Source: Candidatus Saccharimonadota bacterium (GTDB lineage Bacteria > Patescibacteriota > Saccharimonadia > Saccharimonadales > DTSZ01). Taken from it: a stretch of DNA of 64,000 bases. This document shows, one piece after another, positions 1 to 64,000 of the stretch; the first letter of the stretch is position 1, and each line of letters opens with the position of its first letter. The DNA is taken from contig DTSZ01000001.1 of NCBI GenBank assembly GCA_012965045.1, forward strand, positions 156,937 through 220,936. Reading direction: 5' to 3'. The translations under genes were made by a program, and so were the position numbers. The notes under the pieces were generated by a model. It saw nothing but the letters and a program-made list of their open reading frames with translations. It was not told the origin of the DNA and did not search any database.

Positions 1-52
1 AAGTATACTTTGATTGTTTCTTTAAAAAAGTAGTATTTCTCTGTTTTATTTG

Positions 53-520
53 GCAAGCTGCCGCTTACAAACCTCTCGCCCATTTGTGTCGACAAACGGG
101 CACAAAACGACTGGGCGGGGCACCCATCTCTTGAGTAGCTGTTAGTACTAAAAACATTCTCAAAAAGAGTACTTGATACAAGAGTGCTCCCAGCACTCTT
201 GTTCAGGCACGCATTTTGAGGTGAGGTTCACATGTTTTTGACTACAACAGCCTACTCAGGAGATTGCTGCTTTAGGCCCAGACCCAAGCGAGCAAAGCTC
301 GCAATGCAGCTAGTCCACTTTGAACTTCTTCCTGATGAAGAATGCTTTTTGCACAATTGCTCGGAGGGCGAGGACCACGGAAGCGAATACTTGGAGCTTT
401 CTCCCGCAGCCAATTGTGTAAAAAGCAATGAAACATAAAGAAGGAGTGAACGTGGTGATCTTTTGGCTCCACCGTTTTGATCACTCAAAATGGTGGAAAT
501 GAGGGCAGGCGGCAGCTTGC
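53..520. repeat. Large structured intergenic element, copy A (~468 nt, full length)
   Basis: Closed by a perfect 12-nt inverted repeat, gcaagctgccgc (53-64) with gcggcagcttgc (509-520). An inner end-to-end pairing joins 79-100 to 469-496. The core 223-348 aligns base for base (roughly three quarters identical by eye) with 41160-41289. Long central hairpin 344-426. ORF 232..438 inside it is not conserved in copy C. Confidence 0.6.
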
Positions 521-551
521 AACTTTTTAGATAAAAATAAAATTTTTAAAA

Positions 552-1553
552 CTAATTCACAAAAAAACTCTTTTTATAGTCATCAAGATTAGTCATAGCT
601 ATATTAGCTCCCTTAACCGCACAGTACAGTGGGTCTTGGGCGATTATGCATGGTACGCCGACAACTTTGCGCATAAGATCGTCGAGTTTGTGGAGCATTG
701 CCGTGCCACCAGTCAGCATCATGCCGTGTTCAACAATATCTGCAACAAGTTCTGGCGAAGTTCGCTCCATAACTTGGCGAATACCTAGAACGATTTGCTC
801 AAGTATGCCTTCGATAGAATCAACTAATTCGTTACTGCTGACTTCAATTTGTTTGGGCATGCCGCCAATTGTGTCGCGTCCCTGAACTTTGATGGTTTCG
901 TCTTGTTGCCGTGGCATGGCCGATGCTACCAGTCGCTTAATTTCTTCTGCTGTTGCTGCGCCGATTGAAATTTTATGATTCTGGCGCATGTAGCGGGCAA
1001 TGGCGTTGTCGATAGTAATGCCGCCAACCCGAATACTGTGCGAGGCCACTACCCCGCTTAATGAGATGACTGCAATTTCGGTCGAGCCAGCGCCGATGTG
1101 CACAATTAGATTGCCAGTTGGGTCGGCAATAGGTATACCGGCGCCCAGGGCTGCGGCAACGGGAGCGTCAATCAAGAATGGGTTACTAATACCAGCAGTT
1201 TTAGCTACGTCGACGACTGCTCGTCTTTCGGTCGAGGTTGCCCCTGACGACACCGTTATCATGGCTTCGGGTTTACGCAGCCTAAAGCGACCGATTGAGT
1301 CGATAATAAATTGTTCTAGCATGAGCCGGGTCATTTTAAAGTCTGCTACTACCCCGCTGCTGAGCGGTCGAGTGGCCAATAATGCCTCTGGTGTGCGTTC
1401 CATCATCTCCAGAGCGTCGGTTCCGACGGCAGCAATCTTGTTGTCGGGTGTTTTGGCGATTACACTTGGTTCGTCAAGAACAACACCTTTACGAGGTATA
1501 TAAATGCGCGTTGCGCTGCTTCCTAAGTCGATTGCTATTCGTTGTGTAATCAT
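552..1553 (-). CDS. mreB: Rod-shape-determining actin-like protein MreB
   Basis: 333-aa ORF with the IAIDLGSS phosphate-binding start, a DEPS segment, and GAGSTE and LTGGTA motifs typical of MreB. Confidence 0.9.
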   Translation of the reverse strand: MITQRIAIDLGSSATRIYIPRKGVVLDEPSVIAKTPDNKIAAVGTDALEMMERTPEALLATRPLSSGVVADFKMTRLMLEQFIIDSIGRFRLRKPEAMITVSSGATSTERRAVVDVAKTAGISNPFLIDAPVAAALGAGIPIADPTGNLIVHIGAGSTEIAVISLSGVVASHSIRVGGITIDNAIARYMRQNHKISIGAATAEEIKRLVASAMPRQQDETIKVQGRDTIGGMPKQIEVSSNELVDSIEGILEQIVLGIRQVMERTSPELVADIVEHGMMLTGGTAMLHKLDDLMRKVVGVPCIIAQDPLYCAVKGANIAMTNLDDYKKSFFVN

Positions 1554-1637
1554 GTGTTCTTGTTAAGTATTAGTGAGTTGCAGCATATCTGCAAACATAA
1601 GCAGTAACTTATTTGTTATACTAGAAAGCACCTAAAT

Positions 1638-3521
1638 ATGCTAGGACATCAACCATCATTCCGGCACTTTTTATATACTGCCGTGGCAAATATTGCCACG
1701 CTTATTTTTGTTGTGATCGGAACTATTCTAATTGTGGCTTTAGCGCAAGGCTACCGCTACGATGTCGCCAGTGGCGAAGTGTCGTTGTCGGGGTTGTTGC
1801 GAGTTGAGTCTCGTCCCGTTACGGCTGAGGTTTTTATAGACGGCCAATCAACCGATGAACGCACATCATACAAAGAAACAATCCCTGAGGGCTCGTATAA
1901 TGTGGAGCTTGTAGCTGATGGCTATCGAACATGGCAAAAAGACGTACAAATTCGAGGTGGACTTGTGGAGTGGCTTCGGTACCCACGGTTGATACCAGAA
2001 ACACTTGTAGCAGAATCTGTCTTAGCTCAGCCAGCAACGCAAGAACTAAGCTTTAGCCCGGATGGCCAGTTTGCCGTGCGCGGAACTGCTCAGGAGCTTG
2101 CCTTGCTTGACTTAACTAATCCATCAGCACAACAACAGCCAATTAACTTAACTGTCGGGCCAGATAGCAGCATCCAATCAATACTGTGGAATTCAAATGG
2201 CTCGGCTGCGCTGATTGTGATTGCTGGCGAGCAACCGTCGTTTGTCATTTTTGAGCCAGAAAGCTTAAAAGTAACCGATGTCACCAAGGTGCTGTCGAGC
2301 TTTACGCCTGTAGCTTTGCTTGAAGATCAAATTATTGGACGACGAGGAGCAAATGACTTGTGGGCAGTTCCAATAAATGGTGAAACTGTTAGTCCACTTG
2401 CAGCGAGCGCAACAGCCTTTAGTACCAGCCAAAATTACACAGTTTGGGTTGAAGATGGCGTTATATCACTGTGGGATGGTGAGCAGATTGTTGCCATCGA
2501 AGATGTAATTCGGTACCCACGGTTGATACCAGAAACACTTGTAGCAGAATCTGTCTTAGCTCAGCCAGCAACGCAAGAACTAAGCTTTAGCCCGGATGGC
2601 CAGTTTGCCGTGCGCGGAACTGCTCAGGAGCTTGCCTTGCTTGACTTAACTAATCCATCAGCACAACAACAGCCAATTAACTTAACTGTCGGGCCAGATA
2701 GCAGCATCCAATCAATACTGTGGAATTCAAATGGCTCGGCTGCGCTGATTGTGATTGCTGGCGAGCAACCGTCGTTTGTCATTTTTGAGCCAGAAAGCTT
2801 AAAAGTAACCGATGTCACCAAGGTGCTGTCGAGCTTTACGCCTGTAGCTTTGCTTGAAGATCAAATTATTGGACGACGAGGAGCAAATGACTTGTGGGCA
2901 GTTCCAATAAATGGTGAAACTGTTAGTCCACTTGCAGCGAGCGCAACAGCCTTTAGTACCAGCCAAAATTACACAGTTTGGGTTGAAGATGGCGTTATAT
3001 CACTGTGGGATGGTGAGCAGATTGTTGCCATCGAAGATGTAATTGAAGCTACCCCGACAGAAATTGATATTTTTGAATTTGAAAGTAAACAATACATAGC
3101 TGGGATGACTGACGAAGGCGGCTTTATTATTCGCGATGTTCTTGGTAAACAATCGGTGCGTGACTTGCCGGCCGCCACTGACTATATTGAGGCCTCAAGA
3201 AATGGCCACTATGCTCTGTTCGAAACAACTACCGGCTATAACACTGTTGACCTAGATCAAAACACCGTTCATCAGTTTACGTTTGACCAAGAGGCTGCAA
3301 ACATCCGCTGGGCAGACGATTTTTCGCTTCTAGCAGAGGTTGGTGAGGCCCATGTCCTACTCGAATTCGACGGCGGCAACCAAGAAGTTGTAACTACAGC
3401 GTTGGATGCTTCTGATGTTGTTTTGTCTCAGTCTGGCCGGTCAGCCTACGTGGTGTCAGAAATTGCTGGATCAAACTCTACCGTACTCGACCAAATTAGC
3501 CTCATCGTTCAAGACAATTAA
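1638..3521 (+). CDS. Membrane-anchored PEGA-domain protein with an internal exact 178-aa duplication
   Basis: N-terminal TM helix. A PEGA-like segment follows (AEVFIDGQ...PEGSYNVELVADGYRTW). The rest is a beta-rich extracellular-looking region containing the duplicated block. Confidence 0.7.
   Translation: MLGHQPSFRHFLYTAVANIATLIFVVIGTILIVALAQGYRYDVASGEVSLSGLLRVESRPVTAEVFIDGQSTDERTSYKETIPEGSYNVELVADGYRTWQKDVQIRGGLVEWLRYPRLIPETLVAESVLAQPATQELSFSPDGQFAVRGTAQELALLDLTNPSAQQQPINLTVGPDSSIQSILWNSNGSAALIVIAGEQPSFVIFEPESLKVTDVTKVLSSFTPVALLEDQIIGRRGANDLWAVPINGETVSPLAASATAFSTSQNYTVWVEDGVISLWDGEQIVAIEDVIRYPRLIPETLVAESVLAQPATQELSFSPDGQFAVRGTAQELALLDLTNPSAQQQPINLTVGPDSSIQSILWNSNGSAALIVIAGEQPSFVIFEPESLKVTDVTKVLSSFTPVALLEDQIIGRRGANDLWAVPINGETVSPLAASATAFSTSQNYTVWVEDGVISLWDGEQIVAIEDVIEATPTEIDIFEFESKQYIAGMTDEGGFIIRDVLGKQSVRDLPAATDYIEASRNGHYALFETTTGYNTVDLDQNTVHQFTFDQEAANIRWADDFSLLAEVGEAHVLLEFDGGNQEVVTTALDASDVVLSQSGRSAYVVSEIAGSNSTVLDQISLIVQDN
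1977..3044 (+). repeat. Perfect tandem direct repeat, 2 x 534 bp, in frame within CDS 1638..3521
   Basis: 1977-2510 and 2511-3044 read identically. The ORF track also shows identical antisense ORFs at 2090..2287 and 2624..2821, offset by 534. Confidence 0.9.
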
Positions 3522-4969
3522 TCAAATAGCCAGTCGCGTAAGTTGTCCCATAGCGACCGCGTATTGCCGCCAATAATTTCTTGGTCTTCAGGGGTTAGTT
3601 CGATATCTGCTTCTTCTGCTTCTAGGGGGTCGGGGCTAATTTGTTCGGCCTGGATAACAAGACGCTTCCAACTGGTCCCTGGCGGCGTACAAGTAATGAG
3701 GGTTGAAATCGGTAGCCCGTTTGTTTCTTGGCTAACTACCCTAAATTCTGTCGGTTCAATAACTTCTTTGTTAAAAATTTCATAGACATAGCGCTTACCC
3801 TCGAAATGGATCATGTAGGTGTCGCCGATTTCTAAGCGGTCAAGGAGTGAAAACGCATTTTTGTGTTGTCCGCCGTTCCAGAAGCTGTTTGACGAGTGGC
3901 CTAAGATTACAGTATTACCAACTTGGCCGGGCAACGCTGTTCTAGCGTAGTGCACCACACCCTGTTCTAGATAGTCTTGAATCACATCATCGTTACGGGT
4001 TTCTACCCCATATACAGTAGGCACTTGGACATTGATTTTTGGAATTATAACTTCCGGTTCTGCCCCGACAGTGTTATTAGCTGAGGGATCGATAATTTGC
4101 GGAGAAACCACTGCATCACCCGGGCTAATGTAGTAGTTAATTTGGCCTGAAATTAGCTGGTTGTTGTACAGCACCAACACAAGTGCAGTAATAATTGCAG
4201 TTTTGTACATTGGATTCTTTTTTTGGGTTGGAGTTTTGTGTCGTTGTCGTTTCCAAAATTTAAGTTTGTCTTTTTTAGTTGCGCGCAGCTTTTCGGCCTG
4301 TTTTGTGAAGTTCTTAATCGCACTGTCTCGTGATGTAGCGGCAGAATGCATCTGACCTTCGGGATTAAGCTGCTGCGAAATAGTTGGTGCAGCAAACTGA
4401 TCCTCATTAACGACGGGTTGCTGAATGCTTGGTTGCGGCACTGGTGGCTCTACGTGCGGCCGGCTGGTTTGAGGACGTGGCGTGGATACTTGAGGCAGCG
4501 TAAATGCAGATTGAGCCTGCGGTAACTCAAAATGAGTATTCGGTGGCGGTAGTTCGTGGTCTGGCTGAGCAACATGATCAACATGATCTATAGATTGCTG
4601 CAGCGATTGTTCTCGTTCGTATAACATGCCGGTAGCTGGGCTGTGCGTATTGCCGTGCGGAATTTTAAATGTTTGGAAGTCTTTGTGGCTGCTGTCGTTT
4701 TGGTGCGGTGATTGGTGCGTGCTGGCCTGGGTTTGGGTCGATTGGTACGGTCGAAATACTGCTGGTTCAGGCGTTGGCTGTTCTACCACCGGTTGCTGTG
4801 GCTCTGGTTGTGGTTGAGCGGCTGGCTGTGGCTGAGAATCATCACCATATAAAGACGCCAATTTTGCGCGGACTAAATTGGCGGCAAGTTCACTGTTCTG
4901 GTCGGGGTCGTCTTTAGGCGGATTGCTGTTGCTAGAATTGCCTAAATACGGGTTATTGTGTCTATCCAT
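3518..4969 (-). CDS. Sortase-family transpeptidase with a long Pro/Gln-rich N-terminal region
   Basis: C-terminal LITCTPPG catalytic-Cys motif, an ILGHSS His motif, and one TM helix (IITALVLVLY). The ORF is open to 5062, but the ATG at 4969 just downstream of an AT-rich tataat-like stretch is more plausible. Confidence 0.8.
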   Translation of the reverse strand: MDRHNNPYLGNSSNSNPPKDDPDQNSELAANLVRAKLASLYGDDSQPQPAAQPQPEPQQPVVEQPTPEPAVFRPYQSTQTQASTHQSPHQNDSSHKDFQTFKIPHGNTHSPATGMLYEREQSLQQSIDHVDHVAQPDHELPPPNTHFELPQAQSAFTLPQVSTPRPQTSRPHVEPPVPQPSIQQPVVNEDQFAAPTISQQLNPEGQMHSAATSRDSAIKNFTKQAEKLRATKKDKLKFWKRQRHKTPTQKKNPMYKTAIITALVLVLYNNQLISGQINYYISPGDAVVSPQIIDPSANNTVGAEPEVIIPKINVQVPTVYGVETRNDDVIQDYLEQGVVHYARTALPGQVGNTVILGHSSNSFWNGGQHKNAFSLLDRLEIGDTYMIHFEGKRYVYEIFNKEVIEPTEFRVVSQETNGLPISTLITCTPPGTSWKRLVIQAEQISPDPLEAEEADIELTPEDQEIIGGNTRSLWDNLRDWLFD

Positions 4970-5209
4970 GTTGTTTAAGTTTAACAAAAATATTGTATAA
5001 TAATTATGTTTTTTTGTACAGAGTAATGTTTGAGGCACAACCTGAGTTAGTTTATGGCGCATGTGCTGTGTGGCGAATAGTGAAATAATTTAATTTTTAA
5101 ACGCCTTTAAACATGAGGTTACGAGGCAAAATTATTTGGTGAACCCATGTCATAAACAACAGAGTGTTTTAGTTTAATTTAGATGCAAAAACTGCTAATC
5201 TATTGAGAA

Positions 5210-5298
5210 GGCGCGGTGGCGGAACTGGTAGACGCGCGGGACTCAAAATCCCGTTTGGTTAATCCCGAGTGTGGGTTCGATTCCCACCCGCGCCACCA
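5210..5298 (+). tRNA. tRNA-Leu (anticodon CAA), class II with long variable arm, CCA encoded
   Basis: Acceptor ggcgcgg/ccgcgcc, anticodon stem-loop cggga-ctCAAaa-tcccg, T arm gtggg-ttcgatt-cccac, then discriminator a plus cca. Confidence 0.9.
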
Positions 5299-5309
5299 TG
5301 TGGACAAGG

Positions 5310-5780
5310 ATGACTATTTCAAAAAAACTCGGACATCATAAAAAGCAATTTTCACTTTTTGCTGTGGTTGGTATATTTAATACCTTTTTTGACTTTACCA
5401 CCTATAATATTTTGATTTTTATTTTTGGCTTCGCGGCCGTAGTAGCGAATGTCTTTTCTGCTTCGTTGGCAATGATGGTTAGTTTCGTGTTGAATAAAAA
5501 ATACGTTTTTTCTGATATTTCTCGCAAAAACACCAAGCATCAATTTGCCTTATTTGTAGTCATAACTGCCATTGGTATCTATGTAATACAAAGTTCTTTA
5601 ATAGCCATACTCACCGCCGAATCGTTGGTTTTTCACGATGTTTTCATTCGCATAAATTCATTGCTACCACAAGTATTCGACGACCAATTTGTCGTTGTTA
5701 ATGGCGCAAAAGCTGTGGCTACAGTCGGCTCATTACTATGGAATTATGTTATGTACGCTAAATTCGTGTTTAATAAGTAG
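5310..5780 (+). CDS. GtrA-family membrane protein
   Basis: Four hydrophobic helices with the FxxVGxxNTxxDF start typical of GtrA. The track ORF start at 5271 lies inside the tRNA, so the start was moved to the ATG at 5310 (5298 is also possible). Confidence 0.7.
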   Translation: MTISKKLGHHKKQFSLFAVVGIFNTFFDFTTYNILIFIFGFAAVVANVFSASLAMMVSFVLNKKYVFSDISRKNTKHQFALFVVITAIGIYVIQSSLIAILTAESLVFHDVFIRINSLLPQVFDDQFVVVNGAKAVATVGSLLWNYVMYAKFVFNK

Positions 5781-5783
5781 CAA

Positions 5784-6521
5784 ATGAATAAGCCAGATAT
5801 TTCGATTGTAATTCCAACTTACAACGAAGCCGCACGAATACAGGACACCTTAAAAAGAACCGACTCATACCTACAGCGGCAATCGTTTACGTACGAAATT
5901 ATAGTGTGCGATGCACATAGTCCGGATGGAACTGCCGATATAGTTAAAGCCATGCAGAAAAAACTCACCAGCGTCCGACTGGTAGATGCTGGCGCAAGAA
6001 TCGGCAAAGGCAACAATGTGAAAGTTGGGCTCGAGCATGCCAGCGGCAGGTTCCATATATTTATGGACGCCGACTTAGCCACTCCCCTGCACCATATACA
6101 AACAGCCTACGACTATCTGCAGGCTGGTGCGGACGTAGTTATTGCCGAGCGTGATCTTCGTAAAATTCATTCTGGCTACAGAGAGTATTTATCGCTACTC
6201 AGCAACTACCTTATTCAGTTTTTAGTTGCACCAGGAGTGTCAGACACCCAGTGTGGCTTTAAAGGTTTTAGCGCCAAAGCCAGTGCTATTTGTACGCAAT
6301 ATCAAAGTATTTTGGGATGGGGTTTTGATTTTGAATATTTGTTAATTGCCCGACGCAACAAACTGCGTCTCGCGACATTCACTATCGGAGACTGGTTTGA
6401 TCCTAAGTCGAAAGAAGAAGGCTTAGTTGGCGACAATACACTGCTAGCGTCGTTTAAAACACTTCAAGAGCTTTTTAAAATTAAAGTAAAGGACCTGCAA
6501 GGTGCGTACCGAAAAAAGTAG
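5784..6521 (+). CDS. Family 2 glycosyltransferase (polyprenol-phosphate sugar synthase-like)
   Basis: ISIVIPTYNE start and FMDADL (DxD) motif; about 245 aa, as for the DPM1/GtrB class. Confidence 0.8.
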   Translation: MNKPDISIVIPTYNEAARIQDTLKRTDSYLQRQSFTYEIIVCDAHSPDGTADIVKAMQKKLTSVRLVDAGARIGKGNNVKVGLEHASGRFHIFMDADLATPLHHIQTAYDYLQAGADVVIAERDLRKIHSGYREYLSLLSNYLIQFLVAPGVSDTQCGFKGFSAKASAICTQYQSILGWGFDFEYLLIARRNKLRLATFTIGDWFDPKSKEEGLVGDNTLLASFKTLQELFKIKVKDLQGAYRKK

Positions 6522-7995
6522 ACTACTAGTCGTTGCAGCGTTGATGCTTGTTTTCGCATGCTTAGGGGTTTTGCTTATTGGCAGGGGTTCAATTTGGTTC
6601 GACGAAAGCTTTACCTATATGTTGGCAGAATATGATCTGGGCGAACTGTTGCAACGAGCCCAGTATGACGTTCATCCCCCTGCGTATTATCTACTGCTAA
6701 AAGCTTGGATGAGTTTATTTGGGTCGACGATTGTTGCTATGCGTTCGTTAAGCTTAGTGTTTGGAATTTTATGTATTCCTCTACTGTATGTGGTTGTATC
6801 ACGGCTTAAAAAACCACAGCTGGCACTCGCTTCTAGCTTGTTATTAGCTATTAACCCCTTTTGGCTCCGCTATTCAGTAGAAGCGCGCATGTATACACTG
6901 GCGGCTTTTATGGCTTTAGCTGCAACCTATACCCTTCTGCGCCACCGGCAGTCAAAAAAAGCACTTAGCCTTGTCGTGTACACGATCCTGGGTGGCATAG
7001 GGCTATTGATTCATTACTATTTCGCCTTTGTTTTAGCAGCGCACGCTCTGTGGTTACTGTATGAATCGTACCTTCAAAACCAGTCAGTAAAAGGCCTACT
7101 GCAGTCGTTTGAGCGACGCTATATTGCTGCTTGGGTAGGCATACTTGGAATTTTTGCAGTCTGGCTTCCAGCGGCAGTGCGTCAATTTCAAGAGGTTCAA
7201 GGCGGTTTTTGGATACAGCCAGTTGATCATCGATCATTGTATTCGACATTCACCAAAATAGCTCTTTATTTTGACGAATGGAAGCTTGAGGGCTGGCAGG
7301 CTGTTGGCGCCATGGCGCTATGTGTCTTTACGGTGATTGGCTTTGTTCGGTATGTTCGCACTCATTCATTACGAAGCATACAACTACCACTTCTTATTGC
7401 ACTCGTACCTATTGGCTGCATATTTGTTCTGTCATTGCCACCGTTGGACCCGGTGTACAATAACCGTTATTTCAGTCTTACTACCCCATTTATTATGGTT
7501 TTATTTGCTGGATCGTTGCTCTATTGGTTAGCGCAAAAAAACCACTATTTAAAAGTTGCCAGCCTGGCAATTCCACTCAGTTTTTTACTTGGTATTACCA
7601 ATACTTTTGCACTCCGTGATTTTAATTCCGACAACTTAAATTACAATCAATTTAGCACTGTATGGGAGCAAGCGGAGCCGCAAATTCGCGACGATGATTT
7701 GCTGTTGTCGGCCGAACATTACGCCTATTTTGATGTGAGCTACTATGCATCAACCAGTAACCTCAACGCTAAAATGTACACTCTAAACAAGCCGTATCAA
7801 TGGGGTGGCACGTCACTGGTTTATGACCGTGAGGATTTGCATGTTGACGACTTGAGCACTGTTACAAACGACCGAGTGTGGACTGTTTATTTTGACAGTA
7901 ACGATATTCCTCCAGCCGAACTTCCTGCCAACTGGAGCCAGCAGCAAACGATTACAGCTGGCAATAATTCGATGACGTTATATCTTGTTAAATAA
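6502..7995 (+). CDS. Polytopic membrane glycosyltransferase, PMT/ArnT (GT-C)-like
   Basis: About 10 or more TM helices followed by a soluble C-terminal domain. GTG start overlaps the GT2 gene. Sits in a GtrA-GT2-GT-C trio. Confidence 0.6.
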   Translation: MRTEKSRLLVVAALMLVFACLGVLLIGRGSIWFDESFTYMLAEYDLGELLQRAQYDVHPPAYYLLLKAWMSLFGSTIVAMRSLSLVFGILCIPLLYVVVSRLKKPQLALASSLLLAINPFWLRYSVEARMYTLAAFMALAATYTLLRHRQSKKALSLVVYTILGGIGLLIHYYFAFVLAAHALWLLYESYLQNQSVKGLLQSFERRYIAAWVGILGIFAVWLPAAVRQFQEVQGGFWIQPVDHRSLYSTFTKIALYFDEWKLEGWQAVGAMALCVFTVIGFVRYVRTHSLRSIQLPLLIALVPIGCIFVLSLPPLDPVYNNRYFSLTTPFIMVLFAGSLLYWLAQKNHYLKVASLAIPLSFLLGITNTFALRDFNSDNLNYNQFSTVWEQAEPQIRDDDLLLSAEHYAYFDVSYYASTSNLNAKMYTLNKPYQWGGTSLVYDREDLHVDDLSTVTNDRVWTVYFDSNDIPPAELPANWSQQQTITAGNNSMTLYLVK

Positions 7996-8734
7996 CACTA
8001 ATGGCAACTGCTTTGCTCTGCGGTAGATAGTTTTCACCAAGCACAGCAACCAACGAAGGTGCATTTAGCTGACCCTTGATTCGGATAGCTTCGGTGTTGG
8101 AGCGCACAAACACAAACTGGTTCTGTTCGAAAACAAGCGTTGACTGAAAATGGTCAAATAATAGGTCAAGACAGGTTTGAATGTCTTCGAGCGAAGATTG
8201 CGAGGTAACAGTTTTGGGTAGTTTTTCTTTTCGAGTAAGTAACTGGATGTCTTTTAAGTCCAGCAAAGTAATGGCTGCAACTGATGACTGTTCAAGAACC
8301 TGCGACAAGCCAAAGTCTAGCACGGTAGCCGCGGAACTGTTTTTTAGATAATTCTGGAGGCCCAAAACAGTTTCTGAATTATTTGAAATGTCCGAAGCAA
8401 TAAATACAGTGTCAAATTGACGCGACTGTACTAGCAAATTGCCCCATGCCTCTGCATTAAAAGAATTAGCCGAGCCAGAACCTATAAAATGTAAAAAATC
8501 TGACTGTGGCAGTAGTTTCTCTAACTTTTTTGGCAAGAAAACAGCGAGTTGTTGCAGTTGCTGCGTGCTAAGTTGTGCGTATATGGCCTGAGTGCGCTCA
8601 AAGAAATTAGCATTGCCGCCAATTACAGCGATTCGCGCCCGTTGATCGGCTCGCTCTGGTCGAAGCCAGCGTTGCTTTTGCAGCTCGGGGCTAGTTGTAG
8701 ATAACGTCTGCCAAGACATAGCCGTCTCCATCAT
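7988..8734 (-). CDS. Hypothetical protein (weak resemblance to the YjeF C-terminal carbohydrate-kinase fold)
   Basis: 248-aa ORF. Only a RxxxAVIGGN-type segment is suggestive. The start is uncertain because it overlaps the upstream HAD gene. Confidence 0.35.
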   Translation of the reverse strand: MMETAMSWQTLSTTSPELQKQRWLRPERADQRARIAVIGGNANFFERTQAIYAQLSTQQLQQLAVFLPKKLEKLLPQSDFLHFIGSGSANSFNAEAWGNLLVQSRQFDTVFIASDISNNSETVLGLQNYLKNSSAATVLDFGLSQVLEQSSVAAITLLDLKDIQLLTRKEKLPKTVTSQSSLEDIQTCLDLLFDHFQSTLVFEQNQFVFVRSNTEAIRIKGQLNAPSLVAVLGENYLPQSKAVAISVI

Positions 8735-9416
8735 TTCTTAAACTATAGGTATTATTTTTTCTCTCCACCACAATGTCCCAGCCGCTTGTTTGAGCATGTT
8801 TAGCCAGAGGTTTGTCGGGGTTGAATGCTATTGGATTTTCTACAAGTTCGAGCATGGAAATATCGCCACTAGAATCCCCAAAGCCATAGCTGTCCGCTAG
8901 GGTGAGGTCTTTTTCTTCAATAAGTTTTTTCAGTAGCCGGTCTTTGTTGGTGTGGGTTTCGAAAATACTACCAGTGAAAACACCGTTGTTTCTTTCGTAT
9001 TCTTGACCAACCCAGTGGTCAAATCCATAAAACGGAGCAAACTGCTCAATTAGTTCAATTTGCGAACCCGAGATGGCGATTAGGTAATAGCCGCGCTCTT
9101 TTAGTTTTTGCACCATGGTCCGTGTATAGAAATACACATTGTTTTTTTGAGCTTTAACAATTAACTTTGCGGCTGCATCGTAAGCCTGGACATCAATTGA
9201 CGGAATTATTGCGTTTAAGGCGTCAACCATCGCTTGTTCAAATTCTCGAAATGCATTGCCGTGCGTCCGGTCGTGCCAAGCTTGTTTTTTATCTTCATAG
9301 GCTTGGCGGACAGACTTCGGAATAGCCCCTACTCTATCCAGTTCAAAAACTAACTCTCTATATAGTCCGCTCCTAAAGAGCGTCCCGTCGATATCAAAAA
9401 CCGCAAACTTGTTCAT
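8691..9416 (-). CDS. HAD-superfamily (subfamily IB-like) phosphatase
   Basis: FDIDGTL motif I, a SGS motif II region, and GDSSGD motif III/IV. Confidence 0.8.
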   Translation of the reverse strand: MNKFAVFDIDGTLFRSGLYRELVFELDRVGAIPKSVRQAYEDKKQAWHDRTHGNAFREFEQAMVDALNAIIPSIDVQAYDAAAKLIVKAQKNNVYFYTRTMVQKLKERGYYLIAISGSQIELIEQFAPFYGFDHWVGQEYERNNGVFTGSIFETHTNKDRLLKKLIEEKDLTLADSYGFGDSSGDISMLELVENPIAFNPDKPLAKHAQTSGWDIVVERKNNTYSLRNDGDGYVLADVIYN

Positions 9417-9438
9417 AGTTATATAGTATAGAGCAGAT

Positions 9439-10239
9439 TTAGTTTAACTCTATGCTAACTGGACAATGATCGCTACCCATGACATTCTGGTGAATTTTTG
9501 CCGAAGTAAGTCTATCTTCAAGTCGCTTGCTTGCCAGGAAATAATCAATCCGCCAGCCTACGTTTCGATCGCGTGCTCCGCCCCATGCACTCCACCAGCT
9601 GTATTGTTCTGGTCGGTCATCGAATTTTCGGAAGGTATCGACAAAGCCCGCATCTAAGAAGTGCTCAAAGCCTTCGCGTTCTTCTTTAGTAAAGCCTTTT
9701 TTGCCTTCGTTTTGCTTTGGCCGAGCTAAATCAATTGGTTTATGAGCGACGTTTAAGTCACCGCAAAATATAACCGGCTTGTCGGCTTCGAGCTGCAGCA
9801 TGAATTCTAAAAACGATGGGTCCCAATGTTTATAGCGCATTGGTATTCGGCTTAAATCGTCTTTAGCGTTTGGCGTATAGACAGTAGCAAGCCAAAACTG
9901 GTCGTATTCGGCTGCTATTGCTCTCCCCTCCTTGTTGGTGTCGCCGTACTCGTCTTGGGTGCCGCCGTATTTTTGAGTAATTTCTAATGGAATATTCGGT
10001 ATAACCTGTTTTGGAGTTTCTTTACTAAGTATTAAGGTTCCGCTGTAACCTTTACGTTCTGCCGAATTCCATACTTGTTGGTAGCCAGGAATTTGCAAAC
10101 TCACTTGCTCTGGTTGAGCTTTGGTTTCTTGAATACACAAAATGTCCGGGTCATATGTACTAAAAAACGGATCAAACATATCTTTTCGTAGCACAGCTCT
10201 AATGCCGTTAACGTTCCAAGAAAATATATGCAAACTCAT
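9439..10239 (-). CDS. xth: Exodeoxyribonuclease III (AP endonuclease)
   Basis: SWNVNGIRA start, QETK, a GDLNVAH-type motif and a C-terminal SDHCPV. Confidence 0.9.
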   Translation of the reverse strand: MSLHIFSWNVNGIRAVLRKDMFDPFFSTYDPDILCIQETKAQPEQVSLQIPGYQQVWNSAERKGYSGTLILSKETPKQVIPNIPLEITQKYGGTQDEYGDTNKEGRAIAAEYDQFWLATVYTPNAKDDLSRIPMRYKHWDPSFLEFMLQLEADKPVIFCGDLNVAHKPIDLARPKQNEGKKGFTKEEREGFEHFLDAGFVDTFRKFDDRPEQYSWWSAWGGARDRNVGWRIDYFLASKRLEDRLTSAKIHQNVMGSDHCPVSIELN

Positions 10240-10289
10240 TACTCCTTAGTATATCAGCAAATACCGGCCAAGCTGCTATACTAGGACCA

Positions 10290-11012
10290 ATGTCAAAAAC
10301 ACAGTACAAAAGAGTTTTATTAAAGCTATCTGGCGAACAATTTGAAGGCAGTCGCGATCACGGCATTGACCCAGAATTTTTAAATTGGCTAAGTCAAGAA
10401 ATCAAACAGGCTAAAGAAACTGGCGCAGAAATTATTATTGTCGTTGGTGGTGGCAATATGGTTCGTGGTGCAGCCTTTGAGAAAAACGGCATTGAGCGAA
10501 CCGCCGCTGACTACATGGGCATGTTGGCCACACTTATTAACGGGGTTGCAATAACAAATACGCTCGAGGCAAATGGTATGCATGCTCGGTTAATGACTCG
10601 CTTGCGCACCGAAAGTGTAGCCGAGCCGTACATTCACCGCCGTGCTGTCAGGCACTTAGAAAAAGGCCGGATTGTAGTAATTGGCGGCGGCACTGGAAAC
10701 CCGTACGTAACTACTGACACCGCTAGCGTACAGGCAGCCGTAGAACTACACTGCGATGCAGTTTTAAAAGCTACAAAAGTAGACGGGGTGTACGACAAGG
10801 ACCCCGCCCAGCATGACGACGCTATAAAACACGACACACTCACCCATTCGCAGGCGCTAAAGTCCGACACTATTCGGGTAATGGATAAACCAGCTCTCGC
10901 CATGGCGACAGACAATAATCTTCCAATTGTAGTGTTTGACCTCTTGCGTGAAGGCAACATAAAACGTGTTATTGAGGGCGAGTCAGTCGGCACGGTAATA
11001 GCAGGCTCGTAG
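10290..11012 (+). CDS. pyrH: UMP kinase
   Basis: KRVLLKLSGE start, VVGGGN, and a GTGNPYVTTD-type motif. Confidence 0.9.
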   Translation: MSKTQYKRVLLKLSGEQFEGSRDHGIDPEFLNWLSQEIKQAKETGAEIIIVVGGGNMVRGAAFEKNGIERTAADYMGMLATLINGVAITNTLEANGMHARLMTRLRTESVAEPYIHRRAVRHLEKGRIVVIGGGTGNPYVTTDTASVQAAVELHCDAVLKATKVDGVYDKDPAQHDDAIKHDTLTHSQALKSDTIRVMDKPALAMATDNNLPIVVFDLLREGNIKRVIEGESVGTVIAGS

Positions 11013-11015
11013 TTT

Positions 11016-12656
11016 ATGTCAGCTCACACAGACCTTAATCTTCCCCGTTGGCAAGTTCGAATGTTAGAGGTTATTCCTGGGCTGCTAAGCTGGGGATTTT
11101 TAATCGGTATTTTTGTATTAAGCATTGTTTCAGTTGAGGCAGCTTCGTACGTAATCGTTGGGTATGCAATGTTATGGCTGTTTAAGATATTCGGCTACAG
11201 CCACCGCCTTGTTCGAGGCTACAGCTTAATGAGGGTATTGCAGGATTTCGACTGGAACGCCCGTCTTAAAGATTTAAAAAATCCTAATAAGGCTCTTGAT
11301 GCACTGCATAAAGAGCTGGAGTCAACTAAACAAAAAGCTGCACTGCTCAATTATAAAAAAGTATTGTTAAAAGCCCGCGACAATAGCCAAATTTTAGACC
11401 CTAAAGACGTTGTGCACGCCGTGATTGTTCCAACCTATAACGAGGACGGAGCAATTACCGAAGCAACAATCGAATCAATTCTAAAAAACAACTACGACAC
11501 TAAAAAGATACTGCTCGTTATCGCCTATGAAGAGCGTGGACCGCAGCATGTGCATAAAAGCTCTCAGGCAATAGTTAAAAAATATAAAAGCCGCTTTTTA
11601 GATGCCTGGGCAGTTATTCACCCAGACGGAATGCCAGGCGAAGCAAAAGCTAAAGCCGGTAACATTAATTATGCTGGTAGAAAAGTAGCTGCATGGGCAG
11701 CTGACAATAAAATCGAAGCAGAAAACGTTATTGTTACGACGCTCGACGCAGACAACCGCCCTGCCCCAACCTACTTTGCCTATCTAACGTACATATATTG
11801 TATTAGCGAAGACAGAGTTAAAAAATCTTATCAACCGATGGCGCTGTTTTTTAATAACATCTGGGATGCGCCAGCTATGACCCGCGTTATTGCCACCAAC
11901 AATAGTTTTTGGCTGCTTATGGAAGCAATGCGACCACAGCGGCTACGAAACTTTTCTTCACACGCGCAAAGCCTACAAGCGCTAAAAGACACTAACTTCT
12001 GGAATGAAAAATCAATTGTTGAGGATGGTCATCAGTATTGGCGCACCTATTTTACCTACGACGGCAAATATTCGGTCGTTCCACTGTACACTGCAATTTA
12101 TCAAGATGCCGTTTTAGCTAAAACTACACGTAAAACGTTTAGCGAACAGTTCAAACAAATTCAGCGTTGGGCGTGGGGCACGTCTGACACGCCGTATGTA
12201 ATGGTAAAAATGTATCGCAGCCGGGTCATACCCTGGCACGAAAAGTTTGTGAAGTTATTTAGGCAAATTGAGGGCTACTTTTCGTGGGCCACGGCGCCAA
12301 TCGTGCTGGCATTTGCTGGCTTTTTACCACTGTTATTTAGTCCTGACTCTGGCACGAGTATCGTTGCTGTACAGCTCCCTACTCTTGTTAGTCGTGTTCA
12401 GACTATCGCTCTTATCGGACTACTTGGTCCAATCATTGCTACGATGCTCGCCTTGCCGCCACGTCCTAAGCGAGTGCCACTGACGCGGCGAATTAGTATG
12501 TATCTGCAATGGGTATTGATTCCCGTTACCATGATCGGTTTTGGAAGTATCCCGGCGCTGAACGCTCAAACCCGACTGATGTTCGGTAAATATCTAGAGA
12601 GTTTTGCGGTTACCGACAAGTTCAGAAAAGACAAACCAACAGACCAAAAGTTTTAA
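11016..12656 (+). CDS. Membrane-embedded processive family 2 glycosyltransferase (polysaccharide synthase-like)
   Basis: VIVPTYNED, TLDADN and QRWAWG (QxxRW) motifs, flanked by TM helices. Confidence 0.75.
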   Translation: MSAHTDLNLPRWQVRMLEVIPGLLSWGFLIGIFVLSIVSVEAASYVIVGYAMLWLFKIFGYSHRLVRGYSLMRVLQDFDWNARLKDLKNPNKALDALHKELESTKQKAALLNYKKVLLKARDNSQILDPKDVVHAVIVPTYNEDGAITEATIESILKNNYDTKKILLVIAYEERGPQHVHKSSQAIVKKYKSRFLDAWAVIHPDGMPGEAKAKAGNINYAGRKVAAWAADNKIEAENVIVTTLDADNRPAPTYFAYLTYIYCISEDRVKKSYQPMALFFNNIWDAPAMTRVIATNNSFWLLMEAMRPQRLRNFSSHAQSLQALKDTNFWNEKSIVEDGHQYWRTYFTYDGKYSVVPLYTAIYQDAVLAKTTRKTFSEQFKQIQRWAWGTSDTPYVMVKMYRSRVIPWHEKFVKLFRQIEGYFSWATAPIVLAFAGFLPLLFSPDSGTSIVAVQLPTLVSRVQTIALIGLLGPIIATMLALPPRPKRVPLTRRISMYLQWVLIPVTMIGFGSIPALNAQTRLMFGKYLESFAVTDKFRKDKPTDQKF

Positions 12657-13949
12657 ATGAGTAAAAAGTTGAAATTTCCAGACGGTTTTTTGTGGGGTGC
12701 GGCAACCAGCGCTCATCAAATAGAAGGTGGCCAGCATAATGACTGGACAGAATGGGAGCCAACTGTTTCTAAACGATTGGCGCGCGAAGCCCCAGCGCGG
12801 CTGAAAGAACTTGTTTATAACTGGGCTGATGTACGTGACGAAGCCAAAGACCCAAACAACTATATTTCGGCAAAAGCAACCGACCACTTTACTCGCTATA
12901 AAGAAGACATTAAAAATTTAAGCAAGCTTGGCTTAAACAGTTTTGCGTTTTCTATTGAATGGTCACGAATCGAACCAGAACCAGGAATTTTCAACCACGA
13001 AGCAATGCAGCATTATGTTGACGTCGTCGACACCTGTCTTGAGCATGGCGTAGCGCCGGTAATTACACTGCATCATTTTACTAATCCAGTATGGTTCGCT
13101 GGCTGGCACGAACGACATGCACCAACAGCATTCGAAAAATATGCACAGTACGTTTTTGACGCAATTGGCGCTAAGGCTAAGTATTGGATAACCATAAACG
13201 AACCAAGCGCAGTTATTTTTATGCGCTATTTAAAGGGTGACGTCTGGCCGGCTTGGCCTAAGGCCGAAAACAACATTTTTAGAGCTTTATTTGCGTATCG
13301 AAACATGGTTCGAGCTCACCGACGCTCCTACAACTACATGAAAGCCCAAAAACCATCTGTTAAGGTTGGCTTTGTGCATGGCTGGGTGGAGTTTATTAAT
13401 AAAGGTAAGGTCGTATCTAAACTGCTTACTCAATTTATTTCTTGGATTAATAACAAAGCAATTCATAGGCCCATACACAAACATATCGACTTCGTAGCCC
13501 TGCACTACTATTTGGCAGCTGATGTAAAAGTTGGTTTATCGTGGCCGTCAAAGTGGGTCAGTCAGTACGGTCAACATAGTCAGTTAAAGACTCAAAAGGG
13601 TTGGCAGGTTTATCCTGAGGGTATTCAAACGGCAATCTCCTCTTTGCATTCTCATTACGGCTTACCGATTTTTGTCACAGAAAACGGTATTTCAGATAGC
13701 TCTGACACCTACCGCCAACAATTTATTGCTCAACACCTAAAACATATTCATGGTGCAATCGAATCTGGCGCAGAGGTTACGGGGTACCTGTATTGGTCGT
13801 TATTAGATAATTTTGAGTGGAGCGAGGGATACTGGGAAAAGTTTGGCTTATTTGCAGTTGACCCTAAGACTAAAGAGCGTTCAGCACGGGGCAGTGCGAA
13901 GTGGTATGGGCAGGTTGCTAAAAATAACTTTTTAGAAATTGATTCTTAA
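12657..13949 (+). CDS. GH1 beta-glucosidase
   Basis: FLWGAATSAHQIEGG start, TINEP (acid/base Glu), TENG (nucleophile Glu), and a WSLLDNFEW tail. Confidence 0.9.
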   Translation: MSKKLKFPDGFLWGAATSAHQIEGGQHNDWTEWEPTVSKRLAREAPARLKELVYNWADVRDEAKDPNNYISAKATDHFTRYKEDIKNLSKLGLNSFAFSIEWSRIEPEPGIFNHEAMQHYVDVVDTCLEHGVAPVITLHHFTNPVWFAGWHERHAPTAFEKYAQYVFDAIGAKAKYWITINEPSAVIFMRYLKGDVWPAWPKAENNIFRALFAYRNMVRAHRRSYNYMKAQKPSVKVGFVHGWVEFINKGKVVSKLLTQFISWINNKAIHRPIHKHIDFVALHYYLAADVKVGLSWPSKWVSQYGQHSQLKTQKGWQVYPEGIQTAISSLHSHYGLPIFVTENGISDSSDTYRQQFIAQHLKHIHGAIESGAEVTGYLYWSLLDNFEWSEGYWEKFGLFAVDPKTKERSARGSAKWYGQVAKNNFLEIDS

Positions 13950-13964
13950 ATAGATTTTAGTCAA

Positions 13965-14205
13965 GCTCTGCTTGCCATTACTCTTCCATTTTTGTCTCGT
14001 CAAAAACGGAAGCCAAAAACACGACCGCATTCATCACTCTTTATGTACTCATTGCTTAGAAATACAACGATCACAACAACGCCCAAGCGGTTTGGCTATA
14101 ATTTTATTGGATTACGCCAAACAAAGTTGTTCGCTCAAGTTGTATTTTAAGCATTCGGTACATCAGGAATGATTCAGAGCGGAAAGGGCTACAGTGTCGG
14201 CTTAC
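13965..14205. repeat. Structured intergenic element, copy B (partial, inverted relative to copies A and C)
   Basis: 13983-14170 aligns with the reverse complement of about 41290-41450. The alignment covers the cttccattttt...aaaaacggaag end module and the long hairpin 14054-14152 (gcttagaaatacaac / gttgtattttaagc). The other half of the element is missing. Confidence 0.5.
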
Positions 14206-14352
14206 AACTAAAACTAGTGAACAGATTCGTCTATTTAGCGATTATAGCCATAATTATAACCAGAAGTTATGCTAACTCGAATCAGCAAAGCTCATGCTTG
14301 CACAGTATATCGATACAGATGTATAAATATATATAATTAACTGCGAGATACT

Positions 14353-15294
14353 ATGAACCCTCAAGAATTACTAAGAACATTGGACGAGAAAGCAGTCGAA
14401 TTAGATAATAAACTCAAGCACGAGCAAGAGGAGCGAGAAGCGTTTGGCGAAATTAAGCGTGCCGTCGGTGTTGTCGTAGAGCAAGCCAGCGCGAGTTGGA
14501 GTGCAATTAGCGAACTTGTCGATGTTACGCGTGCTGCCTATCAGTCTGCTTACGATTTTACAATGGATCAGATTAAGGCTGCACCAGATTGTGATAACAA
14601 GCATCGAATTAGGTTTATGCGGTCTACATTAATACCTTTTATTCAGCCCGAAAGTGAGCCAGCTGACCGAATAGCATACGTTCAATATGAAGCTAACGAC
14701 CTCGGTTCAGAGATGTCGGCTACAATTTTCGCTGAGGTAGAAGATGATGCTTTTGATGAACGCGGTAAGCCACGAGTTGTAGGAGTATTCGATATTAACG
14801 GTGTACGAGTGCAAAAAATCGCAAAAGAATCAGTAACGATGCCTCCGCGAGAAGGTACAGATGCTGCAGAGACGGGTGTTGATTTAATAGAGCTTCAGAG
14901 ATTTTTCTCTGGTCAAATTAGCCCGAGATCTTTTGTTTGGGGGCAACATTTGAACGCAAAAAACAGAGTTAACCTACACGCCTATATGGAGACACTACAA
15001 AGTTTTCATGTTGCGGGCACCATCCCACCGGAAATTGACCCACGACTTGTAGACTATCACCCGACTGCTATTTATTATCAAACTCCGAGAGAAGTTCATT
15101 TTGGTAGGTTATTCTATGATGAGATGCCTGACGAAGGGTGGCGCCTGTCAGTTGTAGAAGGACGACTAACTATTCAAAAACAGGCTGACCCATCAGTTAC
15201 TGCACCCTTAGGCTTTTATGCTGAAGAGCACAATAATCTCAAGCAAAGTCTAGACAATGCAGTAGCTTTACCGCCGAAGCACCTCACTTTCTAA
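14353..15294 (+). CDS. Hypothetical protein (orphan, no recognised motif)
   Basis: 313-aa ORF with an ATG start, acidic, no TM helix. Sits directly after element copy B. Confidence 0.5.
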   Translation: MNPQELLRTLDEKAVELDNKLKHEQEEREAFGEIKRAVGVVVEQASASWSAISELVDVTRAAYQSAYDFTMDQIKAAPDCDNKHRIRFMRSTLIPFIQPESEPADRIAYVQYEANDLGSEMSATIFAEVEDDAFDERGKPRVVGVFDINGVRVQKIAKESVTMPPREGTDAAETGVDLIELQRFFSGQISPRSFVWGQHLNAKNRVNLHAYMETLQSFHVAGTIPPEIDPRLVDYHPTAIYYQTPREVHFGRLFYDEMPDEGWRLSVVEGRLTIQKQADPSVTAPLGFYAEEHNNLKQSLDNAVALPPKHLTF

Positions 15295-15365
15295 GCATAT
15301 ATATATTGGCGTATTTTTTTGCATTCCACAGAATATTGCCAAATATCAAATTAAAGCTAAATAAA

Positions 15366-17111
15366 TTATTGAACAGATTCAATCACCTGCTCTAGGTAAC
15401 TTGAATCATCAAACTCTTGGGCGTACCAATACCAAAATTCTAATCCCCATAGCCAAATTTCTTTCATGCCAGTTTGCTGGGCGTAGTTTATGTTTCGCTC
15501 TAGTTCATCGGGGCTAAAATAGCGATCAACCTCATTCTTGCTTAATTCGGCGATTGTTTCCGGTGGCCATGGTTCTGTTTGCAGCTCGTGAATGAACGCA
15601 TCGGTCCCGTGCTGCCACTGCACTATTTGTGCCCTAAAGCCATGCCACCAACTTGGCACGTACCAAAAGTCCCAGCTCCAGGTTTTGTTAAATGCATCAA
15701 AATGCGCCTCTTTGTATACAGAAAAACCCGTTCTATCCCCTGTCGGCTCACGTAATGGCCAGCCCGACTGATTGCTGGTATTAATGCTAATCGGCTTTTG
15801 ACTAAGCTGATTAATTAGCTGGTATTTTTCTTCATGGAACGCAGCGTCAAACGACGGACACTCACCAAAGTTTCGATTGGCGCTTTCGTTTTCAAGTTGC
15901 CATGAGGTGACTGTGGCGTTGAATCTGTAGCGCTGTACTGCAGCTTCTATAAATTGTAATTCTTGTTTACGCTGCTCTGTTTCTGGGAGCGACTCTAGCC
16001 AGTTCGGTGTATGGCATTCTGGCCAGCGCGGTTGCCGCAACCCCACTACGAGGGTGGCTGTTTTTTGGTTTTCGGACAGTATATCTAATTGGGTATCAAT
16101 CTCGGTAAAATCATACTCGCCCGACGATGGCTCCGTCCTATCCCAGTAGGACATTAAGCGGTAGTGCGGTATTGGAAGCTGGCTGGCGCTTTGCTCTAAG
16201 GTTTGTTGCCAATCTAAGCCGAGTTGCTCAGCTTGAGGAATAGAAAAACTAACACCAAATTTTTGCTCTCCCTGAGCGGAGTATGAATTGCCGATTAAGA
16301 AAATAATAAATACGAGGCTAACTACTACAATCAGAAGCCTCGTGATCCAGCGTATTTTTTTATTTTTACCGTAATGTCCAAATTCGAACGTATCAACTTT
16401 TTTTAAGCCAAGCTTCTTGCCTGTCATCCACTGGAAATTCCTTAGTAAATTAACCATCCTACCATCTTGTTTCATGCGACGGTTTGAAGCCGTAACTTTG
16501 ATGCCGTCGACAAAGTGAGGTCGTTTGGAGTGTTTCGCGACTCGGCGGGCGTAGTCAACGTCTTCGCCTACGGTAAGTTCATCTTTAAAACCATGGACTT
16601 TTTTATGGAGCTCTTTTGTGACAAACATGCATGCGCCAGACATAAGTGGGCTTTTTGATTGAAATTGTTTTTTAAACCAGTCTGAGCCGCCTTTGTAAAT
16701 TGACTTGTCAATCAAATTCCAACCCGATATGCGGTAGTTAGTAGTCATCATGTCTGCATTGTGTGCTGAACGGTGGTCCATCATCGTCTTAACAAAATTC
16801 GGTTTTATGCGAATATCGGCATCAAGAAAAATGTAGTAGTTGCCGCGTGCAATCTTTGCGCCGCCATTCCGTCCATGACCAGCACTCATTCGCTCCACCA
16901 CAGTCGTACGCAGGTCTAATCTATTGTTAAAGCTTTTAGCAACCTCAAGTGTTGCGTCGTCAGAGCTAGAGTCACTAACTATTACTTCAAAGTCGGTAAA
17001 CGTTTGCTGAGTAAGGTCTTTAAGAAGCAGCCCAATATAGTGCTCTTCGTTTAAGGTTGGGATGATTATTGAAAGCAGTGGTTTTTTTGTAGCTTGTTTC
17101 TTTTTTACCAT
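15366..17111 (-). CDS. Fusion protein: N-terminal GT2 glycosyltransferase, TM helix, C-terminal clan GH-A-like glycoside hydrolase domain
   Basis: SIIIPTLNE and FLDADI motifs in the N-terminal part, a TM helix near residue 260, and WQLENE (NE acid/base-like) in the C-terminal TIM-barrel-like part. Confidence 0.6.
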   Translation of the reverse strand: MVKKKQATKKPLLSIIIPTLNEEHYIGLLLKDLTQQTFTDFEVIVSDSSSDDATLEVAKSFNNRLDLRTTVVERMSAGHGRNGGAKIARGNYYIFLDADIRIKPNFVKTMMDHRSAHNADMMTTNYRISGWNLIDKSIYKGGSDWFKKQFQSKSPLMSGACMFVTKELHKKVHGFKDELTVGEDVDYARRVAKHSKRPHFVDGIKVTASNRRMKQDGRMVNLLRNFQWMTGKKLGLKKVDTFEFGHYGKNKKIRWITRLLIVVVSLVFIIFLIGNSYSAQGEQKFGVSFSIPQAEQLGLDWQQTLEQSASQLPIPHYRLMSYWDRTEPSSGEYDFTEIDTQLDILSENQKTATLVVGLRQPRWPECHTPNWLESLPETEQRKQELQFIEAAVQRYRFNATVTSWQLENESANRNFGECPSFDAAFHEEKYQLINQLSQKPISINTSNQSGWPLREPTGDRTGFSVYKEAHFDAFNKTWSWDFWYVPSWWHGFRAQIVQWQHGTDAFIHELQTEPWPPETIAELSKNEVDRYFSPDELERNINYAQQTGMKEIWLWGLEFWYWYAQEFDDSSYLEQVIESVQ

Positions 17112-17114
17112 CTT

Positions 17115-17744
17115 CTATCTTCCATCTTCCGTGCCGCCAGCCGCTTGTGTTTCTTCGCTTCCGTACTGATTCACCTCAATATCGCACCCCGCCCACAAAC
17201 CGCGTTGCTGGGTGCGAGCGGTTGTTTCAAGTTGTTTGAATTCTTCTAGCTTGCCGTGCGCATACGTAACGGGTGCAAATCCGTATCCCTGAGCAACGAT
17301 CTCTGCGTTTACATTTGTTCCGTCTGGCAAATAAACATAACGCAGCAACCGATTGTAAATGTCGCGATTATCGCTCTCTGGATCGGCTTCGAGTCGAACA
17401 TTGTTATCGCCAATAAGCTCTGTTGTAAAGTTCGAAGCTGCTTGGCCAAAACATTGGACTGGTTTTTGCGGGTGATGAGTTTCTGGGGTGTCGACACCAA
17501 TAAAGCGAATTGTTTGCTCTTCCCCGCTCATTAACACCGTTATTGTGTCGCCATCGCTGACAGAAACCACTTGGTATGTGCCGGGTGGGGTTTGCTGTAG
17601 CTGAGTTTGGGTCGATTCAGCATTAAATATCCAAATTCCAAAAGCTAGCACAATAACTATAAAATAGTAGCTAAGACTTTTCTTGCGTGATCTACCAAAT
17701 AGCAACCGCATTATTTTAGAAGCTGCTGGAATCGACTTTTGCAT
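17115..17744 (-). CDS. Membrane-anchored thermonuclease (staphylococcal nuclease family)
   Basis: DGDTITV...RFIGVDTPE...YNRLLRYVY...G motifs of SNase, with an N-terminal TM helix. The ORF is open to 17798; the ATG at 17744 avoids overlap with the upstream small ORF. Confidence 0.8.
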   Translation of the reverse strand: MQKSIPAASKIMRLLFGRSRKKSLSYYFIVIVLAFGIWIFNAESTQTQLQQTPPGTYQVVSVSDGDTITVLMSGEEQTIRFIGVDTPETHHPQKPVQCFGQAASNFTTELIGDNNVRLEADPESDNRDIYNRLLRYVYLPDGTNVNAEIVAQGYGFAPVTYAHGKLEEFKQLETTARTQQRGLWAGCDIEVNQYGSEETQAAGGTEDGR

Positions 17745-17767
17745 ACCTACAGTATAACTGCTTACGT

Positions 17768-17944
17768 CTATTCTTGCGTTGCGAGAAATCCGAGCCAAAG
17801 CCCAAATACGTAGTCTTCGACGGCGTTTAGCTTATTAGCAGCTAGCTCAGTCAGACGTTCGGCTTCGGCGATTACCGTAGCAGGATTAATAAGTTGATCT
17901 TCAAAAACAATCAATCCGTTGTGAACGTCTCCATTACGCGGCAT
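17768..17944 (-). CDS. Small ORF (58 aa), third of a chain of three upstream of the nuclease
   Basis: ATG at 17944, 2 nt after the stop of the preceding small ORF. No recognised motif. Confidence 0.3.
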   Translation of the reverse strand: MPRNGDVHNGLIVFEDQLINPATVIAEAERLTELAANKLNAVEDYVFGLWLGFLATQE

Positions 17945-17946
17945 AG

Positions 17947-18075
17947 TTAGTCCTTGCCTGCTATAAGCCACATGGTGCGGCGTTCGCTTGATACTAATTG
18001 TGACGTAGTTTTTATCTTTGAGTTCTGATGGCTTTTCATTTGTTTCCTTGAGTTTTCGGCGAGTTGAGGCGCCAT
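17947..18075 (-). CDS. Small ORF (42 aa), basic
   Basis: My own translation gives MAPQLAENSRKQMKSHQNSKIKTTSQLVSSERRTMWLIAGKD. It starts 1 nt after the stop of the preceding small ORF. Confidence 0.25.
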   Translation of the reverse strand: MAPQLAENSRKQMKSHQNSKIKTTSQLVSSERRTMWLIAGKD

Positions 18076-18076
18076 T

Positions 18077-18202
18077 TTATTGTGTGCTAAGTTCTACTGC
18101 TTGTGCACCGCTTGCGAGTGCAATTTTTTTTAATTCTTCTTGCAGCGCTTCATTGTTAAGTTGGCGCTGTATCCAGCTGTACTCCATCCCCCTTTGTGTC
18201 AT
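18077..18202 (-). CDS. Small ORF (41 aa)
   Basis: My own translation gives MTQRGMEYSWIQRQLNNEALQEELKKIALASGAQAVELSTQ. It is preceded by an aaagaaagga RBS-like stretch. Confidence 0.25.
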   Translation of the reverse strand: MTQRGMEYSWIQRQLNNEALQEELKKIALASGAQAVELSTQ

Positions 18203-18220
18203 AACGGGTCCTTTCTTTAC

Positions 18221-18262
18221 TGAAATTAAAAGACCCGGGATTCTTGGTTGAAGTCCCGGGTG
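18221..18262 (-). terminator. Rho-independent terminator candidate
   Basis: On the minus strand, acccggga-N13-tcccgggt (8-bp GC-rich stem) is followed by cttttaattt. Confidence 0.6.
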
Positions 18263-18285
18263 ATTAATTTCTTTTGTATGTTATT

Positions 18286-18390
18286 TTATCGGTTTGGAAC
18301 TTCAACCATAGCGCTTGCTGGCACCACAATAATCAGACCAATCATCTTGGCTACTGAATGTATGTAGTGTGCAAAGGCTGAAATAACCAT
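18286..18390 (-). CDS. Stand-alone 34-codon hydrophobic peptide ORF
   Basis: My own translation gives MVISAFAHYIHSVAKMIGLIIVVPASAMVEVPNR. An AT-rich TATA-like upstream region precedes it and the terminator at 18221-18262 follows it. Confidence 0.25.
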   Translation of the reverse strand: MVISAFAHYIHSVAKMIGLIIVVPASAMVEVPNR

Positions 18391-18434
18391 AGCTATAGTA
18401 ATACTCTTATTTATATATTTTTGTCAAATGGTGC

Positions 18435-19022
18435 TTATGAAAATGTCTGAAGCAATACAGCAAGTACTAGAGGTATAAACACATTATCGGACCCAACTGG
18501 CGACACGGCTTCTATAGCGGTTAAAATCAGGGCAAATGCAATAACTCCGTCCCACCAAATATTAATAAAGTCAAAATACCCACCCAGAGCTAGTACGCCT
18601 ATTGTAATAATCAAAAATGTCGAACTGCCTACGACGCTGGCGGTTGTATCGCCAAGTCGTAATTTTGGCGATCGCCACCACTTTCCTGCTAAGCTCGCGG
18701 CTGAATCAGCAAATGCCAGTACAGCAACACATACAAAGAATTCGCGCGCCGAATCGACAATCAAGCTGGCTGCTAATAACCCAATTGGGTAAAAAATTTC
18801 ACCGTAGGTACGGCGATACACGTCGTGCATAACTGGGAAAATCATTAAGTAACGGATGGCGATAAAAACTAACAAGCTACCAAATGCCAAATACGGAATT
18901 ATTTCTAGATCAAAAATTGCTGCAGCAAATAAAAAACAAAGACCAAATAAAACGTGGACGATTTTTCGCGCTAACTCGTGATGTAAATTTAAAATCCGCT
19001 CAATAGCGGCAAGCGTTTTCAT
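18435..19022 (-). CDS. Polytopic membrane protein, dolichol-kinase / CdsA-like family (tentative)
   Basis: 195 aa, about 6 TM helices, with an FADSAASLAGKWW segment reminiscent of the cytidylyltransferase / polyprenol kinase family. Confidence 0.4.
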   Translation of the reverse strand: MKTLAAIERILNLHHELARKIVHVLFGLCFLFAAAIFDLEIIPYLAFGSLLVFIAIRYLMIFPVMHDVYRRTYGEIFYPIGLLAASLIVDSAREFFVCVAVLAFADSAASLAGKWWRSPKLRLGDTTASVVGSSTFLIITIGVLALGGYFDFINIWWDGVIAFALILTAIEAVSPVGSDNVFIPLVLAVLLQTFS

Positions 19023-19284
19023 TATGTAAACTATAGCACTTTCTGAGTTTACGTTTGTTCAGTAGGCCGATTTAACATGACAATATCACCATAATTACAA
19101 AATTAAAACTTCGTGTTGTTATATATGTTTTATCTGATCAAACCGATTATTTATCCACAAGCAGAATTGACTTGGTTATGTAATTTGCTATGCTTAATCG
19201 CGTGCCAAAATTTTGGCACATTTTCACACATCAGACAAAGCTGAAAATCAAACAAGTTAGCTCAACAATTAGTAATAAAAAGCC

Positions 19285-19309
19285 AAACAACGGCAATTGC
19301 CGTTGTTTT
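19285..19309 (+). promoter_or_regulatory. Terminator-like hairpin inside the 5' leader of the LysM/Rpf gene (possible attenuator)
   Basis: aaacaacggc-aatt-gccgttgttt followed by t. It lies 30 nt upstream of the ATG at 19339. There is no upstream plus-strand gene for it to terminate. Confidence 0.4.
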
Positions 19310-19338
19310 GCATCTGTGTGTGGAGTTCAAGGAGGAAC

Positions 19339-20172
19339 ATGAATAGTAAGAAAAGCGCTCATTTAGCGTTTGAATCAGTGTTTGTTGCAATTGCGACATT
19401 TATTTTAAGTTTAGCCGTGGTTAATGCCCATCAGGGAATGACCGCGACCAGCTCAGAATATAGGCCAATCCAACAACAGCTGGAAATGCTATCTACCCGC
19501 GAGGTAGAGGCCGTCGAAGAACAGGTTCAAGAAGAGCCTACTCAACAGTCTGAAGCCGAGCAGCAGCCTGTTGAAGAGACCGAGACTGTAGACGACCAGC
19601 CAGTCGAAGAAACCGAAGAAGAACCTACAGAAGAAACAGCAGCTATAAGTAACCCAAGCTCTGTTGTAGTTAAGCCAGGTGACACGTTAGGTAGTATTGC
19701 TAGTCAGCACAACACAACCTTTAAGCGGTTGTACGATGCAAACCCGCAAATTGTCGACCCAGACATTATTAATCCAGGGCAAGTAATTACTATTCCTTCG
19801 CCTGACGAAAAACTGACCGAAAGAACGCTGCCCGCTAAAAAAGCTCCAGCTGTCGCGGTTGAAAAAGTAGAGACAAAAGTGATTAAGCCAGCAGCTGTTC
19901 CTGCTAAGAAGGCATCAACAACTACATCGTCTAACGCAAGTGTCTGGGATAAATTAGCCCAGTGTGAGTCGTCTGGTAATTGGAGTATTAACACCGGTAA
20001 CGGATATTACGGCGGCTTACAGTTTAGTCTTTCCAGCTGGCAGTTTGTCGGCGGCAGCGGCTATCCTCACCAAGCCAGTAAACAGGAGCAAATAAACCGT
20101 GCCGAAAAACTTCTAGCCATTCAAGGTTGGGGTGCATGGCCTGCCTGTAGTGCAAAGCTCGGTTTACGTTAA
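19339..20172 (+). CDS. Secreted/anchored cell-wall hydrolase: LysM domain plus Rpf-type (resuscitation-promoting-factor-like) transglycosylase domain
   Basis: aaggagga RBS, an N-terminal TM helix, an acidic linker, LysM (VKPGDTLGSIA...GQVITIP), and a C-terminal WDKLAQCESSGNW...GLQF...GAWPAC Rpf signature. Confidence 0.85.
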   Translation: MNSKKSAHLAFESVFVAIATFILSLAVVNAHQGMTATSSEYRPIQQQLEMLSTREVEAVEEQVQEEPTQQSEAEQQPVEETETVDDQPVEETEEEPTEETAAISNPSSVVVKPGDTLGSIASQHNTTFKRLYDANPQIVDPDIINPGQVITIPSPDEKLTERTLPAKKAPAVAVEKVETKVIKPAAVPAKKASTTTSSNASVWDKLAQCESSGNWSINTGNGYYGGLQFSLSSWQFVGGSGYPHQASKQEQINRAEKLLAIQGWGAWPACSAKLGLR

Positions 20173-20200
20173 ACACATCTAAGGATGTCTAAAAGTAAAT

Positions 20201-20374
20201 TTACGCGTCTCGGATTCGTAGTTCGTTGCCGTCACGTTCGATAATTAGTTCTTGATTATCTTGCCAGCGCAGCTCGCGAATAAGGTGGATGGGGATGGTT
20301 AGCGAATAGCTCCTTCCCTGTCCACTCTTGAATAGTTTTCTAATATTGCTCTCTTCGAATCTACGAGTACCCAT
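20201..20374 (-). CDS. AbrB/SpoVT/MazE-like small DNA-binding protein (57 aa)
   Basis: My own translation gives MGTRRFEESNIRKLFKSGQGRSYSLTIPIHLIRELRWQDNQELIIERDGNELRIRDA. It shows the swapped-hairpin-like LTIPxxxxxxL...G...I pattern, with an aaagga RBS. Confidence 0.5.
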   Translation of the reverse strand: MGTRRFEESNIRKLFKSGQGRSYSLTIPIHLIRELRWQDNQELIIERDGNELRIRDA

Positions 20375-20400
20375 AGTTTTTTAATCCTTTCGAAAATTTC

Positions 20401-20549
20401 TATTTGTTACTGATTAACAACATCCTTCTTTGCTGATTGATTAGCGATCTGGTTCTTGACCATTAATTCAACCTAGTTTTTGCTGACCGATTGCAACTTA
20501 ATTTTTAGCGACCAATCAAGAATCTAATTCTTACCGGACAATCAACGAC
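20401..20549. repeat. Array of six degenerate ~24-27-bp direct repeats (iteron/operator-like)
   Basis: Units start at 20401, 20426, 20450, 20474, 20498 and 20525. Each has a T-rich head followed by a ttgctGAyyrATTnnnAAC-like core. Confidence 0.6.
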
Positions 20550-20575
20550 TTTATACAAATGGTTTATACCACTGC

Positions 20576-20610
20576 TTGCTCATGTTTAATACATGTTTAA
20601 ACATGAGCAA
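20576..20610. promoter_or_regulatory. Perfect 14-bp inverted repeat with 7-nt spacer
   Basis: ttgctcatgtttaa (20576-20589) with ttaaacatgagcaa (20597-20610), immediately followed by tagttatataat (-10-like). Confidence 0.5.
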
Positions 20611-20776
20611 TAGTTATATAATAACAAATAATAGGTAATGGTAGGTGTGGTGCTATGGGTTTTGCTGATGAGCTAACCGTATAGTGAAATGTTTTAGATT
20701 TTATTTAATATGCACTCCATTCAACTCACAGCTGTATAGCGGCGTGTAGCTCCCTGTTCTGCTAAAGCGAGATCTA

Positions 20777-22363
20777 TTGGCTTCGGACTTGTATTTACGA
20801 GATACTAGTTGGGTGAAACAGTTCCAAGCCCTCGACATCTTAAAACTTGGTCACAGCGTGTTTTTAACTGGTGCGCCTGGTGCTGGTAAGACATTTGTTT
20901 TAAACCAGTTTATTGACCATCTTCATGAGCACGACATTAACGTCGGTATAACCGCCAGTACTGGCATTGCCGCAACCCATATTGGTGGATCTACGATTCA
21001 TAGCTGGAGTGGCATTGGCATTAAAGACGACCTAGACGACATGGCTCTTTCGAAACTTATCAATAAATCGAGCCATAAAAGCCGGCTTAAATTTGTAAGG
21101 GTTTTGATTATTGACGAAATCTCTATGCTCGACGGTGCTCGTATGGATCTGCTGAATAAGCTGCTTAAGCGGGCTAAAAGTTCAAATAAACCCTTTGGTG
21201 GCGTACAGGTTGTTATGACTGGTGATTTGTTTCAGCTACCACCTGTTAGCAAGAATTCAGAGCCTGATTTTCCGCACCTATCAAACGCGTGGCGCGAACT
21301 AAACCCGGTCATTTGCTATTTGTCAGAACAACACCGCGCCGAAGATCCTCAATTACTCGATATTTTAGATGCTATGCGCAAACAGGAGCTTGAAGAAGCA
21401 CATTTTTCTACGCTTCAAGAACAACAAACTGAACACACCGACACGGCTATTACTAAACTCTACACCCATAACATGGACGTTGATCAAATTAACCATCGTG
21501 AACTCAAAAAGATCGATAACGAGGAGCAGCTGTTTAGCATGCAGGGCTCAGGTCGTGAGCCGCTTGTTGAAGTTCTTGCCAAAGGCTGCTTAGCTCCGGA
21601 GGCATTAGTACTTAAAAAAGGCGCCGAAGTGCTATTTGTAGCCAATAAGCCCGCCAACGGCTATTTTAACGGCACCCGTGGCGAAGTTATCGGCTTCGAT
21701 GACGGCAAGCCTGTAGTTAAAATTCATAATTCCGGCCGCGACGTAACCGTAGAGCGAGCTAGTTGGCAGGTAAAAGATGGCGACAAGGTGCTGGCAGAAA
21801 TAACACAGTTCCCTTTGCGCTTAGCTTGGGCAATTACAGTCCATAAGAGCCAAGGTATGAGCTTAGACGCTGCTGAAATTGATTTAAGCAAAGCATTCAC
21901 GCCAGGTATGGGTTATGTTGCTATATCCCGCGTACGCACCTTAGACGGCCTTAAACTAAAAGGATTAAACAACATGGCAATGCGAGTACACCCGGGCGTA
22001 GCCGAGTTTGATAAAAAGCTACAAGAGCGCTCTAATCATGCCATTGATAGCTTGTCTAACTTTAAAAAAAGTAAGCTAAAAAAAGCCCACCAAGCAGTGG
22101 CTGCTAATTTAAGCCTAGACTACCCCAACTACGACAAAGATTTATTTGCTAAATTTAAAGACTGGCGAACCGCACAAGCTAAAAAACAAAGTATTCCACC
22201 TTATATGGTACTGAGCGACAAGTCGCTCTATGCCTTGTCTGCCGAAAAACCGCAAACCCTCGCAAAGCTAACTACTATACCGGGTATTGGTGCAGTGAAG
22301 CGCGATCAGTACGCCGAGGATTTGTTGACGCTTATCAATCAGGCGAGCGGCAAGCTACTCTAG
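20777..22363 (+). CDS. PIF1/RecD-family (SF1B) DNA helicase with C-terminal HRDC-like domain
   Basis: Walker A GAPGAGKT, IIDEISM (Walker B), GDLFQLPPV, and ITVHKSQG. The C-terminal PPYMVLSDKSLYALSAEKPQTLAKLTTIPGIG matches the HRDC pattern. TTG start, since there is no in-frame ATG upstream of the P-loop. Confidence 0.8.
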   Translation: MASDLYLRDTSWVKQFQALDILKLGHSVFLTGAPGAGKTFVLNQFIDHLHEHDINVGITASTGIAATHIGGSTIHSWSGIGIKDDLDDMALSKLINKSSHKSRLKFVRVLIIDEISMLDGARMDLLNKLLKRAKSSNKPFGGVQVVMTGDLFQLPPVSKNSEPDFPHLSNAWRELNPVICYLSEQHRAEDPQLLDILDAMRKQELEEAHFSTLQEQQTEHTDTAITKLYTHNMDVDQINHRELKKIDNEEQLFSMQGSGREPLVEVLAKGCLAPEALVLKKGAEVLFVANKPANGYFNGTRGEVIGFDDGKPVVKIHNSGRDVTVERASWQVKDGDKVLAEITQFPLRLAWAITVHKSQGMSLDAAEIDLSKAFTPGMGYVAISRVRTLDGLKLKGLNNMAMRVHPGVAEFDKKLQERSNHAIDSLSNFKKSKLKKAHQAVAANLSLDYPNYDKDLFAKFKDWRTAQAKKQSIPPYMVLSDKSLYALSAEKPQTLAKLTTIPGIGAVKRDQYAEDLLTLINQASGKLL

Positions 22364-22364
22364 T

Positions 22365-22943
22365 TTAGTTATACGGGTACGTTGTTCTGAAGTCTGCTGG
22401 ATTGGCAGTATATTGCGTTCCGTTGTAGACAATTGTCATTGAGGATGGTCCTTCCCCATCCTGACGTGAAGCCACCACTTTAGCTCCGAATGGCAAAGTT
22501 TTTACATAGTTAGTGCTGTAGTACTCTTCTGCTGCTGCGACTTGCGCGCCAGACTTGTTGACTACGTACGCGACCGTTTCTCCGTAGGCGAACTCTTCTT
22601 GAGGTGAATTATACAAATCGTAATTGGGCTGAGGGCCTTGGTTTTGTTCCGGAGCTGGTTTGGGTGTGGTTGGTGCAGTGCTTTGACTTACTTCTTTTTC
22701 GGCTGGTTCTGGCTCCGATGCTTCGGCTTCATTTTCAGCTTCTTCAGCTGCGAGTCGCTGAGCCTCGGCTTCTTGTTGAGCCAACAGCAACTGCTCTTCG
22801 TCGATTATCAGTGAATCTTCTTGCGTGGTCTTTGACGACCTATCTACGCTAACGACTCTAAAAATAACAAAACCAATCATAGCTACTGCTATTACCACTA
22901 AGCCAAGCTCAATAACTGCAAATCCTTTTGTATTTATTTTCAT
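22365..22943 (-). CDS. Type IV pilin-like protein (prepilin-type N-terminus)
   Basis: N-terminus KGFAVIELGLVVIAVAMIG (G|F-x-x-x-E class III signal), followed by an acidic low-complexity linker and a small globular C-terminus. Confidence 0.6.
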   Translation of the reverse strand: MKINTKGFAVIELGLVVIAVAMIGFVIFRVVSVDRSSKTTQEDSLIIDEEQLLLAQQEAEAQRLAAEEAENEAEASEPEPAEKEVSQSTAPTTPKPAPEQNQGPQPNYDLYNSPQEEFAYGETVAYVVNKSGAQVAAAEEYYSTNYVKTLPFGAKVVASRQDGEGPSSMTIVYNGTQYTANPADFRTTYPYN

Positions 22944-23143
22944 CTATGTACCGCCTATTTTTTATTTTGTAATTATATAAAATTATAATAGCATACGTAG
23001 CATTGTTCTGAGGTTTAAGACTAGTAGTCACTGCAAATATGTGCAGGAGCAACCGTAGCCAGTTTACATCGGATCTAGCAGATTACATCAGAGTCAAAAT
23101 TATCACACTATACAAAATTGTACGATCGGCAATTTTTGTATAG

Positions 23144-23655
23144 TTACTGCGTCAAATCGCTTCTTTGTATTTCTACTTTTGCATCTTTCTTTAGGGCGCC
23201 GTCTTCGTCTAAAACAGAATAATTAATCCAAAACTTTTGTGTATCGAGCGTCCATAATCTCATTTGGTCTCGCTGCCGATACTGGCTGGGCTGTGCCATA
23301 GTTTTATCAAACTGCTCCCTTTTTGCATTGAAATAAACTATGTATTTGTTAATTGCATGAGTGTCTAGAATTTCTGGGTTAGCGCACCGTAAATAAAGGC
23401 CCCCGCCAGCGTTCGCCTCATACAAAACAATGGAGGCTTGTTTATTCCGTAATAAATTATTGGAGTGCTGTGAGTTTGGGTGGGACGCCCAAATAAATTT
23501 GCTTAAATCTTTATTGAAGGCAAAAAAACCGGGCTATTGTGCGGCGAGCCGTCTTCGTTGACCGTGGCAATAGCCGCATGCTGGATATTGCTAATCAGCC
23601 ATTTAGCACGCTCTATTCTGTAGATAATTTGTTTGTCTGGATTTTCGCTACTCAT
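23144..23655 (-). pseudogene. Pyridoxamine-5'-phosphate-oxidase-family (general stress protein 26-like) gene split by a frameshift in a T7 run
   Basis: Frame 1 runs from the ATG at 23655 to a stop at 23503-23505. Frame 2 continues to 23144. Reading through ccg gtt ttt ttg (A7 at 23522-23528 on the plus strand) with a -1 shift gives ...ATVNEDGSPHNSPVFFAFNKDLSKFIWASHPNS..., a continuous PNPOx-like sequence. Confidence 0.65.
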
Positions 23656-24064
23656 CTATGTTCTTAAATCTACCGTCCTTATAAGGTGGAAAACATATCT
23701 CATAAAAAACTAAATCTTCGACGGCAGCCCATTGCATCGTATCGCCAACGAACACTTCGATCTGATTCTGTTCAGAAGTTTCAGAAAATTTATAAGTTTC
23801 AGCCACCCCATTGCTTCTTTGCACGTTGAGTGTTCCTTTGCCGGACACATAGCCTTCAATTGTTCTAGTGCCCTTAAGAACTAGTTGAAGCGGTGTTTTA
23901 CGTCCAGCTTCTACGGCAATAATCCCCAGGTCCATATCCGAATTACCAGTAAACTCGTAAACCTGGCAAACAACACCTTCTTTAACTTGCTGTGTATCTA
24001 TTAAATCCACAGCAAGTGTTTTGCCTTCAAATTCAAATTCCTTCAAGAACTTCATTGTAGTCAA
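23648..24064 (-). CDS. Hypothetical protein, cupin-like beta-barrel (tentative)
   Basis: 138-aa ORF in the hsp20-clpB transcription unit. The beta-rich pattern is the only support. Confidence 0.4.
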   Translation of the reverse strand: MTTMKFLKEFEFEGKTLAVDLIDTQQVKEGVVCQVYEFTGNSDMDLGIIAVEAGRKTPLQLVLKGTRTIEGYVSGKGTLNVQRSNGVAETYKFSETSEQNQIEVFVGDTMQWAAVEDLVFYEICFPPYKDGRFKNIDE

Positions 24065-24080
24065 AAGTATACGCTAGTTC

Positions 24081-26651
24081 TTAGGCCTCGAAGACTACAC
24101 TAGAATTCTTATAGTTAGTAGTCACTTTAGAGTTCTCTTTCACTTTGCCTTCAATAATATCGAGCGCTAATGGGTCGAGGATTTTTTGCTGGATTAGGCG
24201 TTTTAGCGGCCGAGCACCGTAGCTTGGGTCGTAACCTTGTTCGGCCAGCATTTCTTTAACCTCTTTTGATATATCAAGTGTGATATTCTTTGATTCTTGC
24301 AAGTGCTTTATAACATTTGTGAGTTGAATTTCGACAATATTGCTCATTAGGTCTTTTCCTAATCTGTTAAACACAACAAGCTCATCGATACGGTTTAGAA
24401 ATTCCGGCTTAAAGTGGTTGCGCAAGGCGGTATCGATCACTGTCTGCACTTTTTCATCCTCGTCCTGACTGGCGTCGAGAATTGCTTGGCTGCCGACGTT
24501 GCTCGTCATGATTATGATTGTGTTCGTAAAGTTGACAGTCCTGCCCTGACCATCTGTTAACCGGCCATCATCAAGCACTTGCAGCAATGTGTTAAATACG
24601 TCTGGGTGGGCTTTTTCTATTTCGTCAAACAGCACTACACTGTACGGACGTCGTCGAACAGCTTCTGTTAGTTGACCGCCTTGGTCATAGCCGACGTAGC
24701 CTGGCGGCGAGCCAATCAATCGCGACACCGCATGCTGCTCCATATATTCGGACATGTCTATTCGTACGACGGCCTGATCGTCGTTGAATAATTGCTCTGC
24801 TAGTGCTTTAGTGAGCTCTGTTTTACCAACACCGGTTGGACCCAAGAATAAAAATGAGCCAATTGGTTTGTTTTGGTCAGATATGCCAGCTCGCGACCGG
24901 CGTATTGCGTTAGATACTGCGGTTACTGCTTGGTCTTGGCCAACTACTCGGTTTTTAAGTTGATCTTCTAAGCTACTAAGTTTGTGAGCTTCTGTTTCGA
25001 GCAGTTTGCTTACCGGTATTCCTGTCCATCGACCAACAACTTGGGCGATGTCTTCACTGGTTACTTCTTCGCGCAACATGCGTTCAGATTCTGGAATTTT
25101 TTCTAGTTCTTGGCGTTTTGCTTTAATTTCATCGTCTAGTTTGGGTAATTGCGAGTATTTAATTTCACTCGCACGCTGCAAATCACCCTCGCGTTCGGCT
25201 CGTTCTTCTTCGGCCCGCAACCCATCAATTTTTTCGCTGGCTTGGTTTATTGCGTCAAGTAAATCTTTTTCATGCTTCCAGCGTTGCTCCAGCCCCTTGG
25301 CACTTTCTTGTAGGTTGGCTATTTCTCCTTCAATCTCTTTTTTACGATCCTTGGCTTTTTTATCTTTTTTGAGTGATTCACGCTCAATCTCGAGCTGGCG
25401 GATCTTGCGCTTTAGTCGGTCGAGCTCTGTGGGCATAGAGTCGATTTCAATTTTGAGTGCACTAGTAGCTTCGTCAATTAAGTCGACTGCTTTGTCTGGC
25501 AAAAACCTGTCGGCAATGTAGCGCTTGCTAAGTTGAGCGGCAGACACTAGGGCGTCGTCGGTGATGGATACTCCGTGGTGTACCTCATATTTTTCCTGTA
25601 AGCCACGTAAAATCGTGATCGTGTCATCAACAGATGGTTCATCGACAAAGACTGGCTGGAATCTGCGTTCAAGAGCGGCATCTTTTTCTACATGTTGGCG
25701 ATATTCGTCGAGCGTGGTGGCGCCAATCATGTGTAATTTACCGCGAGCCAGCATAGGTTTTAGCATATTGGCAGCGTCAACTGCACCTTCGGCTTTGCCA
25801 GCGCCAACAATAGTGTGCATTTCGTCGATAAATAAAATTATTTCACCAGCGGCTTTTTCGACTTCTGACAAAACCGACTGCAGCCGCTCTTCAAATTCAC
25901 CTCTAAACTTAGCTCCAGCCAAAAGCGTGCCGATTTCTAATGCAATTAGACGCTTGTTTTTAAGAGTATTCGGTACGTCGCCGGCTACAATTCGCTGGGC
26001 TAGTCCTTCTACAATTGCAGTCTTGCCGACTCCCGGCTCTCCGATTAATACTGGATTATTTTTGGTACGACGACTAAGCACTTGCATGACGCGTCGGATT
26101 TCTTCGTCGCGACCGATAACCGGGTCTAATTTGCCTTCTTCTGCAATCTTCGTAAAATCTTGGCCAAATTTATCAAGAGTGTTCATAGTGTTTTCCGGAT
26201 TTTGGCTTTTCACGTTTTCTCCTTTTCGCATATTGATTAGTTTGTCTTTGGTTTTCTTATAGGTTAGATCCGTTGTTGCCCAGTCAAAACCAATATTGTT
26301 TGCGAGCGAAGCAAGTAATATATGCTCTGTCGATAAGTGACTATCATCTAAGTTGTTCATTTCTTTATGTGCTAGTGACACAAGTTTTTGAAACTCAGAC
26401 GATGGTCGCACATCGACAGCAGATTGCACGTCTGTGCTAGTTGGCAGGGATTCAACCGTATTGATAAACGAATTCTTGATTGAATCAAGATCGTCCTGCT
26501 GCAGTAACGCCTTAAAAGCAGTATCTGTTTGGCTAGACAGTGCCAAGAGCAAATGAGCGGGCTCAAGCGTAGGATTAGAATTTGAGCCCGCTAAGCTAAC
26601 TGCCTCTTGCAGCGCTTGCTGAACCTTAAATGTCATTTGCTCTGGATTCAC
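24081..26651 (-). CDS. clpB: ATP-dependent disaggregase ClpB
   Basis: 856 aa, with two AAA+ modules (GEPGVGKT and GPTGVGKT Walker A motifs), a long coiled-coil middle domain and a Clp N domain. Confidence 0.95.
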
Positions 26652-26654
26652 TGT

Positions 26655-27092
26655 TTATTTCTTCTTTCCTGCTTTTATAGCAATCTTTTTAGGTTTAGGT
26701 AGTTCTTTAAATGGAACAATGACTTTTAGTACCCCATTTTCAAAATGTGCCTCAACTTTTTCTTCATTAGCGTGTTGAGGTAGACGAATGCTTCTATAAA
26801 AACTAGAACTAGATTCACGAACCACATATTTTCGTTTGTCCTTATCCTTGTTTTCTTCTTTTGCTGACTTTTGTGCGCGGACTTCAAGTGCACCTTCGTG
26901 CACGCTCACTTCTACTTCGTCCTCGCTAAAACCAGGCATAGCAAATTCGCCAATCAACTCTTTGTCTTCATTGACGTAGACGTCAGCGGTTGGGAGTGTC
27001 ATTGACTGGCTTCCACCAAACGCGCTTCCAAAAAGCTGTTTTTGAAGCTCTTCGAAGTCAGAAAATGGGTCAAATCGCATTAATTTACTCAT
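26655..27092 (-). CDS. Small heat-shock protein (Hsp20/alpha-crystallin family)
   Basis: An alpha-crystallin domain pattern (AMPGF...V...GVL.V..P) lying 3 nt upstream of clpB. Confidence 0.85.
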   Translation of the reverse strand: MSKLMRFDPFSDFEELQKQLFGSAFGGSQSMTLPTADVYVNEDKELIGEFAMPGFSEDEVEVSVHEGALEVRAQKSAKEENKDKDKRKYVVRESSSSFYRSIRLPQHANEEKVEAHFENGVLKVIVPFKELPKPKKIAIKAGKKK

Positions 27093-27159
27093 GAATCCTC
27101 CTCTTATTAATTTTTAAATAAGAAGTGGTTATTTAAAACCACAAGTATATTATAGAAAA

Positions 27160-27186
27160 CTAGCACTCTCGGGTCAAGAGTGCTAG
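27160..27186 (-). promoter_or_regulatory. CIRCE operator (HrcA-binding inverted repeat) upstream of hsp20-clpB
   Basis: ctAGCACTC-N9-GAGTGCTag matches the consensus TTAGCACTC-N9-GAGTGCTAA. A tataat box follows 7 nt downstream on the minus strand. Confidence 0.8.
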
Positions 27187-27440
27187 TTAGGCCATACTTT
27201 ATTTAAAATATAGTCCACTGTGTTGCCTGTACTGTAGCCACCACCTGCCACTTGAGCAAAACTAATCAGTGCTTCAGCCATGCGCCCATAGCGCTCTTGG
27301 ATTTGTAGCGTTTTGGCTTGTTCTTCAGTCAGCTGCCTTTGGAGTTCTAGTAATGGGTCGTCTTCTAATTCAAGACCATTACGAATGTCATTTAACCGCT
27401 TGCTAGCGTCTATTTGAGATTTTGATGGTCCAATTAACAT
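27183..27440 (-). CDS. Hypothetical protein (85 aa)
   Basis: The ORF abuts the adenosyltransferase gene's stop codon. No motif recognised. Confidence 0.4.
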   Translation of the reverse strand: MLIGPSKSQIDASKRLNDIRNGLELEDDPLLELQRQLTEEQAKTLQIQERYGRMAEALISFAQVAGGGYSTGNTVDYILNKVWPN

Positions 27441-28025
27441 TTAGTAATCTATTCCCTTATTTGCGATATATTTATCATCAAAATGGTGCTTTATTTTAGT
27501 CATGTTTGTAGCAATATCTACTTTCGGTAGTAGTTGCCTAGGAAAGTCACGACCGGTCATGCATAAAGATGTTTTTTGGCCGGTTGCATCGATCAATTTT
27601 TCTACTTGTTCTACCGTAAGCAATCCGTCGTTTACGGCATTATTAATTTCGTCACACACAACTAAGTCAAAGCTTCCTGATTGAACAGACTCCAGAGCGA
27701 AATCGTAGGTTTCTGCGGCGGCCTGTTTATGTTGGTCTTCGCTTACGCCTTTGGCACTGATTTCACCCGCTTTAAAAAAGCCCTTGCCGCCTTTGTAAAA
27801 GACTAGATCATCGCCGTATAGGTCGGAGGCGTCGTTTAGAAAGTTGTGCTCGCCAACATCCCAGTATTTTATGAATTGCACAAAGGCAACGCGCCAACCT
27901 GTGCCCAGGGCACGCACAGTGAGCCCTAGTCCAGCAGAGGTTTTACCTTTGCCTTCGCCGGTGTAAACAATAATTACGCTGTCTTTATGCTTGAAGTCTT
28001 CAAAAGCCATTAATGTAAGTATCAC
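27441..28025 (-). CDS. Cob(I)yrinic acid a,c-diamide / cob(I)alamin adenosyltransferase (CobA/BtuR family)
   Basis: IVYTGEGKGKTSAGLG P-loop, FVQFIK, and CDEI motifs. Confidence 0.8.
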   Translation of the reverse strand: MILTLMAFEDFKHKDSVIIVYTGEGKGKTSAGLGLTVRALGTGWRVAFVQFIKYWDVGEHNFLNDASDLYGDDLVFYKGGKGFFKAGEISAKGVSEDQHKQAAAETYDFALESVQSGSFDLVVCDEINNAVNDGLLTVEQVEKLIDATGQKTSLCMTGRDFPRQLLPKVDIATNMTKIKHHFDDKYIANKGIDY

Positions 28026-28119
28026 CTATTTTGCCAAAGCTAGCTAGTCTTGCTGGCAGTAGGTTTTAGTAAGAATCCAGACATAAATCTCTCACGCTGT
28101 TGAGATACTGGACTACAAA

Positions 28120-28344
28120 CTAGAGGATGAATTTTCCAAAAATTTGGGCGCAGAATCCTACGAGTATTAAACAAATTCCTAAAACACCGACCCGCATTTC
28201 TTGGCTCATGGCGCTAAATACTTCTTCGTCAACTTTGTGTTCGTGTCTAAAGCGGTGGTGGACCGATAGTGCTGCGTAGGCAATGCTTACAGTTCCCGAA
28301 AGTTCAGCGAGCATTCCTAAAAAATCAATTAGTTCAGCATTCAT
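28120..28344 (-). CDS. Small membrane protein (74 aa)
   Basis: Two hydrophobic helices. No motif recognised. Confidence 0.35.
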   Translation of the reverse strand: MNAELIDFLGMLAELSGTVSIAYAALSVHHRFRHEHKVDEEVFSAMSQEMRVGVLGICLILVGFCAQIFGKFIL

Positions 28345-28370
28345 AAACTAATAGTAAGAGCTTATGCTAT

Positions 28371-28616
28371 TTAAAGCAATTTTGCTTCGCGCAAGAGGCT
28401 GTCGATTGCTGGTCGGTTAAAGCCAACCACAATTTTTCCGTCGATATCTATAACTGGAACTCCCATTTGATTCGATTTTTCAATCATTTCTTTCTGCAAG
28501 TCGGCATCACGACTAACGTCTTTTTCCTCGTATTCGATGTCGTTTGATTGAAAGTACGATTTTGCCATGTGGCAAAATCCACAGGTTGGTGTTGAGTAGA
28601 TAGTTACATCTGCCAT
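28371..28616 (-). CDS. Glutaredoxin-like protein (NrdH/YruB type)
   Basis: TPTCGFCH active site (CxxC) on an 81-aa thioredoxin fold pattern. Confidence 0.8.
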   Translation of the reverse strand: MADVTIYSTPTCGFCHMAKSYFQSNDIEYEEKDVSRDADLQKEMIEKSNQMGVPVIDIDGKIVVGFNRPAIDSLLREAKLL

Positions 28617-28701
28617 AATTTTCTCCTTGATTTAGTAATTATACTGAAATATTCATTGAATATGTTTAAGTAAACACTTAAATATTAAATCGTTTAACCG
28701 T

Positions 28702-30054
28702 CTAGGTCAAGCTTTCTTGTGGGTTATATTCAATCAGTCCTTCCCCGTCTTTAGACCATGCGGTTAGGAGTGGCTGAATGGTTTGCCAATTCACTAAAGA
28801 TTCTTCGGTAGAGGTAAACACCGAACGGTCCGAATTTAGTGCAGCCAACACAATAGTCTGGTAGCCAGTTAGTCCTTGCTGGTTGCTTGGGAACTCAAAG
28901 CGTAACTCCTCAAAGCGAGTCTGTTCGTTGCCGGGTTCTTTTAGGTTTACGCCTAACTTAACAGAATGCTCAGGGTAAAATTCAAAGGTAAGTGTGTTTG
29001 GCGTTGGAATTTTACTAAAGTCACTCGCAAAGTAAATTTTAGCGGTTGTTTGCTTTTTTTCTTGTCGTTTTCCACTCGATAAAATAAAACTAGTGGTTCG
29101 CCACTGGTCAGTGTCAATGTTTGTAACGGTAGTAGCATAGGTTTCGGTGAACGACTTTGGATTCCCTACCTCCTCTTTGTAGCCGTTATACTGTCCGCGA
29201 ACCGATGTGTCGGGGTCGAATGGCTTTATGTTTTGCAGCAGTTCAAGCCGGGCTGCTTGAATAGATTCATCGGTTAGATCATAGGGTTGATCAAGTGTTA
29301 GTAGCGCCAACACTTCTAGCAAGTGGCTCTGAAACATGTCTCGCAGCGCCCCGACATTGTCGTAGAACTCTCCCCTGTTTTCTATGCCAAGTTCTTCTTT
29401 GGCCGTAATTTCTACTCGTCGAATATGCTTACAGTTCCATACATCGGCAAAGACTGGGTTATTGCGAATAAAATACAAAATATTCTCTACGGGTTCTTTA
29501 GCAAGGTAGTGGTCAACTAAATAAATATCCTCCTCGCTAAAATACCTATGCAGTGAGGATTGAATTTTTTTGGCGCTCGCTAGGTCCGAGCCGAATGGTT
29601 TTTCAATAAGAATTTTGTTAGAAATTTCTTTTTTACAGTCGGTGTCAATAACACCGTTTCCTATGCTCTTAACAATCGGCTCAAACAGATCGGGCGGCAA
29701 CGCCAGGTAGTGGACTCGATCAAAGCACAGGCCGTGCTGGTGTTCGTTGTCTTGCAGAGCATGCTTTAGTTTGCTGAAGTCCTTCTTTTGGACATTAATA
29801 TCAACAACTTGTATACGGTCGCACAAATTATTCAGAGTTATGTGATCAATTGTTGGTATATTTTGGGACAATAGATCCTTAATTTGTTCGCGCGTATAAG
29901 AATTTCGTGACGTTCCTACAATGTGAAATTGCTCAGGCAACATTCCAGATTTTTCCAATCCGTACAACCCGGGCAAGATTTTAGTTCGCGACAAGTGACC
30001 GCTTATTCCGTAAATAATAAACTGAGTTGGTTTTACGGCCTGCTTGTAGTCCAC
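28702..30054 (-). CDS. zwf: Glucose-6-phosphate 1-dehydrogenase
   Basis: IYGISGHLSR (GxxGDLA-like) start, EKPFG, and a VDHYLAKE (RIDHYLGKE-type) motif. Confidence 0.85.
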   Translation of the reverse strand: MDYKQAVKPTQFIIYGISGHLSRTKILPGLYGLEKSGMLPEQFHIVGTSRNSYTREQIKDLLSQNIPTIDHITLNNLCDRIQVVDINVQKKDFSKLKHALQDNEHQHGLCFDRVHYLALPPDLFEPIVKSIGNGVIDTDCKKEISNKILIEKPFGSDLASAKKIQSSLHRYFSEEDIYLVDHYLAKEPVENILYFIRNNPVFADVWNCKHIRRVEITAKEELGIENRGEFYDNVGALRDMFQSHLLEVLALLTLDQPYDLTDESIQAARLELLQNIKPFDPDTSVRGQYNGYKEEVGNPKSFTETYATTVTNIDTDQWRTTSFILSSGKRQEKKQTTAKIYFASDFSKIPTPNTLTFEFYPEHSVKLGVNLKEPGNEQTRFEELRFEFPSNQQGLTGYQTIVLAALNSDRSVFTSTEESLVNWQTIQPLLTAWSKDGEGLIEYNPQESLT

Positions 30055-30087
30055 CTATCCCACCTTTAGTTACTAAAATAGTAACGC

Positions 30088-31023
30088 TTATACGTTGCGA
30101 GTGCTATCTTTTTTGCTCTCAGCGCTAATCTTATTAAGTGAATGACCGCCGAAAGCATTGCGTGTAGCTGCCAGATATTTTGTCCCAAAACTCACATCAC
30201 CCGTCTGGCTGGCCGCACGTTTTTTAATCGCGTAGTCTACGACGCCAAGGTCTTTACCGACAGCGTTTGCAAATTCTACAGCCCACTGTGCCTCACCGAG
30301 CATATTTACTTTTCCGTCAATTCCCTCAAGCTCTGGGTTATCTGCAAATATTTGTATGGCTAAATTGTTTATAAACGACTGAATTATTGAGCCGTTTTGC
30401 CACACTTTTGCAACATTCGAAAGGTCAACGTTTTTGAAGGGACCGTCATGTATTAGTTCAAAGCCTTCGGCAAAAGCCTCCATTACCCCATACTCAATCG
30501 CGTTGTGGACCATTTTTACAAAATGCCCTGCACCCGCTTCACCAAAGTAGTTGTAGCCATCCGGTTGGCATAGTTCCCTAATAAACGGTTCAACGGCGTC
30601 GAAGGCCGAGCGATCGCCACCTGCCATCATGGCGTAGCCTTGTTGTTCGCCAACTTGACCGCCGCTAACGCCAATGTCTAAAAATCTAATACTATTATTC
30701 ACTGCTTGTATACCGTGGTCCACGGATTGTTCAAATGGTGTGTTTCCGCCGTCAATTACTATTGATGATTCTGGCAGTAGTTCGAGTAATTCATTAATTT
30801 CGGTGCTTACTAAATGTGCTGGAATCATCACCCACACTACCGGTTTTTCTCCAAGAGCGCCTAGTAGGTCGGTTCTGCTGCCGTGAGTAATTACACCGCT
30901 GGTAGCAACCGACTGGCGGGACTCTTCGCTAGGGGCGAAGCCGTGCACCTCTATGCCAGAGCGAGCCAGCCTTCGGCTCATACCACCACCCATTTTGCCT
31001 AAACCAATAAAGCCAATTTGCAT
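30088..31023 (-). CDS. gnd: 6-phosphogluconate dehydrogenase, short (YqeC/Gnd-like) form
   Basis: The MQIGFIGLGKMGGGM Rossmann start at 31023 (ATG). The track ORF extends to 31074 but would then overlap pgl. Confidence 0.8.
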   Translation of the reverse strand: MQIGFIGLGKMGGGMSRRLARSGIEVHGFAPSEESRQSVATSGVITHGSRTDLLGALGEKPVVWVMIPAHLVSTEINELLELLPESSIVIDGGNTPFEQSVDHGIQAVNNSIRFLDIGVSGGQVGEQQGYAMMAGGDRSAFDAVEPFIRELCQPDGYNYFGEAGAGHFVKMVHNAIEYGVMEAFAEGFELIHDGPFKNVDLSNVAKVWQNGSIIQSFINNLAIQIFADNPELEGIDGKVNMLGEAQWAVEFANAVGKDLGVVDYAIKKRAASQTGDVSFGTKYLAATRNAFGGHSLNKISAESKKDSTRNV

Positions 31024-31027
31024 ACTC

Positions 31028-31678
31028 TTAGGCCCCTTCAGACAAATATGTCGTTGTTTGATGTAGGTGGGCAACTTCTTTAAGTGGAGTAGTTGTTTCG
31101 GCGTGGGTTAGGACTTCGAATTTTTCTATTTTTTTATCACCACTGGCAAACAGCACAATTTTGGTGGATTTATTAATAAAGTCTTCTTTAAGAGTAATAC
31201 GCTTAAAGTCATCGGCGACAAATGCGCGAATGTTTTTAGAGTCATACACGACGTCGTGCACTTCTGTTTCTGGAACGTTACCGGCCACATGTCCGTTCGC
31301 ACCAAAACCTAGCTGGACAAACCATGTTCGATTAGCTGCAGCATCGGTAATATATTTATCGAATTCGTTAGCGGCTGCTTCGAGGTCACCTGCGGTGGAG
31401 TTAATATTGTAGACTTCTCCGTAAGTACCAAAATCAAAGCCGCTTTTTTTAAGCTGCTCAAAACTACTACCTTCGCCAAATCGTTCGTCTACCAAAGCAA
31501 CTGTTAGTTTTTTCTTTTGTTGGTCAGACAGCTGTTTTGAGACCTGAATCTGTATTGGGATGTTGCTACCGCCACTCAACAGCCACATTGGATTTTCATT
31601 ATCTTCAATAAACATGCGCAGCTCGTTGGCAATTGCCTTCACAGCGTCGGTATTGTTGGTAAACCGGCGAATATTCAT
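31028..31678 (-). CDS. pgl: 6-phosphogluconolactonase (NagB/Pgl family)
   Basis: LSGGSN and GFGANGH motifs, sitting next to gnd and zwf. Confidence 0.7.
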   Translation of the reverse strand: MNIRRFTNNTDAVKAIANELRMFIEDNENPMWLLSGGSNIPIQIQVSKQLSDQQKKKLTVALVDERFGEGSSFEQLKKSGFDFGTYGEVYNINSTAGDLEAAANEFDKYITDAAANRTWFVQLGFGANGHVAGNVPETEVHDVVYDSKNIRAFVADDFKRITLKEDFINKSTKIVLFASGDKKIEKFEVLTHAETTTPLKEVAHLHQTTTYLSEGA

Positions 31679-31681
31679 GTA

Positions 31682-31957
31682 CTACCCTTCTTTTTTAATC
31701 AGCGATAAAACCTTTTTGGTCTGTGGATTATTACTATCTATTTTATAACAAATCTTTTGGCCATCACGGATTCGCTCAATAATATTGGCTTTTTCTAAGA
31801 TTTTTAGTTGTTGGGACACCCCTGCAACGCTAATGTCTATTTCATCGGCTAATTCCGACACGCAAATGTCTTTTTTGCTCATTAAAAGCTTAACAAGTTT
31901 ATAACGCGTATTGTCGCCTAATGCCTTAAATGTGTCAGTGAAGTTTTGTGTATTCAT
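31682..31957 (-). CDS. ArsR-family winged-helix transcriptional regulator
   Basis: FKALGDNTRYKLVKLL...VSELADEIDISVAGVSQQLKILEKANII matches the HTH_5 pattern. Confidence 0.85.
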   Translation of the reverse strand: MNTQNFTDTFKALGDNTRYKLVKLLMSKKDICVSELADEIDISVAGVSQQLKILEKANIIERIRDGQKICYKIDSNNPQTKKVLSLIKKEG

Positions 31958-32031
31958 AGTTAATTATATTCTAGCATTATATTTTTATGCGCCACATTTA
32001 CTATAGCTATAGAAAGTTGTATTGTATGTAA

Positions 32032-33180
32032 ATGAGTAATCTGGAAACCTATGGGAACTATGTTCGAAGCCACGACGATGGCTTAAGAGAAATATCTGAA
32101 ACATATCAGGATAGACTTGCTGGTTTTGTTAATCATTATGAAGAAACAGCTCAGAATGTGCCGCTGCGCGCCCTATACGCGCTAACAGTAGATGTAGAGT
32201 TTGTGCTTGAAGAAGGTATGTCGTCTGTTCAGCAGGCTGTTAAGGAGTTTCTTAGCAAATCTACAGCAGAATTTGAGTCGCAGGTCGCAACTGGTGCTGA
32301 CCTTGAAGCTTATAGAGAGCGAAGGTTCTCCCCGAGCACACTCGTATTAACCCGACCCTCGTCGGACGAAGCTCATAGAGCGATCTCATCGGCATTAGAT
32401 GGTTATTATTTTGAAGAATTGAGGAACGCCCCATTGCTGAGTAGAAGTCTGCTAGTCATGCGAAGACCTTCCAGCGAAATCGCTGATCGCGCAATCCGTT
32501 CAGGTGTTGATATAAACGGGCTAAGACATAGGCTTGATGAAGTTAGAGGACCATCGACTATGATAAGCTCCTCGCCAACAGGACTGTCTAGTGAAGAGGC
32601 CGTAGCTAGCGTGCAAGCAGCGACCGATAATATTGCGCTTGGCTATAGATATCAACAAGCAAGAGAGTCAAGACACTATAGCGGCACACTAATGCAACCA
32701 TTATTAAGATTCACACGGGCTTCGAGTGCAATAATAGATCAACTGATGACGGGCTTCGTCGATGCCGGACTACCCCTTGACTCAAACCAAAGCTTTGACT
32801 GGAGCCATTTAGATCAAGGTAATGAAAAAAAATCGGAAAACCACGATAGTGACCGGCAAGAGTCTGCTAGTGAACAAACAGCCCAGTCTGCAATTAGCGA
32901 CAAGGAGATGGTTGAAACCGTGGTGGCGCGAGTAGAAGACAGTTCATGTAGGCGAACGCTCGAATCCGAAGATCCTGAGAGAATTCTTAGAGTTATCAGA
33001 ACGGTGCAGAAAATCCGGCGTATAAGTAAAGACAATGGCGAGGAAATTTCAGACAGGGATATTTATTTAAGGTATATGCGTAAAATAAATGTGACAGAGC
33101 CCTCTCCAGAACTGACCCGTTCGTCGCAAATACTTCTAAATCTACTATCGGACAATGTGGGCGGGAAGCTTCCGTTCTAG
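32032..33180 (+). CDS. Hypothetical protein with four ~40-aa internal repeats (orphan)
   Basis: The repeats are LVLTRPSSDEAHRAISSALDG, LLVMRRPSSEIADRAIRSGVD, (M)ISSSPTGLSSEEAVASVQAATD and LLRFTRASSAIIDQLMTGFVD. Arginine codons are mostly AGA/AGG. It has its own terminator. Confidence 0.55.
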   Translation: MSNLETYGNYVRSHDDGLREISETYQDRLAGFVNHYEETAQNVPLRALYALTVDVEFVLEEGMSSVQQAVKEFLSKSTAEFESQVATGADLEAYRERRFSPSTLVLTRPSSDEAHRAISSALDGYYFEELRNAPLLSRSLLVMRRPSSEIADRAIRSGVDINGLRHRLDEVRGPSTMISSSPTGLSSEEAVASVQAATDNIALGYRYQQARESRHYSGTLMQPLLRFTRASSAIIDQLMTGFVDAGLPLDSNQSFDWSHLDQGNEKKSENHDSDRQESASEQTAQSAISDKEMVETVVARVEDSSCRRTLESEDPERILRVIRTVQKIRRISKDNGEEISDRDIYLRYMRKINVTEPSPELTRSSQILLNLLSDNVGGKLPF

Positions 33181-33260
33181 CTAACGATTGAGCTGGATTA
33201 TGTTGTTTAGAAGAGCTTTGAATGGTATCCTTTTCCTCAAGTGAAGACATCACTATGAGA

Positions 33261-33286
33261 CGACGCAAACTGGCGTCGCTTTTTTA
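33261..33286 (+). terminator. Rho-independent terminator candidate
   Basis: cgacgc-aaactg-gcgtcg followed by cttttttaa. It separates ORF 32032..33180 from the atp operon. Confidence 0.6.
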
Positions 33287-33307
33287 AGGGGAGATTTCTA
33301 GGGCGAA

Positions 33308-34162
33308 ATGATATTGAGCACTTTCTTTGCCGCTGAAGATTCTGCGCACATAAGCTTAAAAGCTGAAGGCGTGTTTACTATTGGTGATTTTACCGTTACC
33401 AACACGATGCTTTACAGCCCGCTTGTCGCGCTGGCGATTGTCGCTCTTGGTATATATGCGTCTAAGCGAATTGGCTTAAAGCCTGCTAGAGGCATTGCTG
33501 GTTTTTTTGAGTTGATTGTTGAATATGTAATCAATATGCTGACAATTGTATTTGGAAACCGAAAAAAGGCCGTTAAATTTGCCCCTGTTTTTGGTGTGTA
33601 TTTTATTTTTATTATGCTCAACAATATGTCGGGGTTGTTGCCGTGGGTTGGCAGCGGCTTGGCCTTTGGCCCGACACCGGCATTTCGACCGTTTACCGCC
33701 GATTTAAACAGCGTATTGGCACTGTCGATCTTTTCAATTTGTATGGTCCAATACCTTTCGATCAAAGAGTCCGGTCTTAAGGGGCATTTACAACACTACT
33801 TTACCGACAAGCCTGCAAACCCAATCAACTTATTTGTCGGCTTTCTTGAGGTATTAGGTGAAGTTACACGGGTCATTAGCCTGAGTTTGCGACTATTTCT
33901 AAACACCGTAATTGGAGAAATTTTAGTTTCGGTATTTATTTTTATCAGCGGCCCAGCTACTCCGTTCACTCTAGTGCCAATTATTTTATTTGAGTTATTG
34001 GTCGCCTATATTCAGGCCTATATTTTTACTGTTCTTTCTGCCACATACCTTGCTCAAGCCATTCACCATGATCACGAGCATGAAACTGCCGACAGCTACG
34101 AGGCTGACAACACATCTAACGTTAATCCCTTGCCTAATCAAGAATTGAGGCACGCGGATTAA
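33308..34162 (+). CDS. atpB: F-type ATP synthase subunit a
   Basis: Polytopic, with the LSLRLFLN (essential Arg) motif. First gene of the atp operon. It carries a His/Asp-rich C-terminal tail. Confidence 0.85.
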   Translation: MILSTFFAAEDSAHISLKAEGVFTIGDFTVTNTMLYSPLVALAIVALGIYASKRIGLKPARGIAGFFELIVEYVINMLTIVFGNRKKAVKFAPVFGVYFIFIMLNNMSGLLPWVGSGLAFGPTPAFRPFTADLNSVLALSIFSICMVQYLSIKESGLKGHLQHYFTDKPANPINLFVGFLEVLGEVTRVISLSLRLFLNTVIGEILVSVFIFISGPATPFTLVPIILFELLVAYIQAYIFTVLSATYLAQAIHHDHEHETADSYEADNTSNVNPLPNQELRHAD

Positions 34163-34232
34163 AGGAATCGTCAAAGGTGTCGCTCGTGACATGTTTGATA
34201 TAAAGTAACCATAAATAAGGATAGGAGAAAAT

Positions 34233-34472
34233 ATGATTCCAGTATTAACAACTCTAGCCGCAGTAGAACTTACTGACACAGGCTTTAAGATGCTTGGCGT
34301 AGCAATTGTTATTGCTGCAGCAGCGATTTCATTAGGAATGGTTGGAAGCAACTACATGAAGGCTTTGGGGCGAAACCCAGAAGCAGGTAAAGCTGCAAGC
34401 TCAATTATTGTTTTGGCTGCATTTGTTGAAGCGACTGCGCTATTTGCACTAATTGCAGGGCTTATAATTTAA
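34233..34472 (+). CDS. atpE: F-type ATP synthase subunit c
   Basis: 79-aa helical hairpin with a GRNPE loop and the carboxylate in FVEATALF. Confidence 0.9.
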   Translation: MIPVLTTLAAVELTDTGFKMLGVAIVIAAAAISLGMVGSNYMKALGRNPEAGKAASSIIVLAAFVEATALFALIAGLII

Positions 34473-34501
34473 TTTTTAAGTCTATTTAAGAAAGGACTAC
34501 A

Positions 34502-35056
34502 GTGAACACATCAGCATTACTACAATTTGCAGCCGAATCTTCTCACGCGGCAGAAGAATCTGCCGGAGGATTAAGTGAATTTGGGCTGAGCCCAATCGCT
34601 ATTTTGCTGCAAGCTGGTGTGTTTGTGGTCCTGTATCTTCTACTTAAGAAATTTGCTTTAAAGAACATTGTTAAGACCCTTGATGATCGCAGACAGACAA
34701 TCAATGAAGGTCTTACCAATGCCCAAAAAGCTACTAAACAGCTTGAAGAATCAGCAATTAAGCAAGCAGAAATGCTTAAAACAGCACGGGCTGAAGCAGA
34801 CGAAATAATTGCTCAGGCTCAAAGGGAATCTGGCGTTTTAGTTAAAGAGGCTGAAGACCGCGCCAGTCAAAAGGCCGAAAAAATTGTTGCTGACGCAAAA
34901 GCTAATTTAGACTCTGAAATTAAGCGGGTTCGTACCGAACTCAAAAAAGAAACACTGGTACTAGTAGCCCAAGCGACCGCAACCATCTTAGAAGAAAAAG
35001 TTGATGTTAAGCGTGACGAAAAGCTTATTAAAAAAGCTTTAGAGGAGGCAGCATAA
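34502..35056 (+). CDS. atpF: F-type ATP synthase subunit b
   Basis: GTG start, one TM helix, then a long charged coiled coil. Confidence 0.8.
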   Translation: MNTSALLQFAAESSHAAEESAGGLSEFGLSPIAILLQAGVFVVLYLLLKKFALKNIVKTLDDRRQTINEGLTNAQKATKQLEESAIKQAEMLKTARAEADEIIAQAQRESGVLVKEAEDRASQKAEKIVADAKANLDSEIKRVRTELKKETLVLVAQATATILEEKVDVKRDEKLIKKALEEAA

Positions 35057-35445
35057 TGAAATATTCTCGTACCCAAATTGCTAACGCAGTCGTAGACATG
35101 ATCGCCGAGCACGGTAAAGAAAAAGCCACACAGGCATTGGCGGAAGTGCTTGTAGCGACAAATTCTAAGATTGACCGCAACTTATTAATGCAAGACATTG
35201 CCCGTGCCGCAGAAGAACGTCACGGTGTAGCCAATATTCACTTAGAAACTGCCCGAGAAGTGTCAAAGACCACCATTGACCATGTTGCGGACTACCTTAA
35301 AACAGAAGTTCAAACACCCGACGCAATCGTAACAACCGAAATTAATCCAACCTTAATTGGCGGTTTACGAGCCCGAAGCGCCGAGCTAGAGGTTGATTGG
35401 TCAATTGCCCGCAAACTTAAAGAATTACAGCAAGGAGAAATGTAG
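35056..35445 (+). CDS. atpH: F-type ATP synthase subunit delta (short form)
   Basis: Supported by its position between atpF and atpA and by a C-terminal INPTLIGGLRAR...D.S OSCP-like pattern. At 129 aa it is shorter than usual. Confidence 0.65.
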   Translation: MKYSRTQIANAVVDMIAEHGKEKATQALAEVLVATNSKIDRNLLMQDIARAAEERHGVANIHLETAREVSKTTIDHVADYLKTEVQTPDAIVTTEINPTLIGGLRARSAELEVDWSIARKLKELQQGEM

Positions 35446-36981
35446 ATGGCGACAAAAACAGATTTTAACGTGAGCGAACTGAGTAAAGAGCTGCAGGCGC
35501 GAATTGCGCAGCTTAAAGACAGCGGCAAAGCCGAAAAAACCGGTATTGTAACGCGAGTTGGTGACGGTGTTGCGTGGATTTATGGTTTGCGTGAGGCTGG
35601 CTTTAACGAACTTATTGAAATCGAAACAATCAGCGGCGAAAAGGTTTCTGCATTCGCCCTAAACCTAATGGAAGACGAAATTGGCGCTGTAATTTTAGGC
35701 GAAGATGTTCAAGTTAGGGCCGGTGCTAAAGCGCACCTAACAGGTAGTGTCGTTGAAGTGCCGGTTGGACCAGAATTAGTTGGCCGCGTGGTTGATCCGC
35801 TTGGTAATCCACTAGACGAAAAAGGCCCAATTAAAGCTAAGCTATCTTCCCCTGTCGAAAAACAGGCACCAGGTGTTATTGACCGTAAATCGGTTCACGA
35901 ACCGCTGATGACCGGTGTGCTTGCTATCGATGCCATGATTCCAATTGGTCGTGGTCAGCGAGAACTTATTATCGGCGACCGTAAGACTGGTAAGACTGCG
36001 ATTGCAATCGACACAATGATTAACCAAGGTAAACAAAAAACCGGAGTAGTTAATATTTACGTTGCTATTGGCCAAAAACGCTCAACCGTAGCGCAATTGG
36101 TAGAACGCCTTAAAAACGAAGGTGTAATGGATCAAACCATTGTTGTTGTAACCAGCGCGTCTGATCCTGCACCGCTGCAATATCTCGCACCGTATGCTGG
36201 TGCAGCTATGGGAGAATACTTCCGTGACAACGGCAAACACGCATTGATTATTTATGACGACCTTTCTAAGCACGCTGTTGCTTACCGGCAAATGTCACTG
36301 TTGCTACGACGTCCTCCGGGCCGTGAAGCCTACCCAGGTGATGTCTTTTACTTACACTCTCGTTTACTAGAGCGCGCAGCAAAAGTTAGCGACGAACTTG
36401 GCGCTGGGTCGCTTACCGCCCTACCAATCATCGAAACTCAGGCTGGTGACGTGTCTGCATATGTTCCGACAAACGTTATTTCTATTACAGACGGCCAGAT
36501 TTACCTAGAAACTTCCCTATTTAACCAAGGTATTCGCCCGGCGGTTAACGTTGGCTTGTCTGTTAGCCGTGTTGGTGGGTCTGCACAAACTAAAGGCATT
36601 AAAAAAGTTGCTGGTTCACTGCGGCTCGATCTTGCACAGTTTCGTGAGCTTGCGGCGTTTAGCCAGTTTAGCTCTGACCTTGATGCTGACACCAAAGCCC
36701 GAATTGACAGAGGACAGCGCCTAACGGAACTCCTAAAACAGCCACAGTACTCCCCTATGTCACTCGCAGACCAAGTAGCAACGTTAGTTGTTGGTACTGC
36801 TGGTGTGTACGACACAGTTGCAGTAGAAAACGTTCAAGAAACCAATAAAAAATTCCTAAGTCGCTTGCATTCAGAGCACAAAGACATTGTTAAATTCCTT
36901 GCTGCTGGTAAAAAAGTCGAAGAAGAGCAAACAGAAGAACTGGTTAAGCTTGCGAAAGAAACTGTTGAGGAGCTTAATTAA
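35446..36981 (+). CDS. atpA: F-type ATP synthase subunit alpha
   Basis: GDRKTGKT P-loop and overall conserved alpha-subunit sequence. Confidence 0.95.
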
Positions 36982-36984
36982 ACT

Positions 36985-37311
36985 ATGGTTAACCCTGTTG
37001 CTGTTGCCCGTGTAGAAATCTTAGACGAACATTTTCCCCACTGCGTAGAACCCTACGAACCAGTAGTTTATGCTGCACGATATTTAGCTGTTCTTGCAGG
37101 GAAAGTCATTATTGAAACGGGTAAGAATCCGATACCAGCGAACATGCAAGATATCAAAGCGAGCATGCAAGATATCAAAGGTATATTTGGTGATGATACA
37201 GAGGCTTGGGATGAATTAATTGGACCTTGTTTACGTGATGAAGAATTGTGTGTTCGTGCGGCAAATGTGGCTGAAATTTTAGCGGAGTCCGAGAGGTCTA
37301 TTCATGGCTAA
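36985..37311 (+). CDS. Unknown 108-aa ORF inserted between atpA and atpG (X1)
   Basis: The ATG lies 3 nt after the atpA stop. Its stop overlaps the atpG start by 8 nt. No recognised motif. It contains a 21-nt tandem duplication. Confidence 0.5.
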   Translation: MVNPVAVARVEILDEHFPHCVEPYEPVVYAARYLAVLAGKVIIETGKNPIPANMQDIKASMQDIKGIFGDDTEAWDELIGPCLRDEELCVRAANVAEILAESERSIHG

Positions 37312-38262
37312 CACTCAAGCGATTAAACGTCGAATTACCAGTGTTAAGTCTACCAAACAAATCACTAAAGCTATGGAGTTAGTTGCAGCTAGTAAATTGC
37401 GCCGTGCCCAAGAAGCGTCTAATAAATCACGTGCATATAAAAACTCTGCCCGTGAGATTTTAGCTCGGTTGAGTGAGCTGACTGATGCAAAACAGTTCGA
37501 ACTGTATGAGGAACGCCCTGTCCGTGCACGTCTGTACATAATTTTCACCAGTGACCGTGGGCTTGCCGGTGCCTACAATGCCAACATTTTAAAGATGTTT
37601 TTTAAAGAACTAAAAGCCAACCAAGAAAACGGCGTGGCTACTAAAGCAATTGTTATTGGTAAAAAAGGAACGCAAGTTATTGCGCGGCTTAAAGACGAGG
37701 TAGAGCTAGTTGGTGTTTATCAAGACTGGCCAACATACCCCGCGACGGCTGACTTAAAGCCAATATTTGGCAAGTGTGTTGAATTATTTACCTCTAAAGC
37801 GTCGCAGAATAAAGAGAAAAGAGAAAAGAGTGAGGAGGATAACAGTCTGGGCTCTGAACTCTCTACTCCATCCTCTTCGCGGGTAGACGAAGTGAGGGTG
37901 ATATTTACAGATTACATTAGCAGCATTAATCAAGAAGCCAAATCACTGCAGCTGTTACCGGCGAACTTAACCGACGAAATCGAAGGAGTGCTAGTTGGCC
38001 GCGATATTAATGATTCTGAATTTGAACCAAGCCCACAGAAAGTACTAGAAACCATAGTTCCTCGTTTGACAGAAATCCAGTTGTACCAGTTTGCGCTAGA
38101 AGCCAGCGCGTCCGAGCAGTCTATGCGGATGTTGGCGATGAAGAACGCTAGCGACAACGCGGGAGATTTAATAGATGACTTGCAATTAGAATTTAACAGC
38201 GCCCGCCAGGCAGCAATTACGCAAGAAATTGCTGAAATAACTGGCGGCGTGGCGGCGGTATC

Positions 38263-38266
<4 letters not shown>
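37304..38266 (+). CDS. atpG: F-type ATP synthase subunit gamma (with a ~28-aa low-complexity insertion)
   Basis: IKRRITSVKSTKQITKAMELVAASKLRRAQ N-terminus and ITQEIAEI..G C-terminus. The extra segment is KASQNKEKREKSEEDNSLGSELSTPSSSR. Confidence 0.9.
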
Positions 38267-40294
<2,028 letters not shown>

Positions 40295-40295
40295 C

Positions 40296-40622
40296 ATGGT
40301 CCAAGGGGTTGATGGTATACATAAAAAATTAGCCTGGCTACCCGACGGTGATTGTGCGGATCGCGCATACGAGATTAACAGCATTATTGCGCGAGCTCGA
40401 CGCAACCCTATTATCCCAATAGACTGGCTTGAAAGTGACTTAGCAGCATTGTCTACCGGAAGCACCGATGATGCAGAGAAACTATCAGCAGCAGCTTCGC
40501 TGGCGACTTTTGTAGCATGTTTCGACAGTCAGCTATATTTAGTAGAAGTGCCTGAAGACCCCGAGGAATTAAGAGATAGTTTACAACAGCAAATTGAGAG
40601 AAAGTTTGGTATTGATGTCTAA
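40296..40622 (+). CDS. Unknown 108-aa ORF inserted between atpD and atpC (X3)
   Basis: The ATG lies 1 nt after the atpD stop. Its stop overlaps the atpC start by 8 nt (atgtctaa). No recognised motif. The track ORF start at 40233 lies inside atpD. Confidence 0.5.
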   Translation: MVQGVDGIHKKLAWLPDGDCADRAYEINSIIARARRNPIIPIDWLESDLAALSTGSTDDAEKLSAAASLATFVACFDSQLYLVEVPEDPEELRDSLQQQIERKFGIDV

Positions 40623-41052
40623 TCTTACGTTCGAACTAGTCACACTTGATGGGTTGGCTCACTCGAGCGAGTGTTACGAGGTTATATTGCCTACAGAAAG
40701 CGGCATTATTGCCGTCTTCCCTAACCATGCCCCGCTTGTTTCGGTAAGTGTCCCTGGTGTTGTGAGCATTCGCAAACGAGCCACCGACAGTGATGATGAT
40801 CTTGTTCATTTTGCTGTTGATGGCGGTGTTATTGAAATAAATGAACGTCGTGTACGGCTATTAGCTGACGAAGCTGATGAGGCGGATTCTATAGACGAAA
40901 TGCAAGCCCAAGCGGCGCTTAAACGCGCTCGAGAGCTGCAAGCAATGGCTAAAGATAAAGTTAACTTAGCTGATGCTACGGCGCTAATTGAGCGACAAGC
41001 AGCACGGCTTAAGGTTGCTGAGATTAAGAGACGATCAAGGAAGAATCATTAA
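40615..41052 (+). CDS. atpC: F-type ATP synthase subunit epsilon
   Basis: The start LTFELVTLDG...ILPTESGIIAVFPNHAPLV matches the epsilon beta-sandwich pattern, with a helical C-terminus. Start placed at the ATG at 40615. Confidence 0.85.
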   Translation: MSNLTFELVTLDGLAHSSECYEVILPTESGIIAVFPNHAPLVSVSVPGVVSIRKRATDSDDDLVHFAVDGGVIEINERRVRLLADEADEADSIDEMQAQAALKRARELQAMAKDKVNLADATALIERQAARLKVAEIKRRSRKNH

Positions 41053-41074
41053 TAAGGGCTCAGCCTTCAATTGC

Positions 41075-41473
41075 TAGCGTAGGCTGGCACTTGCCAAACA
41101 TTCTTCCATTTTTATGTCAGTAAAAACGGAATCCACCCTGCCTACTGGTAGGCAGGGCGAGGATCACATGTTTTCACAAACAACAGCCTCATAGGGAGTG
41201 TGCGCGTTTTAGGCCCAGACCCTAAGCGAGCATAGCTCGCATTGCAGCTACTCCCACTTTCTCAATCTTCTTGATCAGCGAGTGCTTCAAATACAACTAA
41301 AGCAAAAAACTTTGCTGAGCGTAGTCCTACGAAGTTATAGCGAAGCCGCTTGTCGTTGTTTTTTGCGTTGTATTTCTAAGCAGCGAGATGATAAAGAAGG
41401 TTGAGTGTGGTCGTTTTTTGGTGTTCCCGTTTTGACGAAATGAAATGGGGGCATTTGGTGGTAAGCGCTAGCT
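41075..41473. repeat. Large structured intergenic element, copy C (~400 nt, full length)
   Basis: The ends pair over a long interrupted stem: gctagcg/cgctagc, ccaaa/tttgg, ccattttt/aaaatgg-type and aaaaacgg/ccgtttt. Internal hairpins are ccctgccta-ctgg-taggcaggg (41137-41158), gcgagcatagctcgc (41227-41241), and the long hairpin 41285-41382. It lies between the convergent stops of atpC and ORF 41490..42215. Confidence 0.6.
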
Positions 41474-41489
41474 TACATCTAAACTAAGC

Positions 41490-42215
41490 TTATAAAACTT
41501 CTATTTGAGTAATAGCATTATCACTCAAAACCCTAACAGTAGCAGTTGCAAGCAACTTAGCAAGGATGATGCTGTCTTCGGAGTCGATTCCAAATGCTGT
41601 TGCTCTGCTGCGAGCATGATTTGAGTCGAGGTTGAAGGTTGTTGTAGATTCTGTTTCAGGGTTGTTTGCTTCAGCAGAATCGTATGTTCGTCCTGTATCG
41701 CCATCTTCGGTTAATTGACCTGCAGTATGCTCGCCGGTGTAAGTAATTAAGTTTGCTCCTGCTTCTATAGCCGTTTTTACTAGTTCGCCTCCGATTTTTA
41801 CAAAGTATTTTTCGTTCGTAATTTTCCTTAAGCCTTCTGTGAGTTCTTCTGCTCTGCTTTTGTCTGATGAGTGTAATCCAGAACCACTAAAGACAGACTC
41901 AAAATTAGTAGTTAAGTCTGTTGATATTTCTACGATTTTTGCAGCAAACCCGCAACCGTCATACTCTGATCCGTGATCTTGGTCGTTATGTACATTATAT
42001 TGCGGCCCAAAAGTGGCTACGTCGTCCAATACTGAGTCAACTAGTGTGGTTGGTGTGTTAGAATCATCGGCTGACTCTACGATGTCGCGTGCAAAGCTGA
42101 AGAACAAATCAGCGCCAGGTACTTGATTTAATTCCCCGTTCTCTACGCCCAGAAATGCTCTGTCCTCAATACAACCAGATTTTTCACCTTGAATAGTTGT
42201 TGTTCTCGTGGACAT
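41490..42215 (-). CDS. Hypothetical protein (orphan, 241 aa)
   Basis: ORF with an ATG start, acidic and Thr/Ser-rich, no TM helix. Arg codons are mostly AGA/AGG. Its stop is 17 nt from element copy C. Confidence 0.5.
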   Translation of the reverse strand: MSTRTTTIQGEKSGCIEDRAFLGVENGELNQVPGADLFFSFARDIVESADDSNTPTTLVDSVLDDVATFGPQYNVHNDQDHGSEYDGCGFAAKIVEISTDLTTNFESVFSGSGLHSSDKSRAEELTEGLRKITNEKYFVKIGGELVKTAIEAGANLITYTGEHTAGQLTEDGDTGRTYDSAEANNPETESTTTFNLDSNHARSRATAFGIDSEDSIILAKLLATATVRVLSDNAITQIEVL

Positions 42216-42354
42216 TATAGAAACTCCTTACCTTTGAATTACCACGTAGTCTACTCTTGGAAATAACTCCTCGCAAGGGTTGATATTTTTATTTCACAAG
42301 AGGATAATCAAAAACGACTCAAAAAACGTACTTAAATCTAAGGAGAAGTAACAG

Positions 42355-43719
42355 ATGTTATCTTTTTTTGCGCAAAAATTTAGTTTATTCGCTGCCAGCG
42401 AAAAGATGGAACTGGTTGAACACGCAGCGGAGCATGCAGATGACCACGGTAGTGGCGTGATTCACTTTGGCCTCGTGTTTTTTATGCTTGCTGTCGTGTT
42501 ACTAGCCGGTAAGTTAGGAAACATCGTTGAAAAGTTTGGCCAACCAGCAGTAATAGGTGAGCTATTTGCTGGTATCGCTTTGAGTGCGGCTGGCTATTTT
42601 GGCTGGGGACTCATTGATGAGATTCGTGCCAGTGAAGTTATTGCCTTTGCCTCTAGTCTCGGTGCCCTGCTTTTGCTCTTTTCAATCGGTTTAGAATCTA
42701 ACCTGCAAGAGATGAAAAAAGTCGGAGCCCGAGCATTAGGCGTTGCTGTAATTGGTGTTGTGGTGCCGTTTGTACTGGGCGCTTATGTGCTTGGTCCAAT
42801 ATTTTATGGCGACGAGAGTACGAATGCTCAGTTGTTTCTTGGGGCAGCGTTAGTTGCGACAAGTGTTGGTATTACCGCTTCGGTGTTTCGCTCTCTGGGC
42901 ATAAGCCGAACACGTGCGGCTCAAACAGTGCTTGGCGCGGCAGTAATCGACGACGTTCTTGGTTTGATTGTACTTGCCATTGTATCTGGGCTAGCTTCTG
43001 GCGATGATGTGAACATTGTGATTCTTGTAGCTAAATCATTCGGCTTCCTTGGTGGATCATTATTAATTGGCCAACTCCTCGCTGAGCCAATGAGTAAGGC
43101 GTTTTCAAAGATCCACACTGGTGTCGGCATGAAAGTGAGTCTTGCGTTGGGCTTTGCGCTTATTTTTGGGTATTTGGCCGAGTTATTTGGCTTAGAACCT
43201 ATCATTGGTGCGTTTGCTGCCGGTTTATTGCTTGATGCTGTCCACTTTGACAATTTTGACGATCCAGAAACCGTAAAAGATTTACGCGCACTGGAATTTG
43301 AAGACAAAAAAGACCGTGAAAAAGTTTTACGCGTAATCAATAAACACAAACACTCACATGTCGAAGACCTTATTAACAGCATCGGACTATTATTTATTCC
43401 TGTTTTCTTCGTGTTGACTGGTGTGCAAATTGATTTTGGGTCTCTGTTAGAAGTTAACCTCTATGTGACTGCATTTATAATATCTGCATTGGCGGTTGCG
43501 GCTAAGTTTGTCGCTGGGTTTGCTGCCCAAGGTGACATAAAAGAAAAAATGTTAGTTGGAATGAGCATGGTCCCACGCGGCGAGGTAGGATTAATATTCG
43601 CTGCAACTGGACGGAGCCTCGGCGTATTAAACGACGAGCTGTTCTCTGTAATTGTACTAGTCGTTATCATTACAACTTTTGTTGCCCCGCCGCTTATTAA
43701 AAAGCTAGGCGCTCGATAA
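42355..43719 (+). CDS. Cation:proton antiporter (CPA2/Kef-type Na+/H+ exchanger family)
   Basis: aaggag RBS and about 12 TM helices, with motifs typical of the Na_H_Exchanger family (GELFAGI, AAVIDDVLG, PRGEVG). Confidence 0.8.
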   Translation: MLSFFAQKFSLFAASEKMELVEHAAEHADDHGSGVIHFGLVFFMLAVVLLAGKLGNIVEKFGQPAVIGELFAGIALSAAGYFGWGLIDEIRASEVIAFASSLGALLLLFSIGLESNLQEMKKVGARALGVAVIGVVVPFVLGAYVLGPIFYGDESTNAQLFLGAALVATSVGITASVFRSLGISRTRAAQTVLGAAVIDDVLGLIVLAIVSGLASGDDVNIVILVAKSFGFLGGSLLIGQLLAEPMSKAFSKIHTGVGMKVSLALGFALIFGYLAELFGLEPIIGAFAAGLLLDAVHFDNFDDPETVKDLRALEFEDKKDREKVLRVINKHKHSHVEDLINSIGLLFIPVFFVLTGVQIDFGSLLEVNLYVTAFIISALAVAAKFVAGFAAQGDIKEKMLVGMSMVPRGEVGLIFAATGRSLGVLNDELFSVIVLVVIITTFVAPPLIKKLGAR

Positions 43720-43744
43720 ACATCTAAATATTTAGCTACAGTAG

Positions 43745-44596
43745 TTATCGTTGAATTGTACTGGGTAATCGTAACTTTTCTTGACGGATAACTCGGGCAG
43801 CAATACGTGCTTTTTGCTTATTAGGAATTCTAATTCTTTGATGCTTAAGTATTGCTGCATCAGTTGATTTAAGTTTGTCTAACAGAGCTGTGTACAGAGC
43901 GTGGGCTAACAGTACTCCAGTTTTTGCGGAACTCGGTAGTTGGTCAATTGCTGGCTCGGCAATAGTTAAGTCTTTTTCGATATCTTCAATAACTGCAAAT
44001 TTTGTTTTATTGGTAAATGACTCAAAACTATCGATTGGAAAATAATATCGCCCGAGTAGATTGTTGTCTTCAGCCATGTCGCGCAAGAAGTTAATTTTTT
44101 GGAAGGCTGCACCCAAAGCCCCCGCACCAGCCTGTAATTTTTTATATTCGCTGTCATTTCCTTCTACAAAAATACGTAAACACATCAATCCGACCACTTC
44201 AGCCGAACCATAAATGTAGTCGTTATATTGTTTTTTACTGAGCTTTTTAGGTACGGAAATGTCTGACGCCATACTGGCTAAAAATGGGTCAATTAATTCG
44301 TGGTTTATATTAAATTGGCGAGCAGTAATTTGAAAGGCATGCAGGGCTGGGTTTGGACTAAATTGTTGCTGAATGCTGGCATATGTTTGGTTTTTGAATT
44401 CTTCTAATATTGTAGCTTTATCGGGGCCGTCGTAGGTGTCTACAATTTCATCTGCTACTCTCAAAAATCCATAAATATTAGCAATGTGGCGTCGGATGTC
44501 TTTTCTAAATAGCCGCGTACCGCTCGAAAACGATGTGCTGAACGAACGAATAAGTCGATAGCTTGAATCTTGAGCAGCTTGGTCGTAACGACTCAT
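43745..44596 (-). CDS. crtB: Phytoene synthase (squalene/phytoene synthase family)
   Basis: SFSTSF, the Asp-rich VADEIVD, and YGSAEVVG...FLRDMAED motifs. Lies within the carotenoid cluster. Confidence 0.85.
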   Translation of the reverse strand: MSRYDQAAQDSSYRLIRSFSTSFSSGTRLFRKDIRRHIANIYGFLRVADEIVDTYDGPDKATILEEFKNQTYASIQQQFSPNPALHAFQITARQFNINHELIDPFLASMASDISVPKKLSKKQYNDYIYGSAEVVGLMCLRIFVEGNDSEYKKLQAGAGALGAAFQKINFLRDMAEDNNLLGRYYFPIDSFESFTNKTKFAVIEDIEKDLTIAEPAIDQLPSSAKTGVLLAHALYTALLDKLKSTDAAILKHQRIRIPNKQKARIAARVIRQEKLRLPSTIQR

Positions 44597-45609
44597 TAAT
44601 TTTGCCTGCCAGATAACCTATCAATGAGCGATCGGTAGATGTCTTTAAAAGAATCGTCAATTGTTAGCTGGTTAAGGAGTTCTTTAGCTTCTGTCGAGCA
44701 GTTATGGATGAGCTGGACGACTTCTTCTTTAGCGCCAGTTTTTAGAATTATCTGCCGCACCTTTTCGATATCTTTATTGGCTAGCTCTGTGGCTCCAAGA
44801 GACTCCAGCAATTTACGCCCTGCTGCGTCGGTCTTTGTATAGCTGTTAAGTAACAGTTTTGTGCGCTTGCCCTCTTCGATGTCGGATGATGTTGATTTGC
44901 CAGTGGTTTCTGTGTCACCAAAGACTCCTAAAATGTCATCTCGCAGCTGAAATGCATAGCCGCACAGCTCGCTTAGGTTGGTTAGTTTCAGAATTTGATC
45001 TTCTTCTGCCTGAGCTAGCCGCGCCGCCGATACAATTGGCCCCAAAAATGAATAGCTGGTTGTTTTGTAGCGGTTAATTAGCTCAGAGTCTATGTCGCCA
45101 ATTGGCAAAAAGGCTGACTCGACATCAATTAATTCGCCCCCTGCAACCTCAAAATATGCCTGTTGGAAATAATGCCCCAAAATTTGCGCATCCTGGCTGT
45201 TTGCCGACGATTCATGAATGATATTTTGGGCGTCCATTAACAATAAGTCGCCAGCTAATAGTGCTGCGCTATTACTAAAGTGAGTAACATCACTACTGTT
45301 TTTTAGGTGTTTTTGATAATGAACCTTGTATATGCCAGCCGCATTTGAACTGCCGTGGCGCACAAAATCTCGGTCAATAATGTCGTCATGCATTAACAGC
45401 GAAATGTGCATTAACTCCCAGACAAGGGATTGCTTGATTACCTGGGGTGTAATGTCACCCCCATATGCTTGGTAGGTTAACAAAAATAGGTACGGTCGCA
45501 ACCGTTTACCGCCAGCTAGCGCGGTAGCTTCAGCGGCGTCCCATAATCGTACATAATTTTCATGAATTGAAGCAGCTTGTTTTTTGCGTTCAGTAAAGTA
45601 GTGGCGCAA
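44596..45609 (-). CDS. crtE: Polyprenyl (geranylgeranyl) diphosphate synthase
   Basis: LLMHDDIIDRD (FARM) and FQLRDDILG (SARM) motifs. The TTG start at 45609 is uncertain, because the in-frame upstream stretch looks coding but has no canonical start. Confidence 0.8.
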   Translation of the reverse strand: MRHYFTERKKQAASIHENYVRLWDAAEATALAGGKRLRPYLFLLTYQAYGGDITPQVIKQSLVWELMHISLLMHDDIIDRDFVRHGSSNAAGIYKVHYQKHLKNSSDVTHFSNSAALLAGDLLLMDAQNIIHESSANSQDAQILGHYFQQAYFEVAGGELIDVESAFLPIGDIDSELINRYKTTSYSFLGPIVSAARLAQAEEDQILKLTNLSELCGYAFQLRDDILGVFGDTETTGKSTSSDIEEGKRTKLLLNSYTKTDAAGRKLLESLGATELANKDIEKVRQIILKTGAKEEVVQLIHNCSTEAKELLNQLTIDDSFKDIYRSLIDRLSGRQN

Positions 45610-45733
45610 CTCGGTATCGACACATTTCTTAACCTCACCTAAATTTGAAATGTCTATGCCTGTAGTTTTAATCTGCGAAACATCAGACTGTGCTATGACT
45701 CATCCTTCTTGTATTTATAATTGAGTATACAGC

Positions 45734-46345
45734 TTAGTCAGCTTCGGGCGAAGCTTCAAACGCTTGTATAACTTTAGTACGATCGCTGAAATATTCTGTA
45801 TAGATGTCTTCAAGTTTAGGGTCAAGGTCGTTGAGTTGACTGCCGATAATTGCAAAGGCTTCGTCGTAGCGTTGCACGGTATCGTTGTAGCTGTTTATTT
45901 CTTGCTTGATGTCTGTAGATGCTGACGACACCCGCTTATCGAGCAGTGGCCGCATGGCTTTATTCTGCTGATCGTCTTGTCGATAGTAGGCAACGTGCAG
46001 CATTTCGTGCGCCGCTGTCACCAAGGTTCGTTTGTATTCGTCGACGCTGTTAAAATCGACAATAAAGATCCCGTCATTGGTAAAACATCCAAGCACTATT
46101 TCGCCAAAACCGCATTGATCTTCTATCTCGGCTTCGCTGAGTAATTTTGGTTCGTATCTATAAAATAGTCGTTTGCCGGTTTCGCTCATTCCGGCGTCAT
46201 TTGCAATCTGCTCAATTAGTTTCGGTGGACTATAGCTTAGTGAGTGCAGCCAGTCATTTATTTTAGTAGCATTTGGCAAAGCAAACGCAGCAAACCCCAA
46301 CAGACCAACTAGTACAACGATTTGCGACAATACTTTTTTAGACAT
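45734..46345 (-). CDS. Membrane-anchored hypothetical protein with HExxH metalloprotease-like motif
   Basis: The ATG at 46345 overlaps the crtI stop by 8 nt. It has an N-terminal TM helix and an AAHEMLH motif. Confidence 0.5.
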   Translation of the reverse strand: MSKKVLSQIVVLVGLLGFAAFALPNATKINDWLHSLSYSPPKLIEQIANDAGMSETGKRLFYRYEPKLLSEAEIEDQCGFGEIVLGCFTNDGIFIVDFNSVDEYKRTLVTAAHEMLHVAYYRQDDQQNKAMRPLLDKRVSSASTDIKQEINSYNDTVQRYDEAFAIIGSQLNDLDPKLEDIYTEYFSDRTKVIQAFEASPEAD

Positions 46346-47939
46346 GAATCTGCTCCGGACGCAGCGGCCCACTGCTAGTGTCGCCAATAAGGCGTTTAAA
46401 CATAAGTTCGGCACTAATAAGAGTTGTCGGCAGGCCAATTCCAGGGTTGGTATTAGCGCCAACATAAATCATATTTTTAATTGCTTTGCTTTGGTTGTTC
46501 GGCCGGAATATTGCCGTTTGCTTAAGCGTGTGAGCGAACCCTAGGGCCGATCCATTTTGACTATTAAATCTCTCGAAAAAATTAAGATTACTAAAAAGAC
46601 GTTTGTAGACAATGTTTTTTCTGAGATCTGGTAAATTCATTTCTTGCTCCATGGTTCTGAGTATTGTATCGGCATAGACCTGCTCGTTCAGTTTTATTTC
46701 TTGCATGTCTAGCTTACTTGGCAGTGGTACTAATACAAATAAATTCTCATAGCCGTTTGGCGCAACTGTTGAGTCTGTTTTGGATGGATTACAAACATAA
46801 AAACTCGGGTCATCTGGAATGGTTGGGTGGTCAAAAATTTGTTCAAAATTATGATCCCAGTTTTTTGAGAATACTAAATTATGGTGCTCCAGATTTTTAT
46901 ACTGCCCCTTTACCCCTAAGTAAAGTAGCAATGCGCCTGGCGCGGTCGTCATCGAATCCCATTTTTTTAATGGCCTTGTTGCGTCTTGTGGTCCAATTAG
47001 GCTGGCATCGGTGTGGCGCATGTCGGCATTATTTATAAATATGTCAGCTTCGACTACCCTGTCGCCTACATGAATTCGGCTTACAGATTTATCTTTAACA
47101 CGTATGTGCGTTATGGGCGTGTTGGTGTGCAGTTTTGCGCCATGTTTTGTAGCTACAGCAACAAGGGCTTTGGTGAGCTCATACATGCCGCCCTGTGGGT
47201 AGTAGACACCTTGATTGAAGTCGACATGGCTCATAATGTTATAGATTGCCGGTGCGTTGTAAGGACTGGCACCTAAAAACACCAATGGGTACTGCATTAT
47301 TTTTTTGGTGTAGTCTGTCTTGAAAAACTTAGACACATAGCGATCCATATTACTGAGTACACTCAGTTTGCTGCCCTGTACAATCATTTCTGGCGTAAAA
47401 AAGTCACGGAAACTATCGTAGTTTTTGTACATAAATCTATCCTTGGCGATTGCATACTGAGATTCGGCTTTTTGTAGGTATTTTTTAAGTTGCGTGGCCG
47501 AACCAGGTTCGAGTTTTTCAAATGTTGCCAGGTCTTTTGATAGGTCAGAATAAATAGTCGCCTGTTTGCCCGTGTCTTTAAAAAACACTTTGTAGCTCGG
47601 TGTTAGTTTTTCTAAGGTAATGTGATCGTGAATGTTTTCGCCCAGTAACGAAAAAAAATGCTCAAACACGTCGGGCATTAAATACCACGATGGCCCAGAG
47701 TCGAAGGTAAAGATTTCTTTGCTGCTGGATGAGCTTATTCCTGCAGCATGAGACCCATTGAAAGTATCAAGGTCTTTCCAGTTGCCGTTTTTATCTTGGC
47801 CGACTCTAAATTGCCCTGCCCTGCCGCCAAGTTGTTCATTTTTTTCAAATAACTCAACATCGTATCCAGCTTTTGCCAGCAATGCGGCAGAGCCAAGTCC
47901 ACCAAAGCCACCGCCAATAATTACAGCTTTATTCGGCAC
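46338..47939 (-). CDS. crtI: Phytoene desaturase (CrtI family FAD oxidoreductase)
   Basis: VIIGGGFGGLGSAALLAKAGYDVELFEKNEQLGGRAG dinucleotide-binding start and a C-terminal GANTNPGIGLP. Confidence 0.9.
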   Translation of the reverse strand: MPNKAVIIGGGFGGLGSAALLAKAGYDVELFEKNEQLGGRAGQFRVGQDKNGNWKDLDTFNGSHAAGISSSSSKEIFTFDSGPSWYLMPDVFEHFFSLLGENIHDHITLEKLTPSYKVFFKDTGKQATIYSDLSKDLATFEKLEPGSATQLKKYLQKAESQYAIAKDRFMYKNYDSFRDFFTPEMIVQGSKLSVLSNMDRYVSKFFKTDYTKKIMQYPLVFLGASPYNAPAIYNIMSHVDFNQGVYYPQGGMYELTKALVAVATKHGAKLHTNTPITHIRVKDKSVSRIHVGDRVVEADIFINNADMRHTDASLIGPQDATRPLKKWDSMTTAPGALLLYLGVKGQYKNLEHHNLVFSKNWDHNFEQIFDHPTIPDDPSFYVCNPSKTDSTVAPNGYENLFVLVPLPSKLDMQEIKLNEQVYADTILRTMEQEMNLPDLRKNIVYKRLFSNLNFFERFNSQNGSALGFAHTLKQTAIFRPNNQSKAIKNMIYVGANTNPGIGLPTTLISAELMFKRLIGDTSSGPLRPEQIHV

Positions 47940-47941
47940 TG

Positions 47942-48811
47942 CTATAACCGCGCCTTAACAACAATTAACACTATAGTCATGATCATGCCGGCGAGGTAAT
48001 TGGTTTTTATAAAAACATTCCACATGTTTCTAAAAATTGGGTTGGTGCTGTCTGCCGTATGTTTTACAGTACGGGCAACCCCGATGATATTCATACAAAT
48101 TAAGCCGGCAGCGACTAAACCAACCATTCCATAAAACCAGGCACTTATTACGGCAGCACCGATATAGAGAGTTAAAACAAAACTAGTTGTGCGTTTTGCC
48201 TCAAGCTGGGTAGCGATAGATTTTATCGACGCTTCCCTATCTGGTTTTATGTCCTGTATTGCCCCAAAAGCGTGGTTGGCCATCGCCCAAAGAAAGTACG
48301 CAATAAAGGCTGGTGCATACGTTGCGGCGTCGTTTGTTAACAGTAGTGCCAGCATAACTGGTGAGGTGTAGTGAAAACTTGAGGTTACAGAGTCCAGCAG
48401 TGGGATCTCTTTAAAGCGCAGCCCGTTTAAGCTGTAGGCCACGACCATGAATAGCATTAGCCCGAACCACAGGTTTGATTGCAGGTTCCCCGTGTAGAAC
48501 AAATAGCCAATAAACGGAACGTTGATTAAGCCAATCCACATCCATAGGCTTTGGTGCTTACTTTTTGGCAGCACAGAGGTTTTTCGAGGGTTTCTAATGT
48601 CTGATTCATAATCAAATATGTCATTAATGCCATACATGGCTAGGTTATACGGGAACAACAAAAACAATGTACCAATTATTACTCGGAGGTCAACTGCATC
48701 GCTTAGAATGACGTAGATCAAAAAGAATGGTTGAGCGGTAAAAATCCACCACAGTGGTCGGGAGATTATTAACAGTTCTTCGGAATCTATACCTTGTTTA
48801 AGTTTATTCAT
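47942..48811 (-). CDS. crtEb: UbiA-family prenyltransferase, lycopene elongase-like
   Basis: 8-9 TM helices with an NDIFDYESD (NDxxDxxxD) motif. It is positioned between the small cyclase subunits and crtI, as in actinobacterial C50 clusters. Confidence 0.6.
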   Translation of the reverse strand: MNKLKQGIDSEELLIISRPLWWIFTAQPFFLIYVILSDAVDLRVIIGTLFLLFPYNLAMYGINDIFDYESDIRNPRKTSVLPKSKHQSLWMWIGLINVPFIGYLFYTGNLQSNLWFGLMLFMVVAYSLNGLRFKEIPLLDSVTSSFHYTSPVMLALLLTNDAATYAPAFIAYFLWAMANHAFGAIQDIKPDREASIKSIATQLEAKRTTSFVLTLYIGAAVISAWFYGMVGLVAAGLICMNIIGVARTVKHTADSTNPIFRNMWNVFIKTNYLAGMIMTIVLIVVKARL

Positions 48812-49091
48812 GTAGCTTTCTCCATACTGCTGGCGTAATTATGCAGGCTGCTATGGTATAGCTCAAATCCTCAATCGGCATGTAGCCTAATCGCACAGCC
48901 AACGTATTCTGGTGATTGTATTCAACAATTGGTAGCCCATCTAAAAATTGCGTAGCTATTAGTGTCATTACGGTTAGGGCGGCGAGAGTTAGGTAGAAGC
49001 TTCTACTGAATATTATTTTGGTTTTCAAAGCGGCATCGAACAGAACAGCAGCAATAATTACAGTAAGAGCAAGTAACGGATATTCAGCCAT
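48804..49091 (-). CDS. Lycopene-cyclase-domain small subunit (CrtYd/CrtYf-like)
   Basis: 95 aa, 3 TM helices, and an MPIEDLSY (PxE[ED]) motif. It has 8-nt overlaps with both neighbours. Confidence 0.7.
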   Translation of the reverse strand: MAEYPLLALTVIIAAVLFDAALKTKIIFSRSFYLTLAALTVMTLIATQFLDGLPIVEYNHQNTLAVRLGYMPIEDLSYTIAACIITPAVWRKLHE

Positions 49092-49401
49092 TTGTATCGA
49101 CCGTATTGAAAACCAATAATGTGCTGTGAGAAATTAACGCAAGCAACAGTAGTTCTTCTACTGGCAGGTCTGGCGTAAGCAAGTTAATGCCAGTGGTGTA
49201 GTCAGTATTCGTGAAAAATATACCCAATTCAATACCAATGATATCGGCTATCAGCAGCATAAAAACTGTAGCGCTCATTGCTATGGCAGCAGCTTTAAAA
49301 TCTTTAAATAACGCTCGCTTAAATCGTTTATCAAGCGTGATCGTTCCGAATAATGATATAAGTAATATAATCAGGTAGCCGTACGATGGAAATTCGGTCA
49401 T
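49084..49401 (-). CDS. Lycopene-cyclase-domain small subunit (CrtYc/CrtYe-like)
   Basis: 105 aa, 3 TM helices, and an LPVEELLL (PxEE) motif. Confidence 0.7.
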   Translation of the reverse strand: MTEFPSYGYLIILLISLFGTITLDKRFKRALFKDFKAAAIAMSATVFMLLIADIIGIELGIFFTNTDYTTGINLLTPDLPVEELLLLALISHSTLLVFNTVDTNG

Positions 49402-49437
49402 ACACCGATAGTACCACTGCTATCTGTAAGTTTGATG

Positions 49438-51249
49438 TCAGTTTTTCTTTTTTCGTTGGTTCTTATCTAGTTCACGTTTTCGCAGGCGTAGTGAATTTGG
49501 AGTTACTTCAAGCAACTCGTCGTCCTCTAAAAAGTCTATACATTGCTCCAAACTTAACTCGGTAGCTGGTGTAAGTTGTACGGTTCCGTCGCTGCCCGAG
49601 CTTCGCATGTTCGTAAGGTGTTTTTCTTTGGTGACATTAAATTCTAGATCGTCGCGTTGTGAGGTCAAACCAACGATTTGCCCGGCGTACACTTGCACGC
49701 CTGGCTTAACAATTAACGTTCCGCGGGCCTCGGCGTTTTGCAGCGCGTACGGAGTTGTCTTGCCGCCTTCATGGGCTATAAGCACGCCGTTTCGTTGCTG
49801 GCTGATGCCTGTTGTTTTTGGTTCGTAGCCGCTCATTAAACTGTGCATTATTAACGTGCCTTTTGTTGCGGTAATTAAAGAGCTTCTTGCACCAAGTAAG
49901 TTTCTGGTAGCTATACGATAGCGCAGCAGAACATCCCCGCTGTCGGTGTTTGATTGTTCTAGCATTTCGCCGCGTCGCTTACCGAATTCGTTTTGAATAA
50001 CTCCAGCATGTTCTATTGGTATTTCGATCGTTACTTCTTCGAATGGTTCGAGTGTTTGGCCATCTTTTTCCTGGAACACTACCTGTGGCCGGCCAATTTC
50101 CATTTCAAAACCTTCGCGTCGCATGGTTTCAATCAATACACTCAAGTGTAGTTCACCGCGGCCTTGCAAAATAAAGCCAATGCCTTCGGGGTTAACTTTA
50201 AGACCTATGTTAGTTTCAAGCTCTTTTTGCAGGCGTTCACCAATTTGGCGGCTGGTTGTAAATTCGCCTTCTTTACCTTTAAGGGGAGAGGTATTAGGGC
50301 CAAGGTACATGCTGAGCGTTGGCGGTTCGAGCTCAATAGACGGTAGTGCCTCTGGGTTTTCGCCGGCAGCTATTGTTTGACCGATCTGAGCGTCTTTTAC
50401 TCCACTCAGCGCAACAATGTCTCCTGTAGAGGCAGATTCTACCTCAGTTTTGCCTAAACCTTTAAAGCCGTAAATTTTTTCTACTTTTTGAGTTGCGACC
50501 ACCCCGTCTGGTGTTACTAATTTGACTGACGTGGCTGGCGTAATTGTGCCGCGCTCTACTTTACCTACGACGTACTTTCCTTCGTAAGAGTCCCACTGCA
50601 AGGTTGTTGCGAGTAGCTGAAAATCACCATCATTGGTTTTTGGCTCCGGAACATGGTTAATTATTGCGTTAAATAACGGCATAATGTCTCCGTCAGCTTG
50701 CAATGAATCTGGTCTAGTTTCCCAAACCTTACCGTCACGTCCAACGGCATAATAGACCGGGTAGTGAAGTTGACTATCGTCGGTTGCTAGCTCTAAAAAC
50801 AGGTCAGCTACTGCGTTTTCGACAAACTCTATGCGAGCAGCTGGTTTGTCGATTTTGTTAATGACGACAATTGGTTTGAGGTTTGCCTCAAATGCCTTTT
50901 TAAGTACAAATTTAGTCTGCGGCATCGGCCCTTCTTGCGCATCTACAATTAGCAAACAACCATCTGCCATGTGCAATGTGCGTTCGACTTCTCCACCAAA
51001 ATCAGCGTGACCGGGGGTGTCGATGATGTTTATGTGGACGTCGCCGTACTCAACAGCCGTCACTTTAGCGGTGATGGTGATACCGCGTTCTTTTTCTTGG
51101 TCGCCACTGTCCATAATCAGCTCTTGGCTCATTTCAGCTTGGTTATCGCGGAAGGTTTGTGATTGCTTCAATAACGCATCAACCAGCGTAGTTTTACCAT
51201 GATCCACATGGGCTACGATTGCTACGTTTCTAATTTGTTTCTTCTGCAT
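49438..51249 (-). CDS. typA: Translational GTPase TypA/BipA
   Basis: [20 protein letters not shown]1 motif, plus DTPGH and NKID. 603 aa. Confidence 0.95.
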
Positions 51250-51347
51250 ATAAAAAGCACCCCATTTAAAAGGTGCCTCCTTTTACTTCGCTAGAGCTTA
51301 GCACACTATCTGTTAATAAGATAGCGTCTAAGCTCTATGGCGTTTAT

Positions 51348-52013
51348 TTATTGAGGAGTTTGCGAAGCGTCGATTTCTGGAATTTCAACAGTTTCGAACT
51401 CGGTTGGTATTTCTATTGAAACGTCGGCGTTGTAGTCATAAACAATCGAGACTTGTTCGCCCTCGTTGAATGGGCCTGTAACTTCAATGACTCGCCCGTC
51501 ATTAACTTTAATTTGACCGGTAATACCCTCTTCATCGGTAAATTCATAAATGTCACAGGTACCTACTGCGCAGTCGCCGGTTCCTATACTTGTAGCTTCC
51601 TCGGCTAAGGCGTTAAATTCTGGGTCATTATTTAATTGGGTAAAGCTCGATGAATCAAGCATCTGACTAGCTGTGTTTGGGAGCTTTAAAGTTGTGCCTT
51701 CTGAATCAATGGTGTAGAAGTCAGTACCGTCAACGATAAATGTTCCGCCATCTTCGCCTTCAATATCCATTCGGTACGTGTCGGCGTCTTCAACTTCTAT
51801 AGTACCTACAGTGTTTGTGCCGTTTTCTGTAGTAGTTATGATAATTCTAAAATTACTGTCTGGGAACGAAAACGGTGATCCGTTTGCGTCTGTCGTGGAC
51901 GATTCAGTTTGCGACGACTGACTTGTATCGTCACTATTGTTATTCAGCACGACAAATCCGACTGCACCTAACAAAGCCACAGCCAAACCAGCGCCAATTA
52001 GTGTTTTATTCAT
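51348..52013 (-). CDS. Secreted/anchored acidic hypothetical protein
   Basis: An N-terminal signal/TM helix followed by a Thr/Asp/Glu-rich domain. No motif recognised. Confidence 0.5.
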   Translation of the reverse strand: MNKTLIGAGLAVALLGAVGFVVLNNNSDDTSQSSQTESSTTDANGSPFSFPDSNFRIIITTTENGTNTVGTIEVEDADTYRMDIEGEDGGTFIVDGTDFYTIDSEGTTLKLPNTASQMLDSSSFTQLNNDPEFNALAEEATSIGTGDCAVGTCDIYEFTDEEGITGQIKVNDGRVIEVTGPFNEGEQVSIVYDYNADVSIEIPTEFETVEIPEIDASQTPQ

Positions 52014-52100
52014 AGCATCACTACCCCTTTAATATATGTTCATTATACAGTTCGTTTGCCGTAAAGCTTGTATACTTTAATCAAATTATCAGGAGGGACA

Positions 52101-52826
52101 ATGTCTCAATTTAACGATCTTAGCGCTGTTTTTATTAATTGCTCACTTAAGCGGGATGGAAACGATTCACATACCCAGCTTTTAATGAACCGAGCTATTG
52201 GTATTATGGAGGCCGAAGGCGTATCTGTAGAAACCATTCACGCCCTTGACCACACCATAGACACCGGAATGATAAAAGACGGGAGTGAGTTTGGTCGAAC
52301 AGACGATTGGCCGGCTATTCAGAAAAAAATCTTACAGGCGGATATTCTTGTACTGGGCACTCCAATTTGGCTTGGCGTAAAGTCGAGTGTTTGTACACAA
52401 GTTATTGAACGGATGTATGCCTACAGCGGCGATCGAAACGATAAGGGCCAGTATGTGTATTACGGTAAAACAGCTGGCTGCGTAATTACTGGTAACGAAG
52501 ACGGCGTAAAGCACTGTGCTATGGACATTCTGTATGCCATGAGCCATATCGGCTACACCATACCGCCACAAGCTGACAGCGGCTGGATTGGTGAGGCTGG
52601 GCCTGGCGGTAGTTATGGTGACACAGAGTTCGGCGACCAGACATTTGACAAGCCATTGGGCTATGACAATGACTTTACTAATCGAAACACCACCTTTATG
52701 GCCTGGAACCTAATGCACACTGCCCGCATGCTTAAAGATGCTGGTGGTATGCCAGCCAAAGGCAATGTGGCCGAAGACTGGCAGAATGCCACCAATGCTA
52801 AGGATCAAAATCCAGAGTATCGCTAA
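52101..52826 (+). CDS. Flavodoxin-like NAD(P)H-dependent FMN reductase family protein
   Basis: aggaggg RBS. VFINCSLKR...ILVLGTPIWLG matches the FMN_red pattern. Confidence 0.7.
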   Translation: MSQFNDLSAVFINCSLKRDGNDSHTQLLMNRAIGIMEAEGVSVETIHALDHTIDTGMIKDGSEFGRTDDWPAIQKKILQADILVLGTPIWLGVKSSVCTQVIERMYAYSGDRNDKGQYVYYGKTAGCVITGNEDGVKHCAMDILYAMSHIGYTIPPQADSGWIGEAGPGGSYGDTEFGDQTFDKPLGYDNDFTNRNTTFMAWNLMHTARMLKDAGGMPAKGNVAEDWQNATNAKDQNPEYR

Positions 52827-53464
52827 GAAATTTCCTCGTCAGCAAGGTTAGCATTCAGCACTTTAGCTTGAATATGGTAGTGTTGCTTTTCGTATTTAAC
52901 CGCACCTGCGTCAATTAATACTTTTGTTTGCAAGCTAACGGTTTCGCGGGCTAAGGCTGACATTTCTGCAATAGTTTGGTGCGTTACTGGTGGTGTCACG
53001 CGGCGCCATTTACCATTTTTTTCGGAATGCACTCGGTATAGGTAGCGGAATACCTCGCCAACTTTGTGGGTTGAACTGGTACTTTCTAAGCTTTGCAGTC
53101 GCAGCATTAACTCTTTTATTGTCTCAACACTCATTTCTAACATGTAGTTAGAAAATTCTAAATTAGCTTTTGTTTGTTCTATTAACTTTTCTGTTCGTAG
53201 TACGGCAATTTCGCAGTCAGTATAGGCCTCATAAAAATAGCGAGCCTTGTAGTGCTCTTTCATTGACCATATGAGCGGGAATACATCACCAGGCTTAAGG
53301 ATCATTAAAATCTTTTTCTCGCCCTTTGGTGCAATATCATACACAATCACATAACCTGACTTTATATAGAACGATTCAATAAGTTCAGAGGACTGAAAAA
53401 TTATAATTTGATGCGCTGAATACTGCCGAACAGAGCCATTATTTTCGAAAATTTCACTGATCAT
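52823..53464 (-). CDS. Crp/Fnr-family transcriptional regulator
   Basis: A cNMP-binding-like beta-roll followed by a C-terminal HTH (HQTIAEMSALARETVSLQTKVL). The start at 53464 has a gaggag RBS. Confidence 0.75.
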   Translation of the reverse strand: MISEIFENNGSVRQYSAHQIIIFQSSELIESFYIKSGYVIVYDIAPKGEKKILMILKPGDVFPLIWSMKEHYKARYFYEAYTDCEIAVLRTEKLIEQTKANLEFSNYMLEMSVETIKELMLRLQSLESTSSTHKVGEVFRYLYRVHSEKNGKWRRVTPPVTHQTIAEMSALARETVSLQTKVLIDAGAVKYEKQHYHIQAKVLNANLADEEIS

Positions 53465-53609
53465 TGTTAGTCTCCTCACACTCATACTGTCATTAAATTG
53501 CCTAAATACCTAGCGTCAAACTAACTACCAAATTGTTGAATGCTCACTGAGCAATCTGCTCAATCTTCCTATAGTTATACGTACAAACAAAGAACGAAAG
53601 GAGGCAGAT

Positions 53610-53765
53610 TTGAACGATGCACTATGGTTTGTAAGCGAAGTCAGTCAGTCAATATATGACCAAGTACTAACATCGCCGATAACCCTAATTGTCGTTGCGA
53701 TCGTAACTCTTCCAGGAGTTATGGCCAAACTTACGCAATTTGTTTATCAAAAAATATCTAACTAA
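53610..53765 (+). CDS. Small membrane protein ORF (51 aa, TTG start)
   Basis: aaaggagg RBS 6 nt upstream. My own translation gives MNDALWFVSEVSQSIYDQVLTSPITLIVVAIVTLPGVMAKLTQFVYQKISN. Confidence 0.35.
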   Translation: MNDALWFVSEVSQSIYDQVLTSPITLIVVAIVTLPGVMAKLTQFVYQKISN

Positions 53766-53794
53766 ATAAATGTAACACTAAAGGAGTATATTTT

Positions 53795-54049
53795 ATGTCA
53801 ATTTTATTATGGATTATTTTCGGAGCATTAGCCGGTTGGATTGCTTCAATGATAGCTAATACTAACGAGCAGATGGGTGCTCTAGCCAATATAGGTGTGG
53901 GTATTGTCGGTGCGATACTTGGTGGATGGATTATATCCCTGCTGGGAGGAACAAGTGTAACTGGCTTTAATATCTGGAGCCTAATTGTTGCAGTACTTGG
54001 GTCAGTACTATTTTTATCAATTATCAAAACCGTCTCAACTAACAGCTAA
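53795..54049 (+). CDS. GlsB/YeaQ/YmgE-family (transglycosylase-associated) stress membrane protein
   Basis: The WIIFGALAGWIA...GIVGAILGGW pattern; 84 aa. Confidence 0.8.
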   Translation: MSILLWIIFGALAGWIASMIANTNEQMGALANIGVGIVGAILGGWIISLLGGTSVTGFNIWSLIVAVLGSVLFLSIIKTVSTNS

Positions 54050-54136
54050 TTCCCCTACATTCATCAACAATAAACCGAGTGGTCGTCACTGGCCGCTCGG
54101 TAGAAAGGCTAAAAAGCTATTGGTATAGAAAATAAT

Positions 54137-55282
54137 ATGTTTAATAGTCACTTTACAAAAATTAACCATCTCATTAATCAGGACTCGTCATCGCCCAAGA
54201 TTAGTATCATTATTCCAACTCACGTTGAGGCTAATGGGCAGAATCAAGAGGCTGATCGTATTCGAATAAAGAATGCATTTGCCGAGGTTCGCAATTCATT
54301 AACTCTTGATAAAGAACTGCAAGAGGCCGTAGATGTGGCTGAGTCGAAGCTGCTGTCGGACAAGGTAATCAAGGAGCTGTCGACGAGTCTCGCGGTGTAC
54401 GTTAGTAGGCAGACATTTGAGATGTTTCATCTAACATACGAAACAACAGAGGTCGTTCATTGCGGCGATTCGTTTATTGTTTCGCCAATCATACTCGATA
54501 AGTCTCTCGGCTTGTCGATGTATGTGTTTCATACTAGCTTAAAAAACCCGAGCCTATTCATATATGAAGGCGGTGAGCTTACAGAGCTCGATGAACTTGA
54601 TCTACCGAGCGACCTGCAACAAGCTATGAAAATAGATGAATACCTTAAAGACAAGCAGCACCATGTTTCTGGTGATGCTATTCATCACGGACACGGAGCA
54701 AGCGACAATAAACAGGACGACATAGAGGTCTACTACAAGCGTCTTGCGAACGTTTTTGACGAATATCTGGCGTCTAAAGAGTTGCCGCTATTGCTCGTTG
54801 GGGCTCAGGAGCGAATACACCAGCTCAAGGCTAACCTACAGTACCCTAATGTTTTGAGCCAGCAGTTGCAGGGTAGTTACAACCACCTCAACAAAACAGA
54901 ATTAGCAGAAAAGCTTCAGTCGGCGGTTCATTCTCTACTGCGCGAGGACCTCGATCAGCGTGAATCAACACTGCAATCGACGCAAAAAGAGCTATTGGCC
55001 GATGAGTATGCTGACATAACATCTGCCGTTGAGATTGGTCAGGTAGAAAGTCTCTACGTGCCGGTTCTACGGACGACAAACGACAGTGTTCGCCCTAATA
55101 ATCCAACTAAACTGCTCTTCGATTACAGCAACTATAATCTTAAAAAACTAGAGCAACTGGTACGTAATGTAATTAGTCAGGGCGGATCTGTATTGGCCTT
55201 GCCGAGTACGTTTAAAAATAAGGCTGCGGCTAAATTTTATGCCAAATTACGCTATACACTGGAGGCTGATAATGCCGTATAG
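54137..55282 (+). CDS. Hypothetical protein (possibly a bacterial eRF1-like baeRF-type family; tentative)
   Basis: 381 aa with an N-terminal ISIIIPTH segment. Its stop overlaps the chaB-like gene by 11 nt. Confidence 0.45.
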   Translation: MFNSHFTKINHLINQDSSSPKISIIIPTHVEANGQNQEADRIRIKNAFAEVRNSLTLDKELQEAVDVAESKLLSDKVIKELSTSLAVYVSRQTFEMFHLTYETTEVVHCGDSFIVSPIILDKSLGLSMYVFHTSLKNPSLFIYEGGELTELDELDLPSDLQQAMKIDEYLKDKQHHVSGDAIHHGHGASDNKQDDIEVYYKRLANVFDEYLASKELPLLLVGAQERIHQLKANLQYPNVLSQQLQGSYNHLNKTELAEKLQSAVHSLLREDLDQRESTLQSTQKELLADEYADITSAVEIGQVESLYVPVLRTTNDSVRPNNPTKLLFDYSNYNLKKLEQLVRNVISQGGSVLALPSTFKNKAAAKFYAKLRYTLEADNAV

Positions 55283-55475
55283 CAACCTCTCTGATCTACC
55301 AGACCAAGTAAAAGACAATCTGCCTCACCACGCTCAAGAAATCTACAAAGAAGCCTATAACAGCGCGCTTGAGCAGTACGACGATGAGCAGCGCTCACAT
55401 CAAACCGCGTGGGCGGCGGTTAAAAACAAGTATCACAAAAATCAGGATGGTGAGTGGGTGGAAGATTCGGATTAA
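55272..55475 (+). CDS. ChaB-family protein
   Basis: MPYSNLSDLPDQVKDNLPHHAQEIYKEAYNSA...AWAAVKNKY matches the ChaB pattern, with a ggagg RBS. Confidence 0.75.
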   Translation: MPYSNLSDLPDQVKDNLPHHAQEIYKEAYNSALEQYDDEQRSHQTAWAAVKNKYHKNQDGEWVEDSD

Positions 55476-56257
55476 ATGTACGCCATTGTTTCTTCAAACG
55501 ACTCATATAGTGGGTGATGGCCAGAATTGACTAGTGTCTGCAGCGAAATGTTTTCGTTTTTAGTAGTCACATATTCTAAAAAATTCTGGTCTAACCCACT
55601 GTCGGCTATTCCACGCACTAAAGTGATAGGTATATGGCAAGCCGCAAGGCTTTTTTTAACATCTTGATGAATTAAGGTGTTTTTTAAGCTTCTGCTGTAA
55701 GACCGCCAGCTATGCAAGCGACCGTCATGCAGTACTTTTTTCGGTAAACTACTGCCACTACCGGTGGCCGCATAAACTGGCTTGGCTAGCGCAGAAATTT
55801 TACACAAAGAATGACACAACGCCCACGCCAACGGCCCGTGCCGAAACATCGCCGGCACATCAGTGGTATTGGCAATTAATGCCTTAGCCTCGGCGTCAGC
55901 GCTAAACAGCATCGGGCTTAAAAAAACCGCCCGATCAATGATACCGCTCATTTGCGTCAACACATCAACCAGTATCACCGTCGAAAGTGATTGCCCGACT
56001 ACAGTTATCGGCTGAGTCAGGTTAATAGTTTTAAGAGTGGCTACAATTGCATCAGCATGATCGTGAGCACTGTACAGGCAGTCTCGCGGTTTGGGGCTGT
56101 TGCCGAAACCAAGCAAATCAAGCGCTATAGTACTTCTGCCCTGCATTTGTAGCTGCTCAACTGCTGGGTCCCAGTAGCGAACCGACCCCAACATTCCAGG
56201 GACAAGAATTGTCGTTGGCCCAGTCCCCTTCTTTTCATAATGTAGTGTCCGCGTCAT
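55472..56257 (-). CDS. Alpha/beta-fold hydrolase
   Basis: ILVPGMLGS oxyanion region, a GQSLS nucleophile elbow, and a C-terminal SGHHP. Start moved to the ATG at 56257 to avoid overlap with metK. Confidence 0.7.
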   Translation of the reverse strand: MTRTLHYEKKGTGPTTILVPGMLGSVRYWDPAVEQLQMQGRSTIALDLLGFGNSPKPRDCLYSAHDHADAIVATLKTINLTQPITVVGQSLSTVILVDVLTQMSGIIDRAVFLSPMLFSADAEAKALIANTTDVPAMFRHGPLAWALCHSLCKISALAKPVYAATGSGSSLPKKVLHDGRLHSWRSYSRSLKNTLIHQDVKKSLAACHIPITLVRGIADSGLDQNFLEYVTTKNENISLQTLVNSGHHPLYESFEETMAYI

Positions 56258-56288
56258 ATATCTTGGTATTGTAGCGTACCGTTGTGGC

Positions 56289-57266
56289 TTACTGCTCCCA
56301 AGCAAAGTCTTTGTGCCCAAAGTGCCCATATTCGGCTGTGGTGGCATACTGAGGTTTTCGAAGATCTAAACTAGAAATTATTCCATTTGGACTTAAGTCG
56401 TAGCCGCTCACTAATTTTTGTTTACCATCAACTATTACAATTGCCTCCAACGGCTGGTCGTAGCCGATCGCATAGGCTAAGTAACAAAACACTTCTTTGG
56501 CGTTTTGTTTTTTAAGTGTGTCGCGGGCAATCTTTCGAGCCATGTAGGCAGCTGATCGGTCGACTTTCGAAGGGTCTTTCCCGGAAAAACAGCCGCCGCC
56601 AATTGGTATCCGCGGCCCGTAATTATCGACAACAAGTTTTCGGCCTGTTAGACCAGTGTCGGCGTCAAAACCGCCCATGTGCCAGTCGCCAGCAGGATTA
56701 ATGTGTAATGTTGTTTTCTTATCTGACTCGGCTAGTTGCTGTGTACTTAGCCATGTCTGCACGGCATCGGTTAATTCGGCACTTGCTGCGTTCTGAAAGC
56801 TGGCCACAACTGATTCAATTGAATTATCGCGTAGGGTTATTTGAGTTTTACCATCAAACTCCCACTGGCTGTACAAGTACTGGTTTAATTGTCGTGACAA
56901 TACTACCTCAAGCGGCAACAACTCTTCGGTTTCGCTGCTGGCATATCCCACCATTATTCCTTGGTCGCCGGCTCCACCTGTATCGACACCTTGGGCAATT
57001 TCTGGGCTTTGAGCGACGATTCTGGTTTCAACTTCTATACTGTGTCCAACAATGGTCCGAGCAGTCTCCTCTATGTCTATATCGGCAGTTGATGTAACTT
57101 CACCAAATACAAACAGCTTACCGTGCCCGCCTGCAGATTCTACAGCTACACGAGCGTTTGGGTCGTCGCGCAGATAGGCATCTAGAATCTTGTCCGACAC
57201 TCGGTCGCATAGTTTGTCGGGGTGTTTAGGCGACACGCTTTCTGCGCTTTTGTAATTTGTTGACAT
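56289..57266 (-). CDS. metK: S-adenosylmethionine synthetase (short, 325 aa)
   Basis: SAESVSPKHPDKLCDRVSDKILDA and GAGDQGIMVGYA motifs, with a SAM-I riboswitch upstream. Confidence 0.85.
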   Translation of the reverse strand: MSTNYKSAESVSPKHPDKLCDRVSDKILDAYLRDDPNARVAVESAGGHGKLFVFGEVTSTADIDIEETARTIVGHSIEVETRIVAQSPEIAQGVDTGGAGDQGIMVGYASSETEELLPLEVVLSRQLNQYLYSQWEFDGKTQITLRDNSIESVVASFQNAASAELTDAVQTWLSTQQLAESDKKTTLHINPAGDWHMGGFDADTGLTGRKLVVDNYGPRIPIGGGCFSGKDPSKVDRSAAYMARKIARDTLKKQNAKEVFCYLAYAIGYDQPLEAIVIVDGKQKLVSGYDLSPNGIISSLDLRKPQYATTAEYGHFGHKDFAWEQ

Positions 57267-57319
57267 AAAAATAACTCCTTTTTGGCATGGCTCAGAGCGT
57301 CTTTTCTGTTAAAAAAGAA

Positions 57320-57432
57320 TCACCATCTTCCTGCGTTTGAATGTCATGCAGGCTGAATGTAGCACCTTGCGTGAATTGCTGGTTGCTGGCGGGTCATAGG
57401 GTCAGGTCCCTCGCCGCTCTCTTGATGCCGAT
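57320..57432 (-). promoter_or_regulatory. SAM-I (S-box) riboswitch
   Basis: The minus-strand RNA is aucggcAUCAAGAGAGcGGcGAGGGACcUGaCCCuAUGAcCCgccaGCAACCagc...aaGGUGCUAcAUUCaGCcugc...gcaGGAAGAUGgugau. It matches the conserved S-box core and P1 pairing, directly upstream of metK. Confidence 0.85.
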
Positions 57433-57501
57433 TATGTTAATGTTTCAAAATAGTAGCACGTTATAGTGCATGTTCAAGTAGAAAATAAAAAAATCTGAAT
57501 G

Positions 57502-58596
57502 TTACGAAGAATACAGTTCAACTAATTTCGGACCGACGACCTCAATATCGAATTTTCGCACATGGTCGTGCTGCCACTGCAGCAGCTTTTGATGTAATGA
57601 ATCATCCTCTACAAGCGTGGTAATACGAGCAGCGAGCTCTGTGGTGTTGGTGGGGTCTACCAACAGATGTTCAGCCTGATCTTCTAAAACAGTTCTGTAG
57701 CCGGGGTTATCTCCACCCAGCGTAACCGTGCCAACTGACATAGCTTCTAAAAGCACAATGCCAAAACTTTCGCCGTGTAGTGATGGAAAGACAGCCAGTT
57801 CAGCCTTAGCAAGTTGGTTGTACTTCTCCTCTTCACTGACTCTACCCAAAAAAGTGACTCTGTCGCGCAAGCCTAAGCCGTCTACGAGCGCTTCAAGTGA
57901 TTTTCGCTGCGGTCCATCACCACAGATAGTTAGCATGTATTTCTTTTCCAGTAGAGCTACCGCTTCAAGTAGGTGGCGACAGCCTTTACGTTCAACTAGT
58001 CGGCCGAGGAAAACCAGGCTATGTCTACTTTTGTTTGCTGAAGTATTCGCTTTAGCAAACTGAATTACATTCGGTAGAATTTCAGTTGATACGCTGTAAT
58101 TATTGTGGGCAAATCGTTGGGCGGCTTTCGATACACTTACAAAAGAATCAAATTGTCGAAGAGACTTATTTTGCAAAAATCCCATTACTCGAGCCCCTGC
58201 TTTGGTAAACCATTGGTCAGCATCTATATGAAATGTGCCAACTTTTTTTGTTGAGGAATCAGCGTGTTTAAGTACTTTGCCTGCAAGCAATGGGTTGTAC
58301 GGTGCTTGCACATGCAGCACATCAAATTTTTCGGCCGCTAACACTTCTTTTATTTGCTTAGAGCTGGCTGGAAGCGGAATACTCAATGAATTGCCGTTTC
58401 CAGTTACTTTAAAATTTTTGCTTAACGAGTACGTGCGGTCTGGAAAAGGCCCGTGCTTGGTTTCTCCTACCAAAAACTTCACATCATGCCCGTGTGCGAG
58501 CAACCAGCGCCCAACAGTTTTAATATACTGCTGAATGCCATCGGTGCGGTCTAGGCTGTCGTCAAACACAAACCCTATTTTTAGTTTTTTACTCAT
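57502..58596 (-). CDS. GT4-family glycosyltransferase
   Basis: FPSLHGESFGIVLLEAM (the EX7E region) on a GT-B fold pattern. Confidence 0.8.
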   Translation of the reverse strand: MSKKLKIGFVFDDSLDRTDGIQQYIKTVGRWLLAHGHDVKFLVGETKHGPFPDRTYSLSKNFKVTGNGNSLSIPLPASSKQIKEVLAAEKFDVLHVQAPYNPLLAGKVLKHADSSTKKVGTFHIDADQWFTKAGARVMGFLQNKSLRQFDSFVSVSKAAQRFAHNNYSVSTEILPNVIQFAKANTSANKSRHSLVFLGRLVERKGCRHLLEAVALLEKKYMLTICGDGPQRKSLEALVDGLGLRDRVTFLGRVSEEEKYNQLAKAELAVFPSLHGESFGIVLLEAMSVGTVTLGGDNPGYRTVLEDQAEHLLVDPTNTTELAARITTLVEDDSLHQKLLQWQHDHVRKFDIEVVGPKLVELYSS

Positions 58597-59722
58597 GGAG
58601 TAGCTCGCTATATAGTTGTTCTATTTTATCAACCACTACTGGGTAGTTATATTGCTTAACCTCACGTTTTGCCCACGCAAGCCACGCTTTACGGGCTTTT
58701 TCATCTGTCAGAAACAACTCTAATTTACTGGCTAGTTCCTCTGTTTGGTAAGCATCAACTAAGCTGGCTTTTCCATCACCTGTCAGCACACATTGGTAGC
58801 CTGGATTGCTGCCAGCTACTGTGACAGTCCCCATGGCCATGGCCTCTAATAGAACAATTCCAAAGCTTTCACCAAACATAGCCGGGCTGCAGTAAATGTC
58901 GGCCCGTTTTAATAACGATCGCTTGCGTTCGTCAGAAACAAATCCGAGGAAGTTAACATTATCAATGTTGTGTTTTCGAACATAGTCTTTTAGAAATTCG
59001 TCGCGCACACCTTTGCCGGAAATAACTAGCACAACGTCGTCTCGCTTCTTTGACAGGCGTTCGAAGGCTTGTATGAGTAGCAGCGCGCCTTTGCGCTTTT
59101 CTAGACGGCCAATAAATAAAATAACTTTTTTGTCCGGGTAGATGTCTTCTGTCTGCGTTTTTTCCACGTCAAAGACCTCTAAATCAATACCGTTTGGTAT
59201 GTGGTTAAGTGGTAGATCCAAAAAATTTACCTTTTTAATCATGCGGGCGGATTCTTTTGACACAACTGTTAAGGCTTTAAGGTTTTTTATAGCCGCTTTT
59301 TGGTACGGCTTAATCAATCGTTCAAACGACGACGTAAAAACAGAGTCTGGCAGGCGGGCATGAAACGTCGCTACATTAACAGATGTAGATCGCGCTAAGA
59401 CTTGGATGCCTAATAATGGAATCCATGGTTCGTGTACATGCACAATGTCGAACTTGTAGTCTTCTAAAATTTTGTCTAATTGTTTGCGGTCGGTTGTTAT
59501 CATGGCCACATCGACCATGGTATTAAACGGAGTGTTAAGTTCTGTTGATCGGCCTAGCAGTATAACGTTCGGTTTTGGTTGGTCAGGTAGGGTTTTTGGG
59601 GTTGGTGCAATTATGTACACCTCATGCCCGCGACGCGTCAGCTCTTTTTGGTGCGCAAGCACCGCTTCTTGTACGCCGCCGCCTCGGTAAATGTTGTAAG
59701 GGCAAACCAAGGCAATCTTCAT
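58589..59722 (-). CDS. GT4-family glycosyltransferase
   Basis: SPAMFGESFGIVLLEAMA (the EX7E region). It overlaps the downstream GT4 gene by 8 nt. Confidence 0.8.
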   Translation of the reverse strand: MKIALVCPYNIYRGGGVQEAVLAHQKELTRRGHEVYIIAPTPKTLPDQPKPNVILLGRSTELNTPFNTMVDVAMITTDRKQLDKILEDYKFDIVHVHEPWIPLLGIQVLARSTSVNVATFHARLPDSVFTSSFERLIKPYQKAAIKNLKALTVVSKESARMIKKVNFLDLPLNHIPNGIDLEVFDVEKTQTEDIYPDKKVILFIGRLEKRKGALLLIQAFERLSKKRDDVVLVISGKGVRDEFLKDYVRKHNIDNVNFLGFVSDERKRSLLKRADIYCSPAMFGESFGIVLLEAMAMGTVTVAGSNPGYQCVLTGDGKASLVDAYQTEELASKLELFLTDEKARKAWLAWAKREVKQYNYPVVVDKIEQLYSELLHE

Positions 59723-60672
59723 TAGTCGGTTACCGCTGTTTTATTTGTCGAAGACTCAAACTGATCTTTTATTGCTTGCGGCAGTATGTCCAGTACGTGA
59801 TCTTCGGTTTCAATGTCTAGAGGTGCATGGCCATGGACATTCAGGTCGTGACTTTCAAAATCCTTAAACATGGTTCGCATACTGGCCTTAATTTGCTCGG
59901 TATTAAGTAGGTGGTCAGACGGAGCGCTTAAGTACTTCCCTTTTACTGGTAGTTTGTAGCCCGACAAATCCGTCGTTTTAAAAAAGTCCCAGGCGGTTGC
60001 ACCGTGCGTGTAGGTGTCATTTACCACCCACAACCAGGCACTTTCGCGAACGTATTCGTTGGTTTCTTCTTTATTTTTGTCTTTTAGGGTTTCATTGAGT
60101 GGTTTTGTAAGTTTGTATACTACGGGGATAAAAAAATTGTTTAAAAACAAGGCGTCGAGTATTTTTGCGCCAAGTCTGGTGCGTCCAATATTGCACAGTC
60201 CGTACATCAGCGGTATTTCGACAGTTTTCTTCATAGAAAAGTCTTTGTGCGACACAAAGCCAACCAGGCTAATTACTTCTTCTACGCGCGGTGTTAGCTT
60301 AGGGTAGGTGCTTAGTAGCTCGGTGACCATCTGGAAGCCGAATGAAATCCCCAGCAAGGTTATGGTGCGGTCGTCGGGGATATGCGTGGTAATAAAATGA
60401 TTCAGGTGATCGGCGTAAAACTCTAAGTCTGGGTAATTATTAATTTTGCTGGCTGGGTCCATGCCGCCAAAACCGGGGTTGTCGGCAATGTACACGTCAC
60501 CAAAGTTTTGCAGCGCTCCAATCATAGGCAGTAGTCGTTCAATGGTGGCGTGTTGGCCATAAATAATTACAAAGGTACGTGTAGCGTCGGTGTTTTTAGC
60601 TGGCCAGTGGCCCATGCGCCCTTTAAGACCTTTAAAATCATATTCAGAAATATTCGGATCGTCACTAAACAA
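59722..60672 (-). CDS. Alpha/beta-fold hydrolase-like protein
   Basis: A GISFG nucleophile-elbow-like motif, with a His near the C-terminus. Its stop abuts the GT4 start. Confidence 0.55.
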   Translation of the reverse strand: MFSDDPNISEYDFKGLKGRMGHWPAKNTDATRTFVIIYGQHATIERLLPMIGALQNFGDVYIADNPGFGGMDPASKINNYPDLEFYADHLNHFITTHIPDDRTITLLGISFGFQMVTELLSTYPKLTPRVEEVISLVGFVSHKDFSMKKTVEIPLMYGLCNIGRTRLGAKILDALFLNNFFIPVVYKLTKPLNETLKDKNKEETNEYVRESAWLWVVNDTYTHGATAWDFFKTTDLSGYKLPVKGKYLSAPSDHLLNTEQIKASMRTMFKDFESHDLNVHGHAPLDIETEDHVLDILPQAIKDQFESSTNKTAVTD

Positions 60673-60738
60673 AACAAGATACCCTTATTAATGCTGTTCG
60701 AAGTTAGCTTAAGTATAGCATTTGCTCGGCTCTAATTT

Positions 60739-61653
60739 TTACGGAGTTTCGGCTTCTACTTGTACGGTGTTTGCTTGTGGAATTTTCTTTTTTACAGCTG
60801 TTTTAATTTTGTCACTTAAGACTTCGATCTCATTCGTAGTCAAATCGTCGACAAAATGGATTTCTAAGATTATTAATAGCTTGCCAGAGCCTAAGTGCAG
60901 TGTTTTTAGGTCCAGTACTTCGTTTACGCCGTCGAGTTTTGTACAGGCAGCTACAATTGCTTTTTGCATAGCCGGCGTTATGGCTCGTCCAACAATTAAG
61001 CTTTTGGCGTCATATACTAAAAGTGCAGAGGTAACCATCATGCTAACACCAACAATCATGGCGCCAATACCGTCAAAAATAACTGACCCTGTAATTAGGT
61101 ATAAACCAATTGCCACCAGACCAAAAAGGGCTGAAGCCGTGCCGAGCGAATCAACCAGTAAGGTGGCTTTTGTTTCAACCAAGCTGGAGCTGACCAGTTT
61201 TGTTCGGTCTCGTCGTTTCAAAAAATTAATACCAAGTCGTTTACGGCTAAGGTTGAACGAGTATCCGTTCGTAAATAGCCCGAAGCTTAGCGTTACCAGC
61301 GCCAGCCAAATGGTGTCAATCGGCTGCTGGTCGATAACTTGCTGTAGGCCTAAAAACAGCGAAAACAAGCCAGTGCCAACAAACATAAACAGGCCAGCAA
61401 CTAACACATAAAAAAACACTTCCCTGCCGTAACCAAGCGGGTGTTGTTTGTCGGCAGCCTTTTCAGACTGCGTTACGCCAAAAAAAAGTATCCCGGCGGT
61501 TACTAAATCACTCAAGCCTTGCAGTGCTTGCGAAAACATAACCGCACTACCAGTTATAAAGCCTACAAAAAGGTTAAATAATACGTCACCAACACTTACA
61601 GCAAATGACGTCCCAACCGCTCGCTTTTGTGAAATTGTTTGTTTTTTTGCCAT
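60739..61653 (-). CDS. Cation diffusion facilitator (CDF) family metal efflux transporter
   Basis: Six TM helices with Asp-containing segments (LQGLSDLVT, DGIGAMIVG) and a C-terminal cytoplasmic alpha/beta domain. Confidence 0.75.
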   Translation of the reverse strand: MAKKQTISQKRAVGTSFAVSVGDVLFNLFVGFITGSAVMFSQALQGLSDLVTAGILFFGVTQSEKAADKQHPLGYGREVFFYVLVAGLFMFVGTGLFSLFLGLQQVIDQQPIDTIWLALVTLSFGLFTNGYSFNLSRKRLGINFLKRRDRTKLVSSSLVETKATLLVDSLGTASALFGLVAIGLYLITGSVIFDGIGAMIVGVSMMVTSALLVYDAKSLIVGRAITPAMQKAIVAACTKLDGVNEVLDLKTLHLGSGKLLIILEIHFVDDLTTNEIEVLSDKIKTAVKKKIPQANTVQVEAETP

Positions 61654-61733
61654 AACAATAGTCTAACAGCTTGATACATTCCCTTCACCTGTTTAAAATA
61701 AGCGGAGCATCTTTTTGTGCGATTATATTTCAA

Positions 61734-61764
61734 AAGGTATAATCATCACGAATGGCGAGTCGCC
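61734..61764 (+). repeat. Copy of the tRNA-Gln promoter plus first 12 nt of the tRNA
   Basis: aaggtataatcatcacgaatggcgagtcgcc versus aaggtataatcaacgacaatggcgagtcgcc at 62126-62156 (27 of 31 identical). Confidence 0.7.
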
Positions 61765-61854
61765 CTACCTGCGGCAGGCAGGCAAGTGTGAGAAATACTT
61801 TAAAGTATTTCGCAAGGTCGGAAACCCGGCGCAAGTTATTGCCCGAGTTGAGAC

Positions 61855-61949
61855 GGGGTGAAACATGCTGGTAGCATGTTGCAAGGAAATCTACTCTTGA
61901 AAACTGGGTTTTCAAAGATGTAGTTTCGGGATCGCAGGATGTGATGCGG
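61855..61949 (+). repeat. Structured unit U1
   Basis: Homologous to 62007-62105 (offset 152). The hairpins acatgc-tggt-agcatgt and ctactcttgaaaa...ttttcaaagatgtag differ from U2 by compensatory changes. Confidence 0.6.
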
Positions 61950-61976
61950 AATTTTTACAAAGTAAAAATATCTGTG

Positions 61977-62010
61977 ACAAGGCACATGGTTTTGGTCCAT
62001 GCATTCGGGG
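61977..62010 (+). other. tRNA-Gln-like anticodon arm copy (no complete tRNA)
   Basis: aaggcaCATGGttttggtCCATGcattcgggg versus the genuine aaggcaCTGGAttttggtTCCAGcattcggggg. The loop is identical and the stem is re-paired with different bases. No T arm or acceptor 3' strand follows. Confidence 0.6.
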
Positions 62011-62105
62011 TGAGACGAGCCAGTGGCTCGTTGCAAGGAAACTTACTCTTGAAAATTAATTTTCAAAGAAGTAATTTCGGGCTCGCGGGACGTGAGTCGA
62101 ATCCG
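62007..62105 (+). repeat. Structured unit U2
   Basis: Contains the hairpins acgagc-cagt-ggctcgt and ttactcttgaaaa...ttttcaaagaagtaa. The perfect hairpin gtcgaat-ccg-attcgac (62096-62112) extends just beyond the aligned unit. Confidence 0.6.
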
Positions 62106-62129
62106 ATTCGAACCGGCGTGAATTTAAGG

Positions 62130-62135
62130 TATAAT
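62130..62135 (+). promoter_or_regulatory. -10 box (tataat) of tRNA-Gln
   Basis: A perfect TATAAT ending 9 nt before the mature tRNA 5' end. The same box sits at 61738-61743. Confidence 0.5.
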
Positions 62136-62144
62136 CAACGACAA

Positions 62145-62219
62145 TGGCGAGTCGCCAAGTGGTAAGGCACTGGATTTTGGTTCCAGCATTCGGGGGTTCG
62201 AATCCCTCCTCGCCAGCCA
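62145..62219 (+). tRNA. tRNA-Gln (anticodon UUG), CCA encoded
   Basis: Acceptor tggcgag/ctcgcca, anticodon stem-loop ctgga-ttTTGgt-tccag, T arm ggggg-ttcgaat-ccctc, then discriminator g plus cca. Confidence 0.9.
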
Positions 62220-62243
62220 AACATAGCACCGAAGGAGACTTCA

Positions 62244-62978
62244 TTGCTTTCAATTATTGCGCTTATTGTTTCAGTTATCGCTGTCATTGTGTCGATTATT
62301 AGTTTGTGGAAAGCTTATCTTGCTCCGCTCAAACTAGAAGTAGCAGCCGGAGAATTAAGGTTTAGAATCTATCCTGTTAAAAATTCTGTTAAGAAATGGT
62401 ATCTTCCTACATTCACTGTGCCAATATCATTAGCAAATGTTGGTGCAAAACCTGGAAAGGTGCTAAGCCTAAGACTAGTAGCCCATTACCCACAAATCAA
62501 ACCTGCAGGCGCTAAGGAAACTTTTAGATGGTATGGAGAAGTTGAACCGAGGCAGTTCAGAAAAGATGCACAACATATATTTAAGTGGCAGAATACTTCC
62601 GTTATTGCAGGCAATGAACCGTTCATTGTTCCTCCAAAATCTACATACACAAAATACATGGTCTTTAAGAAAAGATGGGATCACCCTGTTGGTGCAAAAG
62701 AAATACGATATACACTGCAAATTTATACCGATCGAAAGAACAAGTGGCATGATATTGAAACATGGACCATGTCCCTGACACCCCTTTATTGGTCAGAGCT
62801 TACTGAAAATTTAAGTTCAATTGGGGTTAGTTCCGATAGCACCCCTAGAAAATATACCGAAACTATCCCAAAGGACCTACATAGTCTGATAAGAATAGAC
62901 AGTAAAATTCCCAAAGGGGGGTTTCAGACGGAACCGACCTATGTAGACTCTGAAGCTACTGATGAAGATAAAGTATAG
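62244..62978 (+). CDS. Hypothetical membrane-anchored protein (orphan)
   Basis: aaggag RBS, TTG start, and an N-terminal TM helix. 9 of 11 Arg codons are AGA/AGG by my count. It lies directly downstream of tRNA-Gln. Confidence 0.5.
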   Translation: MLSIIALIVSVIAVIVSIISLWKAYLAPLKLEVAAGELRFRIYPVKNSVKKWYLPTFTVPISLANVGAKPGKVLSLRLVAHYPQIKPAGAKETFRWYGEVEPRQFRKDAQHIFKWQNTSVIAGNEPFIVPPKSTYTKYMVFKKRWDHPVGAKEIRYTLQIYTDRKNKWHDIETWTMSLTPLYWSELTENLSSIGVSSDSTPRKYTETIPKDLHSLIRIDSKIPKGGFQTEPTYVDSEATDEDKV

Positions 62979-63140
62979 TCAGGTAATAGAGACTAATCTG
63001 ATCAGCCAAATGGAAAAGAGCCCAGCACGGACTTTTTTTGAATAAGATAAAGACTTGAATCTCCGATTTGAAAAGTATTAGGCTAGATAAATTTCAAATT
63101 TTGAACGTATACAAAGTCGTTATTTTTAACGAAGAATTTA

Positions 63141-63803
63141 TTATATACTTTCTATAAATTTTGACAGCATTTCAGCGCTAGTTAATTCATCTGTGTCAAA
63201 TTTGGTGCAACTTACATCTGTTTCTATTTCTAATATACTTATAATTTCGTGCCATGCTCTTTGATATCTTTCGAGAAACACCAACGAATTGAACCCCCAG
63301 AAATTCTCGAATGTATCTGTTTTTTGCCTTTCAGCGATTCTCTGTGAGATAACACTAAATGGAGCATGGACCAGATTAATGCTGTCTGGTAATTGATCTG
63401 CGGCTTCAATCCATTTGTGGGCCACATCAAGATGGTGCCGGTGACTTAACTCGGAAGTAATTGTCTGTCTCATCACTGCATGGGATACGCGGGTTACTAG
63501 CTCGCCACCTGACGTAGCGATTTTGCGGCCTTCTGAGTATTTGGCTTCCGCTAGGTTTTTAAAATCAGAGTTAAGGTCTATGTATATATCCTCTCTTTCA
63601 GCTATCATTTCTGCGTCTAAGACTTGAGTAGCTGTTCGTTTTCGGAATTCACGCGCGCGAGAAGAGGATGTTGGTTCAAGAATTTCGTAGCCAATTGTAG
63701 CAAGAGCACCGAGCCATGTTGATTTCCCTGAACCATCTACACCTAGAACCAGGAGTCTATCAGGGGATTTCTCTAGTTGGGCCTCTACTTTACCAATTAA
63801 CAT
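63141..63803 (-). CDS. P-loop NTPase, nucleotide/nucleoside-kinase-like (unassigned)
   Basis: LVLGVDGSGKSTW Walker A of the dNMP-kinase style. The rest of the protein is not recognisable. Confidence 0.5.
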   Translation of the reverse strand: MLIGKVEAQLEKSPDRLLVLGVDGSGKSTWLGALATIGYEILEPTSSSRAREFRKRTATQVLDAEMIAEREDIYIDLNSDFKNLAEAKYSEGRKIATSGGELVTRVSHAVMRQTITSELSHRHHLDVAHKWIEAADQLPDSINLVHAPFSVISQRIAERQKTDTFENFWGFNSLVFLERYQRAWHEIISILEIETDVSCTKFDTDELTSAEMLSKFIESI

Positions 63804-63863
63804 ATTTGAATTATAATCAAATAACTCACTAAATCAAGTAAGTGAAATAGATGGTTGCAGAAT

Positions 63864-64000
63864 ATGATTGAACAAGGAAGTATGCATGCAAAGCCTGAAG
63901 AGAGACCTAATATCGCTTTGTCTTCCTTAGGTGAAACTCTTACTGAAAGCGACTACGGGATTGAAGCCGGAGTTCTTAGCCTGATTGAAAGTGAAAAAGG
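63864..64000 (+). CDS. Partial ORF running off the window end
   Basis: ATG at 63864 with an open frame to the window edge (MIEQGSMHAKPEERPNIALSSLGETL...). No motif recognised. Confidence 0.25.
   Translation, partial: MIEQGSMHAKPEERPNIALSSLGETLTESDYGIEAGVLSLIESEK

Follow-up and report, generated by a model that had tools for sequence, protein, structure and literature searches.

Bacterial MITEs include the Correia elements of Neisseria and the cyanobacterial Nezha elements. The element analysed here resembles them in that it is shorter than 600 bp and non-coding, carries neither a transposase nor a conserved ORF, is bounded by inverted terminal repeats that are its best-conserved part, occurs as dispersed intergenic copies in both orientations, forms long hairpins and is absent from the orthologous sites of relatives. 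It differs from MITEs in several respects. No target-site duplication is seen here, no related autonomous insertion sequence or transposase was found in ~104 kb, the interior consists of two separately folding long hairpins and an invariant block rather than a simple spacer, and the element has no sequence similarity to anything in the searched collections.

REPs and BIMEs provide a second comparison. REP doublets are mobilised by RAYT tyrosine transposases (Y1), and the RAYT gene is usually flanked by the repeats. Like REPINs and BIMEs (PMC3116915), the element has ends defined by two short imperfect palindromes in inverted orientation, forms hairpins in which pairing is kept by compensatory changes, is intergenic, and fits the pattern of diverged populations that persist vertically in one lineage; no target-site duplication is expected of such repeats. 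REPINs, however, are ~70-110 nt long, have a short spacer and number in the tens to hundreds, whereas here the palindromes lie 320-390 nt apart and five copies were seen. Nor was a conserved 5' tetranucleotide, as is typical of REPs, identified here.

ERIC (IRU) and BOX elements are likewise large imperfect palindromes of intergenic and 3' regions, show size variants made by internal insertions or modules, and are probably co-transcribed with their neighbours. However, ERIC is 127 bp long and BOX is modular and <200 bp, both are elements of enterobacteria or streptococci without any sequence relation to the present one, and the element described here is three to four times longer. The PATEs derived from IS200/IS605 share with it subterminal imperfect hairpins at both ends, the lack of a target-site duplication and the nature of non-coding derivatives, and folding of single-stranded DNA is central to PATE movement. 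The end hairpins of IS200/IS605 have the same orientation on one strand and their ends are not inverted repeats, whereas the ends described here are true inverted repeats. Finally, the ROOL, GOLLD, OLE and HEARO/omega RNAs are also several hundred nucleotides long, with multiple helices and covariation, and such RNAs are sometimes tied to mobile DNA. In contrast to these RNAs, the element has no Rfam match even at E <= 10, folds equally on both strands, ends in inverted repeats, has long, near-perfect helices and is not conserved across related genomes.

Five dispersed copies of the element

The original prediction described, in a window of 64,000 nucleotides (the whole stretch of DNA that was analysed), a family of highly structured elements of ~400-470 nt with three copies, A, B and C. 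Copies A and C are real and lie where they had been placed, with refined ends at 53-520 for A (468 nt) and 41079-41476 for C (398 nt), both on the + strand. Copy B (13960-14213, - strand), identified by blastn, global alignment and nhmmer, is not a third full copy but a truncated and decayed one in reverse orientation. Two further full copies, D and E, were reached through a spuriously called ORF, in a second stretch of 20 kb that is assigned to the same organism. The DNA that carries D and E belongs to a Lau Basin genome with the NCBI label Candidatus Saccharibacteria, that of a small, uncultured marine bacterium of hydrothermal plumes. Together there are five dispersed copies, four full and one truncated, in both orientations and with 70-80% identity, in ~104 kb examined of a genome of roughly 0.93 Mb. 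The full-length copies measure 398-482 nt each.

Copy A is of a long-arm type and aligns end to end with D and E; copy C, the reference copy of the original prediction, has full ends and is of a short-arm type. The ~130-nt core reported to be shared by A and C is found by blastn at 80% identity, and it is somewhat shorter, extending over 105 nt (A 220-321 with C 41156-41260). Positions 13997-14178 of B are the reverse complement of C 41260-41438 (blastn, 76% over 182 nt), and nhmmer places B at model positions 247-467 with an E-value of 1e-19. B keeps the right end with its subterminal hairpin HR (13981-14012) and the right-hand arm (Arm II, central hairpin at 14053-14153); missing from it are the central motif, Arm I and the left end. 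The sequence of copy C is identical across four independent assemblies. No insertion polymorphism was found, all assemblies being 100% identical.

Coding capacity and database matches

No ORF of at least 25 aa is shared, by position or by sequence, among the five copies. A single frame is open in A, B and C; its amino-acid identity is 27-30%, compared with 70-76% for the DNA. The apparent ORF of A (232-438) ends after 8 codons in C, and we agree with the earlier conclusion that the conservation is not protein-coding. These data bear on the idea that the element encodes a small protein or a type I toxin-antitoxin system of the hok/sok kind, in which an mRNA of ~400 nt is extensively folded and its 5' end pairs with its 3' end. 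The length, the 5'-3' closing stem and the multiple chromosomal copies are features that we take to resemble hok/sok-type mRNAs, and the sequence GAGG-N5-ATG is present in A and C. However, D has ACG and E has ACA in place of that ATG, an early stop interrupts the frame of A in C, and no ORF, hydrophobic or other, of at least 25 aa is common to the five copies. Since there is no conserved ORF, we regard a toxin-antitoxin locus as effectively refuted.

No Rfam 15 family matches any of the copies A to E, either at gathering thresholds or at E <= 10, in agreement with the original prediction, which could place the element in no RNA family. Scans by E-value returned nothing, or sub-threshold chance matches to eukaryotic miRNA and snoRNA models. 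Among the families without a threshold match in Rfam 15 are ROOL, GOLLD, OLE, HEARO, group I and II introns, ribozymes, RNase P, tmRNA, 6S and SRP. In the window as a whole, Rfam 15 at gathering thresholds detects only two tRNAs and a SAM riboswitch. A search with the core pattern in collections of genomes, metagenomes and viral contigs gave chance matches only, the metagenome set evidently lacking the JGI sample that holds this genome, and plasmid and phage collections contain no blastn match to C. Full-text literature searches for repeats or structured RNAs of this sort in Saccharibacteria, Patescibacteria or CPR bacteria returned nothing relevant.

A hammerhead ribozyme was considered and rejected. 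Its core is not conserved, the corresponding sequence being CUGAUGA in A and E, CUGAUGU in B, CUGAUCA in D and UUGAUCA in C. A GAAA of the hammerhead type after the stem is present in A alone, and there is no Rfam match.

Inverted ends and end hairpins

The element is bounded by an imperfect inverted repeat of ~65 nt, in which the left and right ends are reverse-complementary with roughly 65-75% identity. From the outside inwards the repeat is composed of a terminal sequence of 12-14 nt (5'-G(C/T)AAGCTG ... CAGCTT(G/A)C-3'), a short spacer, a subterminal hairpin CCATTT..AAACGG and the sequence CCAAAAC. The homologous left termini are GCAAGCTGCCGC in A, GTAGGCTGGCAC in C, GTAAGCTGTCGC in D and GCAAACTGTCGT in E; the homologous right termini are GCGGCAGCTTGC, GCGCTAGCTTAC, GCGTAGCTTGC and GCGCCAGCTTGC, plus GCAGAGCTTGAC in B. 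In copy A the left strand of the terminal repeat, the 5' side of helix P1 (GCAAGCTGCCGCTT, 53-66, + strand), which is homologous to the left termini of C, D and E, pairs with the right strand, the 3' side of P1 (AGGCGGCAGCTTGC, 507-520, + strand). Folding of A and C confirms that the two ends pair with each other, as originally described.

Inside the terminal sequences lie the two subterminal hairpins. In A the left hairpin, HL (CCATTT..AAACGG, with an A-C mismatch), occupies 78-101 of the + strand, and its inverted counterpart on the right, HR (CCGTTTT..AAAATGG, with a G-T wobble), occupies 468-497 of the + strand. In C they are found, by folding and motif scan as for HR of A, at 41104-41131 (HL) and 41420-41455 (HR), both on the + strand. 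The motif CC[AG]TTT-N4-24-AAA[CT]GG occurs five times in the window, compared with 0.38 expected, and at element ends only. The end hairpins mirror each other, the left always being CCA..CGG and the right always CCG..TGG, and at the third pair out from the HR wobble A has A-T, C has C-G and B has T-A. The same symmetry is seen by nhmmer, where the right end of the model matches the left ends in reverse orientation with E-values of 0.025-0.06.

The ends are the best-conserved part of the element. Mean pairwise identity among A, D and E is 79% for the 5' side of P1, 83% for its 3' side and 85% for the left hairpin, compared with 56-69% in the arms. The original prediction noted that the outermost stems of A and C differ in sequence and took this to speak against transposon-type terminal repeats. 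The stems had been compared in the wrong register, and this argument falls, as the ends are conserved, homologous inverted repeats.

Two further interpretations of the ends were rejected. An invertible segment with tyrosine-recombinase sites does not fit, because the spacers of the end palindromes differ within each copy, so that the palindromes could not recombine. Ends of the IS66 type (GTAAGC...) were also considered, and the 8-bp duplication expected of the IS66 family is not seen.

Arms, central block and modular structure

Copies A, D and E share an architecture of five helices. The interior of the element is formed by two long imperfect hairpins, Arm I and Arm II, around the invariant block GCCCAGACCC, which is followed by a 6-bp hairpin. 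In A, Arm I spans 111-281 of the + strand; its left arm (111-188) pairs with the 5' half of the reported core (192-281), with a self reverse match of 70%. That half of the core is one strand of the Arm I hairpin in A, D and E, and the other strand is missing in C. In place of the left arm, C has a short GC-rich hairpin found by folding (41136-41157, + strand). On the - strand, this hairpin of C is followed by a T run and has a terminator-like score. A pair of template and variable repeats of a diversity-generating retroelement was considered for the two Arm I strands and rejected, the differences between them not being adenine-specific.

The central block and its small hairpin lie, by alignment, at 276-302 in A (GCCCAGACCC, then GCGAGC-AAA-GCTCGC) and at 41213-41240 in C (GCCCAGACCC, then GCGAGC-ATA-GCTCGC), on the + strand in both. 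The sequences GCCCAGACCC, AGCGAGC and CTCGC do not vary among A, C, D and E, and the whole block is deleted in B. Arm II, defined by folding and by comparison of the five copies, comprises in A (306-467, + strand) a CCAC/GTGG helix, a CTTCTTC/GAAGGAG helix and a central hairpin TGCTT...AAGCA (343-427); in C it spans 41261-41405 of the + strand, with the central hairpin at 41283-41382. The report that a central hairpin running from (T)GCTT to AAGC(A) has different, mutually compensated stem sequences in different copies was borne out for A, B and C. The modules are combined in a mosaic manner: the left half of D is A-like and its right half B/C-like, and C is without the left arm.

Stem covariation and strand preference

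Both full copies of the window fold much more stably than shuffled sequences. The + strand of A has a minimum free energy of -213.1 kcal/mol (range -211.7 to -213.1, z -13.9 against dinucleotide shuffles) and that of C one of -155.8 kcal/mol (range -154 to -156, z -8.0), and A and C are the two outliers in fold among the intergenic regions of the window.

Stem covariation between copies, a central claim of the original prediction, is real, because 35 of 147 pairs in A, D and E are changed on both sides with pairing kept, compared with 14.1 +/- 2.7 in shuffles (0/500) and 4-11 in slid controls, counts that rest on three to five sequences. In this test 91.8% of the alignment cells are paired. 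Sixteen of the doubly changed pairs fall in the Arm I helices (3, 4 and 7) and six in the HR helix. When the right halves (Arm II plus HR) of all five copies are compared, 23 of the 50 pairs predicted there have changed on both sides and still pair.

The two strands fold about equally well, the consensus energy (alifold) being -114.5 kcal/mol on the sense and -119.1 kcal/mol on the antisense strand. The energies of single copies, sense and antisense, are -211.7 and -204.2 kcal/mol for A, -153.8 and -150.7 for D, and -143.0 and -145.2 for E. Summed over the five copies there are 57 G-U pairs in sense and 51 in antisense; in the consensus structures the G-U cells number 51 in sense and 37 in antisense. 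This asymmetry comes from C alone (18 compared with 4); in A, D, E and B it is absent or reversed, so that the counts point clearly to neither strand. Stem quality ranges across the copies from -0.45 to -0.30 kcal/mol per nt, a spread that is expected of copies differing in age rather than of one selected RNA.

Strong covariation is what a new class of large structured non-coding RNA would show, with five helices in ~400-480 nt, present as genes or cis-acting copies, in which selection keeps the pairing, GCCCAGACCC and the 6-bp hairpin would form the functional core and the family would have multiplied in the lineage. The doubly changed pairs (35/147 and, in the right halves, 23/50), the invariant sequence at the junction between variable stems, the slight excess of consensus G-U cells on the sense strand and the better folding of the sense strand in A, C and B all point this way, and since no Rfam family matches, such a class would be new. 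Against it, the G-U excess stems from one copy and the antisense strand has the slightly better consensus energy. Furthermore, a bacterial structured RNA would not usually have near-perfect helices of up to 17 bp and inverted-repeat ends. One strand of Arm I is missing from C, the core is missing from B although its stems are well paired, and the copies differ by a third in folding energy per nucleotide. No promoter or terminator is conserved, orientation to the neighbours varies, and the family is absent in relatives, orthologous sites included. We consider this reading rather improbable. Covariation itself fails to separate an RNA gene from a DNA repeat, because compensatory changes across the hairpin are reported to be common in REPINs (PMC3116915). 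Mobile DNA that forms hairpins would be expected to give such a signal too.

Genomic sites and comparison with relatives

Copy A sits in a 663-nt spacer between mreB and the next gene. The same spacer is 140 nt long in one relative (L032) and 55 nt in another (L034), and gene order at the site is otherwise conserved in both. The A-site spacers are too diverged from those of relatives to align. Copy C fills the gap between the convergent atpC (stop at 41052) and a gene of 241 aa (stop at 41490). In relatives, atpC and the homologue of the 241-aa gene are 3 bp apart (L011) or overlap (L029 and L030), and a further relative (L013) has only a 67-aa ORF at this site. The element is absent at the orthologous A and C sites in five loci of related genomes, and a full-length nhmmer model found no copy in ~120 kb of those relatives.

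Copy B begins 10 nt past the stop codon of a GH1 gene, and A, B, C and E all begin 10-32 nt past a stop codon. C and E each occupy the entire gap between convergent genes. The genes on either side of D are divergent, their start codons being 39 and 49 nt from the element. The orientation of the element to the neighbouring genes is not fixed, tandem, convergent and divergent contexts all being represented.

Direct reading of five right and four left flanks revealed neither a target-site duplication nor a common target sequence. The ends of A, C and D are not flanked by any direct repeat of 2-9 bp, and TTAA is present on both sides in E alone. As the copies are old (20-30% diverged), target-site duplications may have decayed. 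No transposase, RAYT or recombinase was found in the 64-kb window or in the gene lists of the neighbouring loci, ~104 kb of ~0.93 Mb.

The position of the copies near gene ends raises the question of whether they are kept for the sake of the neighbours, whatever their origin. Lying in the 3' ends of the flanking mRNAs, the folded element would then block or terminate transcription between closely packed genes, or stabilise the 3' end, which are roles proposed for REP/BIME and ERIC elements. The short distance from a stop codon in A, B, C and E fits this, as do the convergent gaps filled by C and E. It also fits that the - strand of A and C has a site with a terminator-like score towards the element's far end, where a T run follows a GC-rich hairpin. 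However, D lies between divergent start codons and relatives manage without any spacer at the same sites. The terminator-like sites are at shuffle level and are not conserved across copies; no conserved promoter or terminator was detected, sites around A, B and C being no more numerous than in shuffles. A length of 400-480 nt also far exceeds what such a role would need. A service to the neighbours is unlikely in our view.

Discussion

We hold with moderate confidence that the copies are mobile DNA of the MITE/REPIN kind and form a family of foldback repeats that is specific to the lineage, non-coding and non-autonomous. The original prediction left the choice between a structured RNA and a DNA-level repeat like BOX or ERIC. 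It was right that the element is non-coding, matches no Rfam family and covaries in its stems; its reason against terminal repeats does not stand. A DNA-level repeat is favoured over a dedicated RNA gene because orthologous sites are empty, B is truncated and inverted, the modules are mosaic, the strands fold equally and there is no consistent G-U bias.

The comparison with related genomes shows that copies were inserted into intergenic DNA near gene ends. After insertion they would have diverged to 70-80% identity and exchanged modules, and B would have decayed. Movement would depend, we suggest, on an enzyme whose gene lies elsewhere in the genome and which recognises the conserved ends. Given the lack of a visible target-site duplication and the preserved pairing of the hairpins, the likeliest form on the move would be a folded single-stranded intermediate, as proposed for REPIN/RAYT and known for IS200/IS605. 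Pairing in the stems may persist because the element must fold in order to move, or through the correction of mismatches in the folded intermediate or quasi-palindrome. Either process would explain the compensatory changes without an RNA function. Copies in 3' regions are probably transcribed passively along with their neighbours.

Against the mobile-DNA reading stand the flanks without a target-site duplication or common target sequence, the lack of a transposase, RAYT or recombinase in the ~104 kb examined and the absence of insertion polymorphism among the assemblies. The size and branching of the element also exceed those of typical bacterial MITEs or REPINs, and no part in transposition is apparent for the invariant central block. 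A different proposal, which we put forward only tentatively and consider rather improbable, is an undescribed large RNA (~400-480 nt) of CPR bacteria, with two stacked multi-helix junctions and an invariant core of GCCCAGACCC and its hairpin, multiplied in one streamlined genome and perhaps the RNA part of its own mobility system, as omega or bridge RNAs are.

CPR genomes such as those of Saccharibacteria are ~1 Mb in size and tightly packed. At the two compared sites, intergenic gaps in the related genomes are small or absent. If the density of five copies per ~104 kb held throughout, the elements would, by extrapolation, make up roughly 2% of the genome, some tens of copies. They also affect the annotation of gene boundaries, because spurious ORFs are called inside them. 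For RNA discovery they carry a caution: covariation of the stems is strong, yet several features speak against an RNA gene. If the RNA reading were true, the family would represent a new large RNA class in a poorly known bacterial branch. If mobile foldback DNA is the true reading, these lineages would carry their own long-lived non-autonomous elements together with an enzyme that mobilises them.

Copies of the element in the window and in a second locus

Both full copies of the original prediction are real; A lies at 53-520 and C, with refined borders, at 41079-41476. Compared with dinucleotide shuffles, A folds with z-scores of -13.9 on the plus strand and -12.3 on the minus strand and C with -8.0 and -6.4, respectively, the most striking folds among the intergenic regions of the window. 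A scan against Rfam 15 yielded no match for A or C at gathering thresholds or at E <= 10, as the prediction had anticipated, and plasmid and phage records held nothing resembling either copy. The ~130-nt core reported to align between A and C is genuine (80% identity) but spans 105 nt. The conservation is non-coding, as proposed: the ORF of A is disrupted in C, and no ORF is common to the copies. The third copy, B, is homologous to the others but only partial, and lies on the opposite strand. B 13997-14178 aligns in reverse orientation with C 41260-41438 (76% identity); it retains the right end, the right hairpin and the long interior hairpin Arm II, while the central block and all sequence leftward of it are gone.

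Pattern scans of public collections for the element gave chance matches only. A profile of one antisense frame, by chance open in A, B and C, was searched against 1.84 billion representative proteins and matched a spuriously called 57-aa ORF (P0132), which led to its contig and to locus L035. This locus is a 20-kb stretch of a JGI "Mariner" contig (80.7 kb) whose sample belongs to the vent-field series that also yielded a contig bearing part of the window. L035 carries two full copies on its minus strand, D (10517..10036, 482 nt) and E (6664..6202, 463 nt). Four full copies and one partial copy are thus present in about 104 kb; extrapolated to the whole genome (roughly 0.93 Mb), this density would mean some tens of copies and about 2% of the sequence. 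Spurious short ORFs of 57 (P0132), 43 and 39 aa are annotated inside D and C, at L035 10001-10174 (+), L035 10162-10293 (-) and 2894-3086 (-) of L004, the locus with copy C.

The window derives from the chromosome of an uncultured bacterium repeatedly assembled from Lau Basin hydrothermal-plume metagenomes. Its proteins recur, with every residue identical, on contigs as long as 929,678 bp, labelled Candidatus Saccharibacteria bacterium at NCBI. The lineage is isolated, since in a collection of 5.8 billion proteins the MreB proteins of its closest relatives are only 76% and 66% identical, and their copy of a lineage-specific 241-aa protein 54%. Assemblies of the organism are identical across the compared loci, the sole exception being one tandem repeat unit in a PEGA-domain surface-protein gene (1638-3521). 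This gene contains a perfect 300-nt direct repeat (1975-2274 and 2509-2808, spacing 534 nt) and is one unit shorter in the other assemblies (449 vs 627 aa).

Anatomy of the element and its inverted ends

Copies A, D and E are alignable end to end, and RNAalifold predicts 147 pairs in 13 helices for them. The two element ends form the strands of a terminal stem, P1, and the same prediction places a subterminal hairpin at each side, HL on the left (CCATTT..AAACGG, with a conserved A-C mismatch) and HR on the right (CCGTTT..AAATGG, with a conserved G-T wobble). The interior consists of Arm I, a hairpin about 170 nt long, with the 5' half of the A/C core as its 3' strand; a central block made of the invariant GCCCAGACCC followed by a 6-bp hairpin, GCGAGC-NNN-GCTCGC; and Arm II, which combines a CCAC/GTGG helix, a CTTCTT/AAGAAG-type helix and a TGCTT...AAGCA central hairpin. 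CCAAAAC, 3' of HL, could further pair with GTTTTGG, 5' of HR. C shares the ends, the central block and Arm II with these copies, and a 22-nt GC hairpin replaces the left strand of Arm I.

The element ends mirror each other. In all copies the left terminus reads G(C/T)AAGCTG... and the right terminus ...CAGCTT(G/A)C, and the right-end part of our nhmmer model matches left ends in reverse orientation. The hairpin motif is confined to element ends, with five occurrences in the window versus 0.38 expected and four more at D and E, and its orientation is constant (left CCA..CGG, right CCG..TGG). Conservation is highest at the ends (P1 79-83%, HL 85%, the CCAAAAC/TTTTGG segments 76-78%), with the central block at 74%, compared with 56-69% in the arms and 39% at the Arm II apex. 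The original prediction had argued against conserved terminal repeats by setting GCTAGCG/CGCTAGC of C against GCAAGCTGCCGC of A; these stems were compared in the wrong register, hence the argument fails.

A and D are loosely alike about 30 nt leftward of the terminal stem (GTAGTAT..CTCTGT..ATTTG; window 1-52 and L035 10518-10556, minus strand). The shared stretch, which includes TAGTAT, a possible -10 box, is missing from E and C. The likeness could be coincidental, given AT-rich DNA; alternatively, the element might reach slightly further left.

Compensatory changes and strand symmetry

Covariation was counted on a sequence-based alignment of A, D and E, in which 91.8% of cells hold standard pairs. 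Thirty-five pairs are changed on both sides (16 in Arm I, 13 in Arm II, 6 in HR), as against 14.1 +/- 2.7 in shuffles, none of 500 reaching 35, and 4-11 in slid controls; the stem covariation at the centre of the original prediction is thereby confirmed. When the right halves, comprising Arm II and HR, are compared over all five copies, changes on both sides occur at 23 of 50 predicted pairs. For example, B has CCGC/GCGG where A, C, D and E have CCAC/GTGG, and one HR column is an A-T pair in A, a C-G pair in C and a T-A pair in B. When B and C are aligned pairwise on sequence alone, 7 of 78 pairs are compensated and 15 broken; from the observed divergence we estimate about one compensated pair by chance. 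Since compensated changes exceed the shuffle, slid and chance expectations, pairing in the stems is actively maintained or restored.

The covariation fits RNA and DNA equally, because the helices are identical on both strands. A serious, if unlikely, rival reading is that the element is a new large structured RNA, possibly a component of its own mobility system. Consensus folding energies are -114.5 kcal/mol for the sense and -119.1 kcal/mol for the antisense strand, and in A, D and E the two strands are nearly equal, copy by copy. G-U pairs summed over the copies' own folds number 57 in sense and 51 in antisense (51 vs 37 cells in the consensus structure), and only C is asymmetric (18 vs 4). 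In our experience, a functional single-stranded RNA shows a far larger G-U excess on its own strand. Stem quality, in kcal/mol per nt, ranges from -0.45 in A through -0.39 in C, -0.32 in D and -0.31 in E to -0.30 in B, a spread that suits copies of differing age better than uniform selection on a single RNA. Quasi-palindrome correction by template switching is a known source of compensatory changes. For REPINs, mobile DNA that forms hairpins, such changes across the hairpin are also reported to be frequent (PMC3116915).

Insertion sites and gene context

Relatives keep the gene order around the A and C sites, but without the elements. At the C site, the distance from atpC to the 241-aa gene is 437 nt in the focal genome, and its homologue lies 3 bp from atpC in L011; the two genes overlap in L029 and L030, and in L013 the site is occupied by a 67-aa membrane-protein ORF. 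Between mreB and the next gene, at the A site, lie 663 nt in the focal genome, compared with 140 nt in L032 and only 55 nt in L034. The full-length nhmmer model found no match in about 120 kb of these relatives, and no foldback of comparable stability stands out in the same loci.

A, B, C and E start 10-32 nt past a stop codon, with C and E each filling the space between two convergent genes. Some copies might serve the host as a 3' barrier or stabiliser, which would be compatible with a mobile-repeat origin; we regard such a role as improbable, and it leaves D unexplained, a copy filling a divergent-gene gap with start codons 39 and 49 nt away. Orientation relative to the adjoining genes is variable, and promoter-like and terminator-like sites are neither commoner than in shuffles nor conserved. 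The copies are mosaics of modules: E is like A throughout, D combines an A-like left half with a B/C-like right half, and the left arm is missing from C.

The F-type ATP synthase operon of the window contains unannotated ORFs without a Pfam match at 36985-37311 (108 aa, atpA/atpG), 38263-38886 (207 aa, atpG/atpD) and 40233-40622 (about 108-129 aa, atpD/atpC). The distant relatives L011, L013, L029 and L030 have Pfam-less ORFs at most of the same positions, which suggests that these are conserved extra members of the operon.

Other features of the window and its neighbourhood

Just upstream of tRNA-Gln (62145-62219) we noticed a stretch of ~370 nt (61752-62125, plus strand) with a strong fold (MFE -131.9 kcal/mol, z -5.2). 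It begins like the tRNA, with a promoter-like 31-mer (61734-61764; 62126-62156) and the first 13 nt, ATGGCGAGTCGCC, and contains two tandem ~150-nt modules (61854-61903 / 62006-62055), with compensatory changes distinguishing the hairpins of one from those of the other. It has no Rfam match even at E <= 5 and may be an unrecognised structured RNA. A SAM-I riboswitch (57320-57431, minus strand, 56.6 bits) precedes the gene for S-adenosylmethionine synthetase. At 43745-48811 (minus strand), genes for squalene/phytoene synthase, polyprenyl synthetase, a desaturase-like member of the flavin amine-oxidase family and a UbiA prenyltransferase form a cluster, a carotenoid- or isoprenoid-type pathway in a Saccharibacteria-labelled genome. 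About 4-9 kb past the right end of the window, a type I restriction-modification operon (L021 609-6217) holds a reverse-transcriptase gene (RVT_1, 519 aa) between the hsdS-like specificity and hsdR-like restriction genes; we found no link between this gene and the repeat family.

A proposed foldback mobile repeat of MITE/REPIN type

Anatomy, copy set, inverted ends, covariation and empty sites in relatives are direct observations, and the reading that fits them best, somewhat favoured in our judgement, is a non-autonomous foldback mobile repeat of the MITE/REPIN kind. It draws on the dispersed, diverged and lineage-specific copies, one of them decayed, on their conserved inverted ends and mosaic modules, and on the lack of strand preference and of conserved coding or transcription signals. 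The ends would be recognised by an enzyme encoded elsewhere. The absence of target-site duplications, together with hairpins that are kept up, points to a putative single-stranded, folded intermediate, and pairing may be preserved by the need for folding or by correction. The weak points of mobility are that target-site duplications were not found at the element flanks, nor a transposase in the 64-kb window or the gene lists of neighbouring loci, nor insertion polymorphism among the organism's assemblies, and that the invariant central block has no evident part in transposition. Coding, toxin-antitoxin, hammerhead, invertible-segment and retroelement readings were rejected after test or consideration.

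MITEs and REPINs are the closest known systems in their working. Like MITEs, the element is small and non-coding, has inverted ends and dispersed copies, and is missing from the corresponding sites of relatives; it differs in its lack of target-site duplications. With REPINs it shares mirrored palindromes and compensatory evolution, at four to five times their length. Derivatives of IS200/IS605 follow a defining orientation rule that the element breaks. That it represents a new RNA class is a possibility. The element belongs to no Rfam family. We class it as a new sequence family within a known kind, the bacterial interspersed foldback repeats, among which its size, branched architecture and host are unusual.

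Follow-up and report, generated by a model that had tools for sequence, protein, structure and literature searches.

What is the block of tRNA-like and structured sequence that precedes a tRNA-Gln gene in the genome of a Candidatus Saccharimonadota bacterium? The window analyzed here is a stretch of 64,000 nucleotides of contig DTSZ01000001.1, and the features described lie on its + strand. The intact gene, tRNA-Gln(UUG), was identified at 62145..62219 (ARAGORN; Rfam RF00005, 62.4 bits), with a TATAAT -10 box at 62130..62135. Neither ARAGORN nor Rfam (E <= 10) found a tRNA in the block at 61753-62114, the only one detected being that at 62145-62219, and ARAGORN ruled out a tmRNA or a second tRNA within the block. 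The initial annotation had described tandem modules, each behind a tRNA-like piece. Instead, the block is a single truncated tRNA-Gln duplicate with inserts in its D-loop and T-loop, which are three copies of an ~87-nt unit termed U: a degenerate U0 in the D-loop, U1 nested within U0, and U2 in the T-loop.

The duplicate extends from the promoter through tRNA-Gln nt 1 to ~61, and retains the -10 box, nt 1-12, the D-loop, the anticodon arm, and the T-stem 5' strand, while the acceptor 3' strand is missing. Its TATAAT box (61738..61743; repeat D4) matches the consensus at 6/6 positions and lies 9 nt 5' of the copy. The copy of nt 1-12 (acceptor 5' strand and D-stem 5' strand; 61753..61764) is identical to 62145-62156. 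As first noticed, promoter and initial 12 nt are present twice (61734-61764 and 62126-62156, 27/31 identical), and the 12-mer TGGCGAGTCGCC has only these two + strand sites in the window (61753 and 62145), against a chance expectation of 0.16. Between the D-stem 5' strand and the D-loop is a 19-nt G+C-rich extra segment, CTACCTGCGGCAGGCAGGC (61765..61783), which forms a small hairpin in the MFE fold. It is followed by AAGTG (61784..61788), the 5' part of the tRNA-Gln D-loop and the left flank of the D-loop insertion; the junction is as in L018 and L027, reading CCAAGTG/TGAGAC in L018 (slashes mark junctions). After the insertion, the copy resumes with tRNA-Gln nt ~22-53 (61979..62010; repeat D3, 78% identical), comprising the D-stem 3' strand, the anticodon arm, the variable loop CATTC, and the T-stem 5' strand GGGG. 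The anticodon-arm copy had also been read correctly: 61974-62010 aligns with tRNA positions 62159-62195 (78%, D3), its loop, TTTTGGT, is unchanged, and the stem pairs through other bases (CATGG/CCATG against CTGGA/TCCAG in the tRNA). The pseudo-tRNA ends with TCGAATCC (62097..62104), the 3' part of the T-loop and the start of the T-stem 3' strand. Directly behind it stands GATTCGAACC (62105..62114; inverted repeat I5), which is the reverse complement of GGTTCGAATC, repeats the uninterrupted T-stem/T-loop in inverted orientation, and provides a TTCGAA hexamer 17 nt 5' of the -10 box of the intact gene. Downstream of tRNA-Gln, the window carries a defence-type island.

The unit U0 had been overlooked. 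Its 5' part (61789..61858) consists of TGAGAAAT, hairpin A', GCAAGG, an altered hairpin B', and GGGG; it is matched by the U covariance model at 61781-61829 (14.7 bits, E = 6.5e-4), folds with the same UG..CA-closed hairpin A, and includes inverted repeat I1. The 3' remainder (61946..61978) holds the rest of hairpin C (GCGGAA ... GTGAC), whose loop has gained a 22-nt A+T-rich hairpin relative to the consensus hairpin C, GTCGCGGAACGTGAC. The right junction of U0, GTGAC/AAGGCAC, is the same in L018 and L027. Contig ERZ940683 k127_285525 diverges from the window directly after 61978. U1 (core 61859..61945; 103.3 bits) runs from TGAAAC to hairpin C, ATCGCAGGATGTGAT, and is nested in U0 at GGGG/GT/CGC. 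U2 (core 62011..62096; 108.5 bits) replaces the GT of GGGG/GT/TCGAATCC in the T-loop, and its flanks equal the intact tRNA sequence minus exactly 2 nt. The homology proposed for U1 and U2 holds (80-86%; repeats D1/D2), as do the compensatory differences in hairpins A and B, whereas the extents had to be corrected to these cores and a third compensatory hairpin, C (AUCGC..GUGAU against CUCGC..GUGAG), had escaped notice. The tRNA-like pieces had been said to end in GGGG; this is right before U2, where GGGG is the T-stem 5' strand, but U1 does not stand behind a tRNA-like piece, and the GGGG before it is the junction of U0 itself. U1 and U2 each fold better than shuffled sequence (z = -3.4 and -3.2), and so does the whole block (z = -4.3).

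Genomes were scanned with the pattern GGGGTGA-N10-25-TTGCAAGGAAA-N25-45-TTTCGGG, and 42 loci were retrieved, with ~0.4 expected by chance according to our own calculation. Forty-one were from CPR bacteria, and 36 were labelled Saccharibacteria, Saccharimonadales, or Saccharimonas. L035 (Bacteroidales) was left out because it matched the pattern with chance-like long gaps in coding-like sequence. The same pattern was present at 33 metagenome loci, and the covariance model R1 yielded 54 + 46 strong copies (~100), which provided the homologues in relatives that the initial annotation had suggested looking for. Viral contigs, phage records, and plasmids contained no match, and a phage or plasmid origin of U was rejected on this basis. 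The comparison with Rfam (release 15), likewise suggested at the outset, gave no match over U0, U1, or U2 at E <= 10 and none over the block at gathering thresholds, by which a known RNA family was rejected; at gathering thresholds, 12 related loci contained only tRNAs and one group I intron. The literature searched on tRNA insertions, pseudo-tRNAs, and structured RNAs in Saccharibacteria/Patescibacteria contained no description of U, only papers on group I introns and general studies. U is an undescribed family of ~87-nt non-coding insertion elements, with a sampled range of Saccharibacteria and other CPR bacteria.

Each U consists of three hairpins (A, B, and C) joined by purine-rich, near-invariant linkers (UGARA..UUGCAAG-GAAA..UUUC-GGG), with hairpin A 5 nt from the left end and hairpin C at the right end. 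In an alignment of 41 copies, the helix cells were paired in 97.9%, compared with 26-46% when the partners were slid, and 19/32 base pairs showed double changes. Compensatory cells numbered 191 against a shuffle mean of 50, and none of 500 shuffles reached that value. On the tRNA-sense strand, G.U/U.G cells far outnumbered A.C/C.A cells (64 and 8). These comparisons support genuine structuring of the U helices on the tRNA-sense strand, as had been proposed for the window copies. The sequence of U is conserved on the scale of the tRNAs themselves. Simple pseudogene decay had been doubted from the start, and rightly, as U is structured, covarying, and recurrent in other genomes.

The copies are tied to tRNA genes. 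Apart from a few in decayed or unresolved contexts, they point the same way as a tRNA gene at a distance of 55-77 nt. Most genome copies have a tRNA on their own strand, either 66-77 nt upstream or 55-70 nt downstream, with outliers at 7, 32, 149, and 266 nt; the metagenome loci show the same two arrangements. No copy was found in a complete tRNA. The hosts are only truncated tRNA copies, or another U, adjoining an intact tRNA, and the flanks of most copies are identical to the neighboring tRNA. In type B, to which the window belongs, a truncated 5' tRNA part lies upstream of the intact tRNA. In type A, a truncated 3' part lies downstream, separated from the tRNA by just ~70 nt plus U; about half of the family is found downstream of tRNAs. 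The earlier statement that duplication is limited to the 5' and middle portions of the tRNA applies to the window and not to the family, where 3' parts are duplicated equally often. Two Saccharibacteria loci (L027 and L018) repeat the double D-loop and T-loop design of the window, and tRNA operons are bracketed by U on both sides in L027, L034, L026, and L008. The loci carrying U include Gln-UUG, Gln-CUG, Val-UAC, Arg-UCU, Arg-UCG, and Pro-GGG. Flanking proteins at the orthologous U-bearing tRNA-Gln locus are merely 30-45% identical. When the neighboring genes of 2-15-kb loci were clustered, no recurrent integrase- or recombinase-like neighbor emerged; a common mobilizing gene beside U was rejected, as the neighbors cluster by tRNA-locus synteny.

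The insertions have a constant signature. In all 41 copies with exactly matching 7-nt flanks, the tRNA is short of exactly 2 nt, the lost dinucleotide being GT (33), TT (7), or CA (1). The sites are the T-loop, the Pro anticodon loop, the D-loop, the D-stem, the variable loop, and GGGG/GT/CGC within U itself. Left flanks are GGGG, GTG, GCG, GAGG, AGAG, and GTAG, with the final G as the sole common base. To our knowledge, no known transposition or recombination chemistry fits an exact 2-nt target replacement. Nested equivalents of U1 were found at four other loci (L051, L052, L032, and L078), and copies 0.93-0.99 identical occur at non-orthologous tRNA loci of different species, both of which argue for mobility. 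Copies within a genome are no more alike than copies between genomes (identity 0.66 and 0.71, respectively), and there is thus no sign of recent bursts. Degenerate copies are U0 and L067, and contig L004 shows a structural variant with a break exactly at a U boundary. The view that the block is not a mobile-element feature is not supported, since the family behaves as a site-specific insertion element would, with U copies inside U, five or more kinds of insertion site, the constant 2-nt loss, and partial tRNA duplications to either side of intact tRNAs.

U does not behave as an intron of a complete tRNA: its removal in silico restored a tRNA in 0/54 copies (90 boundary/fill settings each), and a synthetic positive control was recovered in 71/90 settings. 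Nor can the fragments of one operon form a single split tRNA, because its 5' and 3' fragments often come from different tRNAs (Gly/Arg in L034 and Lys/Arg in L026). Non-canonical introns and split genes of archaeal tRNAs also involve D-loop, variable-loop, and T-loop inserts, apparent transposition between tRNAs, and separate halves. These introns form bulge-helix-bulge motifs excised by a splicing endonuclease not known from Bacteria. Archaeal hosts are complete tRNAs or matching halves, in contrast to the truncated copies bearing U, whose halves often belong to different tRNAs. Group I introns, which occur in tRNA genes of Patescibacteria (PMC13011429), share with U the phylum, the location in tRNA loops, and a conserved RNA structure. 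However, U measures 87 nt, its removal never restores the tRNA, and an intact tRNA always stands alongside. No group I core (RF00028) was matched in 61600-62300 at E <= 10, and nhmmer with the U profile found no similarity to a genuine Patescibacteria tRNA intron, by which a relationship was rejected.

In 34/59 testable copies, U is adjoined by the uninterrupted target in inverted orientation, compared with 11/59 in the sense-strand control; the antisense strand is GAUUCGAACACCCGAC. The inverted-copy motif recurs after type B copies at L005, L015, L016, L041, L040, L047, and L079. Its inner part is conserved (TTCGAAC-A-CCCGAC), whereas its outer part decays neutrally (G.U 23, A.C 24), and RNA-level selection on a closing helix between the inverted copy and the 3' fragment was rejected for that outer part on the same counts. 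In type A, the 3' fragment is still identical to the neighboring tRNA in 12/17 cases, although the inverted copy next to it is decaying. An origin of the inverted copy as a primer-binding site derived from mature tRNA is disfavored, since the inverted similarity extends 8-10 nt beyond CCA into the trailer.

Transcription of the block can be considered from promoter and terminator predictions. At least ten other type B pseudo-tRNAs carry a -10-like box within 22 nt upstream. The + strand terminator scan gave one weak terminator-like match, at 61932-61949 (U1 hairpin C plus AATTTTTACA), and predicted no terminator between 61949 and tRNA-Gln. With the duplicated tRNA promoter and no terminator predicted downstream of 61949, it is plausible that the block is co-transcribed with tRNA-Gln and then cut off by RNase P, acting at the 5' end of the tRNA. 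As for a riboswitch or leader of tRNA-Gln, a separate -10 box for the intact gene stands between the block and the tRNA, and the terminator-like match in U1 is weak.

Taken together, the block is best explained as a truncated tRNA-Gln duplicate that was colonized three times by undescribed U insertion elements of CPR bacteria, a reading to which we assign a probability of roughly 0.6. U0 would have gone into the D-loop, U1 into U0, and U2 into the T-loop. Folding of the sense strand, as RNA or single-stranded DNA, may be needed for U to persist or spread, and compensatory upkeep of the helices would follow if that strand must fold. Transcription of the block probably starts at the duplicated tRNA promoter and continues into tRNA-Gln, and an RNase P cut at the tRNA 5' end would leave a stable ~390-nt structured RNA that could not be aminoacylated. 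The partial and inverted tRNA duplications would most simply be by-products of insertion into an essential single-copy gene, in which only events regenerating an intact tRNA in cis would survive, for example via template switching during replication. Several observations sit less easily with a mobile element. The same tRNA loci carry U over deep divergence, which fits an old, host-retained functional RNA as well; the neighboring genes follow tRNA-locus synteny, and no mobilizing enzyme was recognized; recent bursts are not apparent; the 2-nt replacement fits no chemistry known to us; and pure parasitism does not account for type A 3' fragments kept identical beside a decaying inverted copy.

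Known small mobile elements offer partial parallels to the U insertions. Like the IS200/IS605-derived miniature elements (PATEs) and REP/RAYT, U is small and non-coding, has no terminal inverted repeats, carries hairpins near both ends, is strictly strand- and orientation-specific, forms nested copies, and makes no target-site duplication. The subterminal hairpins and single-strand specificity of PATEs have counterparts in U, with A and C terminal and G.U pairs in strand-specific excess over A.C. For PATEs and REP/RAYT, however, insertion takes place 3' of one fixed tetra- or pentanucleotide and the target stays unaltered, whereas U replaces exactly 2 nt and needs just a preceding G. Further distinctions of U are its long, conserved hairpin in the center, its invariant linkers, and its restriction to tRNA-derived sequence, where it is accompanied by partial tRNA duplications, both direct and inverted. 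MITEs such as Correia/NEMIS, RUP, and BOX are likewise ~100-nt multicopy repeats in modular or nested arrangement, and are co-transcribed with neighboring genes. The ends of U (TGARA... and ...hairpin C) are not inverted repeats, its flanks show loss and not duplication, and the MITE families have no known covariation-supported local hairpins or tRNA-loop targeting.

It is possible, and we suggest this tentatively, that U is a novel class of mobile element with unfamiliar chemistry, or else a five-way-junction RNA controlling CPR tRNA operons. As an element, it would be a protein-free or trans-mobilized structured RNA or single-stranded DNA that enters exposed tRNA loops (D, anticodon, variable, and T) and itself, replacing exactly two nucleotides, with the adjacent antisense copy of the uninterrupted target serving as guide or splint. 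As an RNA, the junction would be assembled from the tRNA T-arm, its antisense strand, and the U hairpins.

A host-functional RNA on a tRNA scaffold, with mobility ancient or irrelevant, appears doubtful. In this reading, a conserved five-way junction (H_L, A, B, C, and H_R) would be built from U, the T-arm flanks, and the antisense GAUUCGAAC(A)CCCGA, and types A and B would be its circular permutations. Flanking tRNA operons, the RNA would have a part in the regulation, processing, or protection of tRNA transcripts, or it would serve as a decoy for proteins that bind or cleave tRNA. Such retention would agree with six tRNA loci carrying U despite the low identity of flanking proteins, with conservation on the tRNA scale, with operons bracketed on both sides, with -10 boxes kept by pseudo-tRNAs, with the re-paired and not decayed anticodon stem of the window copy, with 3' fragments and the inner inverted copy remaining conserved, and with streamlined genomes, which argue against useless DNA. 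GOLLD and ROOL, ornate RNAs of unknown function frequently adjoining tRNA genes (PMC5737381), are comparable in being structured and next to tRNA genes; they are independent 500-800-nt genes, whereas U is small, multicopy, within tRNA-derived sequence, and was not found in phage collections. Nested U-in-U copies and the degenerate U0 and L067 are hard to fit to a single functional architecture, and the insertion sites vary (D-loop, D-stem, variable loop, anticodon loop, and T-loop). Moreover, the outer inverted copy decays neutrally, the inverted copy is present in just 34/59, and the fragments of one operon are often from different tRNAs.

It is unlikely that U is an att-site remnant of integrase-mobilized tRNA-targeting elements, in which U would be an attP arm or a small RNA at the element end and the truncated tRNAs would be attL/attR left by very small cis-mobilizable elements or deleted larger islands. 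As at integrase att sites, a partial tRNA adjoins an intact one and the T-loop and anticodon loop are hot spots; both loops are reportedly classical integrase crossover sites. Type A resembles a classical attR in that the 3' end of the tRNA recurs as a displaced, identical fragment from T-loop to CCA, and the island downstream of the window tRNA-Gln and the L004 break at a U boundary also count for this reading. Fragments of tRNA genes that stem from integrating elements are reported to be common among prokaryotes (10.1101/2022.07.05.498093). In an att scar, the 3' part of the tRNA would be directly repeated at the borders of an integrase-carrying element, but the window duplicates the 5' and middle parts, promoter included. 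The displaced fragment is separated from the tRNA by no more than ~70 nt plus U, leaving no element body, and no integrase recurs nearby. Site-specific recombination would not cause the 2-nt loss of 41/41 copies, and D-loop, D-stem, variable-loop, and U-internal inserts are left unaccounted for. Covarying hairpins with strand-specific G.U pairs are unexpected for protein-binding att arms, and viral contigs, phage records, and plasmids contained no match.

Plain decay of a tandemly duplicated tRNA-Gln with hairpins arising by chance would explain the duplicated promoter and tRNA pieces, but has practically no probability left, refuted by recurrence of the U modules ~100 times elsewhere with covariation, by the fold z values (-3.2 to -4.3), and by the constant 2-nt loss.

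Saccharibacteria and other CPR bacteria have streamlined ~1-Mb genomes, and many of their tRNA operons are bordered, on one side or both, by 100-400 nt of U material. Should U be mobile, its insertion signature would lie outside known families, combining 2-nt replacement, absence of target duplication and inverted ends, tRNA-loop targets, and direct and inverted partial duplications, and its copies would offer repeats for ectopic recombination, as the one strain variant with its break precisely at the edge of a U illustrates. Should it be functional instead, it would be a new RNA class with tRNA-level conservation and a link to tRNA expression in a lineage that is uncultivated. In both cases, U accounts for truncated tRNA matches and contig breaks beside tRNA genes in CPR MAGs, and can be annotated with the covariance model R1.

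Read by the context rules of the U family, the block upstream of tRNA-Gln(UUG) (62145-62219) is, on its sequence, one truncated copy of that tRNA gene, into which three copies of U, an element of approximately 87 nt with three hairpins (A, B, and C), are set. A -10 box (61738-61743) is followed by tRNA nt 1-12 (61753-61764), 19 extra nt (61765-61783), and the D-loop motif AAGTG (61784-61788). The degenerate 5' part of U0 (61789-61858; covariance-model match, E = 6.5e-4) is interrupted by the nested U1 (61859-61945), and the remaining hairpin C of U0, with a 22-nt A+T-rich insert (61946-61978), precedes tRNA nt ~22-53 (61979-62010). U2 lies in the T-loop (62011-62096), followed by TCGAATCC (62097-62104), the inverted copy GATTCGAACC (62105-62114), the real -10 box (62130-62135), and the intact tRNA gene. 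The insert in the loop of U0 hairpin C is itself a hairpin (TTTTTAC AAAG TAAAAA…, 61950-61973); U1 hairpin C together with this insert (61932-61949 plus AATTTTTACA) gives the block its sole + strand match resembling a terminator.

The duplication of the promoter and tRNA nt 1-12 described in the initial annotation was recovered with 27 of 31 positions identical, and the 12-mer of tRNA nt 1-12 has only two + strand sites (0.16 expected by chance). The reported tRNA-Gln copy at 61974-62010 also holds, running from the end of the D-loop to the 5' strand of the T-stem with an identical anticodon loop and a re-paired stem. The two units of approximately 90 nt are 80-86% identical with compensatory differences, as had been claimed, but these concern three hairpins rather than two. 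The block folds far below shuffled sequence (z = -4.3), and its Rfam search matched no family even at E ≤ 10. The interpretation given in the initial annotation is upheld in part: covariation and an excess of G.U pairs support the structured units that had been proposed, whereas the tandem layout gives way to one truncated tRNA-Gln copy with U1 nested. A covariance-model search of the whole window found no U near its only other tRNA gene, tRNA-Leu(CAA) (5210-5298).

The initial annotation had proposed a search for unit homologues and covariation in related genomes, and both were found. A pattern of the linkers common to U1 and U2 (GGGGTGA, TTGCAAGGAAA, and TTTCGGG), with the hairpins between them left free, retrieved 42 loci among genomes (one per species), compared with ~0.4 expected by chance from our own calculation; 41 were in CPR MAGs, mostly Saccharibacteria. 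The same pattern gave 33 further loci in metagenomes and zero in viral contigs. The covariance model, built from 41 U copies, identified 54 strong copies in genome loci and 46 in metagenome loci, some of which miss the exact pattern. Phage and plasmid records held no match to U, and no description of it was found in the literature searched.

Pairing was counted over hairpins A, B, and C in the 41 aligned copies. Paired cells made up 97.9%, compared with 26-46% when the partners were slid, and both-sided changes occurred in 19 of 32 base pairs. The 191 compensatory cells (shuffle mean, 50) were reached by none of 500 shuffles. On the tRNA-sense strand, G.U/U.G cells outnumbered A.C/C.A cells (64 vs. 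8), and hairpin C is complete only on this strand. The structure is thus strand-specific, and the sense strand of U folds, either as RNA or as single-stranded DNA.

Nearly all U copies are co-oriented with a tRNA gene (Gln, Val, Arg, Pro, Met, Lys, Tyr, Gly, or Phe). In genome loci, the tRNA mostly lies 66-77 nt upstream or 55-70 nt downstream of U, with outliers at 7, 32, 149, and 266 nt and a few copies with no tRNA in range; metagenome loci have the same two arrangements. In type A, U follows an intact tRNA: its left flank is the variable loop and GGGG of that tRNA, and hairpin C is followed by a T-loop-to-CCA stretch, which matches the tRNA at every base in 12 of 17 cases. Separating U from the intact tRNA are a hairpin resembling a terminator and a decayed copy of the tRNA 3' half in inverted orientation, which reaches 8-10 nt into the trailer. 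Type B, to which the window belongs, has a promoter and the 5' portion of the tRNA through GGGG ahead of U; behind U come TCGAATC, in most cases the inverted motif GATTCGAACC, and then the intact tRNA's own promoter. An inverted copy of the uninterrupted target lay beside U in 34 of 59 cases, compared with 11 of 59 for the sense control, and is therefore enriched but not universal.

At four loci (L027, L034, L026, and L008), U flanks a tRNA operon on either side. Loci L027 and L018 share the double design of the window at tRNA-Gln, with U in the D-loop and T-loop. In L018 and L024, as in the window, tRNA-Gln(UUG) adjoins two GT4 genes and a hydrolase, a synteny in which the proteins are only 30-45% identical; the association of U with this locus is therefore old, or U was acquired there repeatedly.

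The window is identical to hydrothermal-vent metagenome contigs (JGI 3300001678 Mariner_1000003 and ENA ERZ940678), and the contig of locus L003 stops at 61938, within U1. Downstream of tRNA-Gln (62244-64000 and beyond; L001 1-5410), an island-like gene set encodes a 244-aa protein without a Pfam match, a weak AAA/P-loop protein, radical SAM and CYTH proteins, a MazE-like antitoxin, and type I restriction HsdR; G+C falls to 40.5% in 62001-64000. Elsewhere, a short S-adenosylmethionine synthetase gene (56289-57266, -; 325 aa), with only partial Pfam matches to the N-terminal and central domains, has a SAM-I riboswitch upstream (RF00162, 56.6 bits; 57320-57431, -). The metK operon has as neighbors a ChaB-family gene and a second gene with matches to several baeRF (bacterial-archaeal release-factor-like) families (L001 12179-12915, window ~54.7-55.5 kb).

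Besides the T-loop, U was found in the anticodon loop of tRNA-Pro(GGG), the D-loop (L018 and L027), the D-stem (L008 and L078), the variable loop (L068), and the GGGG/GT/CGC junction of U itself (L051, L052, L032, and L078). When both 7-nt flanks of each copy were compared with the neighboring intact tRNA, exactly 2 tRNA nt were missing in all 41 copies with both flanks exact (GT in 33, TT in 7, and CA in 1). The left flank ended in G in every copy, this comparison revealed no target duplication, and the two ends of U are not inverted repeats of one another. U is not an intron of a working gene, since its in silico removal restored a tRNA in 0 of 54 copies while a synthetic positive control was recovered.

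A host function for U may be considered as the alternative to mobility: the same tRNA loci hold U across deep divergence, no bursts occur within genomes, promoters are kept, the anticodon stem of the window's tRNA-Gln copy is re-paired, and 3' fragments show no divergence from the tRNA, in contrast to the decaying inverted copy. A five-way junction could be closed by the inverted copy and the flanks, and types A and B would then be circularly permuted forms of it. U behaves like a site-specific insertion element, as is shown in part, and mobility is favored by nested and degenerate copies, many kinds of insertion site, and copies 0.93-0.99 identical at non-orthologous tRNA loci of different species. 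No gene for mobilization recurs among the neighboring genes compared. A strain variant sampled separately within the same vent project (L004 1-113; ENA ERZ940683 k127_285525) also favors mobility: 99.9% identical to the window until 61978 (…TATCTGTGAC), it departs exactly at a U boundary (61978/61979) into CAAGTCCTACCGCCCCAGCC…, which is absent from the window and resembles the T-loop and 3' end of another tRNA-Gln. Either a rearrangement between U copies at the strain level or an assembly join at this repeat may explain the divergence.

Two U copies of one MAG (SRP135725_co1_554; L016 303-407, Arg-UCU type B, and L020 5690-5794, Val-UAC type A) are 94% identical and share an otherwise rare hairpin B, a likeness that suggests recent intragenomic copying or gene conversion. 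Locus L067 contains a large inverted duplication, with identical U copies and flanks in opposite orientation 1.6 kb apart (1713-1817, +; 3427-3531, -); part of the duplication is a decayed type A element that follows tRNA-Gly.

Of the known systems, U comes closest to IS200/IS605-type miniature elements and REPs, to structured MITEs, and to the group I introns that were recently reported from tRNAs of Patescibacteria (PMC13011429), but it lacks at least one defining feature of each. The first share with U end hairpins, one-strand logic, and the absence of target duplication. The 2-nt replacement matches neither conservative site-specific recombination, DDE transposition, HUH single-strand transposition, nor intron homing. 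In agreement with those reports, locus L037 has a tRNA (GTT anticodon context; 4385-4720, +) with a group I intron in its anticodon loop (RF00028, 75.4 bits); on the opposite strand, at a distance of 200 nt, is a U copy with no assigned tRNA context.

With U taken as a site-specific insertion element, its sense-strand fold would be needed to persist or spread. The block is a pseudo-tRNA-Gln colonized by U, probably transcribed from the duplicated promoter and severed by RNase P during tRNA-Gln maturation. The partial direct and inverted tRNA duplications probably let insertion into an essential single-copy tRNA gene survive. U forms a new and well-supported family, unusual in its insertion signature; we place it among small non-autonomous insertion elements and see a real chance that its category is itself new.
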